The notes under the pieces are model-generated. The model was given only the letters and a program-made list of their open reading frames with translations. It made no database searches and was not told the DNA's origin. DNA of 63,922 nt, filler included, from Diploschistes diacapsis (lineage: Eukaryota), in the NCBI GenBank assembly GCA_023645945.1. It is 10 parts of 10 records of this genome, joined end to end, with 100 filler letters (N's around TTAATTAATTAA, not from the genome) between each part and the next. Parts side by side here need not be neighbours in the genome. Positions count along the whole stretch, not along the records: positions 8,352 to 12,417 come from JALAIB010001785.1; 9 more parts are not named here. One strand, given 5' to 3'. Shown one piece after another: positions 1 to 63,922 of the stretch. The position numbers and the translations under genes are program-made. Numbering within the stretch: position 1 is the first letter of the stretch; each line of letters starts with the position of its first letter.

Positions 1-592
1 ATACTATATTCCTTTCCTTCTAAAATATTATATGCATTAGTAAGCCGAATATTTTATAATATTCTAGAACTTTTTAGAACCTTCTAGAACGTTCTAGAAT
101 ATTCGAAACAAACTACAAGCTTATTAAGCAGTCAGACTAACCTATTTAGGTTCATATTTTGACACATAATAAATTTAATTGACCTCGCCGTTTTTATTAC
201 CTTTCGCCCAGTTTCGCCAGTTTCGACCAAAAAGTTTCACGAAACATGGCATAACCCGTGAAATCGACAAAACAGGCACTTTCGCCAGAAATTTTTTCTG
301 GCTTGAAAACTTTCGTGATGAATAAAAAAAATAAAGAGTTGAAATATAACCCTTAATAATATATTCAGTTTTTAAACCTTAATTATGTAACAAGAATATA
401 GGAATGCAATCCCCGAGAATAACAAAAACCGAAGTTTAGAAATGTAACAACCCCTAATAACCTACCCAGTTTTTTAACCCTAGATTTTTTGCCTACTACT
501 TACTGCTTCGCTTAAGAACTTGGAAGCTACTTGCCGACACATGATATTATTGTACGGTCAAAACACTGATTTAGACCAGTCATATCATTCAG

Positions 593-1833
593 ATGCGCTA
601 TTTGCCGTCCAGTTTGCCGCCTACAAGCACTGTATTTTCTGGCATTCAACCCACGGGGGTGCCTCATCTTGGAAACTATCTTGGAGCTTTGCGACAATGG
701 ACTCAACTACAACAACGAGCACCAACATCGGTGAAGCTCATATTTTCCATAGTTGATTTACATGCTGTCTCTGCTCCTCAAGATGGTGAGCACTTGAAGC
801 GATGGAAGAAAGAGACGCTTTCTACTTTACTGGCTATTGGACTTAATCCAAAAAGATGTCTTATTTTCTGTCAGTCCGATGTGCGTTTTCCCCCACTACA
901 TGGTCCTAGGTACTGAGTGCTTAGGTTCCGGCACATACAGAGCTTCATTGGATTTTAAGCTGCACGGCATCAATGGGTTATTTGTCTCGCATGACGCAGT
1001 GGAAGGTGAAGCCTCCAAGGACTCATACAATAATCCTTTTTGACGCAGACAGAGTAAGATTGCGTTGTCCGAGAACAGATCGCCCTTGGATGTCGCCGCT
1101 AAGGCAAGGCTCAAACTTGGTCTCTTCGCCTACCCAGTTCTTCAGGCAGCGGACATCTTGGTACACGGGTGGGTTCATTATTCTTTCTAAATGCAATTCT
1201 ACTCATCATATAGAGCTACCCACGTGCCAGTCGGAGAAGACCAGCTACAGCATATTGAGTTTACCCGCGAATGTGCAAACAACTTCAACGCTATATACGG
1301 TGACCACTTGATAAAGCCAGTTGCGCTGCTATGTAAGATATCATGAAATTTCCTGTAGAAAATGCTCACATGCGTCAGCGCCCGCGAAACGGGTGATGTC
1401 CTTAAAGGAACCTCTTATGAAAATGTCCAAATCACACACAGATCCCCGGTCAAGGATCTTACTTTCCGATTCTGACGCGACCATTCGAATGAAAATAAAA
1501 CATGCCCTGACAGACTCTCAGGATGGGATAAGTTATGATGTTGCGAAAAGACCTGGAGTGTCAAATTTACTGAACATTTTGTATCATGTGCAAGGTTCGG
1601 GGGTAGAGCCGCCACAGCTTACCGCAGATATTGGGAATCTCAGCATGCAAGATTTCAAAAAGTACGTTGCCGATGAGGTTATTAGCGTCATCGGTGAGAT
1701 TAGAACAAGATACTTTGATATTTTGGTAAGAACAACTTGGCTGGAGGACATTCTTGCTGATGGCGCACAACGTGCCCGGGAGAATGCATCAAATGTATTA
1801 AAGAACGTTTATAACGCAGTTGGTCTCCGTTGA
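593..1833 (+). CDS. MSW1: Mitochondrial tryptophanyl-tRNA synthetase (about 4 short introns; true start may lie slightly upstream)
   Basis: Spliced reading gives [19 protein letters not shown] (HIGH-type motif), [27 protein letters not shown] and KMSKS; GT-AG introns near 881-924, 1006-1052, 1169-1213 and 1334-1378; TGA at 1831-1833. Confidence 0.93.
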
Positions 1834-2201
1834 CTATACATATTAGTAATTATAATTTCCAGTTTGTAACTTGTTTTTGAACTTATCAGTCATACTGCGA
1901 CTGTACGTTATCCTTGATGTTATAGATTGATAGAGTTGTAATATTATTTCTCGGCCAGGTAGCGAAATTAAAAAAGCAAACAAAATTATTTTTAAAGATT
2001 GAATAAACTAAAGTCTGAACCCCCATAACCCTGCTTTTTGAAAAGCAAATCTCATTCTCATACTTTTATATGAAATTGTTTGTATTTGTTAGCGGAAGCT
2101 GATGTACGTGAATAGGTTTTTATACATAATGATTTATGATAAACATCTCAATTCCAAAGAAACTAGCCTATAAATAAAGATTAAATTTGAATAATGTTTT
2201 G

Positions 2202-2476
2202 TATTTAGCAACGTAATGGATATATTGAAGTCTAAAAATCTTATTCATAAGAATATTCTACTGCGTAGACTTTTATACCCACGGGATCCGTTAAGCCTTA
2301 CTGCTCACACTATTCGTGATCGATTTAATTAGGATTCTACCGGATCCAAAAGGTTCAGCTAAACTAAACTGAACTGAACCTCGGTAAGTTCACCAACTGA
2401 ACTTCCCGGGTTCTTCCAGTAAACCTCTTGGAATAAGCCGAGCTCACAGCCATGCCTTCCGTCTGCCTGCTCAACA
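2202..2476 (-). mobile_element. Solo LTR of the Copia family seen at 13319-16488
   Basis: Reverse complement starts TGTTGAGCAGGCAG and ends ...CCATTACGTTGCTAAATA, matching the LTR at 16274-16488; 5-bp target-site duplication TTTTG at 2197-2201 and 2477-2481. Confidence 0.85.
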
Positions 2477-2527
2477 TTTTGAATATGCGATAAATTATTA
2501 AAATCTTAGTAATATTACCCAGCATAT

Positions 2528-2611
2528 GCCGGCATGGTCGAATGATGAAGACGATTGCTGAATAACCTTTTATTTAAAAAAAGGTCGTGGGTTCGATGCC
2601 CACCGCTGCCC
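2528..2611 (+). pseudogene. Degenerate tRNA-like sequence (Ser/Leu-type with long variable arm; tRNA pseudogene or SINE head)
   Basis: A-box-like TGGTCGAATGA with D stem GTC/GAC, variable-arm stem CCTTTT/AAAAGG, T arm GTGGG-TTCGATG-CCCAC; the acceptor stem is imperfect and the anticodon arm is too short. Confidence 0.45.
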
Positions 2612-2676
2612 CCTGAATATTTTTCATTCAAGGCTTAGTATCCTGGTCCCCTACTTAATTATTAACTACTCTTGGC

Positions 2677-3118
2677 TGTTATGAACCGTAATATGTCAGA
2701 GACCAGTTGGTAGGTTTCTTAACAAGAAGATAAGTGAACAGCACCTAAGGGTTTGGGATATACGTGGTAACGTAAGAATTAAAATAAACGTAATATCTGG
2801 CAATTAATAATTAAATACTAAATACAAAGATTTAAAATTAAACGAAACCTTTTGGAACAATCCTGACTACTGCAGGTTCAGGGGCTCAGATACTGAACCT
2901 TATGGGACTGTAGGCTGACCTGGGAGGTATTTATACCTGGCTACTTCCCACCTAGTTCTTCTTCCCTACCTTTTCGAATCTGACCTATTCAGCTTACTGA
3001 TGCCATAATCACACGTGATCCTCCAGATTAGGCATAGCCTATTAGTTGTGTAGCGTTTTTTTGTAAGGCCAAGCTAATAGAGCGTGTTCGGGATGCCAGA
3101 GATGCCAAAAGTCTTACA
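2677..3118 (+). mobile_element. Probable LTR-derived fragment related to 3659-3960 (boundaries approximate)
   Basis: Shares the block TCCCACCTAG...TTCTTC...CTTTTCGAATC...ACACGT(G/A)ATCCT..C(A/G)GAT(T/C)AGGC with 3659-3960; TG and CA at the candidate ends. Confidence 0.45.
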
Positions 3119-3392
3119 AGCCGCGCTCGGGGTCTTGGCTGGCTAGTACTTGAAGGGAAATTTTGCCTTTTTTATTCTCTTCTCTTCTTTGATAATTAAT
3201 TTTAGCATGAATTTATCTATCAAAGCTATTTTATTATATTATCGTGATTCTCTTCTTTATAATTTTAATTACTTTATCTTTCTTAATGACGATAATCCGA
3301 TAAAATAATTCGTTTTCCTTAACGTATACGCTAAGTAAATTTACGTAATTAGATCGAAATTGAAAAAAATCAATCCAGGGACACAAATAAAC

Positions 3393-3650
3393 TATTGAGC
3401 AGACAGGTAGAAGGCATGGCTATAGGCTCGACCCAATTCCGGAAGGTTCAGTTCAGCTGAACCGGGAAGTTCAGTTTAGTTGAATTTATCGATATCTAGT
3501 AATTAAATTTACTAGAGTTCTGCCGAGACCAATTCAGAAATAGTATAGACAGTAAAAGGTAACGGATTTCGTAGAAATAAAATTCTATAAAGTAAAATAA
3601 CTTTTTAAATAAGATTTCTAGACTTTATAAATTTATTACGTTATGAAATA
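3393..3650 (+). mobile_element. RIP-mutated Copia LTR, probably a 5' LTR
   Basis: Starts TATTGAGCAGACAGG (RIP form of TGTTGAGCAG), homologous to 2202-2476, 16274-16488 and 28827-29056; followed directly by GGTTATGA, resembling the start of a fungal Copia primer-binding site. Confidence 0.75.
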
Positions 3651-3658
3651 GGTTATGA

Positions 3659-3960
3659 TGAGACAGCCCAGCCCAGGGGCCTGCCAAGCCAAGGGGCCTG
3701 CCAAGCCACGGCAGGGTCAATGCCCAGGTGCTTGCCAAGACACGGCAGGGTCAGGGGGTGGCTGTGTAAAGGGGTAGTCCCCGAACCCCGATAGGTTTGG
3801 CACCTACACTACTTAACGGTGCCCTCCTCCCACCTAGATAGTTTCTTCTTCAGCTTTTCGAATCGAGACCTTTACCTGCAGATGCCCAGCTACACGTAAT
3901 CCTTCCGGATCAGGCCCAGCCCCCGGTAGTGTAGTATCCCATTCCTGCGCTGGCGTTTCA
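3659..3960 (+). mobile_element. LTR-like element of a second family, little affected by RIP
   Basis: Termini TGAGAC...GTTTCA (TG..CA with short inverted repeat), internal tandem repeats (GGGGCCTGCCAAGCCA x2, CACGGCAGGGTCA x2), GC-rich compared with its flanks; no target-site duplication seen. Confidence 0.6.
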
Positions 3961-4076
3961 CGGGCGCGTATTATTTTTTATTATATTAAATTATTATTAC
4001 ATCGAACCACCGTTATATAAAATCGTAACTTATTATATTAAATTTATTCTACTCAATTTATCGCGTTTAAATATTA
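3961..4076 (-). mobile_element. Fragment of a RIP-mutated Fot1/pogo transposase
   Basis: CGGGCGCGTATT...ATTATATTAAATTATTATTA.ATCGAA.CACCGTTATATAA aligns with 12709-12825. Confidence 0.7.
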
Positions 4077-4176
4077 NNNNNNNNNNNNNNNNNNNNNNNN
4101 NNNNNNNNNNNNNNNNNNNNTTAATTAATTAANNNNNNNNNNNNNNNNNNNNNNNNNNNNNNNNNNNNNNNNNNNN
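4077..4176. other. Artificial contig linker (also at 8252-8351, 12418-12517, 16583-16682, 20747-20846, 24904-25003, 29057-29156, 55622-55721, 59773-59872)
   Basis: Identical 44 N + TTAATTAATTAA (stop codons in all six frames) + 44 N; nine of the ten contigs fall steadily in length from 4076 to 4050 nt. Confidence 0.99.
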
Positions 4177-5286
4177 ATTATTATTAGCCTTCTATAAATA
4201 ACAGCCATCACCATGATGCAAATGCATTAAATTATGTATGCTGCTGAATAAGCGAAGGTTCAACGGAAGGCTGGGCAACCCCTCCCCCCCCCGGCCGGCC
4301 CCGAATTCCAGCTGCAATGAGTTCCGAAAGCTCTATGTGAAGACTACAATAATATGAACTCGTGTTTATGAGGGATTTGGGATCGAAGGGACAGCATGGA
4401 GATCAGGAAGTGTAGCGTGGTCGGCTGTCGCATACATCATCAGCTGCAGCAGATATGTTTGAAGTCATTGCTACGTGATGCCCTTCGAGTTCTCGTTTGT
4501 ACATTTAACTTGCAATCAGGCAATCTAGCCCTTGCGGGTTTGACAAGTTGCCACGTGGAAATCGTGCGTGTGGCGCAAAGGATCTAGTGGAAAGCTATCT
4601 CTTGTTTCCATGCCGCTTCATGTATGATGTTGAATCAAGTACCTCTCACACGCGAGACTAACAACTAACAAATGGTAGAAACCTTGATCAATCAATCTTC
4701 CAGAAGCTTTGCCTGAAACAGTACAATTGAAACAGCCCTGGTAGCACAGACAAATGCCCGGAACAAGCGACAGGCGCTCCAATTGTCCAATAAGGAGGTG
4801 GGCTTTAATAAATCTGAAACATGGAAAATTGTTTGACGAGTTTCGCCTTCTGTTTCGGCCCGGGCTTACCAATCACCGGCCTGTGCACTCTCTTCTTTTG
4901 CCAGCCAAGTTCAAGGCTTCAAGCCCATTTTATTATTCCAACACCGTATTTCAGCCCAACAGAAGCCACAATCCATGATAACTATCCCGCCCAGCTGGGA
5001 CTTGCTTGCCCATCCATCCATCATCCATGTGCCATGTGCTCTGGAGTGGAGCTTTTGACCGACTTCTCCCCCAAAAGGCCGCTAATTCCGCTTTCCGCCT
5101 CAAAAAACTTACATACACCTCTTACCTTTCAACCCATTTCTCTCTCTCTCTCTCCCCTAGAGTCTTAGTCGAGAATTAGTGTAGTTGCTGTTTGCTGCGC
5201 GCTGTCTAATAATTGATCGCTCGTCAAGGGTCAAGGGGGTAAATGCTCGGTCCCTCGATCCTCAGACCCGCTACTACTACCCTCTT

Positions 5287-5318
<32 letters not shown>

Positions 5319-5743
5319 CCTCCCTCCCCGTACCGTCCAAAAATTATCATCATCTGTTCTCCTTCGTCCGCATTTGCACCCATCTACATGTCCTCAAATG
5401 CGATTCCTCTCTTTTTGATAATCATTCTTGTCGTCGTTCTACGTCGGGTGCTTCCCGATTTGCCGCTGCTGCTGCATCGCTTTGTAATTGTACGACCGTC
5501 TCCTCTTCTCGAAACATTACGTACCATATCAGGCTGCGGATACCCTCCTTGATCGACACCTGCCGCATACCAGCACATCAGCATACCACGCGGTCAGCCC
5601 GCCGGCTTTACTACTACACACCGCCCTGCACCCTTCTCCAATTAAGCTTTTTCGACTGAGGTCCTTTAAATCACCTCAGATCCCGCTCAATCTGGACATC
5701 CTCACGCTGTAGCTTGTGGCCTCGGTAGCCGCCCAGCACAATA

Positions 5744-7720
5744 ATGGGTAATACGAGCGGCAAACCAGTCATCTTCACCGATGAAGGTGAGTAGCAAATC
5801 AAATCCACCGCTTCGCTTGGACGACTCCAGACTGATTGCTATCTGTCCAATAGTCAACTTGAACCACTTCCGCTTGCTTCGGGTCGTTGGCAAGGGAGCC
5901 TTCGGAAAGGTGCGCATAGTCGAGCGCAAAGATACTGGTCTTACCTTTGCGCTCAAATACATACGAAAAGATGAGGGTGCGTACAATACAACCGGCTCCC
6001 TTGCTCGTGTCTAATTCGCTTCGCGCAGTCGTCCGTTCAGAGAGCGTGCGGAATATAATACGGGAACGGCGGATGCTGGAACATCTGAGCCACCCCTTTC
6101 TGCTCAACCTGCGATACAGCTTCCAGGATATGGAGTACTTGTGCGTAATCCACGGCTGCATTGCACGTCGCCGCTGGAACTAACAGACGCTCAGATACAT
6201 CGTACAGGACCTGATGAACGGTGGTGATCTACGATTCCACATCTCGAGGAAGACCATGACCGAGGACGCCGTACGGTTCTGGATGGGAGAGTTGGCATGC
6301 TCGCTACGCTACATCCACAAGCAAGGCATCGTGCACCGAGACCTGAAGCCGGACAATGTTCTGCTGGACCACGAAGGTCACGTCCATCTAGCAGATTTCG
6401 TACGTCATATCTATGGCCCATGTTTTCCGATCTCTACTAACTCCACGCAGAACGTTGCGTCGGAATTCAGGCGCGATAAGCCACTGCATAGCAAATCCGG
6501 GACACTGGCGTATCTGGCCCCCGAAGTATATGCCGGCAAGGGCTATCTGGACGAAGTCGACTGGTGGTCCCTTGGCGTGACTTTCTACGAGTGCATCTAC
6601 AACAAGGTATGCGATGATGATGTTGCTCCAAAGCCGGCAATATAATATATATATAATATATATATATATATGTATTTATATATCTATACATATTGACCCA
6701 TCTGCAGCGGCCATTCGAAGCACACCACCACGACAAGCTAGAGAAGGAGATCCTCAAAGGTAAACCAGCGTACCCGGTGACGCAGCCTGCAGTCTCCATG
6801 CCTTGCCTGCATGCGATCAGCTCGCTTCTGGAAAAGGACATCCACAAGCGAATCGGAGCCATGAGCTTTGAGTCTTTCACCGACAATCCTTTCTTCAGAC
6901 CCCTTGATTTCGAGGCGTTGGAGAGAAAGGAGATTCCACCCATCTTCGTACCATCCAGCGAGAAGACCAACTTTGACGCCACGTACGATCTGGAAGAGCT
7001 GCTCCTCGAGGAAGCGCCGCTTGAGGCTCGTGCCAGAAGGCAAAAACCCAGAGCGGCGTTGAAGGAAGACGCAACGGACAAGGAGATCCGGGATGATGAA
7101 CTGCATCGCATGATTGAAACGCTGTTCGAGCCTTTCGACTACACGACCGCGCCGCATGACCCGTATGTACCTTTCACCCGATGCTGGATTGATCGCTGAC
7201 ATGCATCAGGGCCACGCTTCCGACGGTTTCCAAGTCCTCGAGCGGAAGTCCGGGACCCACGACGCGGTCCAAATCGAGCGGGGACGAAGCCACAGAGACA
7301 GCAGCATCCTCTCTACCCACCCCCAACGGGTCGCCTCCGCTACAAGCTTGCTCGCCCCCGAACTCGGATGGGAAAGACGGATACTTCCAAAATCCCGCCC
7401 CCCCTGCCAACAAACTGACCAAATACTCCACTACCAACAGTCCTTCCAACCGTCCTCACGCTGATACCAGGAGTAGAACAAGGAGCGGCGGCATGCAGGT
7501 GACTTTGGGCGAAACCGGAAGCTGGTCGGATCTCAAGGACAAGGGTGCGACGCTGCCAGCAGAAGGAAAGGCTGGCGCTGCAAACTTGAGAGGCCAGAAA
7601 CCGACAGGAATGCTCGGATTTCTGAGTCGCAAAGGAGGACGAGCGCGAAGCCCAAAGCCTAGGGAGCCCGGTGTGCTGGGCAAAGAGGGTGCCAGGGTGA
7701 TTCTTTCGGGCGGAAAGTGA
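5744..7720 (+). CDS. AGC Ser/Thr protein kinase, YANK/STK32-like (6 introns)
   Basis: MGNTSGKPV start; VGKGAFGKV, ALKY, HRDLKPDN, DFN in place of DFG (typical of STK32/YANK), GTLAYLAPE, DWWSLGV, NFDATYDLEELLLEE; ends GARVILSGGK*. Confidence 0.9.
6641..6692. repeat. Intronic (TA)n microsatellite
   Basis: Imperfect TA run inside the kinase intron at 6607-6707. Confidence 0.85.
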
Positions 7721-8540
7721 AATCAAGGACAAGAAAGAAGGATCCGCAAAAGAAAGACCGGGATGCAACATTGAAAAACGGCCGCCCGGGGGTTCTGCTA
7801 CAAGCTCGGAGTCATGGATTCGGTCCAGTGGCTCTGTTCCGATCTGGCGAATGTATCCAGGCACCAGCACCAGTCCCACCCAGCCCGCATGATGCCATTG
7901 ACTCATATCTAGGCTTCCAGCAATATGAACCAAGCATCACTACAGCAGCAATCAAGAACTCTTATGCGTCTCAGAACCTTTACTCCTTGGGCGCTTGTGC
8001 CTTTCAACCGCCCCCACGCTAAACAAAGTTTTGCAACTACCCTGCAAACTCCGTTATCGGCAAAGGTTCTATCCCGAGAGCATTTCCTACAGGCAGGACA
8101 ATATTGTGATGCAGTCTACACGTACATGTCTGGAAGGTCTGATATCAGCATTAGGATATGTGAGCTACATGGGGCTATCTCATCAGGGGCCAACATGGTC
8201 AGAACGGCACGCCGTGGGAGGTGGTGGGATTGGAGTGGCACCGAACCGGGGNNNNNNNNNNNNNNNNNNNNNNNNNNNNNNNNNNNNNNNNNNNNTTAAT
8301 TAATTAANNNNNNNNNNNNNNNNNNNNNNNNNNNNNNNNNNNNNNNNNNNNATTTTATAATTATTATTTATTTTTTTACGATTATATTAAAATGTTTTTT
8401 ATTTCGATAAAATACGCTCGCTATATTAAGTCTAATTAAAAGAATTATGTTTCTATTACATAAAAGGTAATTAAACGGACCATTCTTTCGAAACGAGACG
8501 AGATCGAAAAAAATAAAAAACTTATCGACGAAAATGATAA

Positions 8541-8775
8541 TATAAACTCAAGGCGCGCTGTCTAGGGAGACTTCCCTTGCTGTAGTAGGTAGGTAGTCGC
8601 AGGTGATGTAGTAAGGGAATGTAGTGTGATCTCGTAGTCAACAGCATACCTAAATAAGACATTTATGAAATATAGGATGTATTTCTTGTCTAGAACTACC
8701 TAACAAGCCTCCTTAAATAAAGCTGCCCTATAAAGACCACCCCTACCAAATCTACGGCCTACTTTTATGTTTACA
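8541..8775 (-). mobile_element. 3' LTR (235 bp) of the Gypsy-type element
   Basis: On the minus strand the polypurine tract AAAGGGGGGG (8790-8781) is followed after 5 nt by TGTAAAC...GTTTATA (RIP form of GTTTACA). Confidence 0.8.
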
Positions 8776-9289
8776 TACGACCCCCCCTTTAATAATTCGC
8801 TATCTTATAGCGAACTCCATACAAGTCTTATTAACAAGAAATTTCTATCCCTCTATCTCTATACCCTAATATAGTCCTATACCTCTCCGATAACTAAAAT
8901 ATCTAAAAACTTATTATCCTTAACACTCTTTTCTCGACGTAAACGTGCTCCTGGACTTATCCTTCTATATTCCACTCTCCAAACACAACTAGATAGAAAG
9001 GCGGTACCTATCTAAAGATATCCTTATCTCCGATTATATTCATATCATCCGTAAATATTCCGTCCGATAAATATAATTAATAACACGTCTTACAACCTTC
9101 TTCCTCTTCCTTCACCTTCCTTCCTCTCGTCACGACCAACAAGAATTCAATTATAAATAAATATATAGAAAAACAAGCAAGCAAGCAAATCACATAAAAA
9201 AACAAATAAACAAATTAAACGAAAAAGCAAGAATACTATAAAACTAATAAATAAAATAAACAACCGCGTAAATAACAAATAGTTCCCTA

Positions 9290-12222
9290 TTATAGGCCCT
9301 TAAAACCTTATAATACTCATTCCGACTTCTAATTATATAACCTTTAACCAAAACGGTTCCATCTTTCCTCAAATTTTCTCTATATTCTTCCCTCTTTATT
9401 TACAATCTAAATATCTATAAACTCATCTTTAATATCTAATCCTTAATTCTATTCTATACTTATTCCTCTATAAAATCCTTTCCGTTTTTTTTCTTCTTAT
9501 CCTTTCTAGACTCTATTTCCTCTATATTTAAATCAAGGTTATTTACTTGATCTTCCTCCTCGTCCTCTTTTTCATTTAGGTCTAAATCCTCGTCCGGAAA
9601 AAATACTCGTCTTAAAATCTTTTAAAAATCGGATTGCGTCTATAATAAAATAACGAAAAAATTCTTCTTCTAAACATTAAAAGCGAAATACTCCCCTTAA
9701 CGCATCGCTAAATAATATTCTTCAAAACCCTTAAAAACCTTAGCCACCCATTTCCTAAAATAAACGTCCCTTATCTCTAAATTAAAAATCTATACCTATT
9801 CCTTTATTACCGCTGGATCAATCCAGCGACGTCGTTTCATTAGCGTATCCGAAATTATTCCTAACCTAATAATCTACGTCGCTCCAGCGAAGACGTAAAG
9901 GATCCCTTTATGTATATTATATAAACCGGAAGGCGAGGAAAATCCGAAAATTAAATCTTTATATACGGCCGAAAGCTACTCTTATATACTAAAAACAGCA
10001 ATATCAAGCTAAAAATAATCTTATTAAACTCCGACATACCAAGATAAGATAATTCTCTTTACGCGCTTAAACTTCTATACCTTATAAAATAACTTTAACC
10101 TAAAGATCCTAACTTCGCTTCTATTATAAGATTAAAATACGAACTTTATCTTGATATCTTTCTCCTTTTAAATAATCCATATCTTACTATTAACCGTATT
10201 GACTAAACCGTCTTTCAACACGATCTCTCCCGCCCTCTACTTACGTTATAATTCTTACCACCAGTCCTAAATTCTACGATATATTCCTAATAAAAGCTAC
10301 GTACAGTCGTCGTCCTATTCATAATCAATAAAAACAGATCCTTAAATAATATTGATTCCATATCCTTCCTTCACCAACCGTCGGATGTTACAGTCTATAT
10401 ATCGGAAATACGTCTAATCTCCAAGCTCTTAATCCTTGCAGTAATAAAAGTAAGAAACCAACCACTTATTATAATCAGGACGCAAAGCCACGTACAATAA
10501 ATAATATATAAGGCATTATCTCATTACCTACTACACTTCAGAATAAAACATGATCCGATTTCAGCCCAAGTTAGGCTATCCGCCACGCTCACGAAGATGC
10601 CATTTATACATAACGAATTCAGCCTCGATCATAATCATGAAATCCAACCCACTTAATATACCAGATTCGCTAGCTCGTCCGTTAAAAAATTAATCGAAAA
10701 TACCACCCACCATAATACTACCATCTCTATTCCAATCTTACTTAATCTACAAGCTTAATCCGGCTACGTTAAATAGACCTACCGAAGTAATATCATCCTT
10801 AAAATACTATAAGATCTCCTTATAGTCCAAAAAATCCATCTTTAATATTAAAATAAAATACTTATAATTACCTAAGTTGTCCGAAGATCGCGCCGATCGA
10901 CTATCCTTTTTAAACATTTAATACGTCTTATTACTAATTTTCAATTACCTTATCCTAAACTCATCCTTATAAATCCAGTACAGTTTTGTTATTAAAATAA
11001 TTCTATTTCCTTACCTATTCTTAAGCCCTATAGCTCCGTATATAACCCTTAAATACCGAAAACAAAAAAAACGCTCGCGATCTTTAGATACAAAACTTCT
11101 ATACTATCGCAGAACCTTTTTCTAAGCAAGATACCTTTAATTCAGGATAATATATAATTTCTTTTCTTACTTACAACCGCAGTTCTATATTCCTAAACTG
11201 GCGAAAACCATCCGCCTAACTTTCATAATAACTGATACAGACGTAACAGGTAAAAAAAAACTGCCGAAAACAATAGTTCTAAAGTTCTCCCGATCACAAA
11301 ACCCTGAAATCTCCTACTCAAGCTCGATAACCACGGGTTCAATTAACTCAACGCCTTCGCTAAATACCGAGGAATCTCTAACCGCTAACAGAAAGAACTA
11401 TTTATTAAGAATTACCGATCTACGCGCTCCATCTTCTTCTATAAGTAAATTAAGGTCGACCGAAATGATTAAATCCGGTACAATATTTAATCGAACACGC
11501 CGCAAATCTATACCAGAAGTCGCTAGCTTGTTTATTATAAAAATAAATTATTCCGTTATTATCATAATATCTTTACTTAACGGACCTAAGATATCTTTAA
11601 TATACTTAATCGCCTTCTATATATCCGAAGTTAGCAACACTCGAATCTTATATACCCCTATAATAATTCCTTCAAGGCGAGAGGTCATTATATTAGCCAA
11701 AAGTTTCTAAATTAATTCAACATATCCATTTATTAACGTAATAAAAACACTTATTATCTTTATATAAACCTCGGGAGATCCGTATATATTTTTAAAATAA
11801 ACAGATCTTACAAGCTACTCTCTCTATAATTTACTTATTCTTTCAATGGCGTTACCGGTGCGTAATAATTTTTATTTATAACTTCGTATAAATTCCTTTA
11901 CCGATTCTTATTCTTCCTTATATACGACTTCTAAAACACCCGTCGTAATATATAAACTCTCTTTTTCAATCTCTTTAACCAGTTATCCGAAATAATTTAC
12001 CGTTAAATAAACCGTTACCTCGATCTTAGTTCTTACTTCATAAATTAAAGAATATCTATTTCTTAAAGACTACTCCTTTACATAATTAAAAAAACTTTTG
12101 ATAATATTAAAGCTACTTCCGTTTACCATTACGATCGGGATTTGATAACTATTCGATTATATATGGTTTCTTAATAGCGCGAAAAGTTGAGGAATTAATA
12201 AAAAAAGTGTATTATCAGCCAT
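9290..12222 (-). pseudogene. RIP-mutated retrotransposon cargo ORF, PhyH-like 2OG-Fe(II) dioxygenase (copy 1; 3' end approximate)
   Basis: Collinear with 21532-24264; reads LLYVALRPDYNKWLVSYFYYCKD*ELGD*TYFRYIDCNIRRLVKEGYGINII*GSVFIDYE*DDDCT*LLLG, with stops being TAA/TAG as expected from CAA/CAG/TGG under RIP. Confidence 0.72.
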
Positions 12223-12517
12223 ACTGAATCTTTCTAAAGATGACTAAAAGGGCAGGTTAACAGATTATATAATTCGAAATTAAGTTTTTTAATAACCGAT
12301 TTATGTTCGTCGTTAAATATAATCCGTATCGTCAAAATCAATTAAGATTTAACGACGGGAGATATTACGTGCTATCTTATGATATCAAACAAAATCTTAA
12401 TGCATATTAATGTCAAANNNNNNNNNNNNNNNNNNNNNNNNNNNNNNNNNNNNNNNNNNNNTTAATTAATTAANNNNNNNNNNNNNNNNNNNNNNNNNNN
12501 NNNNNNNNNNNNNNNNN

Positions 12518-13316
12518 ATATAATATTTTAAAAATAATTATAGACGATAATACCCCGCCAATAACTAAAATATATTCGATCGCAATTACTCACTTTTGTT
12601 TTCTTTTAATAACTTTTTAATTCGAGCCTGTTCGACTCGAAACGAAAGCTTTAAAAAAAGAACTATTATTAATATTAAAACTTAACTCGTTTATATTATA
12701 GATATATTCGGGCGCGTATTGCCCTTTATTATATTAAATTATTATTATATCGAATCACCGTTATATAACCTCGTAATTTATCGTATTAAATTTATTCAAT
12801 TCGATCTATCTCGTCTAAATATTAATAATTTTAGAAAATCGTTTGCGAAATCGCGATACCTAATTTTTATCGATAGATTAAAGATTCGCGATTATAACTT
12901 TTAAATTCGAACCGAATTGAATTCTTTCGCGTTAAATCTTTTCGGCCATTTCCACCACCAACGTAAATGATGCAGGAAAGCCAGTTTATATAAAACGTAT
13001 AATCTATCGTACTAATATCTTTTCTTTAAGATTTAAAAGGATTTAATTTAATTCGTGATTATTAAAACGTGATTATACTTTAATAAATCGACGCATAATG
13101 ATTAAACGAGGAACTTTAAATACGCGGGCAGCTTCTCGAACGTTAATATATTATTAAAAATTTAAGGCCTATAAACAATCGTTGATATTAAATTCTATTA
13201 AAATCGAATTATTACGATACGAGGTAGTCATTATTAAAAAAATCGAAGAAAAAGATGAAAGTTGTAATGAGAGGTGGCCCATTTCTGGGGGTGGCCCGGT
13301 TCCCCGTCAAACACGT
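12518..13316 (-). mobile_element. 5' end of a Fot1/pogo (Tc1-mariner superfamily) DNA transposon, RIP-mutated
   Basis: TA|ACGTGTTTGACGGGGAACCGGGCCACCCCCAGAAATGGGCCACC terminal repeat; from ATG at 13231 a degenerate HTH region (NVREAARVFKVPR...GFPASFTLVVEMAEKI). Confidence 0.8.
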
Positions 13317-13318
13317 TA

Positions 13319-16300
13319 TCGATAATTACTCGCGAAAAACCTGGTCTATTCCTTATAAAACTCGGAAGGATGTTATTCGTATTCTATAATTCTGGAAAGT
13401 GAATACAAAGTTCTAAAGCGGTAAATAACTAAAAACGGTGCGTTTCGATAATATACTTAAACTAATCTTTATAATCGAGGATTGAGGAAGAAATTTAGGA
13501 GTTCAAATGGAATCGATAGTATTATACACGTTAAACCAAAATGGCATTACCGAAAAATTTATATAAATTACCGAGATAAATATCCGTGCCATGCTTAAAG
13601 GAACGAAATAAAGATACGCTTTCTAGAACGAAGTAGTATTGATTTAATGCCATATCCGAAATAAAACAATAATAAGATTTAAACTAAACGGTTTAATCGC
13701 GACGCCTACCGAGCATTAATTAAGCGAAAAGCCGTTAATAAATAATATCCGTATCTAAGAATCAAGATACTATAATTACGTAAATATAATTGCAATTTGT
13801 ACGAATCGAGGAGGATATCCGCTCGCTATGAGTGTCCGCTCGCTATGCATATACGTTATATTAATATCGATAAATAATATAAGATTTAAGTATTCGATAT
13901 TTAAAAGATCATTAAAACTAATTCAGTCAAGTTTAAAAAGAATAAGACGTTTATTTTTTAAAAATTAAGATTATTTAAAAGTTATAAAGAAAACGATAAC
14001 GTAATATTTATCCGAAAGCCACCGAGACGTTCAGCCAACGATCTAATACTTAATATTGAAAGTATTAACGACGGATCAATTACCCACGTTAACGACGGGT
14101 CAGTTACGCACGCCAAAGACGTATTAACGATAAAGATAAAAGTTTAGTTAAACCATACTAAACCTTCACTATTTGTTTCTACTAAAGATCATAGTATTTT
14201 GGAAGCCCCTGCTCCCGTTCCTTATGATTAACCTGAGCCAGATAATGATGGCCGACAATTAATGAAGAGGTTCTTGCGGGTTGAGGTTCTAAGAAGAAAG
14301 ACTGAACTTGAATTTATTGAATTAGATGCACCGAAGCCTATTGCGTTAATAACGGGTATTATATACGTTATTAATAACCCGATTACGTATATAGTCTTAA
14401 TTAACGCCACGTTAACAACGTCTAATATACAGGATTCTTAAATAATAAACGATATAAACGACGTTTTAATAATTATAATTATTTAAAATATTAAAAAGTT
14501 TTATAACACGAGTTCTATTATTAATAAACGATAGCGGGATGTCGAACATTTTTTATCAATTAAAATATTAAAAAGTTATATAACGCTTATAATTAATAAA
14601 TAGGAGATAACGAGCGACGTCGGTTCAAGATCGACGCGTATTAGTATCTTAAGAAATTATAAGGAAGCCGTGAATGATCCGATCTTCGGATAAGAATAGG
14701 AAGTAATAATAAAGAAAAAAATCGATTTTTTATTATTAAATTAAATCTACATTGAATTACTTGAACTATTTAAATCTATTAATATTATAAGTTTAAAATG
14801 GGTTTTCGATATTAAGTATAATCTTAATAATAATATTAAAAGGTTTAAAATTAGATTAGTCGCAAGAGGTTTCTCGTAAAGATAAAATATCGATTTCGAC
14901 GAGACATTTGTTCTTATTATTCGAGCCGATTCGCTACGAATTCTATTAACGGTTATAACAATTAAAGATCTAGAATGTTATCAAATGGACGTCAATAATG
15001 CGTTTATCGAAATATTATTAACGTATTAGATCTACATAACCGCACTAGATAGATATAGCGTTCTAAAGGGCACCGTATTTAAAATTAATAAAAGCTTATA
15101 TAGGCTAAAGTAAGCGGCCAAAGATTGGTATAAAAAATACGGCAGTATAATCCTGAATCTAAGATTCGTCCGATCTAATGCTAACCTATACGTCTTTATT
15201 TTGCGAGATCGAAAGCTACTGGTTAGCCTTTATATAAACGATATTATTATAGCAGCACCGGACCTACATGATATATGCTGATTTAAAAGAACACTGGCTG
15301 AACGCTACAAGATCAAGGACCTAAAGGAGATAAAAAAGCTCTTAGGAATGAAAATTCAGCGACAGCGCAGTTCAGGTTTAATAGATTCAGCTAAACTGAC
15401 CCTAGATCAAAAGATATACGTCGAGAAGATACTCTAGCGTTTCAAGATGATAACGGATACATATAAAAGCTAAAAGATACCGCTTAATAAATACGACGAT
15501 ATTAAATTAAATAAAGAATCCTCGGAAACAATTAATAAAACGTAATATCAAGAAATTATTAATAATATCATACATTTAACGGTTTATACGAGACCAGACA
15601 TCGTATTTACTATTAAAAAGTTAAGCCAGTACATAACTAACCCATACATCCACTATTTATATGTTTTAAAGGAACTACTCCGCTACATTCGGAAGACAAA
15701 GGATACTAAAATTTAATTCAGTTTTAAACCTAAACTTTCGAAATTACGGAAATACTTCGATATAGATTATAAAAGAGATAAGTCAGATCGAAAGTTTACG
15801 TATGAACATATCTTTCAATTATACGGTGGATCAATATCTTAAATAAGCAAGAAACAGAATTCAGTTTTAACGTTAATTATAGAAACTAAATATATTGATT
15901 TATCTCATACCGCTAAACAAGCCTTATAATACTTATAATTTTAAAAAATATTAATTATTTTGATTTTATAAGAATATTTCTATATACTATTAATTTACTC
16001 GGTAATAATATTGGTTCTCTAAATTTAATAAAGCACGTAAGGATTAACGATCGTTTAAAACATATCGACATTATTTATCATCACGTACGAAATCTGGTTA
16101 AGTAGGGACGTATCAAGATATCTTATATTTTTATCGATAAAATGGTTGCTGATAGATTTACGAAACCACTAAATTACTCGAAGCACGACGACTTTATTAA
16201 GAAACTCTGTCTAATCTAAAAGATATTTAATTAAACTATGTAATCATACCGGACGATTCCGCCTGTGGGGAAATATTGAGTAGATAGATAAAAGATATGG

Positions 16301-16488
16301 CTAAAAGTTTAATTAAGTTCTAGAAGGAGGTTTAATTCAGTTGAACCTCCTGGAATCCCAACTAGACCGGTTTAGGAATAGTGTAGGTAATAGGGCTTAA
16401 CGTATCCCATAAGAATAAAAGTCTGCAAAATAGGATAACCTCCTAGATAGACCTCTAGACTTCAATATATCCATTACGTTGCCAAACA
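13319..16488 (+). mobile_element. Ty1/Copia LTR retrotransposon (integrase-RT-RNase H plus 3' LTR 16274-16488), RIP-inactivated
   Basis: Copia domain order, with degenerate motifs NQNGI(A)E, KWVFDIKY, FK(A)RLVARGFS, QMDVNNAF, SLY(G)LK(Q)A, LY(VD)DI, KHIDIIYHHVR, MVAD(G)FTKPL; purine tract GGGGAAA before an LTR ending GCCAAACA. Confidence 0.92.
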
Positions 16489-16989
16489 GAATCGTCGAAA
16501 CATTTTTTTAATTTTTTATCGATAATCCTCGAATATCCTGGTAGAATAGATTAAAATATCGTTTAAATATAAAATAACGTACNNNNNNNNNNNNNNNNNN
16601 NNNNNNNNNNNNNNNNNNNNNNNNNNTTAATTAATTAANNNNNNNNNNNNNNNNNNNNNNNNNNNNNNNNNNNNNNNNNNNNTTGGGGCTAGTGAAGGAA
16701 ACATGGTCTAGGAAGACGAGCTTGTGTGCTACTAGTTCTGTCAGCCCCGCCCCAAAAGCCCCACTTTTTCACAACTGTGGGTTGACAATGTTTGATTCCT
16801 ATTTTGAGGCTCGACTGCAAGCCGCCCCATTGTTGCTGGAGATTTTGGGGGCTTGCAAGCAAACATGGTATAGAAAGGTTGGCATGGGTCCATCTAGGGT
16901 TATTAGCCCAGCCCCAAAAGCCCCGGTTCCACAACAGTCTGGGTGTAGGAATGTTGATCCCGATCTTGAATGCAGCCCCAGTGAATATG

Positions 16990-17920
16990 ATGCTTGATGA
17001 TCGGGATATGTTGGCTTGCGGACTCTTCTGAGTGAGGTATGTAGCAGGCATATTGCAATAATAGTCTGTACCAAATGTGAGATCAAGTTGAACAATGTAC
17101 TCTTGCCAGTACTTGCAGCTGGACCTGGTAGAAGTTGGTGCGAATGCGCCCTGACAGGCATTACCTGATTTGACCCAGCAGGTACTCTCTCTCATCATCC
17201 TACGGCTTGTTTTTTGACTCACAAATTCCCGGAGCTCTTCTATCCTCTCAGGATCGGCTTCTGGGAAGTGGTAAGGGACACACAGCAGCTCAACATGTCT
17301 TGTGGTCAGCCATTCGAAAGCTTCTGGTCAGTTAGTCAAACACTCCATCCCTGAAGGCCATTAGGTCCAAGTGTATGTCCAAATCTTTTGAGAAACTGTC
17401 ACAGTGCATGTGCTTTGTGATGGAGAGTTGGTATAGGCTAGCATTATTGTCCTGACACTTCCAAACTGTGCTTGTGAATGGGGTAGAAGCTGACGTCCTT
17501 GGTGTTGTTACCCTTACAGCCTGTCCAGGAAACAGAGAGCTAACACCCTCTGCAGAATCAAGATGCTGGCCGCCACCTGATGTGGTCATCCACAATATCT
17601 CCACTGAGGTGAAAAGCTGATTGTGCAACGCCAGGTTGTCCATTATCAGCCAGTGCTTGATGCTACCAAAACCTACCCCTATGCCCTTGTCCCTGAAAGA
17701 CAGCTTTGACAGCTTCTTGTCGACCTCATTGGCATTACATTGTTCACTCATCAACTCATCAACTTCTGGGAAAACTGATGAGTTTGCGACCTTCTTCTTT
17801 GTAGCTGTTTGACTTCCGTATGTTTTGGGATGCCACAGTCTACCTTTAGCCAGTCTTCACAGCCTTTGGGCCTGCCCAAGCTGACAACTTTTCCGGTCTC
17901 AACAGAATGCATCCATGAAG
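16990..17920 (-). pseudogene. Decayed D5-like primase-helicase (PriCT-2 + D5_N + start of SF3 helicase), viral/plasmid type
   Basis: Across frameshifts: EDWLKV...HQFSQ..SEQCNANEVDKK...GFGSIKHW..MDN (PriCT-2-like), FSKDLDIHLDLMAFRDGVFD (D5_N-like), REYLLGQI..CLSG, GPAASTGKSTLFNLI (Walker A), TFGTDYYCNMPATYLTQK. Confidence 0.72.
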
Positions 17921-18506
17921 CAACATCATGTCAGTCCTTAAAGGATAACAGAAAACGTAATCACACAAAAATAATTTTGAAACTGGGGCTTTTGGGGCGG
18001 GGCTGACAGCACAGTATAGCTTCAAGCTAGCCTTGCTAGAAAGTGTTTGACTTATCAGCCCCATTGTTAAGGAGGCAAATTGGGGCTGGCCTGACAACAC
18101 TAGATAGCCCCCAGCTAGCCTTGCTGGAAGGTACTGACTTGTCAACCCTGGTTTTGTCCAAGTGGAGGTAAATTGTCGCTGTTTAACACACCCCTGTCAC
18201 AATTGGTTGAATCCGAGCCAGCTTCTGCTGTGTGCAGGATCAACTTGATATGAGCTCACCTGAGACTATGCACTCCGAGGTAACAGGGACTTTGAGCCAG
18301 CTTGATGACCCGCTGGCAAGCGTCCGCTGAGGGCAGTGGCGACAGTAGTTGCTAAGAAGATGTCTGGCGGCCGCAATGGTGAGGGTATTGGGGGTTGATG
18401 TGGCAGTAGTAAATTGCTTGTGTGCTTGCTATATCCAACCTTGCCTTGTATGGTTCTTAGTGAATTGGATAAGTAAGAGCCCAGTTGCCCTGCACTCAAA
18501 CAGGTT

Positions 18507-18648
18507 AGAGCATTTGGAAGAGTGAAACATATAGGGTTGTAGGCCATTGTTGGCACACAGCTGGCCCTGGTGTGGGGTGAGAGCATTTGGAAGAGTGAAA
18601 CGTATGGGGTTGTAGGCCTTTGTTGGCGCACAGCTGGGCCTGGTGGGG
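18507..18648. repeat. Tandem duplication of about 72 bp
   Basis: AGAGCATTTGGAAGAGTGAAAC(A/G)TAT(A/G)GGGTTGTAGGCC(A/T)TTGTTGGC(A/G)CACAGCTGG occurs twice in succession. Confidence 0.85.
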
Positions 18649-20217
18649 CCTTTAATTGAGGATCCCTAGTTGTGGGCCCTAGCTTCTGGGCATCCAACTG
18701 GCGCTGAGACAGGGCTTCTTTGACAAGCAACCGCTGCGGTTCTTTATCAAGAGCCAACTCACGATGTATGCAAAGCCCATTTTGACATGCGCTTACCTAA
18801 GATCACACTCGAAGGTAGTGGAGACTTACTGTCAAGCAGCCTGTTGACAATGTTGACAGTCGTTTGTCCCAGACCGTGGCGCTCTTGGTTGTGGGGAAGA
18901 TGATGGGCAGCCTCATGGTTGGAATTTTGTTGTGGAGTTGAAGATCGCTGCAAGGTGAATGGCAAACTGAGTTGCTTTTGCTTGCTAAATGTAGCCAGTC
19001 CCTTATGTGGCTCTCACTGATCGGAATAGTACCTTGGCTGTCCTGCACAAAATCAAGTCAGAGAGTGGAAAGTGGGGCTTTTGGGGCGGGTTTGGGAGCC
19101 TGAGATGGCTCAAGCTAGCCTTGCTAGAAACTGCATGACTTACCAGCCCGGTTACTGGGGAGGCAAAGTGGGGCTAGGAGCGCGCTTCAGGGGCAACCAT
19201 CAGGATTTTACCGGAGTCTGAGCCAACTTCTGTTGCGTGCAGAACAAAGTCTTAGTATGCACTCACTTGACCTTACACTCTAAAGGTAGTAGAGGTCTAG
19301 GACCCAAGAGCCAAATGATGATTTCCACAGATGTTTGAAACCGACAGTGGGCTCCAGGCTCTAGCAAAGAAGCGATTATGGTTGTGGAGCTCTGTTGTTC
19401 GCTTAAGCCAGTTGATGAAGTGCTGAACCGTTTGTGTGGGTATTCGATATAGCCAACACCTTATGTGGTTCTGCTTGACCACCGTATTAGTAATCCTGGT
19501 GGCCCAGTACAAGATGAGAGTTTGAGAATGTGAAGCTTTGGGCTAGGCTGACAGCGCAAGATAGCCGTCAGCTAGAGCCAATAGGACTTGTTCACTTGAC
19601 AGGGGAGCAAGAGTGGGGCTTTGGCTGTAGACCAACCGATTTCTGGAATCTGAGTCAAGTTCCGGGTGCAGAGCCAAAGAAATGTGTTGAAGCCGGCTGT
19701 GGCTTAGTGTATATCCGTACACAAAGCCTGAAAATCGCCTCACCTTCGATATAGGCTACAAGGCGCTGCAGTGATCCTGTCCAGCTCTAGCAATCTCGCC
19801 CAGGTCTACAACAAGAACTTTTGAGTGCATCCTGAAGGACCTACCCGGGGAAGTCGTTGGAGAGAGCTGTCAGAAGAGTTATTGAAGGTGATGTGCGTGT
19901 CTAATAGGCTGTCGTGCCAGGGTGTTACGGTGTGCCTTGAGAGCGTTTGTGGCTTCTTGGGATGGTGACCCTTGCACCAGGTTATGTACTGGGTTGACTT
20001 GAAACTGGATGCTGATGTGAACATGTGCAACCTCTTAGATTCTCCATCATTACATGCATATGTTTGAAGGCCTCTTGACTTCAGAGCTCCGTTACGGTGA
20101 AAAGAAGCAAATCTGGTAAAGTCTGTCAACACACCATTACCGGTCTTCATCATGAAAGATTGTGTTGTCTCATTTGAGTCAAGATGCAATGAAGCAAAGC
20201 TGGTGCAAAGTTAAAGG

Positions 20218-20360
20218 TTCCATCAATGCATGCTAGAACTTCCATCAATGCATGCTAGAACTTCCATCAACACATGATGGAAGTTCCATCAACATCATGT
20301 AACGCTTGTGCAAAGGTAGAGTTTCCAACAAAACATGATGGAATTTCCATCATTACATGT
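20218..20360. repeat. 22-bp tandem repeats with internal palindromes
   Basis: TTCCATCAATGCATGCTAGAAC twice, then variants containing GATGGAAGTTCCATC and GATGGAATTTCCATC. Confidence 0.8.
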
Positions 20361-20505
20361 CTACATCATGGACAGTTTGATTGTTTGACAAAGACATAGA
20401 AGCATTTAGATCGGCAAGCTCTGCTGGCACTCCACAAGAGTTCAAGCAGTTCAGATATTCATGGTCAACATTCTTAACGAATCTCCAGTAGCGCATCCCG
20501 CCAAG

Positions 20506-20745
20506 TCAGTAGTACTTCTGTGTATTTTGATTCCACTTGATGTTGTATTTTTCCAGAATGGACCGTTTCACATTTCTGCTGTCGTTTGCCCTCTTGATAG
20601 CTTTGACACGATTGATTGCGTAATCATGCTCCTTGTGGTACTTTGCACTGAATTTTGCTTTTTGAACTTTATGTCTGAGGTACCATATACGATTTGCTTG
20701 CTTTTTGCCCTGTTTTGTCTTTCGATCCGGCTTAGTGATCACCAT
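20506..20745 (-). CDS. Small basic hypothetical protein (may be 5'-truncated at the contig end)
   Basis: 79-aa Lys/Arg-rich intact ORF without introns; family not recognised. Confidence 0.4.
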   Translation of the reverse strand: MVITKPDRKTKQGKKQANRIWYLRHKVQKAKFSAKYHKEHDYAINRVKAIKRANDSRNVKRSILEKYNIKWNQNTQKYY

Positions 20746-20846
20746 GNNNNNNNNNNNNNNNNNNNNNNNNNNNNNNNNNNNNNNNNNNNNTTAATTAATT
20801 AANNNNNNNNNNNNNNNNNNNNNNNNNNNNNNNNNNNNNNNNNNNN

Positions 20847-21200
20847 GTATTATTTTATAATAGTAGATATTAGGAGGATTATTTTATATTTCGAAAATTG
20901 AATTTTTGGTAACTCGGTTTTTACCGAATAACCTATTCGGATCATAAGAAGTTAGTATATAAGTTTATTAAACTAAATGGAACGGACCTTAATAGAACCT
21001 TTGTAGGCAGAAGGTTAAAGGTCTTTATTACTGATTTTAGAAAAGAAATGATAGTGCCGGATTCTAAAACTACGGGTTAAAAGGATAGGGATAGATCTAT
21101 AGAAGAAAAAAATATCGATAAGGATTTAGATGATAAAGTTCCTTTTAATCTTTTAAGAAAGTTTATACCTGCGGGGAGGGATTTCGCGGTAATGATTTAG
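20847..21200 (+). mobile_element. 3' end of Ty3/Gypsy pol (integrase C-terminal region), RIP-mutated
   Basis: Reads VLFYNSRY*EDYFIFRKLNFW*LGFYRI...VYKFIKLNGTDLNRTFVGRRLKVF, which de-RIPs to the fungal Gypsy tail VLLHD...KLxFxWLGPYRI...YxLxELDGT.L.GTFAG.RLK.F; TAG at 21198-21200. Confidence 0.8.
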
Positions 21201-21531
21201 GAGATGGGTCCTTTTATTGTTATAAGGGAGGGAAGGGTTTAGTTGAATTCTTAATAAACCCTTTATGAAATTAAAAAAGAAGATTAGAAAATTTTTTTTT
21301 GTAACATTCTTTCCATTCGGCGTTTAAGATTCTGTGATTTTGTGTACGTTTTATCCTGCTAGAGTTACTGTTTGATATGCGTTGAAAGCTTATGGTATTT
21401 TGAGCTTTGCTTGCTTTACCTTCTTATTTATTTCTTGTTGTTTTGTCTTCCTGTTTGCCTTCTGAGATCTTTATTTTAGGACCCTGCTAGTTGCGTTTAG
21501 AGATCTTATTGAACTATAAATTATCGTTATA

Positions 21532-24264
21532 ATGACCGAAACTACATCTTTCGTACCAATATCGAGTTCCTTCTCTCCCCTGGTTCTATTAAGAAGTTAT
21601 GTTTAAATTAAAAGCTATTAAATATTAATTGTATTAATAGATGGAAGTAGTTTTAATACGATAAAGAATTTTATTAATTATATAAGAAAATAATCGTTAA
21701 AGGATAGATATCTTTTAATTTGCGAAGTTAAAATTAAGATTGAGGTAATAGTCTATCTTACGGCCGATTACTTAGAATAACTCGTTGAGAAGGTTAAAAA
21801 AGAGAGTTTATATATTACAATAGGGGTATCGGAAGTTAATTATGAAGAAAAATAGGAATCTATAAAGGAACTTATAAGAAACTATAGATAAAAGTTATTA
21901 TAAGTTAGTAACGTTATTGATAGAGTTAGTAGATTGTGGGGGAAGTAGTTTGTATTATCGGCGTATCCGGGTGAAGTGTACGATTCTTTAGAAATTTATG
22001 TTAAGTTAATGAATATTTTGGTCACGATGGTAAATAGGAACGTGAAATTAACGTAAAAACTTTTAGTTAATATAATAATCGTTCGCCTCGAAAGAATTAA
22101 GATCGAAATATATAAGATTCGAATATTATTAGTTTCAGATGTGTAAAAGATAACTAAATATAAAAGAAATATTTTAGGATTTTTAAATAAAGGTATTATG
22201 TTAATTTTAAAACAAGTTATATTTATGATAAATAAGCTAGCGTATATTAAGATAGACTTACGGCGTGTTGGATTAATAATTATATCAGATTCCGTCGTTC
22301 CGATCGACTTCGCCTTAATAATAGAAATAAAAAGGAATCAAGTATTAGTTATAAACAGGTAGCTTATTTTGTTAGAAATTAGAAATTCATCCGCGATTAA
22401 TGAAAGCGTCGGATTCGACCTTATGAATATCGATATTAAATAGGGGATCCTAGGGTCTTATGATTAGGACGGTCTCGCGTTCGGTTTTGGTAACCTTCCG
22501 TTTCTTATCGTGTTTATAGGATTTATTGTAATGAAAGTAAGGAAAATGACCTTCGTAAGGATGCACGGTTATGGATATAAATAGGAAAAGAAGTTATATG
22601 TTATCTTAAGTATTAAGAATTTAGGATAAAAGGAGGTTTTGTAATAATATAGAAATTTTATTTTTAAAGAACGTGAACGCTTTTTCTACTTTTCGTACTT
22701 GAGGGCTATATGCGGGGTTATAGGGCTTAAGAATAGGTAAAGGAATAGAATTATTTTAATAATAAAGTTATATTTGGTTTATAAAGATGAATCGAAGATC
22801 GGGGTATTAAAGACTGGAAACCGAATTTATTAGTTATTTCGAAAGGATAATAAGCTAACACGATCTTTAAACGACCTCGATAATTATAAGTATTTCATTC
22901 TAATATTAAAAGTGGATTTTTCCGATTACGATAAGATTATATGGTACTTTAAGGGTGATCTTATTTCGTTAGGCATTCTTAATACAATTAAATTAAAGTT
23001 ATAGATAAAGTAGGATTGGAACAGAGATAATAGTATTATGGTAAATAATATCTTCGATTAGCTTTTCAATGGACGAGCTAACGAATCTAACGTATTAGGT
23101 AGCTTGAACTTCATAATTATAATAGATGTAGAATTCTCTATGTATCAGTAATACTTCCGTAAGCGTAATAAATAACCCAATTTGGATTAGAATCGTGCAA
23201 TGTTCCATTTTAGGGTGCAATAAGTTATAAAACAGTGTCTTATATATTACTTATTATATGTGGCATTACGACCTAATTATAATAAATAATTGGTTTCATA
23301 CCTCTATTACTGCAAAAATCAGGAACCGGAAGATCAAACCTATTTTCGATATATAAACTACAACATCCAAAGACTGGTGGAGAAAAGGTAAGGAATGAAC
23401 ATTATTTAAAAATCTATCTCTATTAACGATAAATAAGAAGACGATTATATATAACTCCTGTTTAGCATACATCGAAAGATTAAAAAATAATAAAAAATAT
23501 TATAACACCGGTAGTAAATTAGAAAGATAGTTTTGAAAGATGGACCTATCTATACCGTTAATAACAAGATATGGACGGCATAGGATGAAAAAGATACGTA
23601 AATAGTATTTATATTTTAATCATATAATAAGAAAGACGTCAAGATATTTAGACCTGAGTTATCTCACGGGACGCAGAAGTTTAAGCGCGTAAAGAGGACC
23701 GTTTTATCTTGGTATATGGGAGTTTAGAAAGACTATTCGATGCTTAATATTGCTGTTTCTGGTACGTAGGAATAGCTTTCTATTACGTATAGAGATTTAA
23801 TTTCTGATTTTTCTTCGCCATCGGGATTATATAATATGTATAAAGGGATCCTCTACGCCTTTGTTAGTGTTATACCGATTACTAGATTGGGAATAATCTC
23901 GGATGCATTGGTGGAACGACGTCAGTAAACTGACCCGGCTGTAATGAAAAAATAGATATAAATTTTTCGTCCTGAAATCAAAAATGTTTATTTTAAGGAA
24001 TAAATGGTTAAGGCCTCTAGGGATTTTAAAGATTATTATATAACAATGCGCTAAAAAGAATATACCGCGTTTCACGATCAAGGTAAAAGCTTCTTCTCAG
24101 TTCTTATAAAAACGCAATTCGATTACTAAGCGGTATTGAGGAAAGCGCTTTTTCCGAACGAGGAGGAAGAGGAGGAAGAGGAGGTGGAAGAAGAGGAAGA
24201 AGAAGTGGAAGAGGAGGAAGAGGAGAAGGAGGGGGAAGGAGAGGAAGAAGAAGAGAAGGAATAG
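21532..24264 (+). pseudogene. RIP-mutated retrotransposon cargo ORF, PhyH-like 2OG-Fe(II) dioxygenase with Glu-rich tail (copy 2)
   Basis: One frame from ATG 21532 without frameshift, interrupted by RIP-type TAA/TAG stops; inferred HxD at 23350-23358, intact distal His codon at 23665-23667 (EL(P)HG), KRTVL(P)WY strand, poly-Glu at 24160-24261. Confidence 0.75.
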
Positions 24265-25003
24265 GTAGCGTGAGGGGAAAAATAAATATTATAAAACCTT
24301 AAGGACCTATAATTATGATAAGATAGAATAAGATAAAGTCTATTTATTTATTTATATGGCCGTTCGGCTGTTTGCTGGCTGGTTAGTTTGTTAATTTTAT
24401 AATAGACTTGCTTTTCTACTTATTTATTTAATACTTATTTACATATTTGCTTGTTTATTTTTTTATGTGATTGATTTTTTTGTTTTGTGTTTTCTTGCTT
24501 GCTTTATGTTTATGTATTGACCTGCCTGTCTGCCTCTTGCTTGCTTGCTTGCTGCCGCTTGTCTGAGAGGTGTGATCGGAGAAGAAATAAGAGAGAAAGG
24601 AGGGCGGCGGACGTGCTGTCTAATGTAATTGTCTAGAAGAATACCTATGAATAAGATAGATATAACGGAAGTTAAGAATGGTTTTGGATAGTTATCGCTT
24701 TATTATCTAGCTAATAAAGCGGAGTATGATATAAATACGGTAGAAGTTAAAAATATTTTTAAATAATTACCGCTTTTTTGTCCTCGTGATTCGAGAGAAT
24801 AAAATGCAGAAAATTAGATTTAATAACGCTGTTACGTTTAAGAACACTGTCACGTCGAAAAGGAAGTATTAAAGAAGATAAATTTCTAAATATTACCGTT
24901 GCTNNNNNNNNNNNNNNNNNNNNNNNNNNNNNNNNNNNNNNNNNNNNTTAATTAATTAANNNNNNNNNNNNNNNNNNNNNNNNNNNNNNNNNNNNNNNNN
25001 NNN

Positions 25004-25476
25004 GACGTTATATAGACATTATGTGGTCTTATTCTTTGAAATTAGTAGATTTAAAGAATTTTGGTAGGCGACGGCTAGTTTTCGTTTAGTTTAAAATGAC
25101 AGAAAAATTATAAAAAACTTTACATAACCGCTGTATAACGTCAAAAAAACGTTTTTTTAATATTTTTATTGAAGTTTACGAATGAAATCGCTTCTAATGA
25201 TATATTCAAAAAACATATTTTTTATTGCGTTATGACCGAATTTGAAAGATAAAATAATACGTGTTTTCGAGTCGTTATTTTCAATTCGCTTTAAAGAAAT
25301 AACTACTAATATAATCGATATGCACTTTTTAGGTATGATAGATGATTAAGTTAATAGTAATGTTTCGAAAAAAAATCAAAAATAACGATTAAATTCGAAG
25401 AGTTATTAAAGATTTAAAATATTTCTTGGCAAAAGTGGCCGAGCTTTGAGGTGGCCGAGCTGACCGTGAAACACGT
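25004..25476. mobile_element. End of a RIP-mutated Fot1/pogo-type transposon
   Basis: Terminal GTGGCCGAGCT x2 followed by GACCGTGAAACACGT|TA, the same end architecture as 13270-13316; AT-rich interior poor in CA/TG. Confidence 0.65.
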
Positions 25477-25922
25477 TAGTTATGACGGTCCTATGAATAA
25501 CTCGCCAAATAAAAACCATACTTATAATAAAACGTAAACAGGAACGTTTATATAAAATTTTCATAAGAAATTCAAAAAACGAGTGATTTAAAAACACGTT
25601 TAATAATTCAAATATAAAATAAAAACATAATATAATACGTATAATCAGATCGCAGGCAGATCGGTTATAAATTAATTTTTAATATACGGGTATGCTCAGT
25701 ACACAGGTCAACACTTTACTTGGAATATCATTTAAAAGGAGTTTTACAACCAACAATTGTGTATTGAGATAATAGGGTAATTCAGCTTCAGCTGGCACCT
25801 TGAAATAACAGCAAATAAACTACCAGATACTTGAATTATTTTAACGCATCGAGGCTGACTATCTTGTATAATTTCTGCTACAATAATCTGCTAAACTCTT
25901 TTATAACAAAGCAGAATTTACC

Positions 25923-26595
25923 ATGTTTTGGCAGAACGATTTCTTGGGCGCTTTAAGGTGCCGTGACATAACCGAGCTCGCAGCCCACGAGATCTACCAC
26001 GATTGTGAATACTTTCGTATAATCTATTCAGACTTAAAAATGACTGTGGCTTGCAGATTCCAGTGTTGTAAAACAAAGTGTCGCTTCAGAAAACGCGTAT
26101 GAAGACAAACGATGCAACAACGAAAAGGAAGTTTTCACTTCTACCCACGCGCAAAGCCGTCAAATGGCATTGACGTATCATTTAACGGGAAACCTAAACG
26201 AAGCTCAAACAAGACGCACAGAGCTGAACACAGAACTCAAATCAACAAAGACTGAAGTGCAAAGGCTTCAGTCCCAGGCGAAGGCGGATGGAAGGCTCAT
26301 TGGAGACCTCAAATCAGAGAATTCGTTGCTGCGCATAAAACTTCAAGATCGCGTGGAAGAACTAAGAGAGAAGGCTAAATTACTCGAGGTCAGTTAGATT
26401 ATGGCACATCATAAACTTTTCTTAGATGATCCGCAGAATTTACACGACGAGACAGTGGCATTAACTCTCCAGCTAAACGTAATGGAGGAGCAAAACTCCA
26501 GGTTGGCTCGGGACAATAAAGAACTCATTGATCGCTGGATGCTGAAAGTAGGTCAAGAGGCAGAAGTCCTGAACAGAGTGTCGGACTTCATATAG
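25923..26595 (+). CDS. ATG16: Autophagy protein Atg16 (2 introns)
   Basis: MFWQNDFLGALRCRD N-terminus (Atg5-binding helix pattern), coiled coil, and LHDETVALTLQLNVMEE...DNKELIDRWM; introns at 26005-26056 and about 26389-26437. Confidence 0.85.
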
Positions 26596-26742
26596 CACAT
26601 CAGGCTAGAAGTAGGTTATTTAAGGAATCTCACATTTCTCAATCTATCCCAACATGCGACTTGAGCATGACCTTTATAGAGACCTATGCATACGCACGCT
26701 TCTCCAGCTTTGTGTAGTACAACGGTCGGCGTGAAATCAAGG

Positions 26743-28277
26743 TCATTTTTCAAGGAAAGACTGAATCTTTGTAGAGTCTTTTGTTGAGATATAGTAAGAG
26801 CCACCCTCGTTGGTCCAGCTAACGCAATTAGAGAAATACCTCTTCCTATCCACACACAATATGTTATAGGGAGAGTTCAGGTTTCGTGAAGTAATCCTAT
26901 GATCCGAAGGGACGAAGGACTTTAGCGAGACCACACGGCATCCTTCTTTCAAGTCCAGGAACAAGTTAGTAAGGGCCTCATTAAGCTCCGGAGTAAAAAC
27001 TTGATTATTGACCAAAACGGCATCCGCCCTCTTCAATACCTTCTTGATCGCTGGGTTATCGAGAAAGTCACCCTTCTGGAGCCGAATCCTCCCTAGCGAC
27101 AGTCCCCAGAGCCGACATCGGGCCGCGAATTCAGCATGCTGGAGGTTTGCAACCCTACAATATTCTTCCATCATTTCACAGCCCCAGCTATCACAGCCAA
27201 CTTCAAGAGCGGCTTGGAGTACCACGTTGCCAACTCCTGAACCCAAATCTACAAAAATGTCGCGCGACCTTAGGTTGAGATCCTTGTTCAAGATGCAGGA
27301 GATAAATTTGGGTAAAAGTTCCCCATAGACATTGTCTGTTCCCGCTTCGTACTTCCGTAGTACTTTGAGATTTGGTGACACTGTACGGCTGTACGTCTGA
27401 TTCAGTATACGTTCCACGAGATGTGGAGGGATGGTGTGTCGTCCATCGAGAACAGTTGCAATGGTCCCTTCCTGCAACAAGGCTACTAGCGTTGCATTGT
27501 ATTCGTTGATGACCTGTCTGATATCATTCACGGACCTTTTGTTCACTGCCCTTTGTAACCTTTGAGGGAAACCACTGCTCTCGTCCAAAAAACCAACTCG
27601 TTTCACCTCGGGAAGATAGAAGTTAGCGACTTGGTGCATGACCTCCGTAATATCGGAGACTGCCCGGAAGGCATGATAGTCATGAATTGGTTGAATTAAA
27701 CGGTATCTAAACAATGATCAGAACGTTTATACCAGTTTTGCCAACCTCTGGCAGTTTACCTTTCCCGTTGCAGAGCAGAGGGATACTGCAATTCCAATTG
27801 AAAATCATCTGGGAGACTAGCGATAACTGGCTCATATTTTGTCCCTCTATCTAGAGTGGGTATTTCGGCAGCATGCACCAGAGCAACATCCTCGGAATGC
27901 TGTATGGCAAACGCTTGTTTGCAGCGAATCTGGCGATCGGCGTCCCGTTCCTCTTTGGCCTCTAAACGGGGTTTTTTGGGAGAGCATTTGGGGCCGTCAT
28001 CGGATTCACTAACTTCCCTGCCAAACTTGACAGGCTGCGATGTCGAATTTGCGCTTTTTATTTTTATCGCTTTGTGTTGAATGGACGAATTGGAAATAGT
28101 CGAGGGCTTCGAGATCTCGGACTTCAGCTGCTTCTTGACCAGCTTTCGTTCTGTTTGAACAGCTTGCACGGTTTTTAGTTCCCCATTCCAATTATATGGC
28201 GAGGCCGCGTCTCTTGTTCTGATTGTGCGTTTCTGGATATCCAAAGGGCGTTTCTTACTTAACCCATTTGTGAACAT
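26743..28277 (-). CDS. DOT1: Histone H3K79 methyltransferase (1 intron, about 27706-27759)
   Basis: VYGELLPKF, FVDLGSGVGNVVLQAALE, GCEMM, VLVNNQVF, CVSWT; basic N-terminal region. Confidence 0.95.
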
Positions 28278-28826
28278 TCCAAGGAAGATGAAAAGAGTAG
28301 CAAGTTGTCTCAGCCACTGGACATAAGGTATATCTATATATGTACAAGTAAGTGTGAGCCGGTATCGTACGTTACAAAGTTAATAGAATTGTCTTGGCAT
28401 CTTGGCACATTTGTGGTTTCACTACGGAGTTAAGCCCTAAGTCCGAAAAGGCTTGGCAGAATACTTTTTATTTGTAAATCTGTAGCTACACAATTTATGC
28501 AATCGAATCACATATGATAACAACGAAAAGGTAACTTCCTTAAAGAGTTCTAGCCTCGGCCAGATTTTAAAGGTCGATATTCGGAAAAGATAGATCTTCT
28601 TTCGATCGAAACGATTCGATTCGTTTATATTTATTCGATTTATTAAGATTTAGGATATAGATCGCGTAATAAAAATTTCTTCACCGCATTTTCTTACCGT
28701 CCAATTTTTTAAAAAAACCCCACGAACCATTATCAAGATTATCGTTTTCCTTTATTAAGAAACCGAAATTTCTAAAATACACGTTATTCTTTTTCGAGCT
28801 TTTTAAAAGTTTAATATTATCGATTA

Positions 28827-29056
28827 TGTTGAGCAGACAGGCAGAAGGCATGGCTGGGAGTTCAACTGAGTTCCAGTCGGGGGTTTAGTTCTACTGAACT
28901 CCGAGGTTCAGTTCAGCTGAACTTCCTGGGATTCTGACTAAACCGATCGGGAGTAATATTAATAATAAAATTTAACGGATCCCGTAGGGTATAAAAATCT
29001 ACGTAATAAGATATTTTTATAAAATAAGATTTTTAAACTTTAATATATCTATTACG
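28827..29056 (+). mobile_element. Copia-family LTR, cut by the contig end
   Basis: TGTTGAGCAGACAGGCAGAAGGCATGGCT start and homology to 2202-2476 and 16274-16488. Confidence 0.82.
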
Positions 29057-29909
29057 NNNNNNNNNNNNNNNNNNNNNNNNNNNNNNNNNNNNNNNNNNNN
29101 TTAATTAATTAANNNNNNNNNNNNNNNNNNNNNNNNNNNNNNNNNNNNNNNNNNNNGGACGAACGAGGGGGTTGGATGGCTGGTGGGAAGGGAAGAGGGA
29201 AAGAGGAAGGAGGCAAGAGGGCATGGGGCGAAGCGGCGGATGGAGAGGTTCGAGCATCCTTGAGCTTGAATCTTCTGCACAGGTCTCTCTCTACTACTGT
29301 ATGTAAAGGGGGAAGCTATACACTACGTGTTGCAGGTGCGGATGTATAACAAAGCGCACGCCGATGCCGCTGTATAGTAGGTGCACGCATGAAGCAGCAG
29401 AGTACGCTCGCGCATGGTCTCTGCTGTGCCTACTTGCCATGCAGACCACTAGGTTTGCAGGAAGAATGTAGAATGTACAATATACAATGTTTAGCGCACC
29501 AGTTGGAAAGACAACTGAGTCGATAGCCGCCAAGGGCCAACTTTGTTGTACCTTTCTTCTAAATGCACGCAGTATATTTCGGTCATCTCCCCTTCTCTTC
29601 CCTCTGCTCGCGGCAATGTGCGCCCCGGGATCACTCCCTATCGAATCCACATACTCGCTCACAAAACTAGATCATAGTAACAGCAAGCGACGCTGACGCT
29701 TAGAGCATACCCTTCTCGCTTCAGTCCACCTCCAAAACCGAACAGCCCATGCCCCAAAACAAAGAAAACCAAAGGACCCTCGTTTTCCCAGCCACAAGAA
29801 CATCCCAGCCTGACGCCAAAATCCCGCTTCCCTCGCTTCCCTCGCGAACCCAGCAAGAACTTACAAAGGAGAAAACCAGCCATTCGTAAAAAGTGATGAG
29901 TAATCGGTA

Positions 29910-32900
29910 TCAGTATGGCGGCTTTCCTAACACACCGCCGCCACCAGCACCACCGCCAATTCCAGCCACACCCGCCCGGTCGACATTAACCTCGATCGAG
30001 CCCAGCAGCGCCCGCACCATCGTCCGTCTATCCCCAGCGACGGCAGCAGCAGCAGCAGACTTCGAGCTGCTCCTGTTCCCCACGCTACTTCTGTTGCCCA
30101 AGCTGTTTCTACCTATGCTCCAGTCCCGCTCCCGCTCCCTCTGCAAAGCCGGCTGGGGCGGTGGGGCTGTCGCTGTTAGCGTCGCTGCAGCAGAGGTCGC
30201 GCTTGGCAACGGCGTGCTTCCCACCGCACCTCCATCAAACCCTGTCGGACTGCTCACCTTCTCAGTAGCAGCAGGGGCTGCACCAGTAGCCTCCGGCTTG
30301 ATCTTCGCCGCAATAGCCGTCTGAAACTGCGGTGACTGGGGGTGCTTCGCGACGATGCCCTCCGGCAACGGTGGCACCGGTGGCACGCATTCCTCGCCGC
30401 CCGCTACACCCCTCCCCACCACTGACGGGACGAACTCGCCCTTGAGAGCCTTCGCGTTGGCTTCCGGGTCTTCTGCGCTCGTGGAGCTGGAGGACCGGGC
30501 GCGCGACATGCGGCTGGGCGGACGGTTCGCGGTGTCGTGCGATTCCGGGCGTGCACCGGCACCGCTGAGCCGGCCGCTGGCGCCACCGTCTGTTTCGTAC
30601 GAGCGCCGGCCGAGCTGCTGCATATATTGCTCTGCGATCTCTTTACTCGACACGGGGCTCTGTGGGACGGGAAGGGCGTGCTCGGGATCGCCTTCCGAGG
30701 CGGACTCGAAGCCCTCGGCGTCCATGACGCTTTCGCTTCCGGTGGAGATGATGCTGGGACGGGTGATAGTTCGGCCCAGATAGCGGTCTTTGCCGGCGTC
30801 GGAACCGAAATCTTGGTAAGCGGTGCTGCTGTTACGGAGGGGCGAGCCGTTGCGCGGACGCCCGTGCTGGGAATGCAAGGCGTCGGCGAGGGAGCCGCTT
30901 GCTAGGACGCGCTTGAGGTCGTCCACGCGTAGGGTTTCGATGTTCTCGGCGTCGCTTACTGGGGTGTGAGGGCCCGAGCCTTGCGCGCTGGCGCGACGAA
31001 GTTTTGAGGTTTGGATGCCGACGGGAGTGCCGCAGAGCCCTTTTTGCCCTTCTAGGACTGCGGCAGCTGGGGAAGCATCGCGAGCGTGACCGTTTGCTGC
31101 CAGTAGGCCGTTGTTGTTAGAGTGGGTGGTTCCGCTGCGGGAGCCGTGGGGGGATACGGTGCGTGCGGAATCTTTCTCGATGCTTGCGATGCAGGCCTCT
31201 TTCGTCCATCTCGACAGTAACATCTCACGGAAGGCTGGCGGTAGTTCTTCGATAGGGCCACGTAAGCCCATAGGCGATGCGATGGGCGATATCGCACCGC
31301 GAGCTGGAGACTGAGGTGGGCTTGAAGGTGCCGACGATATCGAGTTTGAGTAAGCAATCGATATCTGATTAACCATTGCAGCAACGTTATCGAACCGTTT
31401 CAGCGACCCTTGCCGGACCGTTCGCTCCGGTAACAGTGCGCTCTGTGGAACCGATGAAACAATTAGATGCTCCAAAGCCAAGGAAGGGAACTGCAGGCGT
31501 TCCATCCACAAGCCAGCCCTCTGTCGCCTGCTAACCTCGCTCTGAATCTCATACCCCGGCATAGTCGTTTCAAACTCAAATATCTTACTCAAGCATAGAT
31601 AATACCCATGAACGAGGCTTCCAACATTCACTTTCGCTTTCGGTGTTTTTAGAACAGTGTTGATATCTTCCTGTAGTCGGACAAGCACAGGTAGACCGCT
31701 CTTCAAGGCGTTCACGCCCAGCCTTTCAACGAGCGAAGTCAGAAGAAGATTCATCAATAGAATATCGGAATCATTCTCGGGCGCTTCCAGAACATTGTCG
31801 TAAACAGCCAAGTGCAGTAGCTGCAGGAAGGTCGTCTTGAGGGGCTGCGCCCTACTACCGCGTGAGGCGTTCGAAGCAGCTCGTGCGATACTCGTTCTTT
31901 TCTTCAGCTCCTCCTCCCCCAGCGGCTTGTTCTTTTTGGACCTGGGCTTATCCTCCATAATTCGAAGATCTTTCTTGTTCAGCTCCAAGTGCATCCACGT
32001 GAGCAGAGCATCGACATAAGCTCTTCGAACCCTGCGGTCTTCGTCTCGCAGAAGCCACTGCGTGCCTTCCCATACCCTAACTCCGACTTTGTTCCTTCCC
32101 ACTGCGCCAGCGCCAACCGTTGCTCCACGCTTGTTCGCGATGACGAGAACTTCCTTTACAGCGTTGAGAGCCGTTACCCTGGCAGTTCCGAAAGAGAAGA
32201 ATTCGCTCCTCGTCGGGTCCTCCTTCATGTTGGCAGAATCAGAAATCGCCTGAGCCGCAGCCGCAGGCCTCTCGATCGCCGCAGTGGCAGTGGCTAGCCC
32301 AGATGCTGGTGAAGGCTTCAGTCGAAGAAGGATTGCCGTCAAAATATCAGAAATTTGGTCACCATAGTAAATGTGGGTAGCAAGGTTAGCGATGCAATTT
32401 TGCAAGCAGCTCAGAAGTTCTTGCCTCGCCGCCGAAGGGGTCGAAACCTTTTCTTCGACCATTTCCGGACCAGAGTCGCTTGGAGAATTATAACCAGCAA
32501 TAGCAGTTTCCTTGAACAGATCGATTGCACTGGTTTGTTGGTGATGTGGAAGGACATTCGTGCCCTTTCCTCCCAATTGTAGCAGGATGAGCACGTGTTG
32601 TATGAGGCCCAGCAGGATGTCCATGACGCTTAGTCCAATCATGTTTATAGTAGAGCCGAGTAACCATTGAATCAATCGGCCAAGAACCAATTGGTTACCC
32701 ATATTATCTTCTGTAGTTGGGCTTCTCACCAAAGTCTCCATGACAGTAACAACTATTATGAAGCGGTCCTGTACGGGGCACCATTCGGTGACCATCTCCG
32801 TCAATTTGATGGCCCAATTTCCCTTCAGCGCGGACCTATTCGAAGTGGCCGTCCCAGGCCTTGCAATCAATGACTTCCGCATGAAAAATTTGAGTATCTC

Positions 32901-33852
32901 AGTGAAGGCCAGTCGGATCAGCGTCCGGTTGTTAGCTGTAAATATCTGTTTGAGGCTCTGTAGAGCCAGCATAGCAGCCTCTTCTTCGGCCACACGATCA
33001 GCTTCAGCAGTGGTTTCGGATACGGGAATGTTTGTAGAATCCGGGGCTGGCTCCGTCGTGCGGACAGTATTCACACTCGTTCGCCTTCGGCTTCCAGCCT
33101 CTTTCTCTGACCCTGCTTTTTGGTAGAGAGATACCAGAGTTTCGTCGCTATCGGCATACAGGTTCTCCAATATGACCGGCACAATTATTGAAAGCTGTCG
33201 CCCGCCATCTGCGCCGGTTGCCTCCGATGCACTGATACTCTTGATTGCCTTTAGCCCTGCGGATTTCCAGCGTATGGCGATTGGGGGGCTTAGCGGAGAT
33301 TTGGGTGTTCCCTGAGGCTTACTTGCGAATGCTGCATAGCTCTGTACTATCTGCTCGTACTGCTTGACAAGCGCCTGATCTGCGGTCAAAGTCGCAATGT
33401 CCTGATGTTCGCAGAAAGTCTGGAGAGTCGGCACGGAATCTTCGACCATTCCAATATCCTTGGATTTCATAACCATAGCTAGGATGCGGAGGACGTAAGG
33501 TGCATACAGAGGCAGGTCGCGCGGAGATTTCTCGACCATGGCGCGGATGATCTGCAGAGTGACCTGAACGTTGCTATAGACGATCAGCAAGCAGCTTCAC
33601 CGAATGGGCCCATTATCAAGAAAAGACTCCAACCTACCCAATTTTTCCCCGGGAGACATCACTGCTTGTTTTTTTCTCCAAAAATGCCCCAACTTTTTGT
33701 ATCTTGCTTCGCCTGGTGCTTGCATAGTATAGCAAGTAGCTGAGCTCGCTCGAGTTCGGCTTCACTTCCGCAACGTTCTTCTGGTACCTAGGATAACATT
33801 TCAAGACCAAGACCTGATGCTTCGGCCGCATCGACTGACGGACTGCGTGCAT
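29910..33852 (-). CDS. EFR3: Efr3, plasma-membrane scaffold of the PI4-kinase complex (1 intron)
   Basis: RPKHQVLVLKCYP...KPNSSELSYLLYYASTRRSK, NVQVTLQI, GLSVMDIL, LATHIYYGDQISD; ends KPPY*. Confidence 0.92.
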
Positions 33853-35166
33853 CTGGAACAGGCTAAGCAGAGGTCAAGTTCTGGCCGGTAACTGCTTCGC
33901 TGGTATGTGCAGATGTAAGCCAAGTTGCCCGAACAATCATCTGGGGTGTAAACAAAAGCTCTGATCACAGTCGATTTGATGTTGAAGTGCTTTCTTGGCC
34001 CACGGAACGTGGATTATTACCCTCCTCAATATCAATCGCACGTTAGTCACCCTCTTGCAGCAGCTTAGAAATGGATATCTGCGCAGTCTCATGAGTTTGC
34101 AGGCCAAATAGGAGTGAAAAAAATGAGGAACGCGAAAAAGAACCTAGGAATTGTGGTTGAGGATGACTACGCGGCCGGCGGCACGAGATGGATGCAGAGC
34201 AGATCACCACCATCGTCATCATCGAGGAACTGAACTGTCAGCGGCTTTATTGTATATAACTAAGCTGTCCCCTATGCACGATAAAGTTTTACAAGGCAGC
34301 TTGATCGAACAACCTAGTGATCCTCTCTGCACCATGGCCCCATTGCCGATATATGGTTTGCGGCACCTTGGCATGTCCGTTATCTGCTACGATTCCCCCC
34401 GTATTATTAGGCAGTAAAGCAGTGATCCTACTATATTGTACTACCCACAGTGAGAATAGTTATTGTTAATCAGGGGGTTGTTCGTAATGGAAAATCAGAC
34501 GTCGGGCCTTTTAACTCTCTTCTTCCAAAAAACAAAATAGATGGTATGTCAGGAGCTGTCAACCCACTGTTGAGAAACGAACGCCGTGGCTGACCGCGCA
34601 TCGTCTAGCGTGCTTCGAACGACAACCGACAATCAATCGAGGTAGGTAGATCGCAGAATATTACATTCGTAGGGGAGATCGCGCAACACTGAGACTTACT
34701 ATAAATCCTTCTGGGTTACCCACCTACCAAGTACATGCTCGTACATGCTAAGCCACGTTTTATTTTTCTTATGATACTCTACATGTCTTTTAGACCTGCA
34801 TTCTGCTTCCAAGCCCATCACTATGGCAGGAAGTCGACCTTGCTAGATGCCACAGGTGAATGTTTGATATTGTTATCTTGCCTTAAACAGTAGCTTGTTG
34901 GGTGCCAGCACTCAGGGGTATAAAATATGCAGCAACAGGAACACTGGACTAGCACCACACTCCTCCAAAGGGGAGCGTTGCCCGCCAGCGTGCCTTAATC
35001 CTCCAACCGAAATATCTGACAGTAAGCGAAACAGCAATGCTAGACAATATACTTATTGTCCTGCGCCCCCGAAAACCCATTTCAGTATGCTCATCAGGGC
35101 CCAAACAAAAAGTCGTAAAATGCGCCAAATCCTAGTCGCATTCCACCCGGGTATTATATCGCCCCA

Positions 35167-37273
35167 TCATGCTTGGTTGGACTCCATGCTTCGTATCATT
35201 GCCCGTTCGCGAATGCCCTTCTCTTCGAGATCCAGTTGCTGGATCGCCCTCCGGCAGTCAGAGCGCTCGAAGGCCAAATTTTGGGTTTCCAACTTGTACC
35301 ACCCATCATGTTGCTTGCATCGCTTCCTCTGGCAAACGCCATGCCCGATTTCCTCACCATTATCCGTCGCTCCTTCAACCATTTTCGTGTCTCCATCGGC
35401 GTCTGGGATTTCCGTTGCGGGAGCAGAGAGTATTCGGTTTTGCAAAGCTTCCTGCCCCGCTGGGGACGACCGCCACTCGTCGAATTCCTCTTGCGACCAA
35501 CGGATGCGTTTGTCAAATCCGCAAATATCCTTGGTGTTCTTTTCTTTCTTTTTCAGTTCATCGAGGACGGTCTTGGCCCTTGCTCTAATCATTGTGTGAA
35601 ATTGCTCCCTATCGTCAAAAGATCCGAGTTCGTGAGCTAACTGCATCTTCCTATTGGAGATCTCTTCCAGCCGCTCCGTTTCCTGGTTTGAGAATGCTGG
35701 AGAGGGTTGGTTCTGGTCATTTGCTTCTTTACCTAATGTCGCATCCGACGATGCCGAAATAGCGTCGCCCAAGCGTTTGAATTGCTTGATATCGTCTACG
35801 CTACTTAGCAGGCTCTTGATTTCTCCTGGTAATAGGTAACCTCCTCGAAGGTGGGGGGGCTCCTGTTCATCCTCGTTGCCGATGTGGTCAGTATAATTCT
35901 CTCTCCGTCTCTTCCTTGCCGGTGTGTCTGCTGCTGCTGATTTGCTAGCTCGATTCACAACCGCTCGGTGCATGAACTCGATTCCGTGCTGGTCGCAACA
36001 GTATTTGGATGGATGTGGTCCACCAGCACGAGCAGGATTGCGACAGCCTTCGAGTCGACACATCGGTTTCCATGTGGTTTGAATGGCTTTATTGGCGGTA
36101 CAGTTTGGGCCTGCGAGAAGTCAGAAAGCGCAATTCACAAATGTCCCTATCCTTACAGATAAATTTGTCGATCAGTTCTTCGTCACTCTGGTCCATATTC
36201 ACGCAGCGGCCATGGAACCAATCCTCGCAACCGCCGTCGCAGCCAATCATCCACGTATGATCATCAGGCTTTCGACAGATACAGAACAGCTCGTTTTCCG
36301 AGTCTCCTTCATCATCGTCTTCGCCTTCGTCCTCGACAGCTGGTGGTGAGCTGTGCGCTGGCGTAGCAGAACTCTGTTTTGTATTCCTGGAAGCCAAGGG
36401 TTTGCTTGAATTGGGGGTACCCGAGCGATGCGACAGTGGAGTTACTCCTCTGCTGTCCACTTCCATCTTACGCTTTCTAGCCGTGGGTTTCTTGGCAGGT
36501 TTCGTATTTTCTTTGTTCTTCTCAGACTTTTGCGTTGTTCGGGATTTGGGACCTTTATTAACCGGCGCTTTGGGACTTGGGGCTGTCGCAGGCGATTTGG
36601 CCATCGTTGGCGTTGAGGCTTCCTGCTTGACCGCGCTTGTCGCATTTTCTTTCGACAGCTTTGAATCTTCGCTAGCAAGCTGGTCTTCTATTGATTGCTT
36701 GACACCCTCATTGCGCAACAACGCGTTCTCCGACTTTGACTTCTCTTTTTTCAGCGCAGCTACAGGCGGAGGTTGTGCGATTTTCTCCATGTCCCTTACG
36801 CTTGTTTCTTCGACTTGAGGTGGGTTCACCGGATCTTGCGAGGTCTCCAACTTATCACTATCTCGAAAGCCGCTCGAGGCAAGTTTTTTGTCAAACGAGC
36901 TATCAGTGTCGAGTTGGGTATGCGCATTTGGTGGTTCAGGCTGGTTGTAAAGAGAATAGGAGACTGGTTGCGCAGGAGAGTCATTCGGTTGTTGTAGATA
37001 TGGATGATTATGTGTTGTCTGCGACAAATGGTATGAAGAATGGCGATGCTGGTTCGGATTGGGTAGGAAGGTGGGAGGGTTAGCGGCGTTGGTTAAGCTA
37101 GGCTCAGCAAAGCTCGTTGTCGCGGCAATGGCTAGAGCTTCTAGAGGAGACGTGATCGACTGATTTCGATGATGGGACTTCGATTGCCCGCCGCCATCGC
37201 CGGAAATTTCAACCTTCTGGCTTTGCGCTGTTGATGATGGTAATGGATTGAGAAGGTCGGAGAGGCGCGACAT
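35167..37273 (-). CDS. SPP1: COMPASS/Set1C PHD-finger subunit Spp1 (1 intron, about 36111-36156)
   Basis: PHD finger FCICRKPDDHTWMIGCDGGCEDWFHGRCV...FIC|PNC, then MCRLEGCRNPAR, SKYCCDQHG, ICGFDKR, CQRKRCKQHDGW. Confidence 0.88.
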
Positions 37274-37755
37274 GTTGCGCGGTGGGTTGGGTGAGATGAG
37301 AGGGAGTGGTCCAAACAGAGCTCGCTTGCAGAACAAGTCTCAATCATACATGTGAATGCGTGAGTGCGTGTAAGTATCAAGTATAGAGCCTATGGTAGCA
37401 CCTAATGAATTCGAAGCGGGACGCACAGAAGAACGAGGAAACAGTTGACTGGCAAATGCGAAGCTGGTTTCTACTGGATTGTACCGTAAATTGAGGTGAT
37501 CCGTTTTTCTTAGGGTGATGGTGGGGGGGACAAAGAATTCGCGCCAAGAAAATTGAATAGGAGGATCAAAATACTTGCTGTCTCTTGTTATATATTTTTA
37601 TTCGTACTGGTACAGAAGAAAGAAAGAAGGAGACAGAGAGGGAGAAGAGGCCTTGAGTGCAATGACTATTATCTTTGCTGATATTTATCCACGAGCATCA
37701 CAATGCTAGTCATCAACAACGATGTGGACGAAGCTCGCCATCGTTCCCAGACGCC

Positions 37756-40506
37756 ATGACCTACTCAAAGGCCCATGTCATTCTTGATGCTGTTCAATTT
37801 GCAGCCAACGCTGATACGCGCAACTTTGGCCAGCTAACTGCTCAGGACGGCCACACGCTAACGAAGAGGCTCGCTCTGCGAATACTTCTGACGTACCTAC
37901 CCGAGAGTACTCCTCCTTCACATTATGTGGAACTTCTCCAGGATTTGGCCGCCGACAAGGTTGCTGCCACGTCTCAATCTCAAGTGCCACAACCCTCAAA
38001 GGACCTGAGCGAAGATGATGCTACTTCACGAGTACGGAAGCTACGGCTAGTCTCGCTTACCACAGAAGGAATCGAAAGCAGTTCCGCAGACGAACTCGAC
38101 AAATTTATCATAAGCCGAGCACGAAGGGTCGATGCTCAACTAGGTTCTCTTACCTTGCTTCAGCAACTTGTTGAGCCTTTTGTCAAGCAATCAGTTTGTC
38201 TAAAAAAATGGACGGTGGCCGTCCTGGTACCACTGGTCCGCCTTGACTACGAATACTGCATAGATAGTGGTCGCGCGTACAGTCTGGAAGCCTTTGAGCG
38301 CCTACATGGCCGTTCAGGAGTTGAGGCGCTCATGGCGAGGGCCGTTAGCAACAGGGATCCAGAAGCTTGGTATATTGGCCGGAATATAAGAGGCATCTTG
38401 GGACCCTGGGTTCTTGGCGAAGTCTGGAGAAGACAGAGACAGGGTGGAGCAGACACATCAAAACTTACCACGACAGATGGACAACAGATAGAGGAGCTGC
38501 TTGCTTCCTGCTGGAGCAACGTCTATGAATGGTTCCTTGATCTGGCAAAAAAAGATTTTACTCTTGCACTCCAATTCTTTGATCAATGGGACGGGCCGGG
38601 TGACGTGGACTACGGAGGGCTTCATGAGGGCAGCTTTGGTGGCAATGCTTTGGCTACGGCAGAAAAAAAATACGCACAAACTGGCCTCGCAATACTATAT
38701 CAGTGTCAAGACACTGCTCTCACTACGTCAGAGAATACTTATGCCATCCTCTTAAAAGTAGCGAAAGTCGGTGGCCTAGTTCCACCTCCCGATCTAAACA
38801 CATTCAACAGGGAAGCCTTCTCTTCGTCACTGTCAAGTGACTACCTAGGCACTATTTCGACAGTTCATCTATTACCTGCAGAGCTTCTTGAGCCATTCAA
38901 CCCTTTAACAAGACCGAACAGCGCCAGTTTGGAGCTGACCTCGATGGTGCTGTTATCTTCCCGGCTTCTAAACAATCTTGGGCACGCATTAACCTTAGAT
39001 AGGATTCTAGGCCTTGCTTTATTTGGATCGCGACTTGATCAGTGGGAGATGTTTCGAAAGATCCTCTACGGTCTTAATAGCACAATTTTCGGAGATGACG
39101 GAGCATGGTCGGAAGCACGCCACAAGTTCTTATGGCTTCGTGGATGGCAGTCAAATGGTGGAGCCGCACAAGCAAGGCATGGATTGTTCACGCAAGTGAG
39201 CCTTGAGGACTATGAAAATGAGATACTCAAAATCCTTGTTACCCACGGTCGCTATCAATTAGTGTCCAACACTTACTGCAAATTTGAGACTGGCCCTTTA
39301 CCGAAGGACGAGGTCGAGAAATCGGTTCTACAGGTTGCTTTGGCAGCATACGATAACGCGAGCAACGGAAATCGTACTCGAGGTGGCATCAAGAAAGCGA
39401 ATGAGATTATCAGCTCACTAAGTTCCTTTTTTCCAGACTCAATTGGCTTTCGCCAGGTTTCGGCGCTCATACTCGCCACACATAGGCTGTCATTCTACTC
39501 ATTGACACTGCAGCACGGTGTTCCCTTCCTTCCCGTCAACATTCGCGTTCAGTCAGACCCACTGAGCTTGATTGATAAATTGCTGAAGCAAAATCCTCAA
39601 AGTTATACTAAGCTCGATGATCTCCTCGATATCGGTCGAGATCTTGTCAGAGCTGGTCTGATCAAGAACGAAGACTCAGAGCTCCCTTCGCAGAATATCT
39701 CAGAAGAAGACAAGGTAGGGCAGGCTGAACGACGCATTACAGCCAAAGCTATAGAAGCTTCGTTGTTGGAGGACGATTTTGATACTGCATATTCCTATAT
39801 CGTGAACCGACTGTCCGCATCTAAGCCACAACCCTCTGAGCTTTCGGATGGGCAGACGGACGTGGGTCAAGATGTCCTCTGGAAAGCTGCGTATCAGGCT
39901 GGACGGTACCAGCCCGGAAACAAACAGGGTCCTTCTGCTCTCCGTCGCCTTGAGCAGAAAATGGAACTACTCTCCCAAGCGCTTTTCCTAGCCCCTGCTT
40001 CGTCCCTTCAGGAGATCCTGACTACGTGGCGTATGTGCGAAAAGGATCTCAATGCTGCACTAGCCCAGGAGGCCGAGGAAGAGCAGGCATGGAATGCCAG
40101 AGGGGAACGAACGATTCCGGGAGGCTTCACACGCGAGGATATTGCGCCGAGAATCCAGAAGCCGCGAGAGGCGACGCGCAAGGCGCTGAATGAGGAGGCG
40201 CCTATGAGCTTGTTCGATGTCACGAGAAGCGCAGCCGCCGCGCTCTCCAAGTCGGCCTTTCCACTCCGAGGTCAGAGGCAGGGTATCGCGGCAGGGGATA
40301 GTAGGATGGACGTGAATGATCAAGCAAGTCTAGCGAGTCCAGAAGGGGACGGGGCAGGAAGGATCAGGAAACGGGATATGGTGAGTAATATGGTTACTGG
40401 CAGGTTGGCGTCCGGAATCGGATGGGTTATAGGCAAGTCCCGGACTATCGTTGACGTCGTACTATACTAATATGTCCCAGGCGCGCCTACAGGGCAGCGG
40501 GAGTAG
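37756..40506 (+). CDS. SEC39: Sec39, Dsl1 tethering complex subunit (probable terminal GC-AG intron 40433-40480)
   Basis: RILLTYLPESTPP, YDNASNGNRTRGGIKKA, HRLSFYSLTLQHGVPFLPVNIR, RKRDMVSNMVTGRLASGIGWVIG. Confidence 0.88.
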
Positions 40507-41399
40507 TGCAGTTGTACAGCATTTGCATCCTCGGCGTATAGCCCATGAGATTGGGATTTTGCTGGTATGTCTGCACGATCTCATTCCCCGAACATATTTT
40601 CAGTATATCCAACGGCAGCGACATGAGGACTCAGCGCGAATTTTTCAACGTCTTTGCTTTGAATCCACTTCATTCGCGTAGTAAATGAATGACTTCTTTC
40701 ATTCAAAGACCTTATCAAGGCAGCCGTACATGGGGACTGTAGACATGCAAATCAGGATCGTCTAATGACTTGCCGCAAGATGAAATGCCCTTGTTGGAAG
40801 GATACTTTGACACCCGAACCCATTATAAGAAATAATTCACGCATTGAGGCTCTACCTCTATACCGATGAGATAAATCACTCCTCTTCCATGATCGACATA
40901 CCCAACTACTTAGGTAGAAGCGACTGGAAACTAGCTGCTGTCGGAATGAAGCGTACTATTTCCGCTATAATTACAAGGAAAAGGAAAGCCAGGGTGTTAA
41001 AACGGATAGATCATTGCAGTAGCAACAGCTGTTACCTGGAGGCTGGAACTTTGGAAGTTATCGGTGTCTGCGACTCTGTGAGCGTACTTGACGGCAAATA
41101 TTCTTGCACAGCCTTCGAGGGAAGCCTTGTGTTAGGAAAATACTGTAGCATCTGATCACGAATGTGCTTTTTAGCGTCTCAAGCAGCGTGGCTCTCATGT
41201 CGAGTTCCTGGATCCCTTAAACTTTGTCACTTGTGAGAAAGAGATGCGGCTGTTTACTCAAGATGGACGTCGGTGTTATCCTTTAAAGGAGAGTTTCCTC
41301 CATGGAAAATTCAGAGGACTCCCTTTTGCCACATTAGTAAAAGACATCCAAGACTACGGTTAAGGTCTTTTTACTCTAGCTTGAAGTATAATCGAAAAA

Positions 41400-42322
41400 A
41401 TGGACTTCGAGGATCCTCCTCAACCTCCTCAACCTGAAGTACTAGTCATAGCTATCTTTATACCCCCTCATAGTCAGCATTATCATCATATCTGTCGTGA
41501 TCCGTTATTGCAGGAGCCAGAGCAGAGGGCGCACCCACATCGCCAACGCAGCCGAAAGAAACGAGATTGCCACACGAGCGAGCGAAGCGAAAGACATGAA
41601 GCCTGGAACGCAGGTCAGGTTTTCGAGACATGTACGCAACGGGAGCTGGCAGCAGTGGACGCTCATATTCGACGATTTTAAGTACGAATTATGCAAAGCG
41701 AAACAGGAAGTTGCTACTACAACACTGCTCCTAGACCACGAGCGACGCGATGCGGCGAATGACACAGCACTCTTTCCCGAATACAATGGACACTATATCG
41801 TCCTGGTCGGCTGGACTCCTAAGCCCCGCGAAGAAATCGACGAGATAAGTCAGTACATTGTCAACGGACTTCCAAAAGCCGTTCCTACTGGAACAATGTC
41901 CTAATCTATTTTAGGGATCTGACAGACAGGATACTAGTGGAGAGGAAAGCGACAGACTACCCTTGGTTCAAGGAGAGTCTCGGGGTTTCGTATCACTACA
42001 GAGCGACCCTCCCGAAGGCGCCCACGAGCATGCATCTGCTGCAACGGCAACAGGCGGCGCAGATACGCTCGTACCACGCGCAAAATCTTCACCAATGCTT
42101 GACGGTCAATGCGTATAATGTGACGATTCTGTGAACGACTCGACTCGCAAGCAATATCACCACGGAGTAACTCGGCATATGTCTGCCGCCCATACGCAAT
42201 ACCACCACCATCACCAAATGCTAGCTACGGATACATATTCAAATTTCGCTATCTCATCTGCTACTGCTGCATCCACTACGGGAGCGGGCAGTAGTGGTGG
42301 CGGCGGCGGTTTCGATCCGTGA
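41400..42322 (+). pseudogene. Frameshifted gene for a single-TM fungal protein of unknown family
   Basis: Removing one C from the C5 run near 41463 restores a TM helix VLVIAIFIPLIVSIIIISVVI; further shifts near 41880 and 42130 join VLVGWTPKPREEIDEI to WNNVLIYFRDLTDRI...ATDYPWF and a His/Gly-rich tail. Confidence 0.5.
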
Positions 42323-44063
42323 GGCTTGGAGGCATGTCTTGAAACTTCGAGGAATATGGCTTATAGCAACAATGCCACTTTTGAAGAATTTACCACCGCG
42401 CCAGGCGATATTCATAATTGTTTGCACATCCTGTACCTCCTGGACCACTTTGTGCCCACACAAAAGCACGAGAGATGCTTCGGGTCTGTTACTAACCAAA
42501 TCGAAGATACTCGAAGCTCTCCCTAGAGTTTTAGATCTATTTTATGATCCATCTAAAGCATTTCCGAGCTCTTGTGTGGCCATAAGGTGGTGAAAGAGGT
42601 TCACATGCAGCTCACAAAAAGTGGCAGGATGAAACACCTAGAAAGCCTTGTTTTGCTCTCCATACTTCAAGCTAATGTCGAAATCTTACCCAGCCCTCTA
42701 GGTACAACAACTAGCGAGGTAGGCCCCCACTGCAAAGGACCGTGGCCCATATGATGGGCTGGGGAAGATAGCATAGAGGGTCCGTACAAGACTACAGGTG
42801 ATATAAGAGCTGGGAACCTCAAGGCGTGGGAATCAATTGTATTGGATCGGAGCTGTTGTCCATGGCGCCTATGGATGCACGAAAGAGGACAATAGGATTA
42901 AGGCAGAGTAGCTTCCCTACTGATTTCCTATGCTTCGCTGATCTCACAGTTTTAGATTTAATTCCCATTTCGACCGGACAATAGAACGTGCTCGAGTGAA
43001 GAACGATGTTTCCCTACTCTTACCATCACTTTCCTCCATCAGATCCTGAAGTAGACTTGCAAGAGAATATAGTTTTGCAACATATTCAGTAGGGCTCCCA
43101 GTTCTTATAATCCAATGCCTGCAAGCTTCGCGCGGATCAGATTCTGCTCTGGTGGTTGTGCATATCTAAATATAGATGAGCATTGCTACTTGCAAGCCAG
43201 AGTCCAATGCAACGACCAACGACCAACGTTAGGAAACTAGTCTACACGTGCAAGAAGCGCTCACGGGTAGTCTTCGGAGAAATTTCAGTGCAGCTTTTTC
43301 ATGAAAGGTCGTCGAAGGACCATACCTTGTCGATAGCTCCTTTTGAGCACGTTTGAACGATGTGTGCCTACTTCCTTCTCCGTCGCAAAACTGTTTTGTC
43401 CGTTTCTCAGTAACGTCGAGTTGCTGTATTGCACAAACTTGCTCGTTGTGGGCGCCCGCGGTCTGGAGCTGTGAGTATCTTTACCACAAATTGCTGAGCA
43501 TTGATTATATAAAACTCCATAATACAAACGTCGTTTTCGGTCTTTTGGGTTGTGTTTGTTGAGATTTCCATTCTTGGTTTGTCTCGCCATATCTTGGCTC
43601 ATCAGGTAGATACTCAAGAGGTACATTGCATTCCTCCATCCGCTACCGTGGTTGCGAGCGTGCTTCTACGCACTGATTCAATGATTTACTGCATTCGAAG
43701 GCAACCAGGTCATAGGATATTACAAAATACTTTGTTATCTGAGCTGCTTAGAGACAGAGCCGGAGTGGTTTATCCTCGAAGTCGTCAAGCATGTGGCCGA
43801 GCTTTGGAAACAATTTACAAGGTGAACGATCGCAACTAGCTCTCATAGACCAAGTGGTACGTCCATTTGGGGATGGACAACTTCCCGTAGCAACATGTGT
43901 GGAACATATACGGGCAGGATTTCGCATTATGACTGCTCATCTGGTGACCTCTGATTGTGCTTCCGCCGAAGGTCCTTGGACCGGATGGTTGAACTCTCCC
44001 TTTCTCATTCAGTGGAAGACTGCACCGCGCACACAATGTCTTCTAGACTGCCTATGTGAGCCC

Positions 44064-47000
44064 ATGAGTGGATTCAGAAAGCATTAACAGTCTTAGGGCT
44101 CCCATTCTACTCCTCACTTTCCTTCTACTCCAGCGGTCTCTACACTCTTCACTCTTTTGCAGGTTGCTTTCCCATCTGGTTTTGGAAAGCCTCGCATTCA
44201 TGCAGCAGCGTCCCCTGTCCAGTCGACATGCCTGAACGAGTTCTCATAGCTGGACCCTAATCGGGCTCCTAGCTCAGTCCGCCGCCATCGGTGCATGGCC
44301 GGTCGAGCTAGACGGAAAGTCCAAGGCGGTGGTCAAGAGGCAGTCGGTTTGTCACAGTTCTTCCTCTGTTTCCTCTGCCTTTTCTAAGACACCTGAGTTT
44401 CCCAACCCCATAAGCCTATTGAGCCCAGCACAAGCCGTCATCCTGTATCTCAGCCAGTCTCTCAGCAGGAACCTACTCCTTTTCATCAATCTACTTCTTC
44501 CATCCCTTCACCTCCTTCGGAACATCATTCTTCACCTTACCATGAGCCCACCTGTGGCTCATTAACTATTCACCAATCTACCCACCGGACATCGGTTCAG
44601 CACTCGTCTGTTCTAAAGCCTACATTCACGAAGTTCTTATCCAGCACTCCTCTACTCTTCCCAAGCCTACATCTCACTCCACTCCTACCCACTTGTCTTC
44701 TACCCATTCAGGTTCTACCCATTCGACAGCTAAGCATTCCACTTTGAAGCCGTCCCACCAACAGACTCAGCCTGATGCCCGCGACGACAGTGTACGCCGT
44801 GGCGAGCCAACTGCCATACATGCGAGAGTTAGCGAGATCCCTAAGCATACCCTACCCCTTACTATTTCAACAATACTAGTACCTCGTCAGGTGCGTCTAG
44901 CACTTGGGAGCCGTGGCCTCCGGCGCAGACGTCAGCATCATCATCATCATCATCCTCAGGCCACGTCTATGTGTGTGGAGAGTCACCGCCATCGTGCGCC
45001 GGCACTGCTCACCATTCAACTGTCTCAACGTCGTCTGCTACAGCGGCTTGCTCGGGCTCTTCTCAAGGTTGTTCAGGGCAGGCACTGTCGTCCTCTAGCT
45101 CGTCATCTACAGCAGCATCCTCGTCTAGCCAAGCTGTTCAGCAGCCTCTGTGTTCGTCCGCACCATCGTCGTCCCACTCTACATCCTCGCTTCCAAGAAT
45201 CTCAAGCTCATCGTTCGCATCGTCATCGAGTGCGGCAGCGACTGGCTCGTCGACGTTGTCTTGATCTACTGAAGTGCGGCAGCGTTTTCATCTTCATCCC
45301 AATCTTCAGTACCCTCTTCGAAGACGGGACCATGCCATTGAGCTCTGAGGCTTCAGTGACTACGTTGACGGCTGGCTCTACTACCTCTTCTACAAAGTCC
45401 TGCTGATGGTCAATTACATCGTCAGCCACATCCAGTTCGGTAAAGAAGACCGTCGTCACATTCGGATGCTTCAAAAACTCCCTGGTCAACTCGTCCCACC
45501 GCCTCTTCCCTAGCTTCTTATCCAGGGGTAACTTGGTCATCAGCCACATCCCTTTCAGTAACCGAGACAAGCGCATCGAAGTCGGCTGCTTCATTGACTC
45601 CGTCGTCAACTGGTTCCGCTGCTTCTTCAAATTCTGCAAACACTTACCCGTGGTCAACGCCATCGTCAGCCATATCCCATTCAGTAAAGGAGACAACGTC
45701 GTCACATTCCGCTGCTTCAACGACTCCCTCGTCTACTGGCTCTACTGCCCCTTCCCTACTAGCTTCATACCCAGGGGTAACTCAGTCATTAGCCATATCC
45801 TCGTCCGAAGCATCACAGGCTCCCCCATCATCTTCTTCCCAGCCAGTCACCGCTTCGTCCGCCTTCAGTGGAAGAACGTCTACCGTATCGACCTCTTCTA
45901 ACGCAGTTACTGTTGGCTCCTCTTCTACTGAGAAAGCCTCGACCCCGCGTCGTCGACTCAAGCACCATCCACTAGTTCCTCATCCGCTTCACAAGCGCCC
46001 ATTGCCTCCTCATCCCTTTCATCAGTCGCAATCGGAACATCTTCTAGCCTCCTTCGCGCTAACCCAAACTGGTACTTTGTCTTCTGCAGCCCCGAGCTCC
46101 GTTACATCTCATGTCTAATCAAGCTCTAGAGCTACCATGCCAACCGGATCTGCAGTATCTTCAGCGGCGTCTAGCAGCGGCTACATCACGTCAACTACCC
46201 CGATTGCGCCGTCCAGTTCCGCCTTCACGCCGTCGGGTTTAGCCTCCACATTGTCTGTTCAGTTTCTACGCCGTCCCGCACCGCAAACTCCAATACTTCA
46301 CGTGATTCCATGGCCAGTTCCTCTACGGCGCTAGAACCATCGACATAAGTTCAAGACCCAAGACGAACACCGCCACATCTGCCCCAGCATCTGCTACCAA
46401 GGTCGTGTCCTGTTACACCACCAACCCGCTGTGCAGCCCAAAGTCACTAGGTCCGCTGACGCCCATGTCGGTGGTGGCACGTCCAGTATTGAAGCTTCAA
46501 CAACATCTATTCTCTCCAGCCCCACCTCCTTGAGCAACTCTATTGTTGCTAGCACCACGACTATCTATGGCTACATCGGCTGAAGCCCCTGCCAGTAACG
46601 CCACGGCGTCATTTTCTAGTGCCCAGCCTGCAAACACTTCTACTTTCTTCAACTCCAACTTCTTGACTGGCTCCAGTATCATTGGCACCACAAGTACATC
46701 TACCTTTGCCACTGTTACATCCGTGACATTATCAGCCACTTCTTTTGCCACTACAAGCTCTGGTGAGAATCAGCCTTTAGCGTCATTAACAGTATCATCT
46801 TCAATCACGAGCCACACCCAGGCTTCAACCTTCGCCGCAAGCGCTATTACCTCGGCCCCGTCCCCCTCAAGCGACGCTTCCTCCGCACCTTCAACTGCAT
46901 CAGCATCATCTTGTTCCTGGTCTTGCAACAACCAAACAGCTCAGAACACCGGCTGCTAGCCGCTACCAAAAGGCACAGCGCAACCTACTGACTCGCCCTA

Positions 47001-47710
47001 CGACGTTTCCTCGTTCCAGCAGAACGATTACTATTCTGTAAGGCCCCCCCTTCACTCGACTCCGGTCCCTCCTGACAGCTTCTACCCTTCCCTGAGCCGT
47101 TCCATTTCCACCCACTAACGCCTTCCAAAGGAACTTGCCCTCAACACCACAACTCCCAAAAACTACAGGCGCGTCTTCGAGGACCTCAACCGCATCAATG
47201 GAGGCGTCCAGGCGATCAGAACGCAAGATACGGCGCCCTACGATCCTGATCAGTGCGCCAGCCTCTGCTCGGCGGATGTAAACCGTGCTGGCTTCAGAGT
47301 GCATGTCCAGCGCGACCCGACGCTGATGCCGACCGACAGCTGTAGACACCCATCATCAACGGCAAACTTCAAGTGTGCATTGTACGCACAGACGTTCAAC
47401 GAGCGGAATGCGGTCAATGACGGGCAGTGGATGAAATCGTTCCGTGTTGTTATTTCAGGAAGCAACGGTAAGCTAGACAACCCGCCTTATTTGACTCGAG
47501 ACTCTTCGTTCATTGCTCGACTTTTTCTATTTCACTCCTACCAGAGCCTGTGCCTTCACACTTTCCTGGTCTAGTTCTTTTTTCCTCCCTTTCACTACGC
47601 CTTCCTCATTCACATCCCACCGTGAGTTAAATAGACAAAGTTCACTCACCGTTTCCACCATCGTTCTACATAAGTACTAATCTGCTTCGCGCAGGCTACC
47701 TCAAGCAACT
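44064..47710 (+). pseudogene. Decayed large Ser/Thr-rich secreted/cell-wall protein with a Cys-containing C-terminal domain
   Basis: Ser/Thr-rich coding signal keeps switching frame; internal repeats at 45410-45830; the C-terminal YDPDQCASLC...QRDPTLMPTDSCRHPSSTANFKCALY...NDGQWMKSFRVVISGSNG|YLK matches a recurring fungal secreted domain. Confidence 0.65.
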
Positions 47711-50117
47711 CGTCTCCCCGTCATACCCGGCCCACACCACGCTTTCCCCCGTCTACCAGGCTCACTCCACACTCTCCACATCCACGAAGGCTGCGCGGCA
47801 CACACCATAGGCTCCGTAACACTACCGAGCGTCGAAAAAATCACGGGTCATGGAGTGCAATATTCGATGGCCCAGCTTCGATAACACATTCCAAAAGGGA
47901 CCGATTTCTTTGAGTCAGAGGAAGGGGAAGGAAAAGGGCGTTTTCTCAAGCCATTCGTTGGCACCGCTTCACTGTACTATTTGCCACTATCCTTCAATAC
48001 CCTTCAGTACACCTTTTAATAAACATTCCAGCCTTCACTCCTTGCCACTCTTTCTACACACGGTTACTTTCATGCACTCCCTTGCACCACCTGTTGATAC
48101 AGTGTACTATTGCCTTCAAGAGTCTCAGTTTACTTGACGAACTTTTTCTCACCATTTAGATACAACCCTCAATTTCCAAGATACAAAATTCTATGCGTTT
48201 GCCACACGCGCACTCCCCAACAGGGCCCCTTTCTCTTTGCATCACGTCCCGTTAGCCCTACGGGTACCTGGCGATCAGGAACCCCGCTCGAGAAAGACCG
48301 AATTGCATACTGGATTCTTTATTCATCAGCAGTTACCTACTCAGCAGGAGGGCGGCAGATGCCAAAACGGAAAAAGGAAGCCACAATACGGAAAAAAAAG
48401 GAAGAATGGAAAAGAGGGGGCGTTTAAAACGTATTGCGTACATACATATATACATCGATATACATATATACATCGATAAGGGTATCGCAGGCGTGCAAAA
48501 GTCGCGCATTTACAGGGCGGTTTCCAGCTTCCCATTCCATTCCATTCCAAATCCAAAATCCATTTCCCCCCATCCAAGCCAAAACTCTAGTCTTTCCAAA
48601 ACCCAGCACAGTACAGCACAAATAACGGCACAGTGCAATCGAACCCGGTGGCTACCACCACCACCACCACCCCTTTGTTCCCCTTGTTCCCACACACACA
48701 CAGAGAAGGTATAGGTAGAAACCAGCCACAAACAACCCCATCTCAGCCCCAACTTCACACACACACACACGCGCGCGCCTGTACCCTACCACGAGCCCCG
48801 CACCGGGCGATGAAAACACCCCCGTATTCCGCTTCACCACCTGATATCTCTGCCGCCCCACCGCGCTGCTCTCAACCCTCTCTCTCTCTCGCGCGCGCGC
48901 CCCATTGTCGACAAACACACAGCCCGGCTCGTGCGGGTTGTGGGAAGGTGCCCGCGGGTACTGCTGACGACGGGAAACGAGGACGGCGAGCGAGGAAGGC
49001 AAAAGGAGAAGTCAAAGGAAAAGGAGCGGGCGTGCAGGTAGGTAGGTGGTTTCGCAGGGCGCGCTGTGTCTTGGATCGAACGTGTATTTTATATTTTGTA
49101 TTTATATTCTATTTATATACGAGCGAGCGAGCGTGAATAAGGGGACGGGACATGCTGGAAACTGAAAATTTGGGAACAATGGATGATTTTTTTTCTTAAA
49201 GCAATAGATGCAGCGCCGTGGTGGGGTAGTCGTCGGAGGTAAATCAATATATATATATAGATAGAATAAAATTACTATCCATCTATCTAACCCTAATAGA
49301 TGCAGTGCGATGGGAAAGGGACTGGAAAGCTAAGGAATGAATATAGCTATACCTTTATGTGTTAGCCGTCCGTCCCCCGTGCGTGCATCTATCTGGATAA
49401 AACATCCAACGTAAGAATAAAGAGAAAGAAAAAAGGCGAAAGGCTTGTTCGTTGTTTATTATTAATTATACGTTGTGATGGGTGCGTTCGTGGATGGATG
49501 ATTGGATAGATGGAAAGTGTGTTGGGATTATGATATGGGCGTGGTGGAAATATGCTCAAAGAGCCGAGTTCTTGGATTGACTGGGATGCCGTCTTGAATG
49601 ACTGATTAGGTAGTCCGGCAGGTGGATTGGTGAGCGAGGCATACTAGCACGTACGCGGATGACCGGTTAGGCGAACAGATGGGCCAGTGTATCGAGAAGA
49701 TGGCATCGAACGGCACGGCAGCAAATTGCGCAAAAAGGTTGATTAAGTATAGATTGATTAGTTAGGTGGCTGAATAAATAGTTAGAGGGGTGAGTATGTA
49801 TAAAATTCGCAGTAGAGTCGTTCATGCGCTCATCATCTCGTATCCTCCCCCTTCCAGTCCCTTCCAATCCATCCCATCTTATCTAAAGCCACCGCAAATC
49901 CCAACCGACGGCAAACAAATGGGCAAGCTCGGCTTCCCCGCCCAGATGGGGACCGACACACGCATGCAACCTCGCCGTTAGCCACAGCGGCGCAGCATGC
50001 ACAGCGTCCGATGCCACAACGCTACTACCACGCCGCAGGTCACGAAACCCTAAAAAAACCCCAAGGACGCAAAAGCTTCGAGAAGAGAAACTATCCAACG
50101 CCGCGTCCTCCATCCAT

Positions 50118-52550
50118 CTACCAAGTAGACGGCCCAAAGGTCTTTCCCTCGGGCACAATGTTCTGTACCGCAGCGCCCTGGAAGTCGAGCGTCGTGACCA
50201 TGACGTTGTTGCCCCACCAGTCCGGCGGGTTCGCCGCGGTAAGCTGGAGCGCGAGGAAGATCAGGATGGTGCTGATGGCCAGGCCGCAGTCGAGACCGGC
50301 GGAAGTGACGTAGTTGTAGTGACTCCACCAGCCGCGGTAGCGGTTCTTGATGACCTTGTTGAACACGAATCCGACGACGCCCCAGGACGTGTAGTTGATG
50401 GTGGTCGCCGGCGGGATCATGCCGGACCCGCCGAAGATGAGCGGCACGTTGACGTAGCGGAACTGGCTCTTGGGGAACATGCGGGCCAGCAGGTAGAAGA
50501 TGGGCGGGCCCAGGGCGCCGGCGATGAAAAAGTACATGAGCCCGTTGTAGATCTGGCCGGCGCCGAAGATGCGCTGCGGGCCGATCAGACCCCAGATGAC
50601 GGAAGCGTTGAAGAAGACGCGACCGCCGGGGCAGGTGTAGTGGTTGACCTGCTCCGGGTCGCAGATGTCGGCGACGGAGCCAAAGGCCCAGTTCAGCACG
50701 GCGATCTGCACGACGCAGGACCACACGGTGGCGACGACCTGGCCGGCGAAGAGCGTCCGGGGCGGGACCTTGATGTAGTGACCCATCTTCAGGTCGGAGG
50801 CGAAGGCGAGCGCCTGCGCCATGGCGATGTAGCCGTACGTCTTGAACATCATCATCGCGAGGGGCCGCCCGGGCTGCATGTACCCGATGATGAACTCGGT
50901 GATGACGTTGAGGCCCAGCTGGATGTTGGTGATGGCCTGGACCATGCCGATGGGGATGCAGAAGACGCCGGCGATGATCAGGGAGACGATGAGCGCCCAC
51001 CAGGTGAGGTGGGTGTCCCACGCAAGGGCGGTGGCGAGCGAGAAGCCGAACATGATGAGGAAGGTGATGGCGTACCACCACCAGGGAGCCTCGGGATACT
51101 TGCGCATCATCTTTGTGTGCACGTCGGGTTCTTCGCCGAGGGACAGCCTGGCGCGCACCCAGATCTCTTGGCCGTGGAAGAGGACGGTGTGGGTGATCAG
51201 GGCGAGGATGGTGGCGAAGGAGAGACCGTACGTCAGGGCAAAGGTGGTGGAGAGGAAGAGGGGCGAGTATTGCTGGTAGGCGTTCAGGTCGAGCTCGAAC
51301 TCGGGCGTCAGGATGCGCGACACGTTGTACACGTTGCCCGTGTTGTCGTAGCTGCTGCTGGTGGACATTGGCAGGTAGGTGCCGAAGCCCCAGTTGCTGT
51401 AGTGCAGACCGGCGGACGTGACCATGAAGAAGAGAACGACGCCGATGAGCGTGTTGGCGATGGCGTGCCACGGGAACATCAGGGGCGAGAGGGTGAAGCC
51501 GGTGATCTGGGTCCAGTCGAAGGTGATGGGGATCAGACCGAGTCCGCTGGTGTACCCGAACAGCTGGTTGACGACGACGTTGTTGGGTGCGATCCAGGTG
51601 GCGAAAGCAAAGTACGAAAGCGCCTGGAAGATCCAGCCCGGGAAGAAGTACCAGCAGAAGGAGCAGCAGAAAACGATCAGGAAGTACCAGTAACGACCGA
51701 TGCGCCATCCGTTCGTCTTGCTCGGGTCGGTCGCGGAGTGGTCGTGGAGGGCGTAGAAGAGCGTGGTGTTGACCAGGTTGGAGGGCCAGATCATGGATGC
51801 GGGCCATACCAAGAACTTGCGGAGCAGGCCAGCGAAACCGTAGCCGAGCATCTGCGTGGAAAGGGTGAGGAGAAGCTGGAACCCCCAGCCAAAGTCGTAG
51901 CCGTAGAAACCCTTCATGGCAACGATGGTGTCGGTCGAATACGCTGCGCCCCCAGTCCCAGAGTACGCGACGTTGGCCATGACGGTTATCAGCGTGTGCT
52001 CCTTCATGTTGAATTTTCCGGGGCACAGGAACTTTGGCATGACAAGATCCCATAAGCATCCGAACGGGTAGGCGACCAGCTGAGCGACGAAGGCGGTGAT
52101 GACGATGGAGGGGTTCCGGAGCGAGAACAGCATGTTCATCGCGGACCCGAGGGTCACCATGAGCATGCCGATGACCCAGGCGCGGATGGTGTTTGCAGGC
52201 ATTTCCTCGTCGTAGTTGCGGACGGCGGCGCGCACTTCGGGATACGGCGAGTCATTCTCAATCAGGTTGATGAGTTCGAGCTCGGCGGTGACGTCGTGGT
52301 CGGCGACAGCTCTGCTCATGCCCTCGTTGACGTCCGAGGACATATTCGGGTCCCATCTGTGCATCTTTTTGAGAAACTTGAGTTCCCTGTTGGCCTCCAC
52401 CTCCGACATGCGCCGGACCGAGCCATCAATGCCGGTCGACTTCTCGACGCCAGCGAGTCCTCCATCCTTCTCGTTGAATTCCTGCGAGGGCCGAGGGCTG
52501 ACCTCGGTGCCCTCCACCGTCTGTGTCTTCCTCCCGAACCCAAAAGGCAT
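50118..52550 (-). CDS. Oligopeptide transporter, OPT family (Isp4-like), intronless, about 810 aa
   Basis: SPYPEVRAAV signature, PGKFNMKEH, WPASMIWPSNL, DLKMGHYIKVPPR, FFNASVIWGLIGP; many TM segments. Confidence 0.96.
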   Translation of the reverse strand: MPFGFGRKTQTVEGTEVSPRPSQEFNEKDGGLAGVEKSTGIDGSVRRMSEVEANRELKFLKKMHRWDPNMSSDVNEGMSRAVADHDVTAELELINLIENDSPYPEVRAAVRNYDEEMPANTIRAWVIGMLMVTLGSAMNMLFSLRNPSIVITAFVAQLVAYPFGCLWDLVMPKFLCPGKFNMKEHTLITVMANVAYSGTGGAAYSTDTIVAMKGFYGYDFGWGFQLLLTLSTQMLGYGFAGLLRKFLVWPASMIWPSNLVNTTLFYALHDHSATDPSKTNGWRIGRYWYFLIVFCCSFCWYFFPGWIFQALSYFAFATWIAPNNVVVNQLFGYTSGLGLIPITFDWTQITGFTLSPLMFPWHAIANTLIGVVLFFMVTSAGLHYSNWGFGTYLPMSTSSSYDNTGNVYNVSRILTPEFELDLNAYQQYSPLFLSTTFALTYGLSFATILALITHTVLFHGQEIWVRARLSLGEEPDVHTKMMRKYPEAPWWWYAITFLIMFGFSLATALAWDTHLTWWALIVSLIIAGVFCIPIGMVQAITNIQLGLNVITEFIIGYMQPGRPLAMMMFKTYGYIAMAQALAFASDLKMGHYIKVPPRTLFAGQVVATVWSCVVQIAVLNWAFGSVADICDPEQVNHYTCPGGRVFFNASVIWGLIGPQRIFGAGQIYNGLMYFFIAGALGPPIFYLLARMFPKSQFRYVNVPLIFGGSGMIPPATTINYTSWGVVGFVFNKVIKNRYRGWWSHYNYVTSAGLDCGLAISTILIFLALQLTAANPPDWWGNNVMVTTLDFQGAAVQNIVPEGKTFGPSTW

Positions 52551-53318
52551 CTTGATGGCCCAGAGGAAGTTCAGGCAGGGCGAGTTCGAGTGTTGCGAAA
52601 CGGGACGAGAACAAAGAACAGGACAAAAGGCGAAAGAAGGGGGCAAGGGTGGGAGTTCTTGTACCGCGTATCTCCACGAGCTCGATCAGATCAGATAGAT
52701 TAGCGTAGGCCAAGAGGGCTGGACCCCGACTTCAGAACCTCCCCCCCGTATCAGTTTGGACGGACGTGGGTATCCCAAAGCGTGTGGATCTCTCGGACTG
52801 GCCTGATACAGAGTACGCTGGGTAGGGTGGGGAAATGCAATAGGTGGGTATTTGGTCTGAGATTGGGGCCCAGAAAGTGGTTCAAACCCTCTGGGAAAAC
52901 AAGCTGCAACCCTACTGGCCTGTTTGCGATTGGTGAGTGCAAATAATATCAGCAGTCGAGAATAACAAAAAGGATAAGAATGGAAAAAAAAAGTAGGAGG
53001 ATTGTTCCTCCGCACGAATACGGCCGCAACCGGGGGATTTTCCAGCCTGTTGTTCGTGCAGAGACTGGGAGAGTTTGTTTGCTCCGTGAATGCTTGGACG
53101 CCGTTATTCACCCACTGGCCCTTTCCCGAGCATTGTTCCGTATGTTAGATCACTTTTCCAATATTCACACCTCCTCAGTCCAGATGACTTTGAGCTTCCC
53201 GGTGCATCGTGGTGTCGCCTCCATTATTCTCCTGCCTCCACTTTGGATGTATAGTTGCTAGTGCACAGAGCAACCGAGCAGGCCAGTACCGATCGGGCAA
53301 GTTCTCTTGCTTCGCGTA

Positions 53319-53347
53319 TCATAGGCTCATAGGCTCATAGGCTCATA
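53319..53347. repeat. Short tandem repeat (TCATAGGC) x3-4 upstream of the OPT gene
   Basis: TCATAGGCTCATAGGCTCATAGGCTCATAG read directly. Confidence 0.8.
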
Positions 53348-54242
53348 GCGCGCGTATTGGTGGCCAGCTAATAGAAGTTAGGGAACCGAGGAGCTTCAAA
53401 ATCCCAATCCTGCCATTCCCCCCATTCCCCCCCCCTACCTCCTCCTTGGCCAATCGTGAAGGTGTTCTCAGCCGGCCAGCACCAACAGACCAGAAGTTCC
53501 AGGTTATTCTCAATTGGCTGAATAACTGCTGATGGGAGGCCTATCCACCTTCCAGAACGTAGGATGTACTGTTTGCAACCTGTTCGCTTGGCATCGTTTA
53601 GCACCAAGTTAAATTGTAAGCCATAAGGATAGGTGCAACCTCGCGAGCCACTCGATCTGGAGGCATGATAAGCTGGACATTCTCGAGACACTTCCAAGAG
53701 ACGGCTGGCCATGTGAAACCCGAGTTTTTGAGGACAATTTGCCTAGTTGCTACCGTTTGCAGACCCTTTTGGAGACGGAGTAAGGAAGGGGAAAAGTCCA
53801 TGTCAGTCTTTATCGCTGCTCAACTGTTAGCTCACCTCAGTCTCTTTAGCGCATTAATCATTTAAGGCTGTCTTCTATACTGTATTATACTGTACTGTAT
53901 AATCCAGCTACGCCGTCTTATCAAAGGCTTTACGTCACTTTCATATACTTCTTTGCTGGTCTGATTAACGACATCCTTCTCATTCGACCTTGCTTTACTG
54001 ATAGCGTCCCTCACTTCATATTAGCAAGAGTCTAAGAGCCAAGGGATGAGGCGATGGTCGTACTGTGCGGGTTATCGAGATAACTGAAGTAACTGTGGCA
54101 GCAGGCGTCATTGAATCCACCCGTCACAAGATGGATCGCCGCCCGAACAGAGACAGTGGCCACGTGCTCTTGCCGAGTCTTACGCGGCTTTGTCATATCG
54201 TACTGATTATTACCAAAGTCTGATAATGATAATGATAAGTTA

Positions 54243-54435
54243 ACGTATTCCACTAGTCAGTGACTAACACAAGTCAGTGACTCACTTGTATCTCTCATAC
54301 AAAAATACATGTGATGGTACTTAATTGTCGCTCTCCGCTCTCCACGTGATTATTACGTACCATCATATGTATTTTTGTATGAGAGGTACAAAGTGAGTCA
54401 CTGACTTGTGTTAGTCACTGACTAGTGGAATATGT
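54243..54435. mobile_element. MITE (193 bp), Fot1/pogo-type
   Basis: TA on both sides; about 78-bp near-perfect TIRs starting ACGTATTCCACTAGTCAGTGACT, each with a duplicated AGTCAGTGACT. Confidence 0.88.
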
Positions 54436-56288
54436 TATCTTTGTAAAACCGGCTTCATACAAGCATTGATCCCCGTAATGACGCTTTAAATACTGCCATA
54501 CTAGCATTCTTTAGTGGTGGCCAAGGTGGTGTTACTACCCCCACCTACTAACTACCCTGCATTGCGAGCCTGCTAACGCAAGTCGAAAACCTTGCACCAT
54601 CTTAAGTAGCATCATGCTGGCAACGGAACCGTCAACGGGAGGGCCACTTCTTGGTCTTTATCGTCTTGGCCTGCTTGGCCCCCTGCCGTGGCGTTTCCGG
54701 CCCCTCCCGCCTCTCCTCTCCTTCCGTACAACTACAATCAACTTCCGAGTATACAGAGTAACGGAGCACCCATACGTACGTAATATACAAACCAGCCCAA
54801 AACTTGGTCATCAGAATCATTCGAGCAGAGTACGGGGATAGCTATATATCCAACGCACCGGGACTGATACCGGTATCCGGCGAATACACCCACCCGAATC
54901 ACCTCTATATTACGTAGATACGTATGCACTTGGCTCCAAACACAACACATGAAACCTGCCCGACACAAACGCAAGGGGCTGCTAAAGAGCCTCAGATAAC
55001 TCCGCTTGATTTTCTCTTCTGTGCACAAGTATTTTGATTCACCCAGCGTAGCAGCTCAGGAAAGGACGCACAAGAACAAGGCACGCCCCCAGCCAACCCA
55101 CTCCCACATACATATACCATGTAACGATGCAGTAACGCCCGGGCCCCCCCTCCATCTTACATTTCAGGCTAACTTACCTACTAACAAATTCATTACACAT
55201 TACATACGTTGGTTATAATAATACAAACCCGGCACGAGAACCCTGTAGATACATACGCCCCAGAAAGCACCCGCTTTCTCTGCTCGCCCTTTCCTGCACT
55301 CGCTCGCTCATGCGCATGTGGCTCCTCGGCTTTTTTTTTCTTTTTCTTTTCCCCGCTCAAAGGTTCTTAAGGGTTGGGTACAGCTGGATGCAAAAGGGAT
55401 ATTGAGCGCGCATATGAAGGGGGGGATAAACAAGTTGGGTATTATGATGTGTGTATATATATATATATGTATGTATAAAGAGAGCGAGGGCGAGCGGAAG
55501 CAAAAAAACACAACCTTGCTGGTGCGAATAACCCGGGATTTGATATGGAGGTTAGTAGGGATTGGGAGATTGGGAGCTCCTCGCGAGAGCTTCCCATGTA
55601 ACCCAAAACCGTGCCATGCCANNNNNNNNNNNNNNNNNNNNNNNNNNNNNNNNNNNNNNNNNNNNTTAATTAATTAANNNNNNNNNNNNNNNNNNNNNNN
55701 NNNNNNNNNNNNNNNNNNNNNGCTGGTTATGGGTGCTGGGAGGGAGAAGAGTGGCGTGACCTGGTGAGGGAAGTAGGGGGTGGGACTGTTCAGAGTACAG
55801 GATGGAGGGTATTATCCTCCGCGACTTGAATTGTGTCTGCCGATGCTGAGTGGGCGCGTTTGCGCTGCGCCTTTACTAGTGGCAGCTCATCGGTAGATTG
55901 TTGCTTATTACAAATCCCAGGAATATACACCCAGCCTGCAGTGTATCGGTTATTTATTCACAACCTTGAGAGAAGTAAATATGAGGGGTAAGTAAGTGTT
56001 GAGTAAGATTGTTTGGCTTGTGCTATTATACTCCAATGCTTCGTTACTGTTCTAACCCCACCGCAGATCATTAAGAAATCCCTCGTGCCCCTCCAAGTCT
56101 AGTCCATCACCGCCGCAGTAGCTCATAAACCCTATCTCACCGTCCTTGGAAGCTGGCAGTATTGCAGGTGCTTATATATCTCTGCTTTATCCGGTTTGCT
56201 TCGCTGCGGAATTTACAAATCCCTCAACAATCTCTGATCTCTCTCGTCATCAAATTCTTACGCCCCGCTGCATACACTCAATACCAAG

Positions 56289-57037
56289 ATGCCACACAAC
56301 GTCCTCATAATCCTTACTTCCCACAGTAAGCTGGGCGATACCGGAAAACCCACCGGATGGTACCTGCCCGAGCTTGCCCATCCCTACTACGTCCTCAAAG
56401 GCGCGAACGCGAACCTGACCATTGCCTCACCTGCGGGAGGCAAGGCTCCCCTTGATCCCTCCTCGGTTGAAGCCTTCAAGGAAGATAAGGAATGCCAAGA
56501 CTTCTTGAAGGAAGAGCACCTCTGGGCCAACACGCAGAAGTTGTCCAACTTCGTCGGCAAAGCCAAGGACTTTGACGCCCTTTTCATCCCGGGTGGCCAC
56601 GGGCGTCAGTGTATTCTGCCCATATAGAGTTTGCAAGGCTGATTATCCACGCAGCAATGTTCGACCTTGCGACAGACGAAACCTCGCAGCGAATAATCCA
56701 AGAGTTCTACGAATCCGGCAAGATCGTCTCTGCCGTCTGCCACGGTCCCGCGGCGTTTGTGAACGTCAAGCTCTCCGACGGCTCGTCCTTGATCAACAAC
56801 GAGCCCGTCACGGCGTTTACGAACGCGGAAGAGGACCAGGCGGGTTTAACGAAGGTTATGCCGTTCTTGCTTGAGACGCAGCTGGGAAAGAACGGCGCAA
56901 AGTTTGAACAGGCGAATCCGTGGCAGGAGAAGGTCGTTCAGGCGGGCAAGGATGGCCGTCTGATCACAGGACAGAACCCAGCGAGTGCGAGGGGGATGGC
57001 GAAGGCGGTGTTAAAGGCGTTGGAGATGAACCAATGA
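56289..57037 (+). CDS. HSP31: DJ-1/PfpI family glutathione-independent glyoxalase (1 intron, about 56605-56654)
   Basis: TGWYLPELAHPY, PGGHG|PMFDL, SAVCHGPA (catalytic Glu/Cys/His), LITGQNPAS. Confidence 0.92.
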
Positions 57038-57194
57038 CGCACATCATTCAGGAAGCAATTGAATGAAAATGCGAGCAAATTAGTACAGAAGGAGATGCTG
57101 AATTTGCCCAGCGAAGCTTGGTTAAAGGGGTGAAACAGCTTAACAAAGTTGTAGGAACCCCCCTACTGGCGCCGGTATGCTCTGCCACCGCCAG

Positions 57195-57392
57195 CAACTA
57201 CTACTACTACCCTAGTGGAGCCGCCAGCGATCTCTGCCCCCGTCAGCTACCCTACCCCTACGGTTGCTACGCTACTGCTGCTGCTATTATTGATGCTATT
57301 ACTGGTACTGCTACTACTCCTGCTGCTGCTATTGTTACTATTATTATTACTGCTGTTACCCCTACTGCTGTTGCTACTATTACTACCACTAC
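57195..57392. repeat. Degenerate trinucleotide tract (CTA/CTG/TTA)
   Basis: CTACTACTAC...CTGCTGCTATTATTG...; produces spurious poly-Leu and Thr/Ala ORFs. Confidence 0.8.
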
Positions 57393-59477
57393 GAATCATA
57401 GTCATAACATGCACTTTAACTAAATTTTGGCTTGTGCTTCGGGAATTTCTCCGTCAAATCGAAAACCCACAATCCCATTTTTCTAAGAAAGCTATCTGGT
57501 TTCTTACCAATCTTAGAACGCATGTCTAGATTGCCTCTTCAACGGCTCAATCGTTTCTTATGCACTCACTACTATTATGGGAGCGCCTGTTAAATTGCTA
57601 GTGCATGCAAAGGCTCGCCTAAGCGTTTAACCTTCTGTTTGGCAGCATTTTTTGACAATGGCTTTCTCTTTATCCTCCTTTTGCCTGTACAAACGGAACC
57701 CGCATACGTCTCTGTGATTCGCCTCGATGATTTTATTCAGTAAGAGGTTGGGAACATACTGGTAAGGAAAGAGGTGGATGCAGCTTTCACGCTGAGCAAA
57801 AAGCTGTCTGTAGCCCTTTCCAAGGAATTACACAAGACACTCAAATTCGCCGAAATAGCTGAAAGCAGATAGACCAACGTGCTAAAAAAGCTTCGTGTGC
57901 TTTTGCGACCTGAATCAGTCAAAGATAGACTTTAGTGAGTTAGTATCTGGGATACAAGGAAACGTCACATCAGTCCCCCTTATCAGGTAAGCTGAATATC
58001 AGGCTGCAATGCAGTCCAACGGCCATCCAGCTCATCTGTCAAGCCAACTGCCTATCTGCCGTTGCTGCTTTCCTCGATGAACAATGGCAGTTGACCTACA
58101 AATCTGGCTAAGCGAGGTCTCACTGCGGGTACTGTCCGTCACTTCTTACAGCGTTCGCATGCTATGGACCTTTCTTGATGCTGTTCTCGACCGTCCATCA
58201 AATGCTGCGTCCACTCCGTTATGATCTTGTTGAAACATCACCGCCTCCCAGGCTCTCCGGTTGCGTCGTTACGGACTTCCAGGAAATTGCGATGGTAACA
58301 CTTTACAGGTCAAGAGTATGGCGGTATGTATCTCGACTGTAAGCTAGGTTGCGTTGATTCTTTGAGCTTAGTAAGATGCAGGTGAATTGCCTCGTGAGCA
58401 ATGAACCAGTCATGCGTCCACCCAAATTGCTTGCCCGTGCTTATGTGTAGTTGGCCAAGCCTATAGAGGGTGCTGATCTGCTTGAGAACACATTCCCATA
58501 CTAGACTAGAGAACGAAGGATTATCAAGGACTCCGACAGCGTAGAAGCTTTTACCACTGCCATAATATTGCAGGAGGAGACTGTCTGCAAGAAAATCCAG
58601 TCCTGCGAAAAGCCTTGAATAGTGGAGGAAGAAAGAAAAGTGAGGTTCCGCTCGAATCACTCCTTATCGAGAGACCTAAGTGTGTACAGCCTCTGACATA
58701 CGTCAACTGTTAGCGTGTCATTCATTTTCCTGCCTCAGCCTTCGCAAAAGGGAGTGAAGTGCGCTAACATTTTAGACCGCGCTGGAGGGTGTATTGACCA
58801 CCTCCCGCCAGTTCTTTCTTTCACCTCGTAACTGCTTCCATGCGTGTTGCCTCGATCACGTAAGAGACGAAACTTCTCGAGATCGAATGGGAAAAAAAGA
58901 ACTTGATTGGTTAAAAACACTCTTAGTACTCAAATAATAAAATATACCTACATGGTGTTCAGGAAGGAGAGATATATCCATACTGGGAGAAAGACTCCAG
59001 GAAAATGCACGTATTCTTAGAGACTTATCAGACGATTAGCCGAAGTTAAATGTTTTTCTGAGCATACAATGACTGGGTCACGGTTGAAGGATAAGTCGCC
59101 TAAGGTGTTGGATAACAAAACAAGCTCACTTTACAAGGCAGGTATTTAGTTACTATAGGAAATGGTTATTCTTATAACCCCGTGGACAGATGCAACCAAA
59201 GCATGCCATGCCAGAATCACGAACATAATGTTGGTAAAATATATGAACCAAATGTGCTTGATTCAAAATGTATACAGATATCCTGGTCAGTTTTGGCGTT
59301 CCTGACTGAACTGGAAAGATGAGAAAGGACCTTTAGCTTGGGGGAGGTAACCACATAAACTATTAGTATGGATTAACATGGCCTCCCACTACCGACAGAT
59401 TTTCTGAGAATTGCGGCATTGGGAATTCCATACCCGTATCTTTGGTGATCAAAAGATAAAACCCCGAGTTCATTGTA

Positions 59478-59675
59478 ACGTGTTTCACCACGAAACGGAA
59501 CACCCCACGAAGCGGAACACTACATTATAATGTAATTGCGCTAGATCGAGCGCTTCCATATTTGTACGAAGCTAAATCTGTTTTCAACTACACTACCCCG
59601 TTCTTCGGCCTTTTTTTGATTACATTATATGAGTGTTCCGCTTCGTGGGGTGTTCCGTTTCGTGGTGAATCACGT
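59478..59675. mobile_element. MITE (198 bp), Fot1/pogo-type
   Basis: TA on both sides; 44-bp TIRs ACGTGTTTCACCACGAAACGGAACACCCCACGAAGCGGAACACT with one mismatch, extending imperfectly to about 60 bp. Confidence 0.9.
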
Positions 59676-60771
59676 TAGAGGGTTGTTTCTTAGGACTTAC
59701 AGCGCTGAGTTATTACATAAGCTGACTACTTATTCCCCCTGCAGATAAAGGCCAGTCTGTAAAAGGAAAGGCNNNNNNNNNNNNNNNNNNNNNNNNNNNN
59801 NNNNNNNNNNNNNNNNTTAATTAATTAANNNNNNNNNNNNNNNNNNNNNNNNNNNNNNNNNNNNNNNNNNNNGTATATGGGTATATGGGTATAGGGGTGC
59901 AGGCGTGCAGGCGTGCAGGCGTGTATCCCTATTCTCTCTCTCTCCAGAGGTGCAAAGCGGATCGATGTGGGATGTGGGTGGGCCGGGTGAGAAGCAATAA
60001 GGATGCGCCACAACAGGCCAACAAGAATAGATAATAAATAATGGCAGCCAGCCAGCCAGCCAGCTGGTTCTTCCCCGGTCAAAACAAGCTACTTAAAGCT
60101 CCTACCAGCGCAAGGCTAGCAACGCCGCCAAGCAACTAAATCCTGCCTGTACCAGCAAGCCACTACTCCACACACATGTCCCCGTTCTCCGAAGCGAAAC
60201 GGACTTCAGCTTTTCAAGTGACATGGATGGATGATGCATCTTCCGTCGATGCGGCAACTCTGACGTTCCCCTTTGGAGTCGCCCATGTGTGCCGCTATCT
60301 CTAGATCAAGCTAGCATCTTACGCTTCGCCAGAGAATCTATATCTCTGCTATCGCCACCCCCACTAGATCCAAACCTTATCACCACTAGTCGCTTTCTAC
60401 CTGAATTAGGTGAACTCCCTCAGAATCTCCCTCCCTTCCCACTTTCTTCTTCCCAGCACACTCACTCATTGCGGTGGATCATGCGGCTGTCACTCATCTT
60501 CTCTTCTCTTCACTTCTCTTCTCCATCCTGCCCATAACTGTTCCTTTCAAAGTCGCCTTGAAACTAGACTTGGCATTCTGTATCTTTATTTTCCTGTGTA
60601 CAAGTTCCTTAGCCCCCCGTTTGAAATTGCCGGCTACCTATAGCTGCTTGCACTTTGCGCTCCTAGCAAATATAAGCTACCGCTACGCCAGACAAGCCCG
60701 ATTATTAGCCTTGGATTCTGCATTTTGTTCATCAATCGAAAGGACAGCTCTTGAAGAGCAACGTTTTACCC

Positions 60772-63691
60772 ATGGCTGCGCAGCTGCGACAGCCGACGCC
60801 GCCAAATGGCCTTCATCCTCACCATGTTCCGCCAGGAGCTCACTCCCAGATCAACGGCCATATACCCATGCATCAGCCTCCACGAGCGACACCTCAGCAT
60901 CTGAGCCAGCTTAATGAGGCCGTCTGGATCTCGATAGGTTTATTTATTACCACTCCTTGCAGTTTCTTGAACTAATGGTTGAAAGGAAACGTCACCGAAC
61001 TCATAGGCGATCTGGATGGCGCGATCAACGCGTACGAACAGGCTCTGCGCCACAATCAATATTCCGTCACCGCAATGAATCAGATCTCCGCCATTCTCCG
61101 CACAAAGGAAAACTTTCCCAAGGCTGTGGAGTACCTGCAGGCGATACTGAAACTCGACGGAAACAACGGTGACGTTTGGGGTAGTCTTGGTATGTACGAG
61201 CGTGGATCCGTATCTGGAGAGCTATTAAACTTTTGCAGGTCACTGCTTTCTCATGATGGAAGATTTGCAGCAAGCTTACAGCGCCTACCAGCAGGCGCTG
61301 TATCATTTGAGAGATCCCCAGGTAGGGCTAAGACGAAATGGTATGGAAGGGAACCAGCCGGCTGACGCGTGTCTTTCGAGGAGCCTAAACTGTGGTATGG
61401 TATCGGCATTCTCTACGACCGCTATGGGTCTCTCGAGCATGCCGAAGAAGCCTTTTCGCAAGTCATGCGGATGCAGCCGGATTTCGAGAAGGCCAATGAG
61501 ATCTACTTCCGACTTGGCATAATCTACAAACAGCAGCAAAAGTTTAACCAGAGTTTGGAGGTAAGTTTTGTTGGGATGATTGCATTGGCGCGGTCCCGGG
61601 CTCATTTACGTTCTAGTGCTTCAAGTACATTGTCCAAGATCCGCCAAGGCCGCTAACAGAGGAGGATATCTGGTTCCAAATCGGACATGTTCATGAACAG
61701 CAAAAGGACGTGAGTCCATATCCCCAGCCGATCCGCTAGCTTTCCTGATGCATCCGTAGTATGACTCTGCCAAAGCCGCATACCGCCGCGTCTTGGATCG
61801 TGACCCCACACATGCGAAGGTATTGCAGCAGCTCGGCTGGTTGCATCACCAGCAGAGCACCTCCTTCAGCAGCCAGGAGCAAGCCATCGAGTACCTCGAG
61901 AAGTCGGTAAGCGCAGGTAAGTATCGTGTTGTTGTCAGACGCGGTGTGCACCTTTTGACCCGTTTCAGATAATACCGATGCACAGAGCTGGTACCTGCTT
62001 GGCAGGTGCTACATGTCGCAGCAGAAGTATTCAAAGGCGTACGAGGCATATCAGCAAGCGGTCTATCGCGATGGCCGTAACCCAACGTTCTGGTGCTCGA
62101 TCGGTGTTCTCTACTATCAAATCAACCAGTACCGGGATGCTCTCGACGCCTATTCAAGGGCTATTAGGCTGAATCCGTACATCTCGGAGGTCTGGTATGA
62201 CCTCGGAACCTTGGTGAGTCTTGCTTTATCGTCCCTCGCAAAGCGGGGTGGTTTCTGATCCATTGCCAGTACGAGTCCTGTAACAACCAAACTACCGATG
62301 CGCTTGACGCGTATCAGCGAGCAGCCGACCTTGACCCCGGCAACGTGCATATCAAAGCTAGACTGCAACTGTTGAGGGACAATCGGGAGAGGGGCATCCC
62401 GACGCAGCAAGCAGCGCCACCGCCACAGGATGTGCATCCTCAGCATTACCAAGGGCCAAGCGTAGCTGGGCCGCCCGGTCCTCAATGGAATGTCCAACCT
62501 CCGCACGGGCCACCAACCCAGGCGCCTCCTCCTGTGGGCGCAGATTGGAGCCAACGTCTTGCGGCTATCGAACACCCACCACAAGCACGCAATCACTATG
62601 ATCAGCGGGACCAAATGAGGGGTCCGCCGCCGCCGCCGCCGCCGCCTCCTCCGCCACCGGCGCGGCAACCAAGTCCACGCCAAGAGCAGCTAAGGCACTA
62701 TCATGATCAGTCCCGGGGTGCTCCCATCCGTCGACCGTCACCACCGCCTGTGCAAAGTCATCCTGGGGCGAGTCCTTACCCAGGGCCGCCGAATCTCCAA
62801 CCACCCCAGGCACCGCCCACCCGGATCTCCAATCCTAATTATGGCAATGCTCCTCATCCCGGAATGGCAACTCCTCCCGCAGGTCATCGTTTGCCTATGC
62901 CGCCTCCCGGCCGTGGACACACTCCACCTCCCGATATCAAGCCCATCGCCGACGAAAGAGTCAGCTCGCCCGCTGTAGGGGGTTTGCCGCACATGCACCC
63001 CCGTGGTGGCCATATGGGCTACCAGCAGTCTCCGATGGCCGTCGGTGGGCCACCGCCTTCGTCGTACCCAAGCTCTGATCCGATGGCGGGGCGCGAGAGA
63101 GACGAGAGGCCTTCCACCGGCTTCAAGAGGGCTGCCGAACTGGACGACGACTACAGAATGTCGAACAAGAAGCCTGCGAATGGAGATAGCAGAGGCAGGC
63201 TGGAGGACACTGGTTATCGCCGCGGGTCCCCGGTCGATCGAGCCATCTCGCCACGTCACCAGAGGCGAAGCTCGTCGGAGATCCGTCGCGAGCAGGCGAA
63301 TCAAAACTACCATCCATCCGAGGCGGCCCATCACCCTCCAACTCTGCCTGCGCTCCAACAGCCTCCACTGCCGCCTCCACCCTCGTCCCATCAACAACTT
63401 CCTCTACCGCCCCAGCACCATCAGCCTCCACCGCAGCCGCAACCAACCCCACAGCAGGAGCAGCCTCATCCGCTCCCACCGCCTCAGCAACAACACCTAC
63501 CGCCCATGAGCGAGGCGCCGCGTGACGAGCGCAAAGAGACTTACGACGAGGGCCCTAGGAGGAAGATGGACGTCGACGAAGATTACGACGACGCTGGCGA
63601 GGATGACAAGAGGGTCAATGGTCCCGCCGGCCGTGCCTCCCCTTCGCGTCCGCTCATCAACGGGCAGCCAAAGGTGGAGCCAGGGCAATAG
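60772..63691 (+). CDS. SSN6: General transcriptional corepressor Ssn6/Cyc8 (TPR repeats, 7 introns)
   Basis: LNEAVWISIG, AYSAYQQALYHL, EPKLWYGIGILYDRYGS, KAYEAYQQAVYRDGRNPTFWCSIGVLYYQINQY; Pro/Gln-rich C-terminus with RKMDVDEDYDD. Confidence 0.95.
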
Positions 63692-63922
63692 GGCACTTGG
63701 TTTCGTTTCGTGCTGTGCGGTGGCCGTCCAAAGCTATTTCCAAATAAAAATTAACATGATATGAGTGGACGGCTTGCGGAGCGTCGCAGCCCCCTTTCTT
63801 CGGTCGAAGACTATTCATTTCCGTCCGCCCAACTCACCGTGTCGAGCCTCTCGAGCCCTCTAGATCAGAGATGGTTCGGGAGAGGTGAAGGTCTAGTTCT
63901 GGTTTGACCACTAAGTTTTACC

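What the first reader, a model, noticed from the sequence alone, without database searches (positions are those of the whole stretch)
8541..12417. Second, diverged copy shows the cargo ORF was conserved as a protein
Seen: this contig is the reverse-complement homolog of 21500-24903, collinear from the ATG through the acidic tail and beyond. Differences include transversions and different acidic tails that RIP alone cannot create, yet the frame and motifs line up codon for codon in the stretches I translated. Inference: two subfamilies kept the ORF under purifying selection before RIP, so it is not a recent chance capture.
Basis: partly seen in the sequence, partly recalled or inferred. Interest (0 to 1): 0.7.

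Follow-up and report, generated by a model that had tools for sequence, protein, structure and literature searches.

The report
Fungal retrotransposon's swappable oxygenase gene
This is a mutation-wrecked copy of a third gene carried by a fungal Gypsy jumping element: an iron-dependent oxygenase of unknown target that selection kept intact, and whose old, divergent versions appear to have been swapped onto one young element backbone.

Summary
Confirmed. Window 12222-9460 (minus) and 21532-24264 (plus) are two RIP-mutated copies of one ~910-codon ORF, each in a single frame. Transversions fall 46/18/109 on codon positions 1/2/3 (763 codons); transversion-only pN/pS is 0.18. The ORF is the third gene of a Ty3/Gypsy LTR retrotransposon: integrase lies upstream on sister contigs, and a polypurine tract and 235-bp LTR end at 8541. 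It encodes a PhyH/DUF1479-like Fe(II)/2-oxoglutarate dioxygenase (HxD..H..R, CxC..CxxH). The fold of an intact homologue is nearest YbiU (Z 19.3), far from TET or AlkB (Z about 8.5). A profile finds 659 representatives; named ones are filamentous ascomycetes. Intact gag-pol-ORF3 elements with identical LTRs exist, and homologues also lie beside Helitron and RecQ-type helicases. One correction: there are not two subfamilies. At least six ORF3 types, up to about 20% apart in transversions, share nearly identical LTRs and integrase, with sharp breakpoints, which points to recombination. The target is untested; my best guess is a chromatin or nucleic-acid counter-silencing role. Six literature searches found no description, but this scan already noted the element type in other genomes.

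The parts
8541..8775 (-). 3' LTR (235 bp) of the Gypsy element, copy A; starts TGTAAACA, ends TTTATA
   Evidence: 86 exact genome matches to an LTR-end 21-mer, 58 to an LTR-start 18-mer
8537..8540 (-). 4-bp target flank TTAT (NTAN pattern)
   Evidence: 28 of 30 LTR ends are followed by NTAN; 29 of 30 LTR starts are preceded by NTAN, the other by the polypurine tract
8776..8790 (-). polypurine tract directly before the 3' LTR
8791..9459 (-). 3' non-coding region between ORF3 and the LTR
   Evidence: 15 of 21 gaps against copy B are non-triplet; no tblastx hit in the 80 metagenome loci
9460..12222 (-). ORF3, copy A, about 920 codons, RIP-killed (53 stops in the first 901 codons); the true 3' end is uncertain because the first stop after the tail may itself be RIP-made
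9823..10782 (-). PhyH/DUF1479-like Fe(II)/2-oxoglutarate dioxygenase domain of ORF3 A (about residues 480-800); HxD site at 10393-10401 and the distal His site near 10085, both His codons read TAT
10783..11190 (-). Cys/His region (CxC..CxxH, putative zinc site) of ORF3 A
   Evidence: C370, C373, C416 invariant and H419 nearly invariant in 58 homologues; metal binding is inferred
11473..12165 (-). N-terminal all-helical domain of ORF3 A, no clear known fold
   Evidence: model of a homologue, pLDDT 85.8; best Z 5.8
12223..12417 (-). part of the pol-ORF3 spacer (contig ends here)
   Evidence: 75% identical over 106 nt to the spacer of L023, which carries integrase upstream
21532..24264 (+). ORF3, copy B (different allele type), 910 codons, 48 stops; HxD site 23350-23358 hit at both residues, distal His and Arg codons retained
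20847..21531 (+). 3' end of pol (integrase tail, to about 21200) and pol-ORF3 spacer of copy B
   Evidence: 78% identical over 685 nt to L075, whose frame holds the integrase zinc finger and core
24265..24903 (+). 3' non-coding region of copy B; the contig ends before the LTR

Best explanation
The stretch is the 3' half of a dead Ty3/Gypsy LTR retrotransposon of a filamentous ascomycete, with the layout LTR-gag-pol-ORF3-polypurine tract-LTR. ORF3 encoded a roughly 900-residue protein: helical N-domain, disordered linker, Cys/His module, PhyH/DUF1479-like Fe(II)/2-oxoglutarate dioxygenase, acidic tail. SHOWN (about 0.95): the position in the element, purifying selection, fold and catalytic triad in homologues, RIP damage after divergence. 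SHOWN with caveats (about 0.8): several old ORF3 types sit on one young LTR/pol backbone with sharp breakpoints, read as recombination between co-resident elements. INFERRED (about 0.5): the enzyme serves the element, not the host. It would oxidise a nuclear macromolecule, such as a methylated base or a chromatin or silencing protein, and so weaken host transposon silencing. That would explain why both RNA-intermediate and DNA-intermediate elements carry it and why divergent alleles persist.
For: Selection. Element: integrase upstream in the same direction on L075, L023, L020, L027, L085. Own pol matches intact Gypsy pol (E 9e-79 to L162). LTR, polypurine tract and NTAN flanks. Intact relatives: L104 and L105 (protease; RT-RNase H-integrase; ORF3) and L162, L140; L104 has 100% identical 274-bp LTRs and a CTAC duplication. 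Enzyme: H617 and D619 at least 90% conserved, H722 invariant, R732 at least 90% conserved in 58 homologues. Weak PhyH hits in 10 of 34 homologues. Fold Z 19.3 to YbiU, rmsd 3.4 over 283 residues. Apart from L014 (distal His site), L043 (HxD sites, degraded frame) and L044 (Cys/His sites), every own-genome copy holds at these sites either the conserved residue or a transition-only derivative. Carriers among 80 metagenome loci: 22 directly behind Gypsy pol, 5 beside Helitron PIF1, 5 beside RecQ-type helicases. Mosaicism: L023 vs L027 have 2 of 126 third-position transversions in integrase but 108 of 277 in ORF3 (p=7e-19). L025 vs L035 drop from 12-25% transversions inside ORF3 to 0 of 450 sites just after the tail. 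Precedent: TET/JBP in fungal DNA transposons (PMC12730594) and AlkB in orchid Gypsy elements (PMC9289625).
Against: The fold is closest to uncharacterised DUF1479/Gig2 proteins and small-molecule PhyH-type enzymes (Z 19-13), and much further from NgTET1 (8.5) and ALKBH3 (8.3). The catalytic domain of the homologue P0004 is not basic (K+R 10%, D+E 12%). No known DNA- or chromatin-binding fold was found in the N-domain. All near-complete copies seen here were RIP-killed, so it did not protect them in the end. 48 of 80 metagenome loci had no carrier recognised by my queries, including the nearest intact homologue (L095-L097). Helitron and RecQ links are adjacency only; element ends were not tested. 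The 22 Gypsy loci are mostly copies of one family. The intact pair L104/L105 shows no mosaicism (pS 0.041 in ORF3, 0.043 in pol). Mosaic junctions rest on a fragmented assembly and were not checked with reads.
Confidence: 0.5

Rival explanations
1. ORF3 is a small-molecule hydroxylase, as most characterised PhyH-type enzymes are. Elements keep it because it helps the host lineage or alters a metabolite such as the 2-oxoglutarate/succinate balance or a modified nucleotide.
For: The top fold matches after DUF1479 are natural-product and metabolite enzymes (EvdO1, KanJ, AsqJ, EctD, PAHX; Z 15-13). The catalytic domain is not basic.
Against: It is kept by several unrelated transposon types and was not seen in biosynthetic clusters among the neighbours I scanned (45 long ORFs from the longer loci). 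It carries about 500 extra conserved residues (helical domain, Cys/His module), which suggests a large partner (inference).
Confidence: 0.22
2. ORF3 modifies the element's own products: it demethylates or repairs the genomic RNA or cDNA, or hydroxylates Gag, inside the particle, like the orchid Gypsy AlkB.
For: It sits in the env position of several Gypsy lineages. Precedent: m6A demethylation in vitro by an orchid Gypsy ORF (PMC9289625, passages read).
Against: Homologues also lie beside Helitron and RecQ-type helicases, elements that by general knowledge have no RNA-containing particle. The fold is not AlkB-like (Z 8.3 against 19.3).
Confidence: 0.18
3. The ORF3 types belong to separate, long-diverged subfamilies, and the apparent shared backbone comes from stronger constraint on LTR and integrase, gene conversion, or chimeric assembly.
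For: The assembly has 4361 contigs and these repeats are on 1-4 kb pieces. LTRs are constrained. The LTR sample needed an exact 21-mer.
Against: The contrast holds at third codon positions (2 of 126 against 108 of 277; A-type vs B-type 6 of 141 against 40 of 279, p=0.0014). It also holds in the non-coding 3' region. One copy (L020) switches type inside ORF3.
Confidence: 0.15
4. A host gene was captured recently or by chance and never selected in the element.
For: Some homologues lie on megabase contigs and have no carrier shown.
Against: pN/pS is 0.18 between element-borne copies, like their integrase (0.13-0.21 in four of five comparisons; the fifth was poorly aligned), and 0.19 between intact elements L104 and L105.
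Confidence: 0.02

Closest known systems
Phalaenopsis (orchid) Ty3/Gypsy elements with an AlkB-type 2-ODD extra ORF (PMC9289625; abstract and passages read)
   Same: Gypsy element keeping a separate extra ORF for an Fe(II)/2-oxoglutarate dioxygenase with HxD..H ligands through rounds of replication.
   Different: That ORF is a recently acquired ALKBH5-like enzyme with m6A demethylase activity shown in vitro. This one is PhyH/DUF1479-like (Z 8.3 to ALKBH3), about 900 aa with extra domains, widespread in filamentous ascomycetes, target unknown.
TET/JBP dioxygenases of fungal DNA transposons and Helitrons (PMC12730594; passages and section 4.2 read)
   Same: A 2-oxoglutarate dioxygenase carried by several unrelated fungal transposon types and proposed to counter silencing.
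   Different: Different enzyme family (Z 8.5 to NgTET1 against 19.3 to YbiU). [quoted passage not shown] Named homologues here come from other classes (Penicillium, Rhinocladiella, Onygenales, Sclerotinia, Coleophoma, lichen fungi, Xylona).
DUF1479/Gig2/YbiU and PhyH-type dioxygenases (PDB 4rgk, 6akz; Pfam PF05721)
   Same: Double-stranded beta-helix core with HxD..H..R; best structural matches (Z 19.3 and 18.1).
   Different: 10-13% identity only; 3 of 34 homologues reach the PhyH cut-off region (one clearly, 36 bits; one at 22.5; one at 21, below 22), the window copies none; those proteins are not known to me as transposon genes (recalled).
Non-chromoviral, Ylt1-like fungal Ty3/Gypsy elements (PMC3248453; passages read)
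   Same: RT-RNase H-integrase order, no chromodomain hit in the intact relatives.
   Different: The passages read mention no dioxygenase (0 occurrences of 'dioxygenase' or 'oxygenase'). Placement in the Ylt1 clade was not tested with a reverse transcriptase tree.

Membership tests
Ty3/Gypsy LTR retrotransposon | LTRs at both ends with TG..CA-type termini | tested here: met
   235-bp repeat found as 3' copy (after the polypurine tract), as 5' copy (27 of 30 followed by one shared internal sequence) and solo (2 of 30); starts TGTAAACA, ends in TTTATA, which is one RIP-type transition from its inverted counterpart. No single own contig holds both LTRs; intact relatives do.
Ty3/Gypsy LTR retrotransposon | pol order RT, RNase H, integrase | tested here: met
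   Own L082 matches RT through integrase of L162 and L104 collinearly; relatives have RVT_1, RT_RNaseH, Integrase_H2C2. The own copies give only a sub-threshold Pfam integrase hit.
Ty3/Gypsy LTR retrotransposon | polypurine tract before the 3' LTR | tested here: met
   8776-8790, and the same tract in most loci
Ty3/Gypsy LTR retrotransposon | primer-binding site complementary to a host tRNA | tested here: inconclusive
   A conserved TGG-starting sequence follows the 5' LTRs; not compared with host tRNAs.
Ty3/Gypsy LTR retrotransposon | short target-site duplication | tested here: met
   4 bp: ATAT on both sides of solo LTR L190; L196 mismatched (CTAG/ATAG), and two further candidates (L052, L068) did not match; relatives L104 CTAC, L153 TTAT, L166 CTAG.
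Fe(II)/2-oxoglutarate dioxygenase superfamily | double-stranded beta-helix fold | tested here: met
   Model of homologue P0004 (mean pLDDT 79.8, core above 90); Z 19.3, rmsd 3.4, 283 aligned.
Fe(II)/2-oxoglutarate dioxygenase superfamily | HxD/E..H iron ligands and distal Arg | tested here: met
   Conserved in homologues; present piecemeal across own copies, broken in both window copies.
Fe(II)/2-oxoglutarate dioxygenase superfamily | 2-oxoglutarate-dependent catalysis | not testable with these tools
   needs an assay
PhyH (PF05721) | Pfam gathering score 22 | tested here: inconclusive
   2 of 34 homologues pass (36.1 and 22.5 bits), 8 more hit below the cut-off, 24 no hit; window copies no hit.
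TET/JBP | closest structural and profile relatives are TET/JBP | tested here: not met
   NgTET1 is listed at rank 37, Z 8.5, against 19.3 for YbiU; no TET/JBP Pfam hit in 34 homologues.
AlkB | closest structural relatives are AlkB enzymes | tested here: not met
   NMAD-1 Z 8.3, ALKBH3 Z 8.3, ALKBH6 Z 8.0; no AlkB-type Pfam hit.

The most novel reading that the evidence does not exclude
Filamentous ascomycete transposons of several classes share a third, undescribed family of counter-silencing dioxygenases, PhyH/DUF1479-like and unrelated to TET or AlkB, acting on chromatin or a modified base. In this genome its old alleles are exchanged as cassettes on one Gypsy backbone, in the way env genes are swapped among retroviruses, as expected in an arms race with RIP or methylation.
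Probability: 0.35. Interest if true: 0.85.

Novelty: new variant of a known kind. Interest (0 to 1): 0.6.

Why it matters
Transposon-borne 2-oxoglutarate dioxygenases are known as TET/JBP in fungal DNA transposons and as AlkB in orchid Gypsy elements. A recent survey states that no retrotransposon was found with TET/JBP. This is a different enzyme family, kept under selection in fungal Gypsy elements and found beside other transposon helicases. Intact members exist, so the question of whether ascomycete transposons encode an enzyme against host silencing can be tested directly. The mosaic of old alleles on one backbone adds a hint of conflict-driven evolution. The basic layout was already noted by this scan in other genomes, which lowers the news value of this window.

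Tried and rejected
Pfam on the two window copies: no hit. The unmutated 210-aa fragment P0003 found nothing among longer proteins, in the Atlas or in earlier findings by sequence; it lies before the conserved core, so the blanks were uninformative. No notes for this genome. A sequence profile against PDB gave nothing below E 0.05. The N-terminal domain has no clear fold match (best Z 5.8; viral library no E below 0.001); this does not show the fold is new. Atlas hits for P0004 were all under 0.9 (PhyH and Gig2-like clusters, one with giant-virus members), a lead only. No relatives were confirmed in IMG/VR viral contigs (0 of 46 candidates) or prokaryote genomes (0 of 35); these pattern scans find close relatives only. 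No RNA holder was listed for L104. An endogenous mycovirus gene and a transposase were early ideas, dropped. A fourth small ORF in the 3' region was not supported. The tree is the quick version, unfinished, with biased composition in RIP rows; I labelled own-genome copies apart from 'Gypsy' and L140 as unknown, so its change counts are not used. Host genus was not determined. Supplements of the papers and Repbase were not seen and could hold a description of these elements.
Full report
Setting. The window is a string of short contigs joined by N spacers from a 29.1-Mb assembly of 4361 contigs. The genes and the RIP signature point to a filamentous ascomycete (inference; genus not determined). 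The finding covers contig 8352-12417, AT-rich (GC about 0.32) and depleted of CpA/TpG.

Observation. The contig is the reverse-complement homologue of contig 20847-24903: 68% identity over 2604 columns. Copy A reads from ATG 12222 (minus) and copy B from ATG 21532 (plus), each in one frame to an acidic tail, with only whole-codon gaps in the protein-guided alignment. A has 53 stops and B 48, all but one TAA or TAG. Against an unmutated fragment elsewhere in the genome, A shows 72 C>T against 6 T>C changes and 49 G>A against 32 A>G, as RIP would give. RIP makes only transitions, so transversions test older selection. Over 763 core codons they fall 46/18/109 on positions 1/2/3 (p=4e-17), and transversion-only pN/pS is 0.18. 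By region it is 0.21 (N-domain), 0.45 (linker), 0.21 (Cys/His module), 0.12 (catalytic domain) and 0.25 (C-terminal helices). At 34 of 35 shared stop positions another copy still has a Gln, Trp or Arg codon.

The element. A protein search of the genome gave 50 matches among 50 scored of 113 candidates. Contigs that extend upstream carry an integrase in the same direction, and further upstream RNase H and reverse transcriptase, collinear with intact Gypsy pol (E 9e-79). Downstream lie a polypurine tract (8776-8790) and a 235-bp LTR ending exactly at 8541. Among 30 LTR starts examined, 27 lead into one shared internal sequence, 2 are solo and 1 is copy A's 3' LTR. Flanks follow an NTAN pattern on both sides. 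One solo LTR has a clean ATAT duplication and one is mismatched. So the ORF is the third gene, in the env position, of a Ty3/Gypsy retrotransposon. No own contig holds a whole element.

The protein. A profile of the two copies found 659 representatives at E up to 0.001, 88 at 1e-30, the full-length ones about 850-1000 aa. Those named by organism are hypothetical proteins, nearly all of filamentous ascomycetes of several classes; one is labelled Sphagnum, and two are labelled PhyH without an organism. Ten of 34 tested give weak PhyH hits, two at or above the cut-off. In 58 homologues the FRHxD motif, a distal His, a following Arg and a CxC..CxxH cluster are invariant or nearly so. The model of homologue P0004 has a helical N-domain, a disordered linker and a confident core. 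The core matches YbiU/DUF1479 (Z 19.3, rmsd 3.4, 283 residues), Gig2 (18.1) and PhyH-type metabolite enzymes (15-13), while NgTET1 scores 8.5 and ALKBH3 8.3. The N-domain alone matches nothing clearly. Both window copies have lost iron ligands to RIP-type changes; other copies retain each of them.

Relatives in context. Of 365 confirmed metagenome matches, the best 80 were kept. Twenty-two lie directly behind Gypsy pol, 5 beside Helitron PIF1 helicases and 5 beside RecQ-type helicases; 48 had no carrier recognised by my queries, many being short. Most Gypsy loci are RIP-like copies of one family. L104 is an intact gag/protease, pol, ORF3 element with 100% identical 274-bp LTRs and a CTAC duplication; L105, L140 and L162 have the same gene order. 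Between L104 and L105, pN/pS is 0.19 for ORF3 and 0.15 for pol. In a quick tree the Gypsy-borne sequences fall in several separate places among the others, which suggests repeated transfer between element types; the tree is unfinished and not a test.

Correction to 'two subfamilies'. Thirty-four own fragments of 120 codons or more (two overlap one place) form 15 clusters at 2% transversions; six types overlap each other and differ pairwise by 3.4-27%. The backbone does not follow. L023 (A type) and L027 differ at 2 of 126 third positions in integrase but 108 of 277 in ORF3 (p=7e-19). For B type against A type the counts are 6 of 141 and 40 of 279 (p=0.0014). LTRs of copies whose ORF3 differ by 20% differ by about 1-5%. 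The switches are abrupt: 4 of about 600 sites, then about 20%, for L023/L027; and 12-25%, then 0 of 450 sites right after the tail, for L025/L035. One copy changes type inside ORF3. The simplest reading is recombination that placed old ORF3 alleles on one recently spreading backbone. Caveats: fragmented assembly, no read check, and an LTR sample that required an exact motif. The intact pair L104/L105 shows no such contrast.

How it probably works. Shown: a selected dioxygenase-fold gene behind pol, later killed by RIP. Inferred: the enzyme benefits the element by oxidising a nuclear target, a methylated base or a chromatin or silencing protein (about 0.5). For this: carriage by both retro- and DNA elements, large accessory domains, retained allelic diversity, and the TET/JBP and AlkB precedents. 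Against: the nearest folds act on small molecules or are uncharacterised, the core is not basic, and the copies here were silenced in the end. Rivals are a metabolite hydroxylase (0.22) and an enzyme acting on the element's own RNA or Gag (0.18).

Literature. Six full-text searches listed no paper describing a PhyH-like dioxygenase in fungal LTR elements; the library lacks most subscription papers, and supplements and Repbase were not seen. PMC12730594 (passages and section 4.2 read) covers TET/JBP in fungal DNA transposons and says none was found in retrotransposons. PMC9289625 (abstract and passages) covers the orchid AlkB case. PMC3248453 (passages) and PMC13297926 (passages) did not mention this family in the passages shown. 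Eight earlier AI notes of this scan report the same layout in other genomes; I saw them after reaching the identification, and they are not independent proof. A word search for allele swapping among earlier notes found none.

Verdict. Observation confirmed, interpretation supported and refined. It is a member of Ty3/Gypsy and of the Fe(II)/2-oxoglutarate superfamily by fold and motif, not of TET/JBP or AlkB. New variant of a known kind; interest 0.6.

Noticed in passing
window 12518-16582: RIP-mutated frame on the plus strand with motifs I recall as Ty1/Copia reverse transcriptase; ORF3-bearing Gypsy copies are inserted in similar sequence (L047, L051, L059). Not checked against Pfam.
   Followed up: partly
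window 9460-12222 and 21532-24264 against L041:4454-5020: RIP here has a broad context: CpA, CpT and CpC are mutated at about 45-65%, CpG less (25% in A, 44% in B).
   Followed up: partly
L041:4436-5065 and 8761-9216 (G000:C3919): Two short, stop-free, GC-normal ORF3 fragments 4 kb apart near ordinary genes; they escaped RIP.
   Followed up: partly
L114:5010-8141 and L150:17498-19579: Divergent paralogues of ORF3 that appear to lack the HxD motif lie near an intact one; L114 has the order paralogue, pol fragment, intact ORF.
   Followed up: no
L099:359-4195, L106:3197-7060, L111: A shared 1280-aa ORF with no Pfam hit lies near the dioxygenase gene in three loci, upstream and on the same strand in two; it may mark an undescribed element.
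   Followed up: no
L026, L060, L087: A small element made of ACACGG-containing repeats is inserted in or beside several Gypsy copies.
   Followed up: no
window 54237-54441 and 59476-59677: Inverted repeats of about 200 bp (85% and 71% self-complementary).
   Followed up: no
window 45350-45800: Tandem Ser/Thr-rich coding repeats in a probable cell-surface protein.
   Followed up: no
window 26743-27717, 29910-33596, 36089-37339, 50118-52685: Ordinary host genes that I recall as DOT1-, EFR3-, SPP1/PHD- and OPT-transporter-like; names are from memory, not tested.
   Followed up: no

Follow-up and report, generated by a model that had tools for sequence, protein, structure and literature searches.

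A truncated remnant of a D5/C962R-type primase-helicase gene, not a member gene of that family, was recognised from its sequence in the window, i.e. the whole 63,922-nt stretch of the Diploschistes diacapsis assembly GCA_023645945.1 that was analysed. We consider it probable that the 4-kb contig bearing this remnant is photobiont DNA in a lichen-fungus assembly, and that it carries a dead copy, shortened by internal deletion, of a repeated nuclear element of the green alga Trebouxia, which serves many lichens as photobiont. Judged from its reading frames, the window copy should yield no functional protein.

The remnant (16947-17873, minus strand) was delimited by profile search, tblastn and alignment to the coding sequence of the intact relative L082, and corresponds to codons ~285-668 of an intact 849-codon relative. 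The preliminary description had placed it at 16990-17920, which is the right region, slightly shifted. Nucleotide identity to the L082 coding sequence was 64.8% over 1039 aligned bases, with indels of +1, -4, +11, -171, -1, +2, +2, -10, -4, +3, +3 and -2, at least 8 of them frameshifting, and with 7 to 19 stops in each of the frames of 16947-17873 there is no single continuous ORF. The AEP primase domain, 57 internal codons and the C-terminal part of the helicase are missing. The end of PriCT-2, D5_N and Walker A are kept in this order on the minus strand, as could be read from six motifs distributed across three reading frames: EDWLKV (17841-17858), GFGSIKHWL (17647-17673), LMAFRDGVFD (17335-17364), EYLLGQIR (17164-17187), GPAASTGKST (17096-17125) and FGTDYYCNMPATYLTQK (17025-17075). 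The order, the disruption by frameshifts and stops and the truncation soon after the P-loop had all been described beforehand and are borne out; the SF3 helicase core is incomplete, with Walker A kept and everything past ~codon 668 of 849 deleted.

When a profile HMM of 8 full-length relatives (A1) was searched against 2462 six-frame pieces of the window, the four best matches were collinear pieces, all in the remnant region on the minus strand. The strongest was a 174-codon open piece at 17335-17856 (profile 339-447 and 506-534, E 9e-26), which extends from the end of PriCT-2 through most of D5_N; in P0008 and P0013, the corresponding residues are Pfam D5_N (1.2e-14 and 1.4e-5). Upstream in the gene, an open piece with a PriCT-2-like start (ETGKVV..EDWLKV, 17754-17930) covers only the second half of PriCT-2 and matched profile 302-337 weakly (E 0.045), collinear with the 174-codon piece. 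It is also matched by P0023 residues 314-351 at 42% identity in tblastn, and the equivalent residues of P0008 (188-260) are Pfam PriCT_2 (5e-6). The other two were an open piece at 16692-17327 (profile 551-652, E 3.6e-10) and the Walker A piece at 16802-17191 (profile 597-623, E 0.011), in which the P-loop GPAASTGKST (minus strand, six-frame reading and profile) lies in a frame that differs from both adjoining pieces; the family consensus here is AGPLAGNGKST. Outside the remnant, the next profile matches in the window reached only E 4.4 and 9.3. Likewise, tblastn of full-length relatives gave the remnant region as the sole window match at E < 0.001 (for example P0030 residues 361-630, E 5.6e-35). 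The AEP_C962R primase is absent from the window, as neither profile positions 1-301 nor, in tblastn at E < 0.001, residues 1-313 of the relatives found a match.

Frameshift-tolerant translated searches and HMMs had been proposed as checks, and their outcome was divided: tblastn and the profile of relatives succeeded, while neither Pfam nor PHROGs matched a D5-related family when the broken pieces were scanned one by one. The assignment to the D5 family therefore leans on relatives that carry Pfam domains. Phmmer with the 174-aa piece matched 22 library proteins, among them P0008 (46% identity), in which AEP_C962R (1.5e-17), D5_N (1.2e-14) and PriCT_2 (5e-6) were found. Two of the 22, P0016 and P0019, were rejected as repetitive proteins with unrelated Pfam domains. 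Blastn of the remnant region against the phage collection gave no match, and Rfam at gathering thresholds found nothing in the whole window.

Inside D5_N, an in-frame deletion of 171 nt (57 codons) at 17424 has left the junction peptide LSITKHMH (17404-17427, minus strand), and P0001 and P0005 run across the same junction. As the deletion is present in copies 79-95% identical, and thus even in copies only 79% identical, it predates the spread of its subfamily. The last 139 codons of the 174-codon piece, counted from a Met, form an ORF common to at least 15 near-identical copies elsewhere.

The remnant's contig is unplaced, 4064 bp long (16683-20746, minus strand, GC 0.478) and almost wholly one decayed element copy, the main blocks of which match flanks or coding parts of Trebouxia-type loci L080-L094. 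Its 3' repeat array (16683-16997, minus strand) holds two copies of a 25-nt GC-rich motif (cores 16749-16762 and 16911-16924) and is 72-82% identical in nucleotides to the DNA directly downstream of intact ORFs in L081-L086, L091 and L092, where the array begins 183-194 nt past the stop codon. The 5' tandem-repeat region (17964-19700, minus strand) carries the motif in the opposite orientation (cores 17985-17998 and 19074-19087) and is 64-78% identical to ~450-nt repeat units upstream of the intact L085 ORF. Both inverted motif arrays are thus retained in the window copy, with 94% complementarity between the arms 17980-18012 and 16735-16767. Further out, a distal 5' region (20212-20647, minus strand) consists of 22-nt tandem repeats (20212-20352), a block common to L090 and L093 (20256-20461) and, at 20533-20647, sequence that corresponds to where the L080 5' region has its left edge.

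In the intact relatives, the gene encodes one intronless protein of 849-899 aa with AEP_C962R (3.2e-44 in L080), PriCT_2, D5_N and DUF5906 (SF3 helicase). With dN/dS of 0.16-0.34 in the 6 pairs among four intact ORFs (L080, L082, L085 and L086), this protein is under purifying selection. The intact gene is bracketed by arrays of the 25-nt motif in inverted orientation, with 11 reverse copies and 1 forward copy upstream and 15 forward and 0 reverse copies downstream, and once it occurs inside the gene match. Neither 1.82 Mb of giant-virus-like loci nor the remainder of the window gave any match to the motif (0 in each). The flanks of the window copy match those of the intact copies, in which the gene is followed by a ~240-aa gene (ORF240), a tyrosine recombinase gene of ~325 aa and an H2B-like gene. 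The unit measures ~10 kb from the 5' arrays to the right end, which was placed where homology is lost in L088 (at 7606) and in L092 (at 6767); past it, the flanks differ between loci. Several diverged subfamilies (40-95% identity) exist, with many copies in one genome, and GC of the family loci is host-like (0.46-0.49).

Everything observed on the recombinase, ORF240 and the H2B-like gene comes from the relatives' loci, the three genes being absent from the window. Their linkage to the primase-helicase was read from flanks of up to 10 kb in 8 loci and from locus tags, according to which the D5, ORF240 and recombinase genes are adjacent in Trebouxia sp. C0010 and C0004. The AF2 model of the recombinase (pLDDT 81.7) gave XerA, Cre, lambda Int and Tn1549 Int as top Foldseek matches (E 1e-5 to 1e-3), with query-normalised TM of 0.32-0.56 (Cre 0.49-0.56, Xer chains 0.32-0.38). 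R158, K208, H278, H303 and Y311 are invariant in 15 sequences and R277, the second Arg, nearly so, while the His that usually opens the HxxR motif is variable. The protein in the relatives' loci is therefore predicted to have both the fold and the catalytic residues of a tyrosine recombinase. It gave no Pfam match, and with the Pfam cut-off relaxed to E 5, none of the four downstream-block genes had more than chance-level matches. With 76 matches found, the recombinase family may also be mobile on its own. The H2B-like gene, a histone-fold gene, matched H2B chains of the PDB (E 5e-8 to 1e-5). ORF240 gave a model that is mostly helical and disordered (AF2 pLDDT 62.5), confident only in the C-terminal 90 residues, and in VIA-align against 48161 chains the best Z was 6.2, to unrelated helical chains, with no jelly-roll match.

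Taken together, a short mobile unit is suggested, because a lone core gene forming its own clade is present in many copies, with fixed repeats and varying outer flanks. The tyrosine recombinase would integrate and excise the ~10 kb unit, and replication would be initiated by the primase-helicase at the motif arrays on either side. The window copy has lost the primase domain, the 57 D5_N codons and the C-terminal part of the helicase and gained at least 8 frameshifting indels, and is a dead, probably non-autonomous derivative. At most, it could have been copied in trans before it decayed, which we infer because its defects are common to many near-identical copies. In this it resembles MITE-like deletion derivatives, in which the coding part is gutted and both inverted arrays are kept, but unlike these the Trebouxia element involves no transposase. 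The earlier idea of a decaying integrated element thus stands as far as it concerns a decayed copy of a repeated, mobile-element-like sequence, but not as an element endogenous to an ascomycete.

A wider reading is tentative and, taken as a whole, we regard it as doubtful. Trebouxia genomes could harbour a hitherto undescribed class of integrative elements, ~10 kb long, capsid-less and self-replicating, with a giant-virus-type AEP primase/SF3 helicase between inverted iteron-like arrays serving as the origin, together with a tyrosine recombinase and an H2B-like histone of its own. Such elements could still be active, given the purifying selection, the several subfamilies and head-to-tail insertions, and could give rise to MITE-like deletion derivatives that are replicated in trans, the window copy being one. 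They might even be a eukaryotic counterpart of P4-type satellites, possibly exploiting a giant virus of the lichen alga. On paper, the P4-like satellites and integrative plasmids of bacteria and archaea follow the same plan: they are integrative replicons that lack a capsid and combine a tyrosine integrase with a primase-helicase containing D5_N. This likeness is one of shared Pfam domains; they belong to another domain of life, and the window pieces had no PHROGs match. Cryptons, the eukaryotic tyrosine-recombinase DNA transposons, offer a further comparison: here too a tyrosine recombinase without a Pfam match is the sole recognisable recombination enzyme. However, the Trebouxia element carries a primase-helicase, and Cryptons are not known to carry one.

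The family could alternatively consist of integrated Polinton-like viruses or virophages, whose capsid module lies beyond the visible flanks or is too divergent to be seen, and we find this improbable. Capsid genes of Polinton-like viruses are often missed by Pfam, and divergent ones could escape both our Pfam scan and the single fold search. In the accessible parts of the sources, integrated Polinton-like viruses and virophages of protists and algae are small integrative DNA elements with a primase-helicase, a tyrosine recombinase and inverted repeats that expand in host genomes (PMC4642659, PMC10120064, PMC12220804), and in Polinton-like viruses a primase-helicase is known to be paired with a tyrosine recombinase (PMC4642659, PMC11296320). 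The Trebouxia element has the same pairing, and its inverted repeats and multi-copy integration in algae are consistent with this origin. However, the unit is only ~10 kb long up to the right end seen in L088 and L092, it holds no ORF above 360 aa besides D5, and capsid, penton, packaging ATPase and protease genes were not found in it by Pfam or the fold search. ORF240, mostly helical and disordered, gave no jelly-roll match. Moreover, the Trebouxia primase-helicase is of the full giant-virus D5/C962R type, and its best viral relatives are on large giant-virus contigs, not small ones.

Slightly less probable still is that the family arose by repeated duplication of part of a giant endogenous virus (a Nucleocytoviricota insert) in the alga, of which the window copy would be a scrap. 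The preliminary description's naming of a D5-family primase-helicase of nucleocytovirus type was confirmed by the family profile, which matched 'Putative primase C962R' PDB chains end to end (residues 44-844, E 1.2e-67) and poxvirus D5 or monkeypox E5 in the helicase part only (E ~1e-22). The intact relatives thus have the domain order of the C962R/D5 proteins of Nucleocytoviricota, the full architecture of this core gene. Relatives at 24-33% identity and nearly full length were found on giant-virus metagenome contigs; in the viral collection, relatives were encoded in 305 of the 382 stretches matched by pattern, and 79 loci were retained, most of them with giant-virus MAG names. H2B-like genes, as found downstream, also occur in some giant viruses. 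According to the parts of the sources consulted, Asterochloris glomerata, a related lichen photobiont, has a ~540 kb NCLDV remnant (PMC6652019), an example of the giant endogenous viral elements known in green algae, and, like Trebouxia, a giant-virus core-gene homologue in its nuclear genome (PMC6652019, PMC5294986), but that insert is large, low-GC and gene-dense with several core genes, while the Trebouxia element is short, repeated, host-like in GC and limited to a single core gene.

Against an origin as a piece of a giant virus, no other viral core genes are in view near the Trebouxia copies. The capsid, packaging ATPase and PolB genes that had been suggested as partners are not beside the intact copies, where a tyrosine recombinase is found instead: no capsid, polymerase or packaging genes were seen within 10 kb. 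Among 73 flanking ORFs (at least 110 aa, flanks of up to 10 kb, 7 Trebouxia-type loci), capsid, PolB, A32 ATPase and VLTF3 families had no Pfam match at E 0.001, and the sole Pfam match of any kind was one weak zinc ribbon. The many copies in algal chromosomes, in several subfamilies, with fixed cis repeats around the gene, a tyrosine recombinase and varying flanks past the right end, also differ from nucleocytovirus C962R/D5 genes, as does the window copy, from which the primase domain and the bulk of the helicase are missing.

The phylogeny that had been proposed also argues against a viral scrap, as the 11 Trebouxia-type proteins formed one clade in a fast tree, on a stem of 1.14 substitutions per site and far from the 98 other rows. 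For this tree, loci were dropped if the longest plus-strand ORF was < 780 aa or > 1100 aa or contained X (112 of 155 kept), and 12 library proteins were added; 123 of the 124 matched P0023 at E 1e-10, and removal of duplicates left 109 rows. No donor lineage was drawn from the tree, because its giant-virus rows are without taxonomy, many branches are long and the root is not known.

An equally small probability is given to the relic lying in the ascomycete's own genome, as had first been supposed, either as an endogenous viral or plasmid-like element or through horizontal transfer from the photobiont to the fungus. The contig was deposited in a fungal assembly, ascomycete-type genes are present on other window contigs, and close contact in the lichen makes transfer feasible. 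However, the contig is unplaced and without fungal flank. As it has no flanking host DNA, the host is not provable from any junction. The 139-aa ORF has 92-95% identity to 15 cluster members, two of which are named Trebouxia sp. C0004 and C0010, and all 9 named matches among 35 are from Trebouxia spp., on contigs of up to 4.3 Mb. The stretch was present in 20 of the 24 runs listed. These 20 runs represent 12 studies, and 13 of the runs have coded organism names; the two with the highest share of sampled words (0.88 and 0.76) carry the label lichen metagenome, and the runs with the stretch include nine different organism labels, which fits a shared photobiont. In one run, X1, a single contig spans 16817-17940 with a single difference. 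The closest DNA compared among the Trebouxia-type loci, in L090 and L093, has 83% identity over ~400 nt.

Base composition points the same way. RIP-type indices were calculated as TpA/ApT and (CpA+TpG)/(ApC+GpT), of which the first is high and the second low under RIP. The remnant's contig, at 0.75 and 1.49, has no RIP-like bias although the family is multi-copy, whereas fungal repeats in the window are strongly biased (1.06-1.14 and 0.60-0.70 in three AT-rich contigs, including both adjoining ones in the chain). As the element is from Trebouxia and sits on a small stray contig, the remnant most likely lies outside the fungal genome, in Trebouxia photobiont DNA.

Non-coding repeat DNA that resembles these motifs by chance can be dismissed as an explanation: although the separate pieces gave no Pfam or PHROGs match, the collinear profile matches, the tblastn matches and the alignment to L082 refute it.

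To conclude from this window that a lichen-forming fungus has endogenous giant-virus genes would be wrong, since the DNA is most likely that of the photobiont. What appears to be undescribed is a multi-copy, full-length D5/C962R primase-helicase in Trebouxia nuclear genomes, under purifying selection and between fixed inverted arrays. We found no description of the element in the literature on Trebouxia viruses and primases, on algal primase-helicase or Crypton elements, or on the Asterochloris NCLDV. The accessible part of a report on six Trebouxia genomes gives mostly 'unclassified repeats' and LINEs, and its supplements may list such repeats (PMC11523091). If the proposed reading is true, a virus-derived replicon acts like a transposon in the commonest lichen alga, which bears on how giant-virus replication genes become domesticated or selfish elements. 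The family would also be useful as a marker of photobiont DNA and might supply a vector backbone, genetic tools being lacking for this alga.

Elsewhere in the window, the 26.5-kb contig and the last contig are ascomycete or fungal in appearance. An initial assumption that every unplaced contig of normal GC is algal was given up, because the ORF at 62201-63691 looks like a fungal TPR protein (Atlas look-up). The window is a chain of unplaced contigs, which run from 4076 down to 4050 bp in falling order, except the one of 26465 bp, and are joined by a linker of N44, TTAATTAATTAA and N44 that was found 9 times. Such filler flanks the remnant's contig at 16583-16682 and 20747-20846, beyond which the preceding and the following contig are AT-rich and unrelated. 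Within the 5' region, a 73-nt unit (family D3) is tandemly duplicated at 18503-18648 with 90% identity, and contigs of runs X1 and X2 have a single copy, joining 18506 to 18580 and so skipping 73 nt.

The minus strand of the window at 16947-17873 reads as a decayed piece of a D5/C962R-type primase-helicase gene, spread over three frames. In order, its peptides are ETGKVV..EDWLKV, a 174-codon open piece ending LMAFRDGVFD, PEAFEW..SQKTSR, DDEREYLLGQIR, LLPGPAASTGKSTLFNLISH and LTFGTDYYCNMPATYLTQK. These pieces, taken separately, gave no match from Pfam or PHROGs. In a full HMMER pass over 1.84 billion representatives the 174-aa piece matched 22 proteins, of which P0016 and P0019 were discarded as false, being repetitive proteins with unrelated Pfam domains. 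Most of the others were ORF fragments of 54-144 aa (46-97% identity), and two were longer, P0008 (535 aa; AEP_C962R, PriCT_2 and D5_N) and P0013 (D5_N). Using P0008 as the query led to full-length relatives (844-900 aa) whose domains are AEP_C962R, PriCT_2, D5_N and DUF5906. A profile built from eight full-length relatives was run on 2462 six-frame pieces of the window, and it matched four collinear pieces of the remnant (E 9e-26, 3.6e-10, 0.011 and 0.045) and nothing elsewhere among them at E below 4, confirming the D5-type motifs that the preliminary description had seen on this strand.

When aligned to L082, a Trebouxia-type metagenome copy with an intact coding sequence of 849 codons (64.8% identity, 1039 bases), the window copy spans about codon 285 to about codon 668. 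The indels are +1, -4, +11, -171, -1, +2, +2, -10, -4, +3, +3 and -2 bases, there are 7-19 stops per frame, and the entire AEP primase domain and the helicase past the stretch just after Walker A are missing. The library fragments P0001 (93% identical) and P0005 (79%) also read across the 171-base in-frame deletion, which therefore predates the spread of the window copy's subfamily. Some small indels are private to the window copy, and contigs from three public sequencing runs (X2, X3 and X15) have extra or missing bases relative to it at 17134-17138, 17746 and 17776. As the main defects are common to many near-identical copies, the window copy was probably multiplied, in trans or by duplication, once its gene was dead, with further decay afterwards. 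It has no function now.

P0008 departs from the family frame directly after Walker A, with the C-terminus LLHTSLKR..RPT.P, and this off-frame end is the same off-frame reading as window 17003-17155 on the minus strand (LLHTSLRRVRKPTYP). This could be either one inherited frameshift or a gene caller reading through the break. A polymorphic 73-nt tandem duplication is located at 18503-18648 and is single copy in the X1 and X2 contigs (joint 18506 to 18580).

The metagenome-contig scan identified fifteen Trebouxia-type loci (L080-L094) with 55-95% identity to P0023, another library relative of the remnant, and the other 61 kept loci were 24-33% identical to it. The viral collection gave 305 relatives (382 pattern matches), with all of the kept ones again at 24-33% identity and most of them on contigs named as giant-virus MAGs, the GVMAG name being read as in an excerpt of PMC13524828. 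A fast tree of 109 rows, which was not used to name a donor lineage, grouped the 11 Trebouxia-type proteins as a single clade on a stem of 1.14, with local support of 100. The family profile aligned over residues 44-844 with 'Putative primase C962R' chains (E 1.2e-67), C962R being an African swine fever virus protein, and its helicase part aligned with poxvirus D5/E5. Four loci carry intact intronless ORFs of 849-899 codons, whose six pairs gave dN/dS of 0.16-0.34, indicating that the primase-helicase was kept functional while the subfamilies diverged.

A 25-nt GC-rich motif flanks the primase-helicase gene in inverted orientation on the two sides. Across the 15 loci and the window, upstream copies were 11 reversed and 1 forward, and downstream copies were 15 forward and 0 reversed, with 1 more inside the gene match; none was found in 1.82 Mb of giant-virus-like loci or in the rest of the window. 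The upstream copies belong to tandem repeats with a unit length of about 450 nt, and the distance from the stop codon to the first downstream copy is 183-194 nt in eight loci. The window contig shares this array-gene-array layout, with the 3' array at 16683-16997, the 5' arrays at 17964-19700 and a block matching the left edge of the L080 5' region at 20533-20647. As both arrays are present and the helicase-end deletion ends exactly at the first 3' motif copy, the relic kept its repeats and lost its gene.

Past the 3' array, L084, L085 and L088 have a common block of about 5 kb (80-90% identity), the start of which is also present in L081 (about 290 nt) and L092 (about 700 nt). L092 also carries a longer part of the block, inverted and upstream of the primase-helicase gene. 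In L080, the block tail is upstream of that gene and precedes the 5' region of a D5 copy from another subfamily, a head-to-tail arrangement. Homology stops at L088 7606 and at L092 6767, and the DNA past these points is unrelated, marking the right end of the unit.

The block has three genes. The product of about 240 aa has an unassigned fold, and 38-39% identical copies are located downstream of the diverged L082 and L091. In annotated Trebouxia genomes, ABBQ32_000743 and 000744 (D5) adjoin 000745 (the 240-aa gene), this gene is beside the recombinase in the tag pairs 010456/010457, 012378/012379 and ACH3X1_003557/003558, and tag 003715 is two tags away from 003717, a window-like D5 fragment. 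The protein of about 325 aa is a tyrosine recombinase, judging by its fold, which matches XerA, Cre, lambda Int and Tn1549 Int at E about 1e-5 (TM to Cre 0.49-0.56), and by its conserved R, K, RH, H and Y positions; a 52%-identical fragment is downstream of D5 in L080. The third gene encodes a 119-aa H2B-like protein with a divergent histone fold (E 5e-8 to 1e-5 against PDB H2B chains) and is the rightmost gene of the block downstream of the primase-helicase gene. It is found on the minus strand at L088:6843-7199, L084:8641-8997 and L080:266-619 with 88-91% identity, and as a truncated copy in L092. A mobile element carrying a histone gene would be unusual, and the alternative is a captured host exon.

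The recombinase family (L084:6454-7527, plus strand, and 76 library relatives) is multi-copy without a Pfam match. Its 12 named members are 11 from Trebouxia and 1 from Coccomyxa subellipsoidea C-169. Its copies outnumber those of the primase-helicase, and the family may also be mobile on its own.

The preliminary description placed the relic in an ascomycete. The assembly is indeed an ascomycete's, as shown by Sec39 (closest clusters Ascomycota, score 0.98), OPT, EFR3 and PHD genes on the 26.5-kb contig, a DOT1 gene on another, and a 496-aa ORF resembling a fungal TPR corepressor on the last, and a relic truly resident in the fungus is one of the rivals considered. The window strings together ten unplaced contigs, nine of 4050-4076 bp ordered by falling length and one of 26465 bp, split by nine identical linkers (44 N, TTAATTAATTAA, 44 N) at 4077-4176, 8252-8351, 12418-12517, 16583-16682, 20747-20846, 24904-25003, 29057-29156, 55622-55721 and 59773-59872. 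Contigs adjacent in it are not physically linked, and comparing or spanning them gives no physical basis for a finding. The remnant's contig (16683-20746, 4064 bp, GC 0.478), flanked in the chain by two unrelated contigs (GC 0.30 and 0.31), is element sequence from end to end, with no fungal flank.

Of the 35 relatives of P0008, 9 are named, and every one of these is a Trebouxia spp. protein, encoded on contigs as large as 4.3 Mb. The P0001 cluster has 36 members, 15 of which were listed; all 15 share 92-95% identity with the 139-aa ORF of the window, and two of them are named, as Trebouxia sp. C0010 and C0004. Among the 24 public runs listed, the contig's 31-mers were present in 20, which come from 12 studies. 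The two highest shares of the 31-mers (0.88 and 0.76) are in runs with a lichen metagenome label, nine organisms under different codes have 0.37-0.54, and one X1 contig spans 16817-17940 with a single difference. TpA/ApT and (CpA+TpG)/(ApC+GpT) serve as indices of RIP-like dinucleotide bias. This bias is strong in three AT-rich contigs (8352-12417, 12518-16582 and 20847-24903; GC 0.30-0.32), both chain neighbours included, at 1.06-1.14 and 0.60-0.70; the remnant's contig, a member of a multi-copy family, gave 0.75 and 1.49. On this evidence, the contig is most likely photobiont DNA within a lichen-fungus assembly, so the gene family and decay proposed earlier stand and the ascomycete host does not. 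By eye, ORF fragments of 12518-16582 are copia-type reverse transcriptase-like (e.g. VARGFS, YQMDVNNAF).

The favoured reading is that the family is an integrative unit of roughly 10 kb, which would insert via its own tyrosine recombinase, with the giant-virus-type primase-helicase acting on the flanking arrays to replicate it; its gene content and layout were observed directly. The window copy is a gutted derivative retaining the arrays. One rival reading is that the remnant is a left-over piece of an endogenous giant virus, such inserts being already known from a related photobiont (excerpts of PMC6652019 and PMC5294986). A Polinton-like virus with capsid genes escaping detection is the other rival, as primase-helicase and tyrosine recombinase are paired in such viruses (excerpts of PMC4642659 and PMC11296320). 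None of the 73 flanking ORFs of at least 110 aa at seven loci matched Pfam capsid, polymerase, packaging or integrase families. A Trebouxia comparative genomics study (excerpts of PMC11523091) has repeats mostly unclassified, and no description of the Trebouxia element was found in literature searches on Trebouxia, algal giant viruses, Crypton-like and primase-helicase elements. The relic itself is ordinary; the family behind it merits proper description.

A fragment of the window's subfamily (83-85% nt identity; window 17095-17485 and 20256-20461) is present at L093:385-1187 and L090:513-1113. It lacks both the PriCT-2 segment and the 5' arrays and lies immediately next to the 5' region of a second copy that is fuller, and these junctions suggest nested or head-to-tail insertion of elements.
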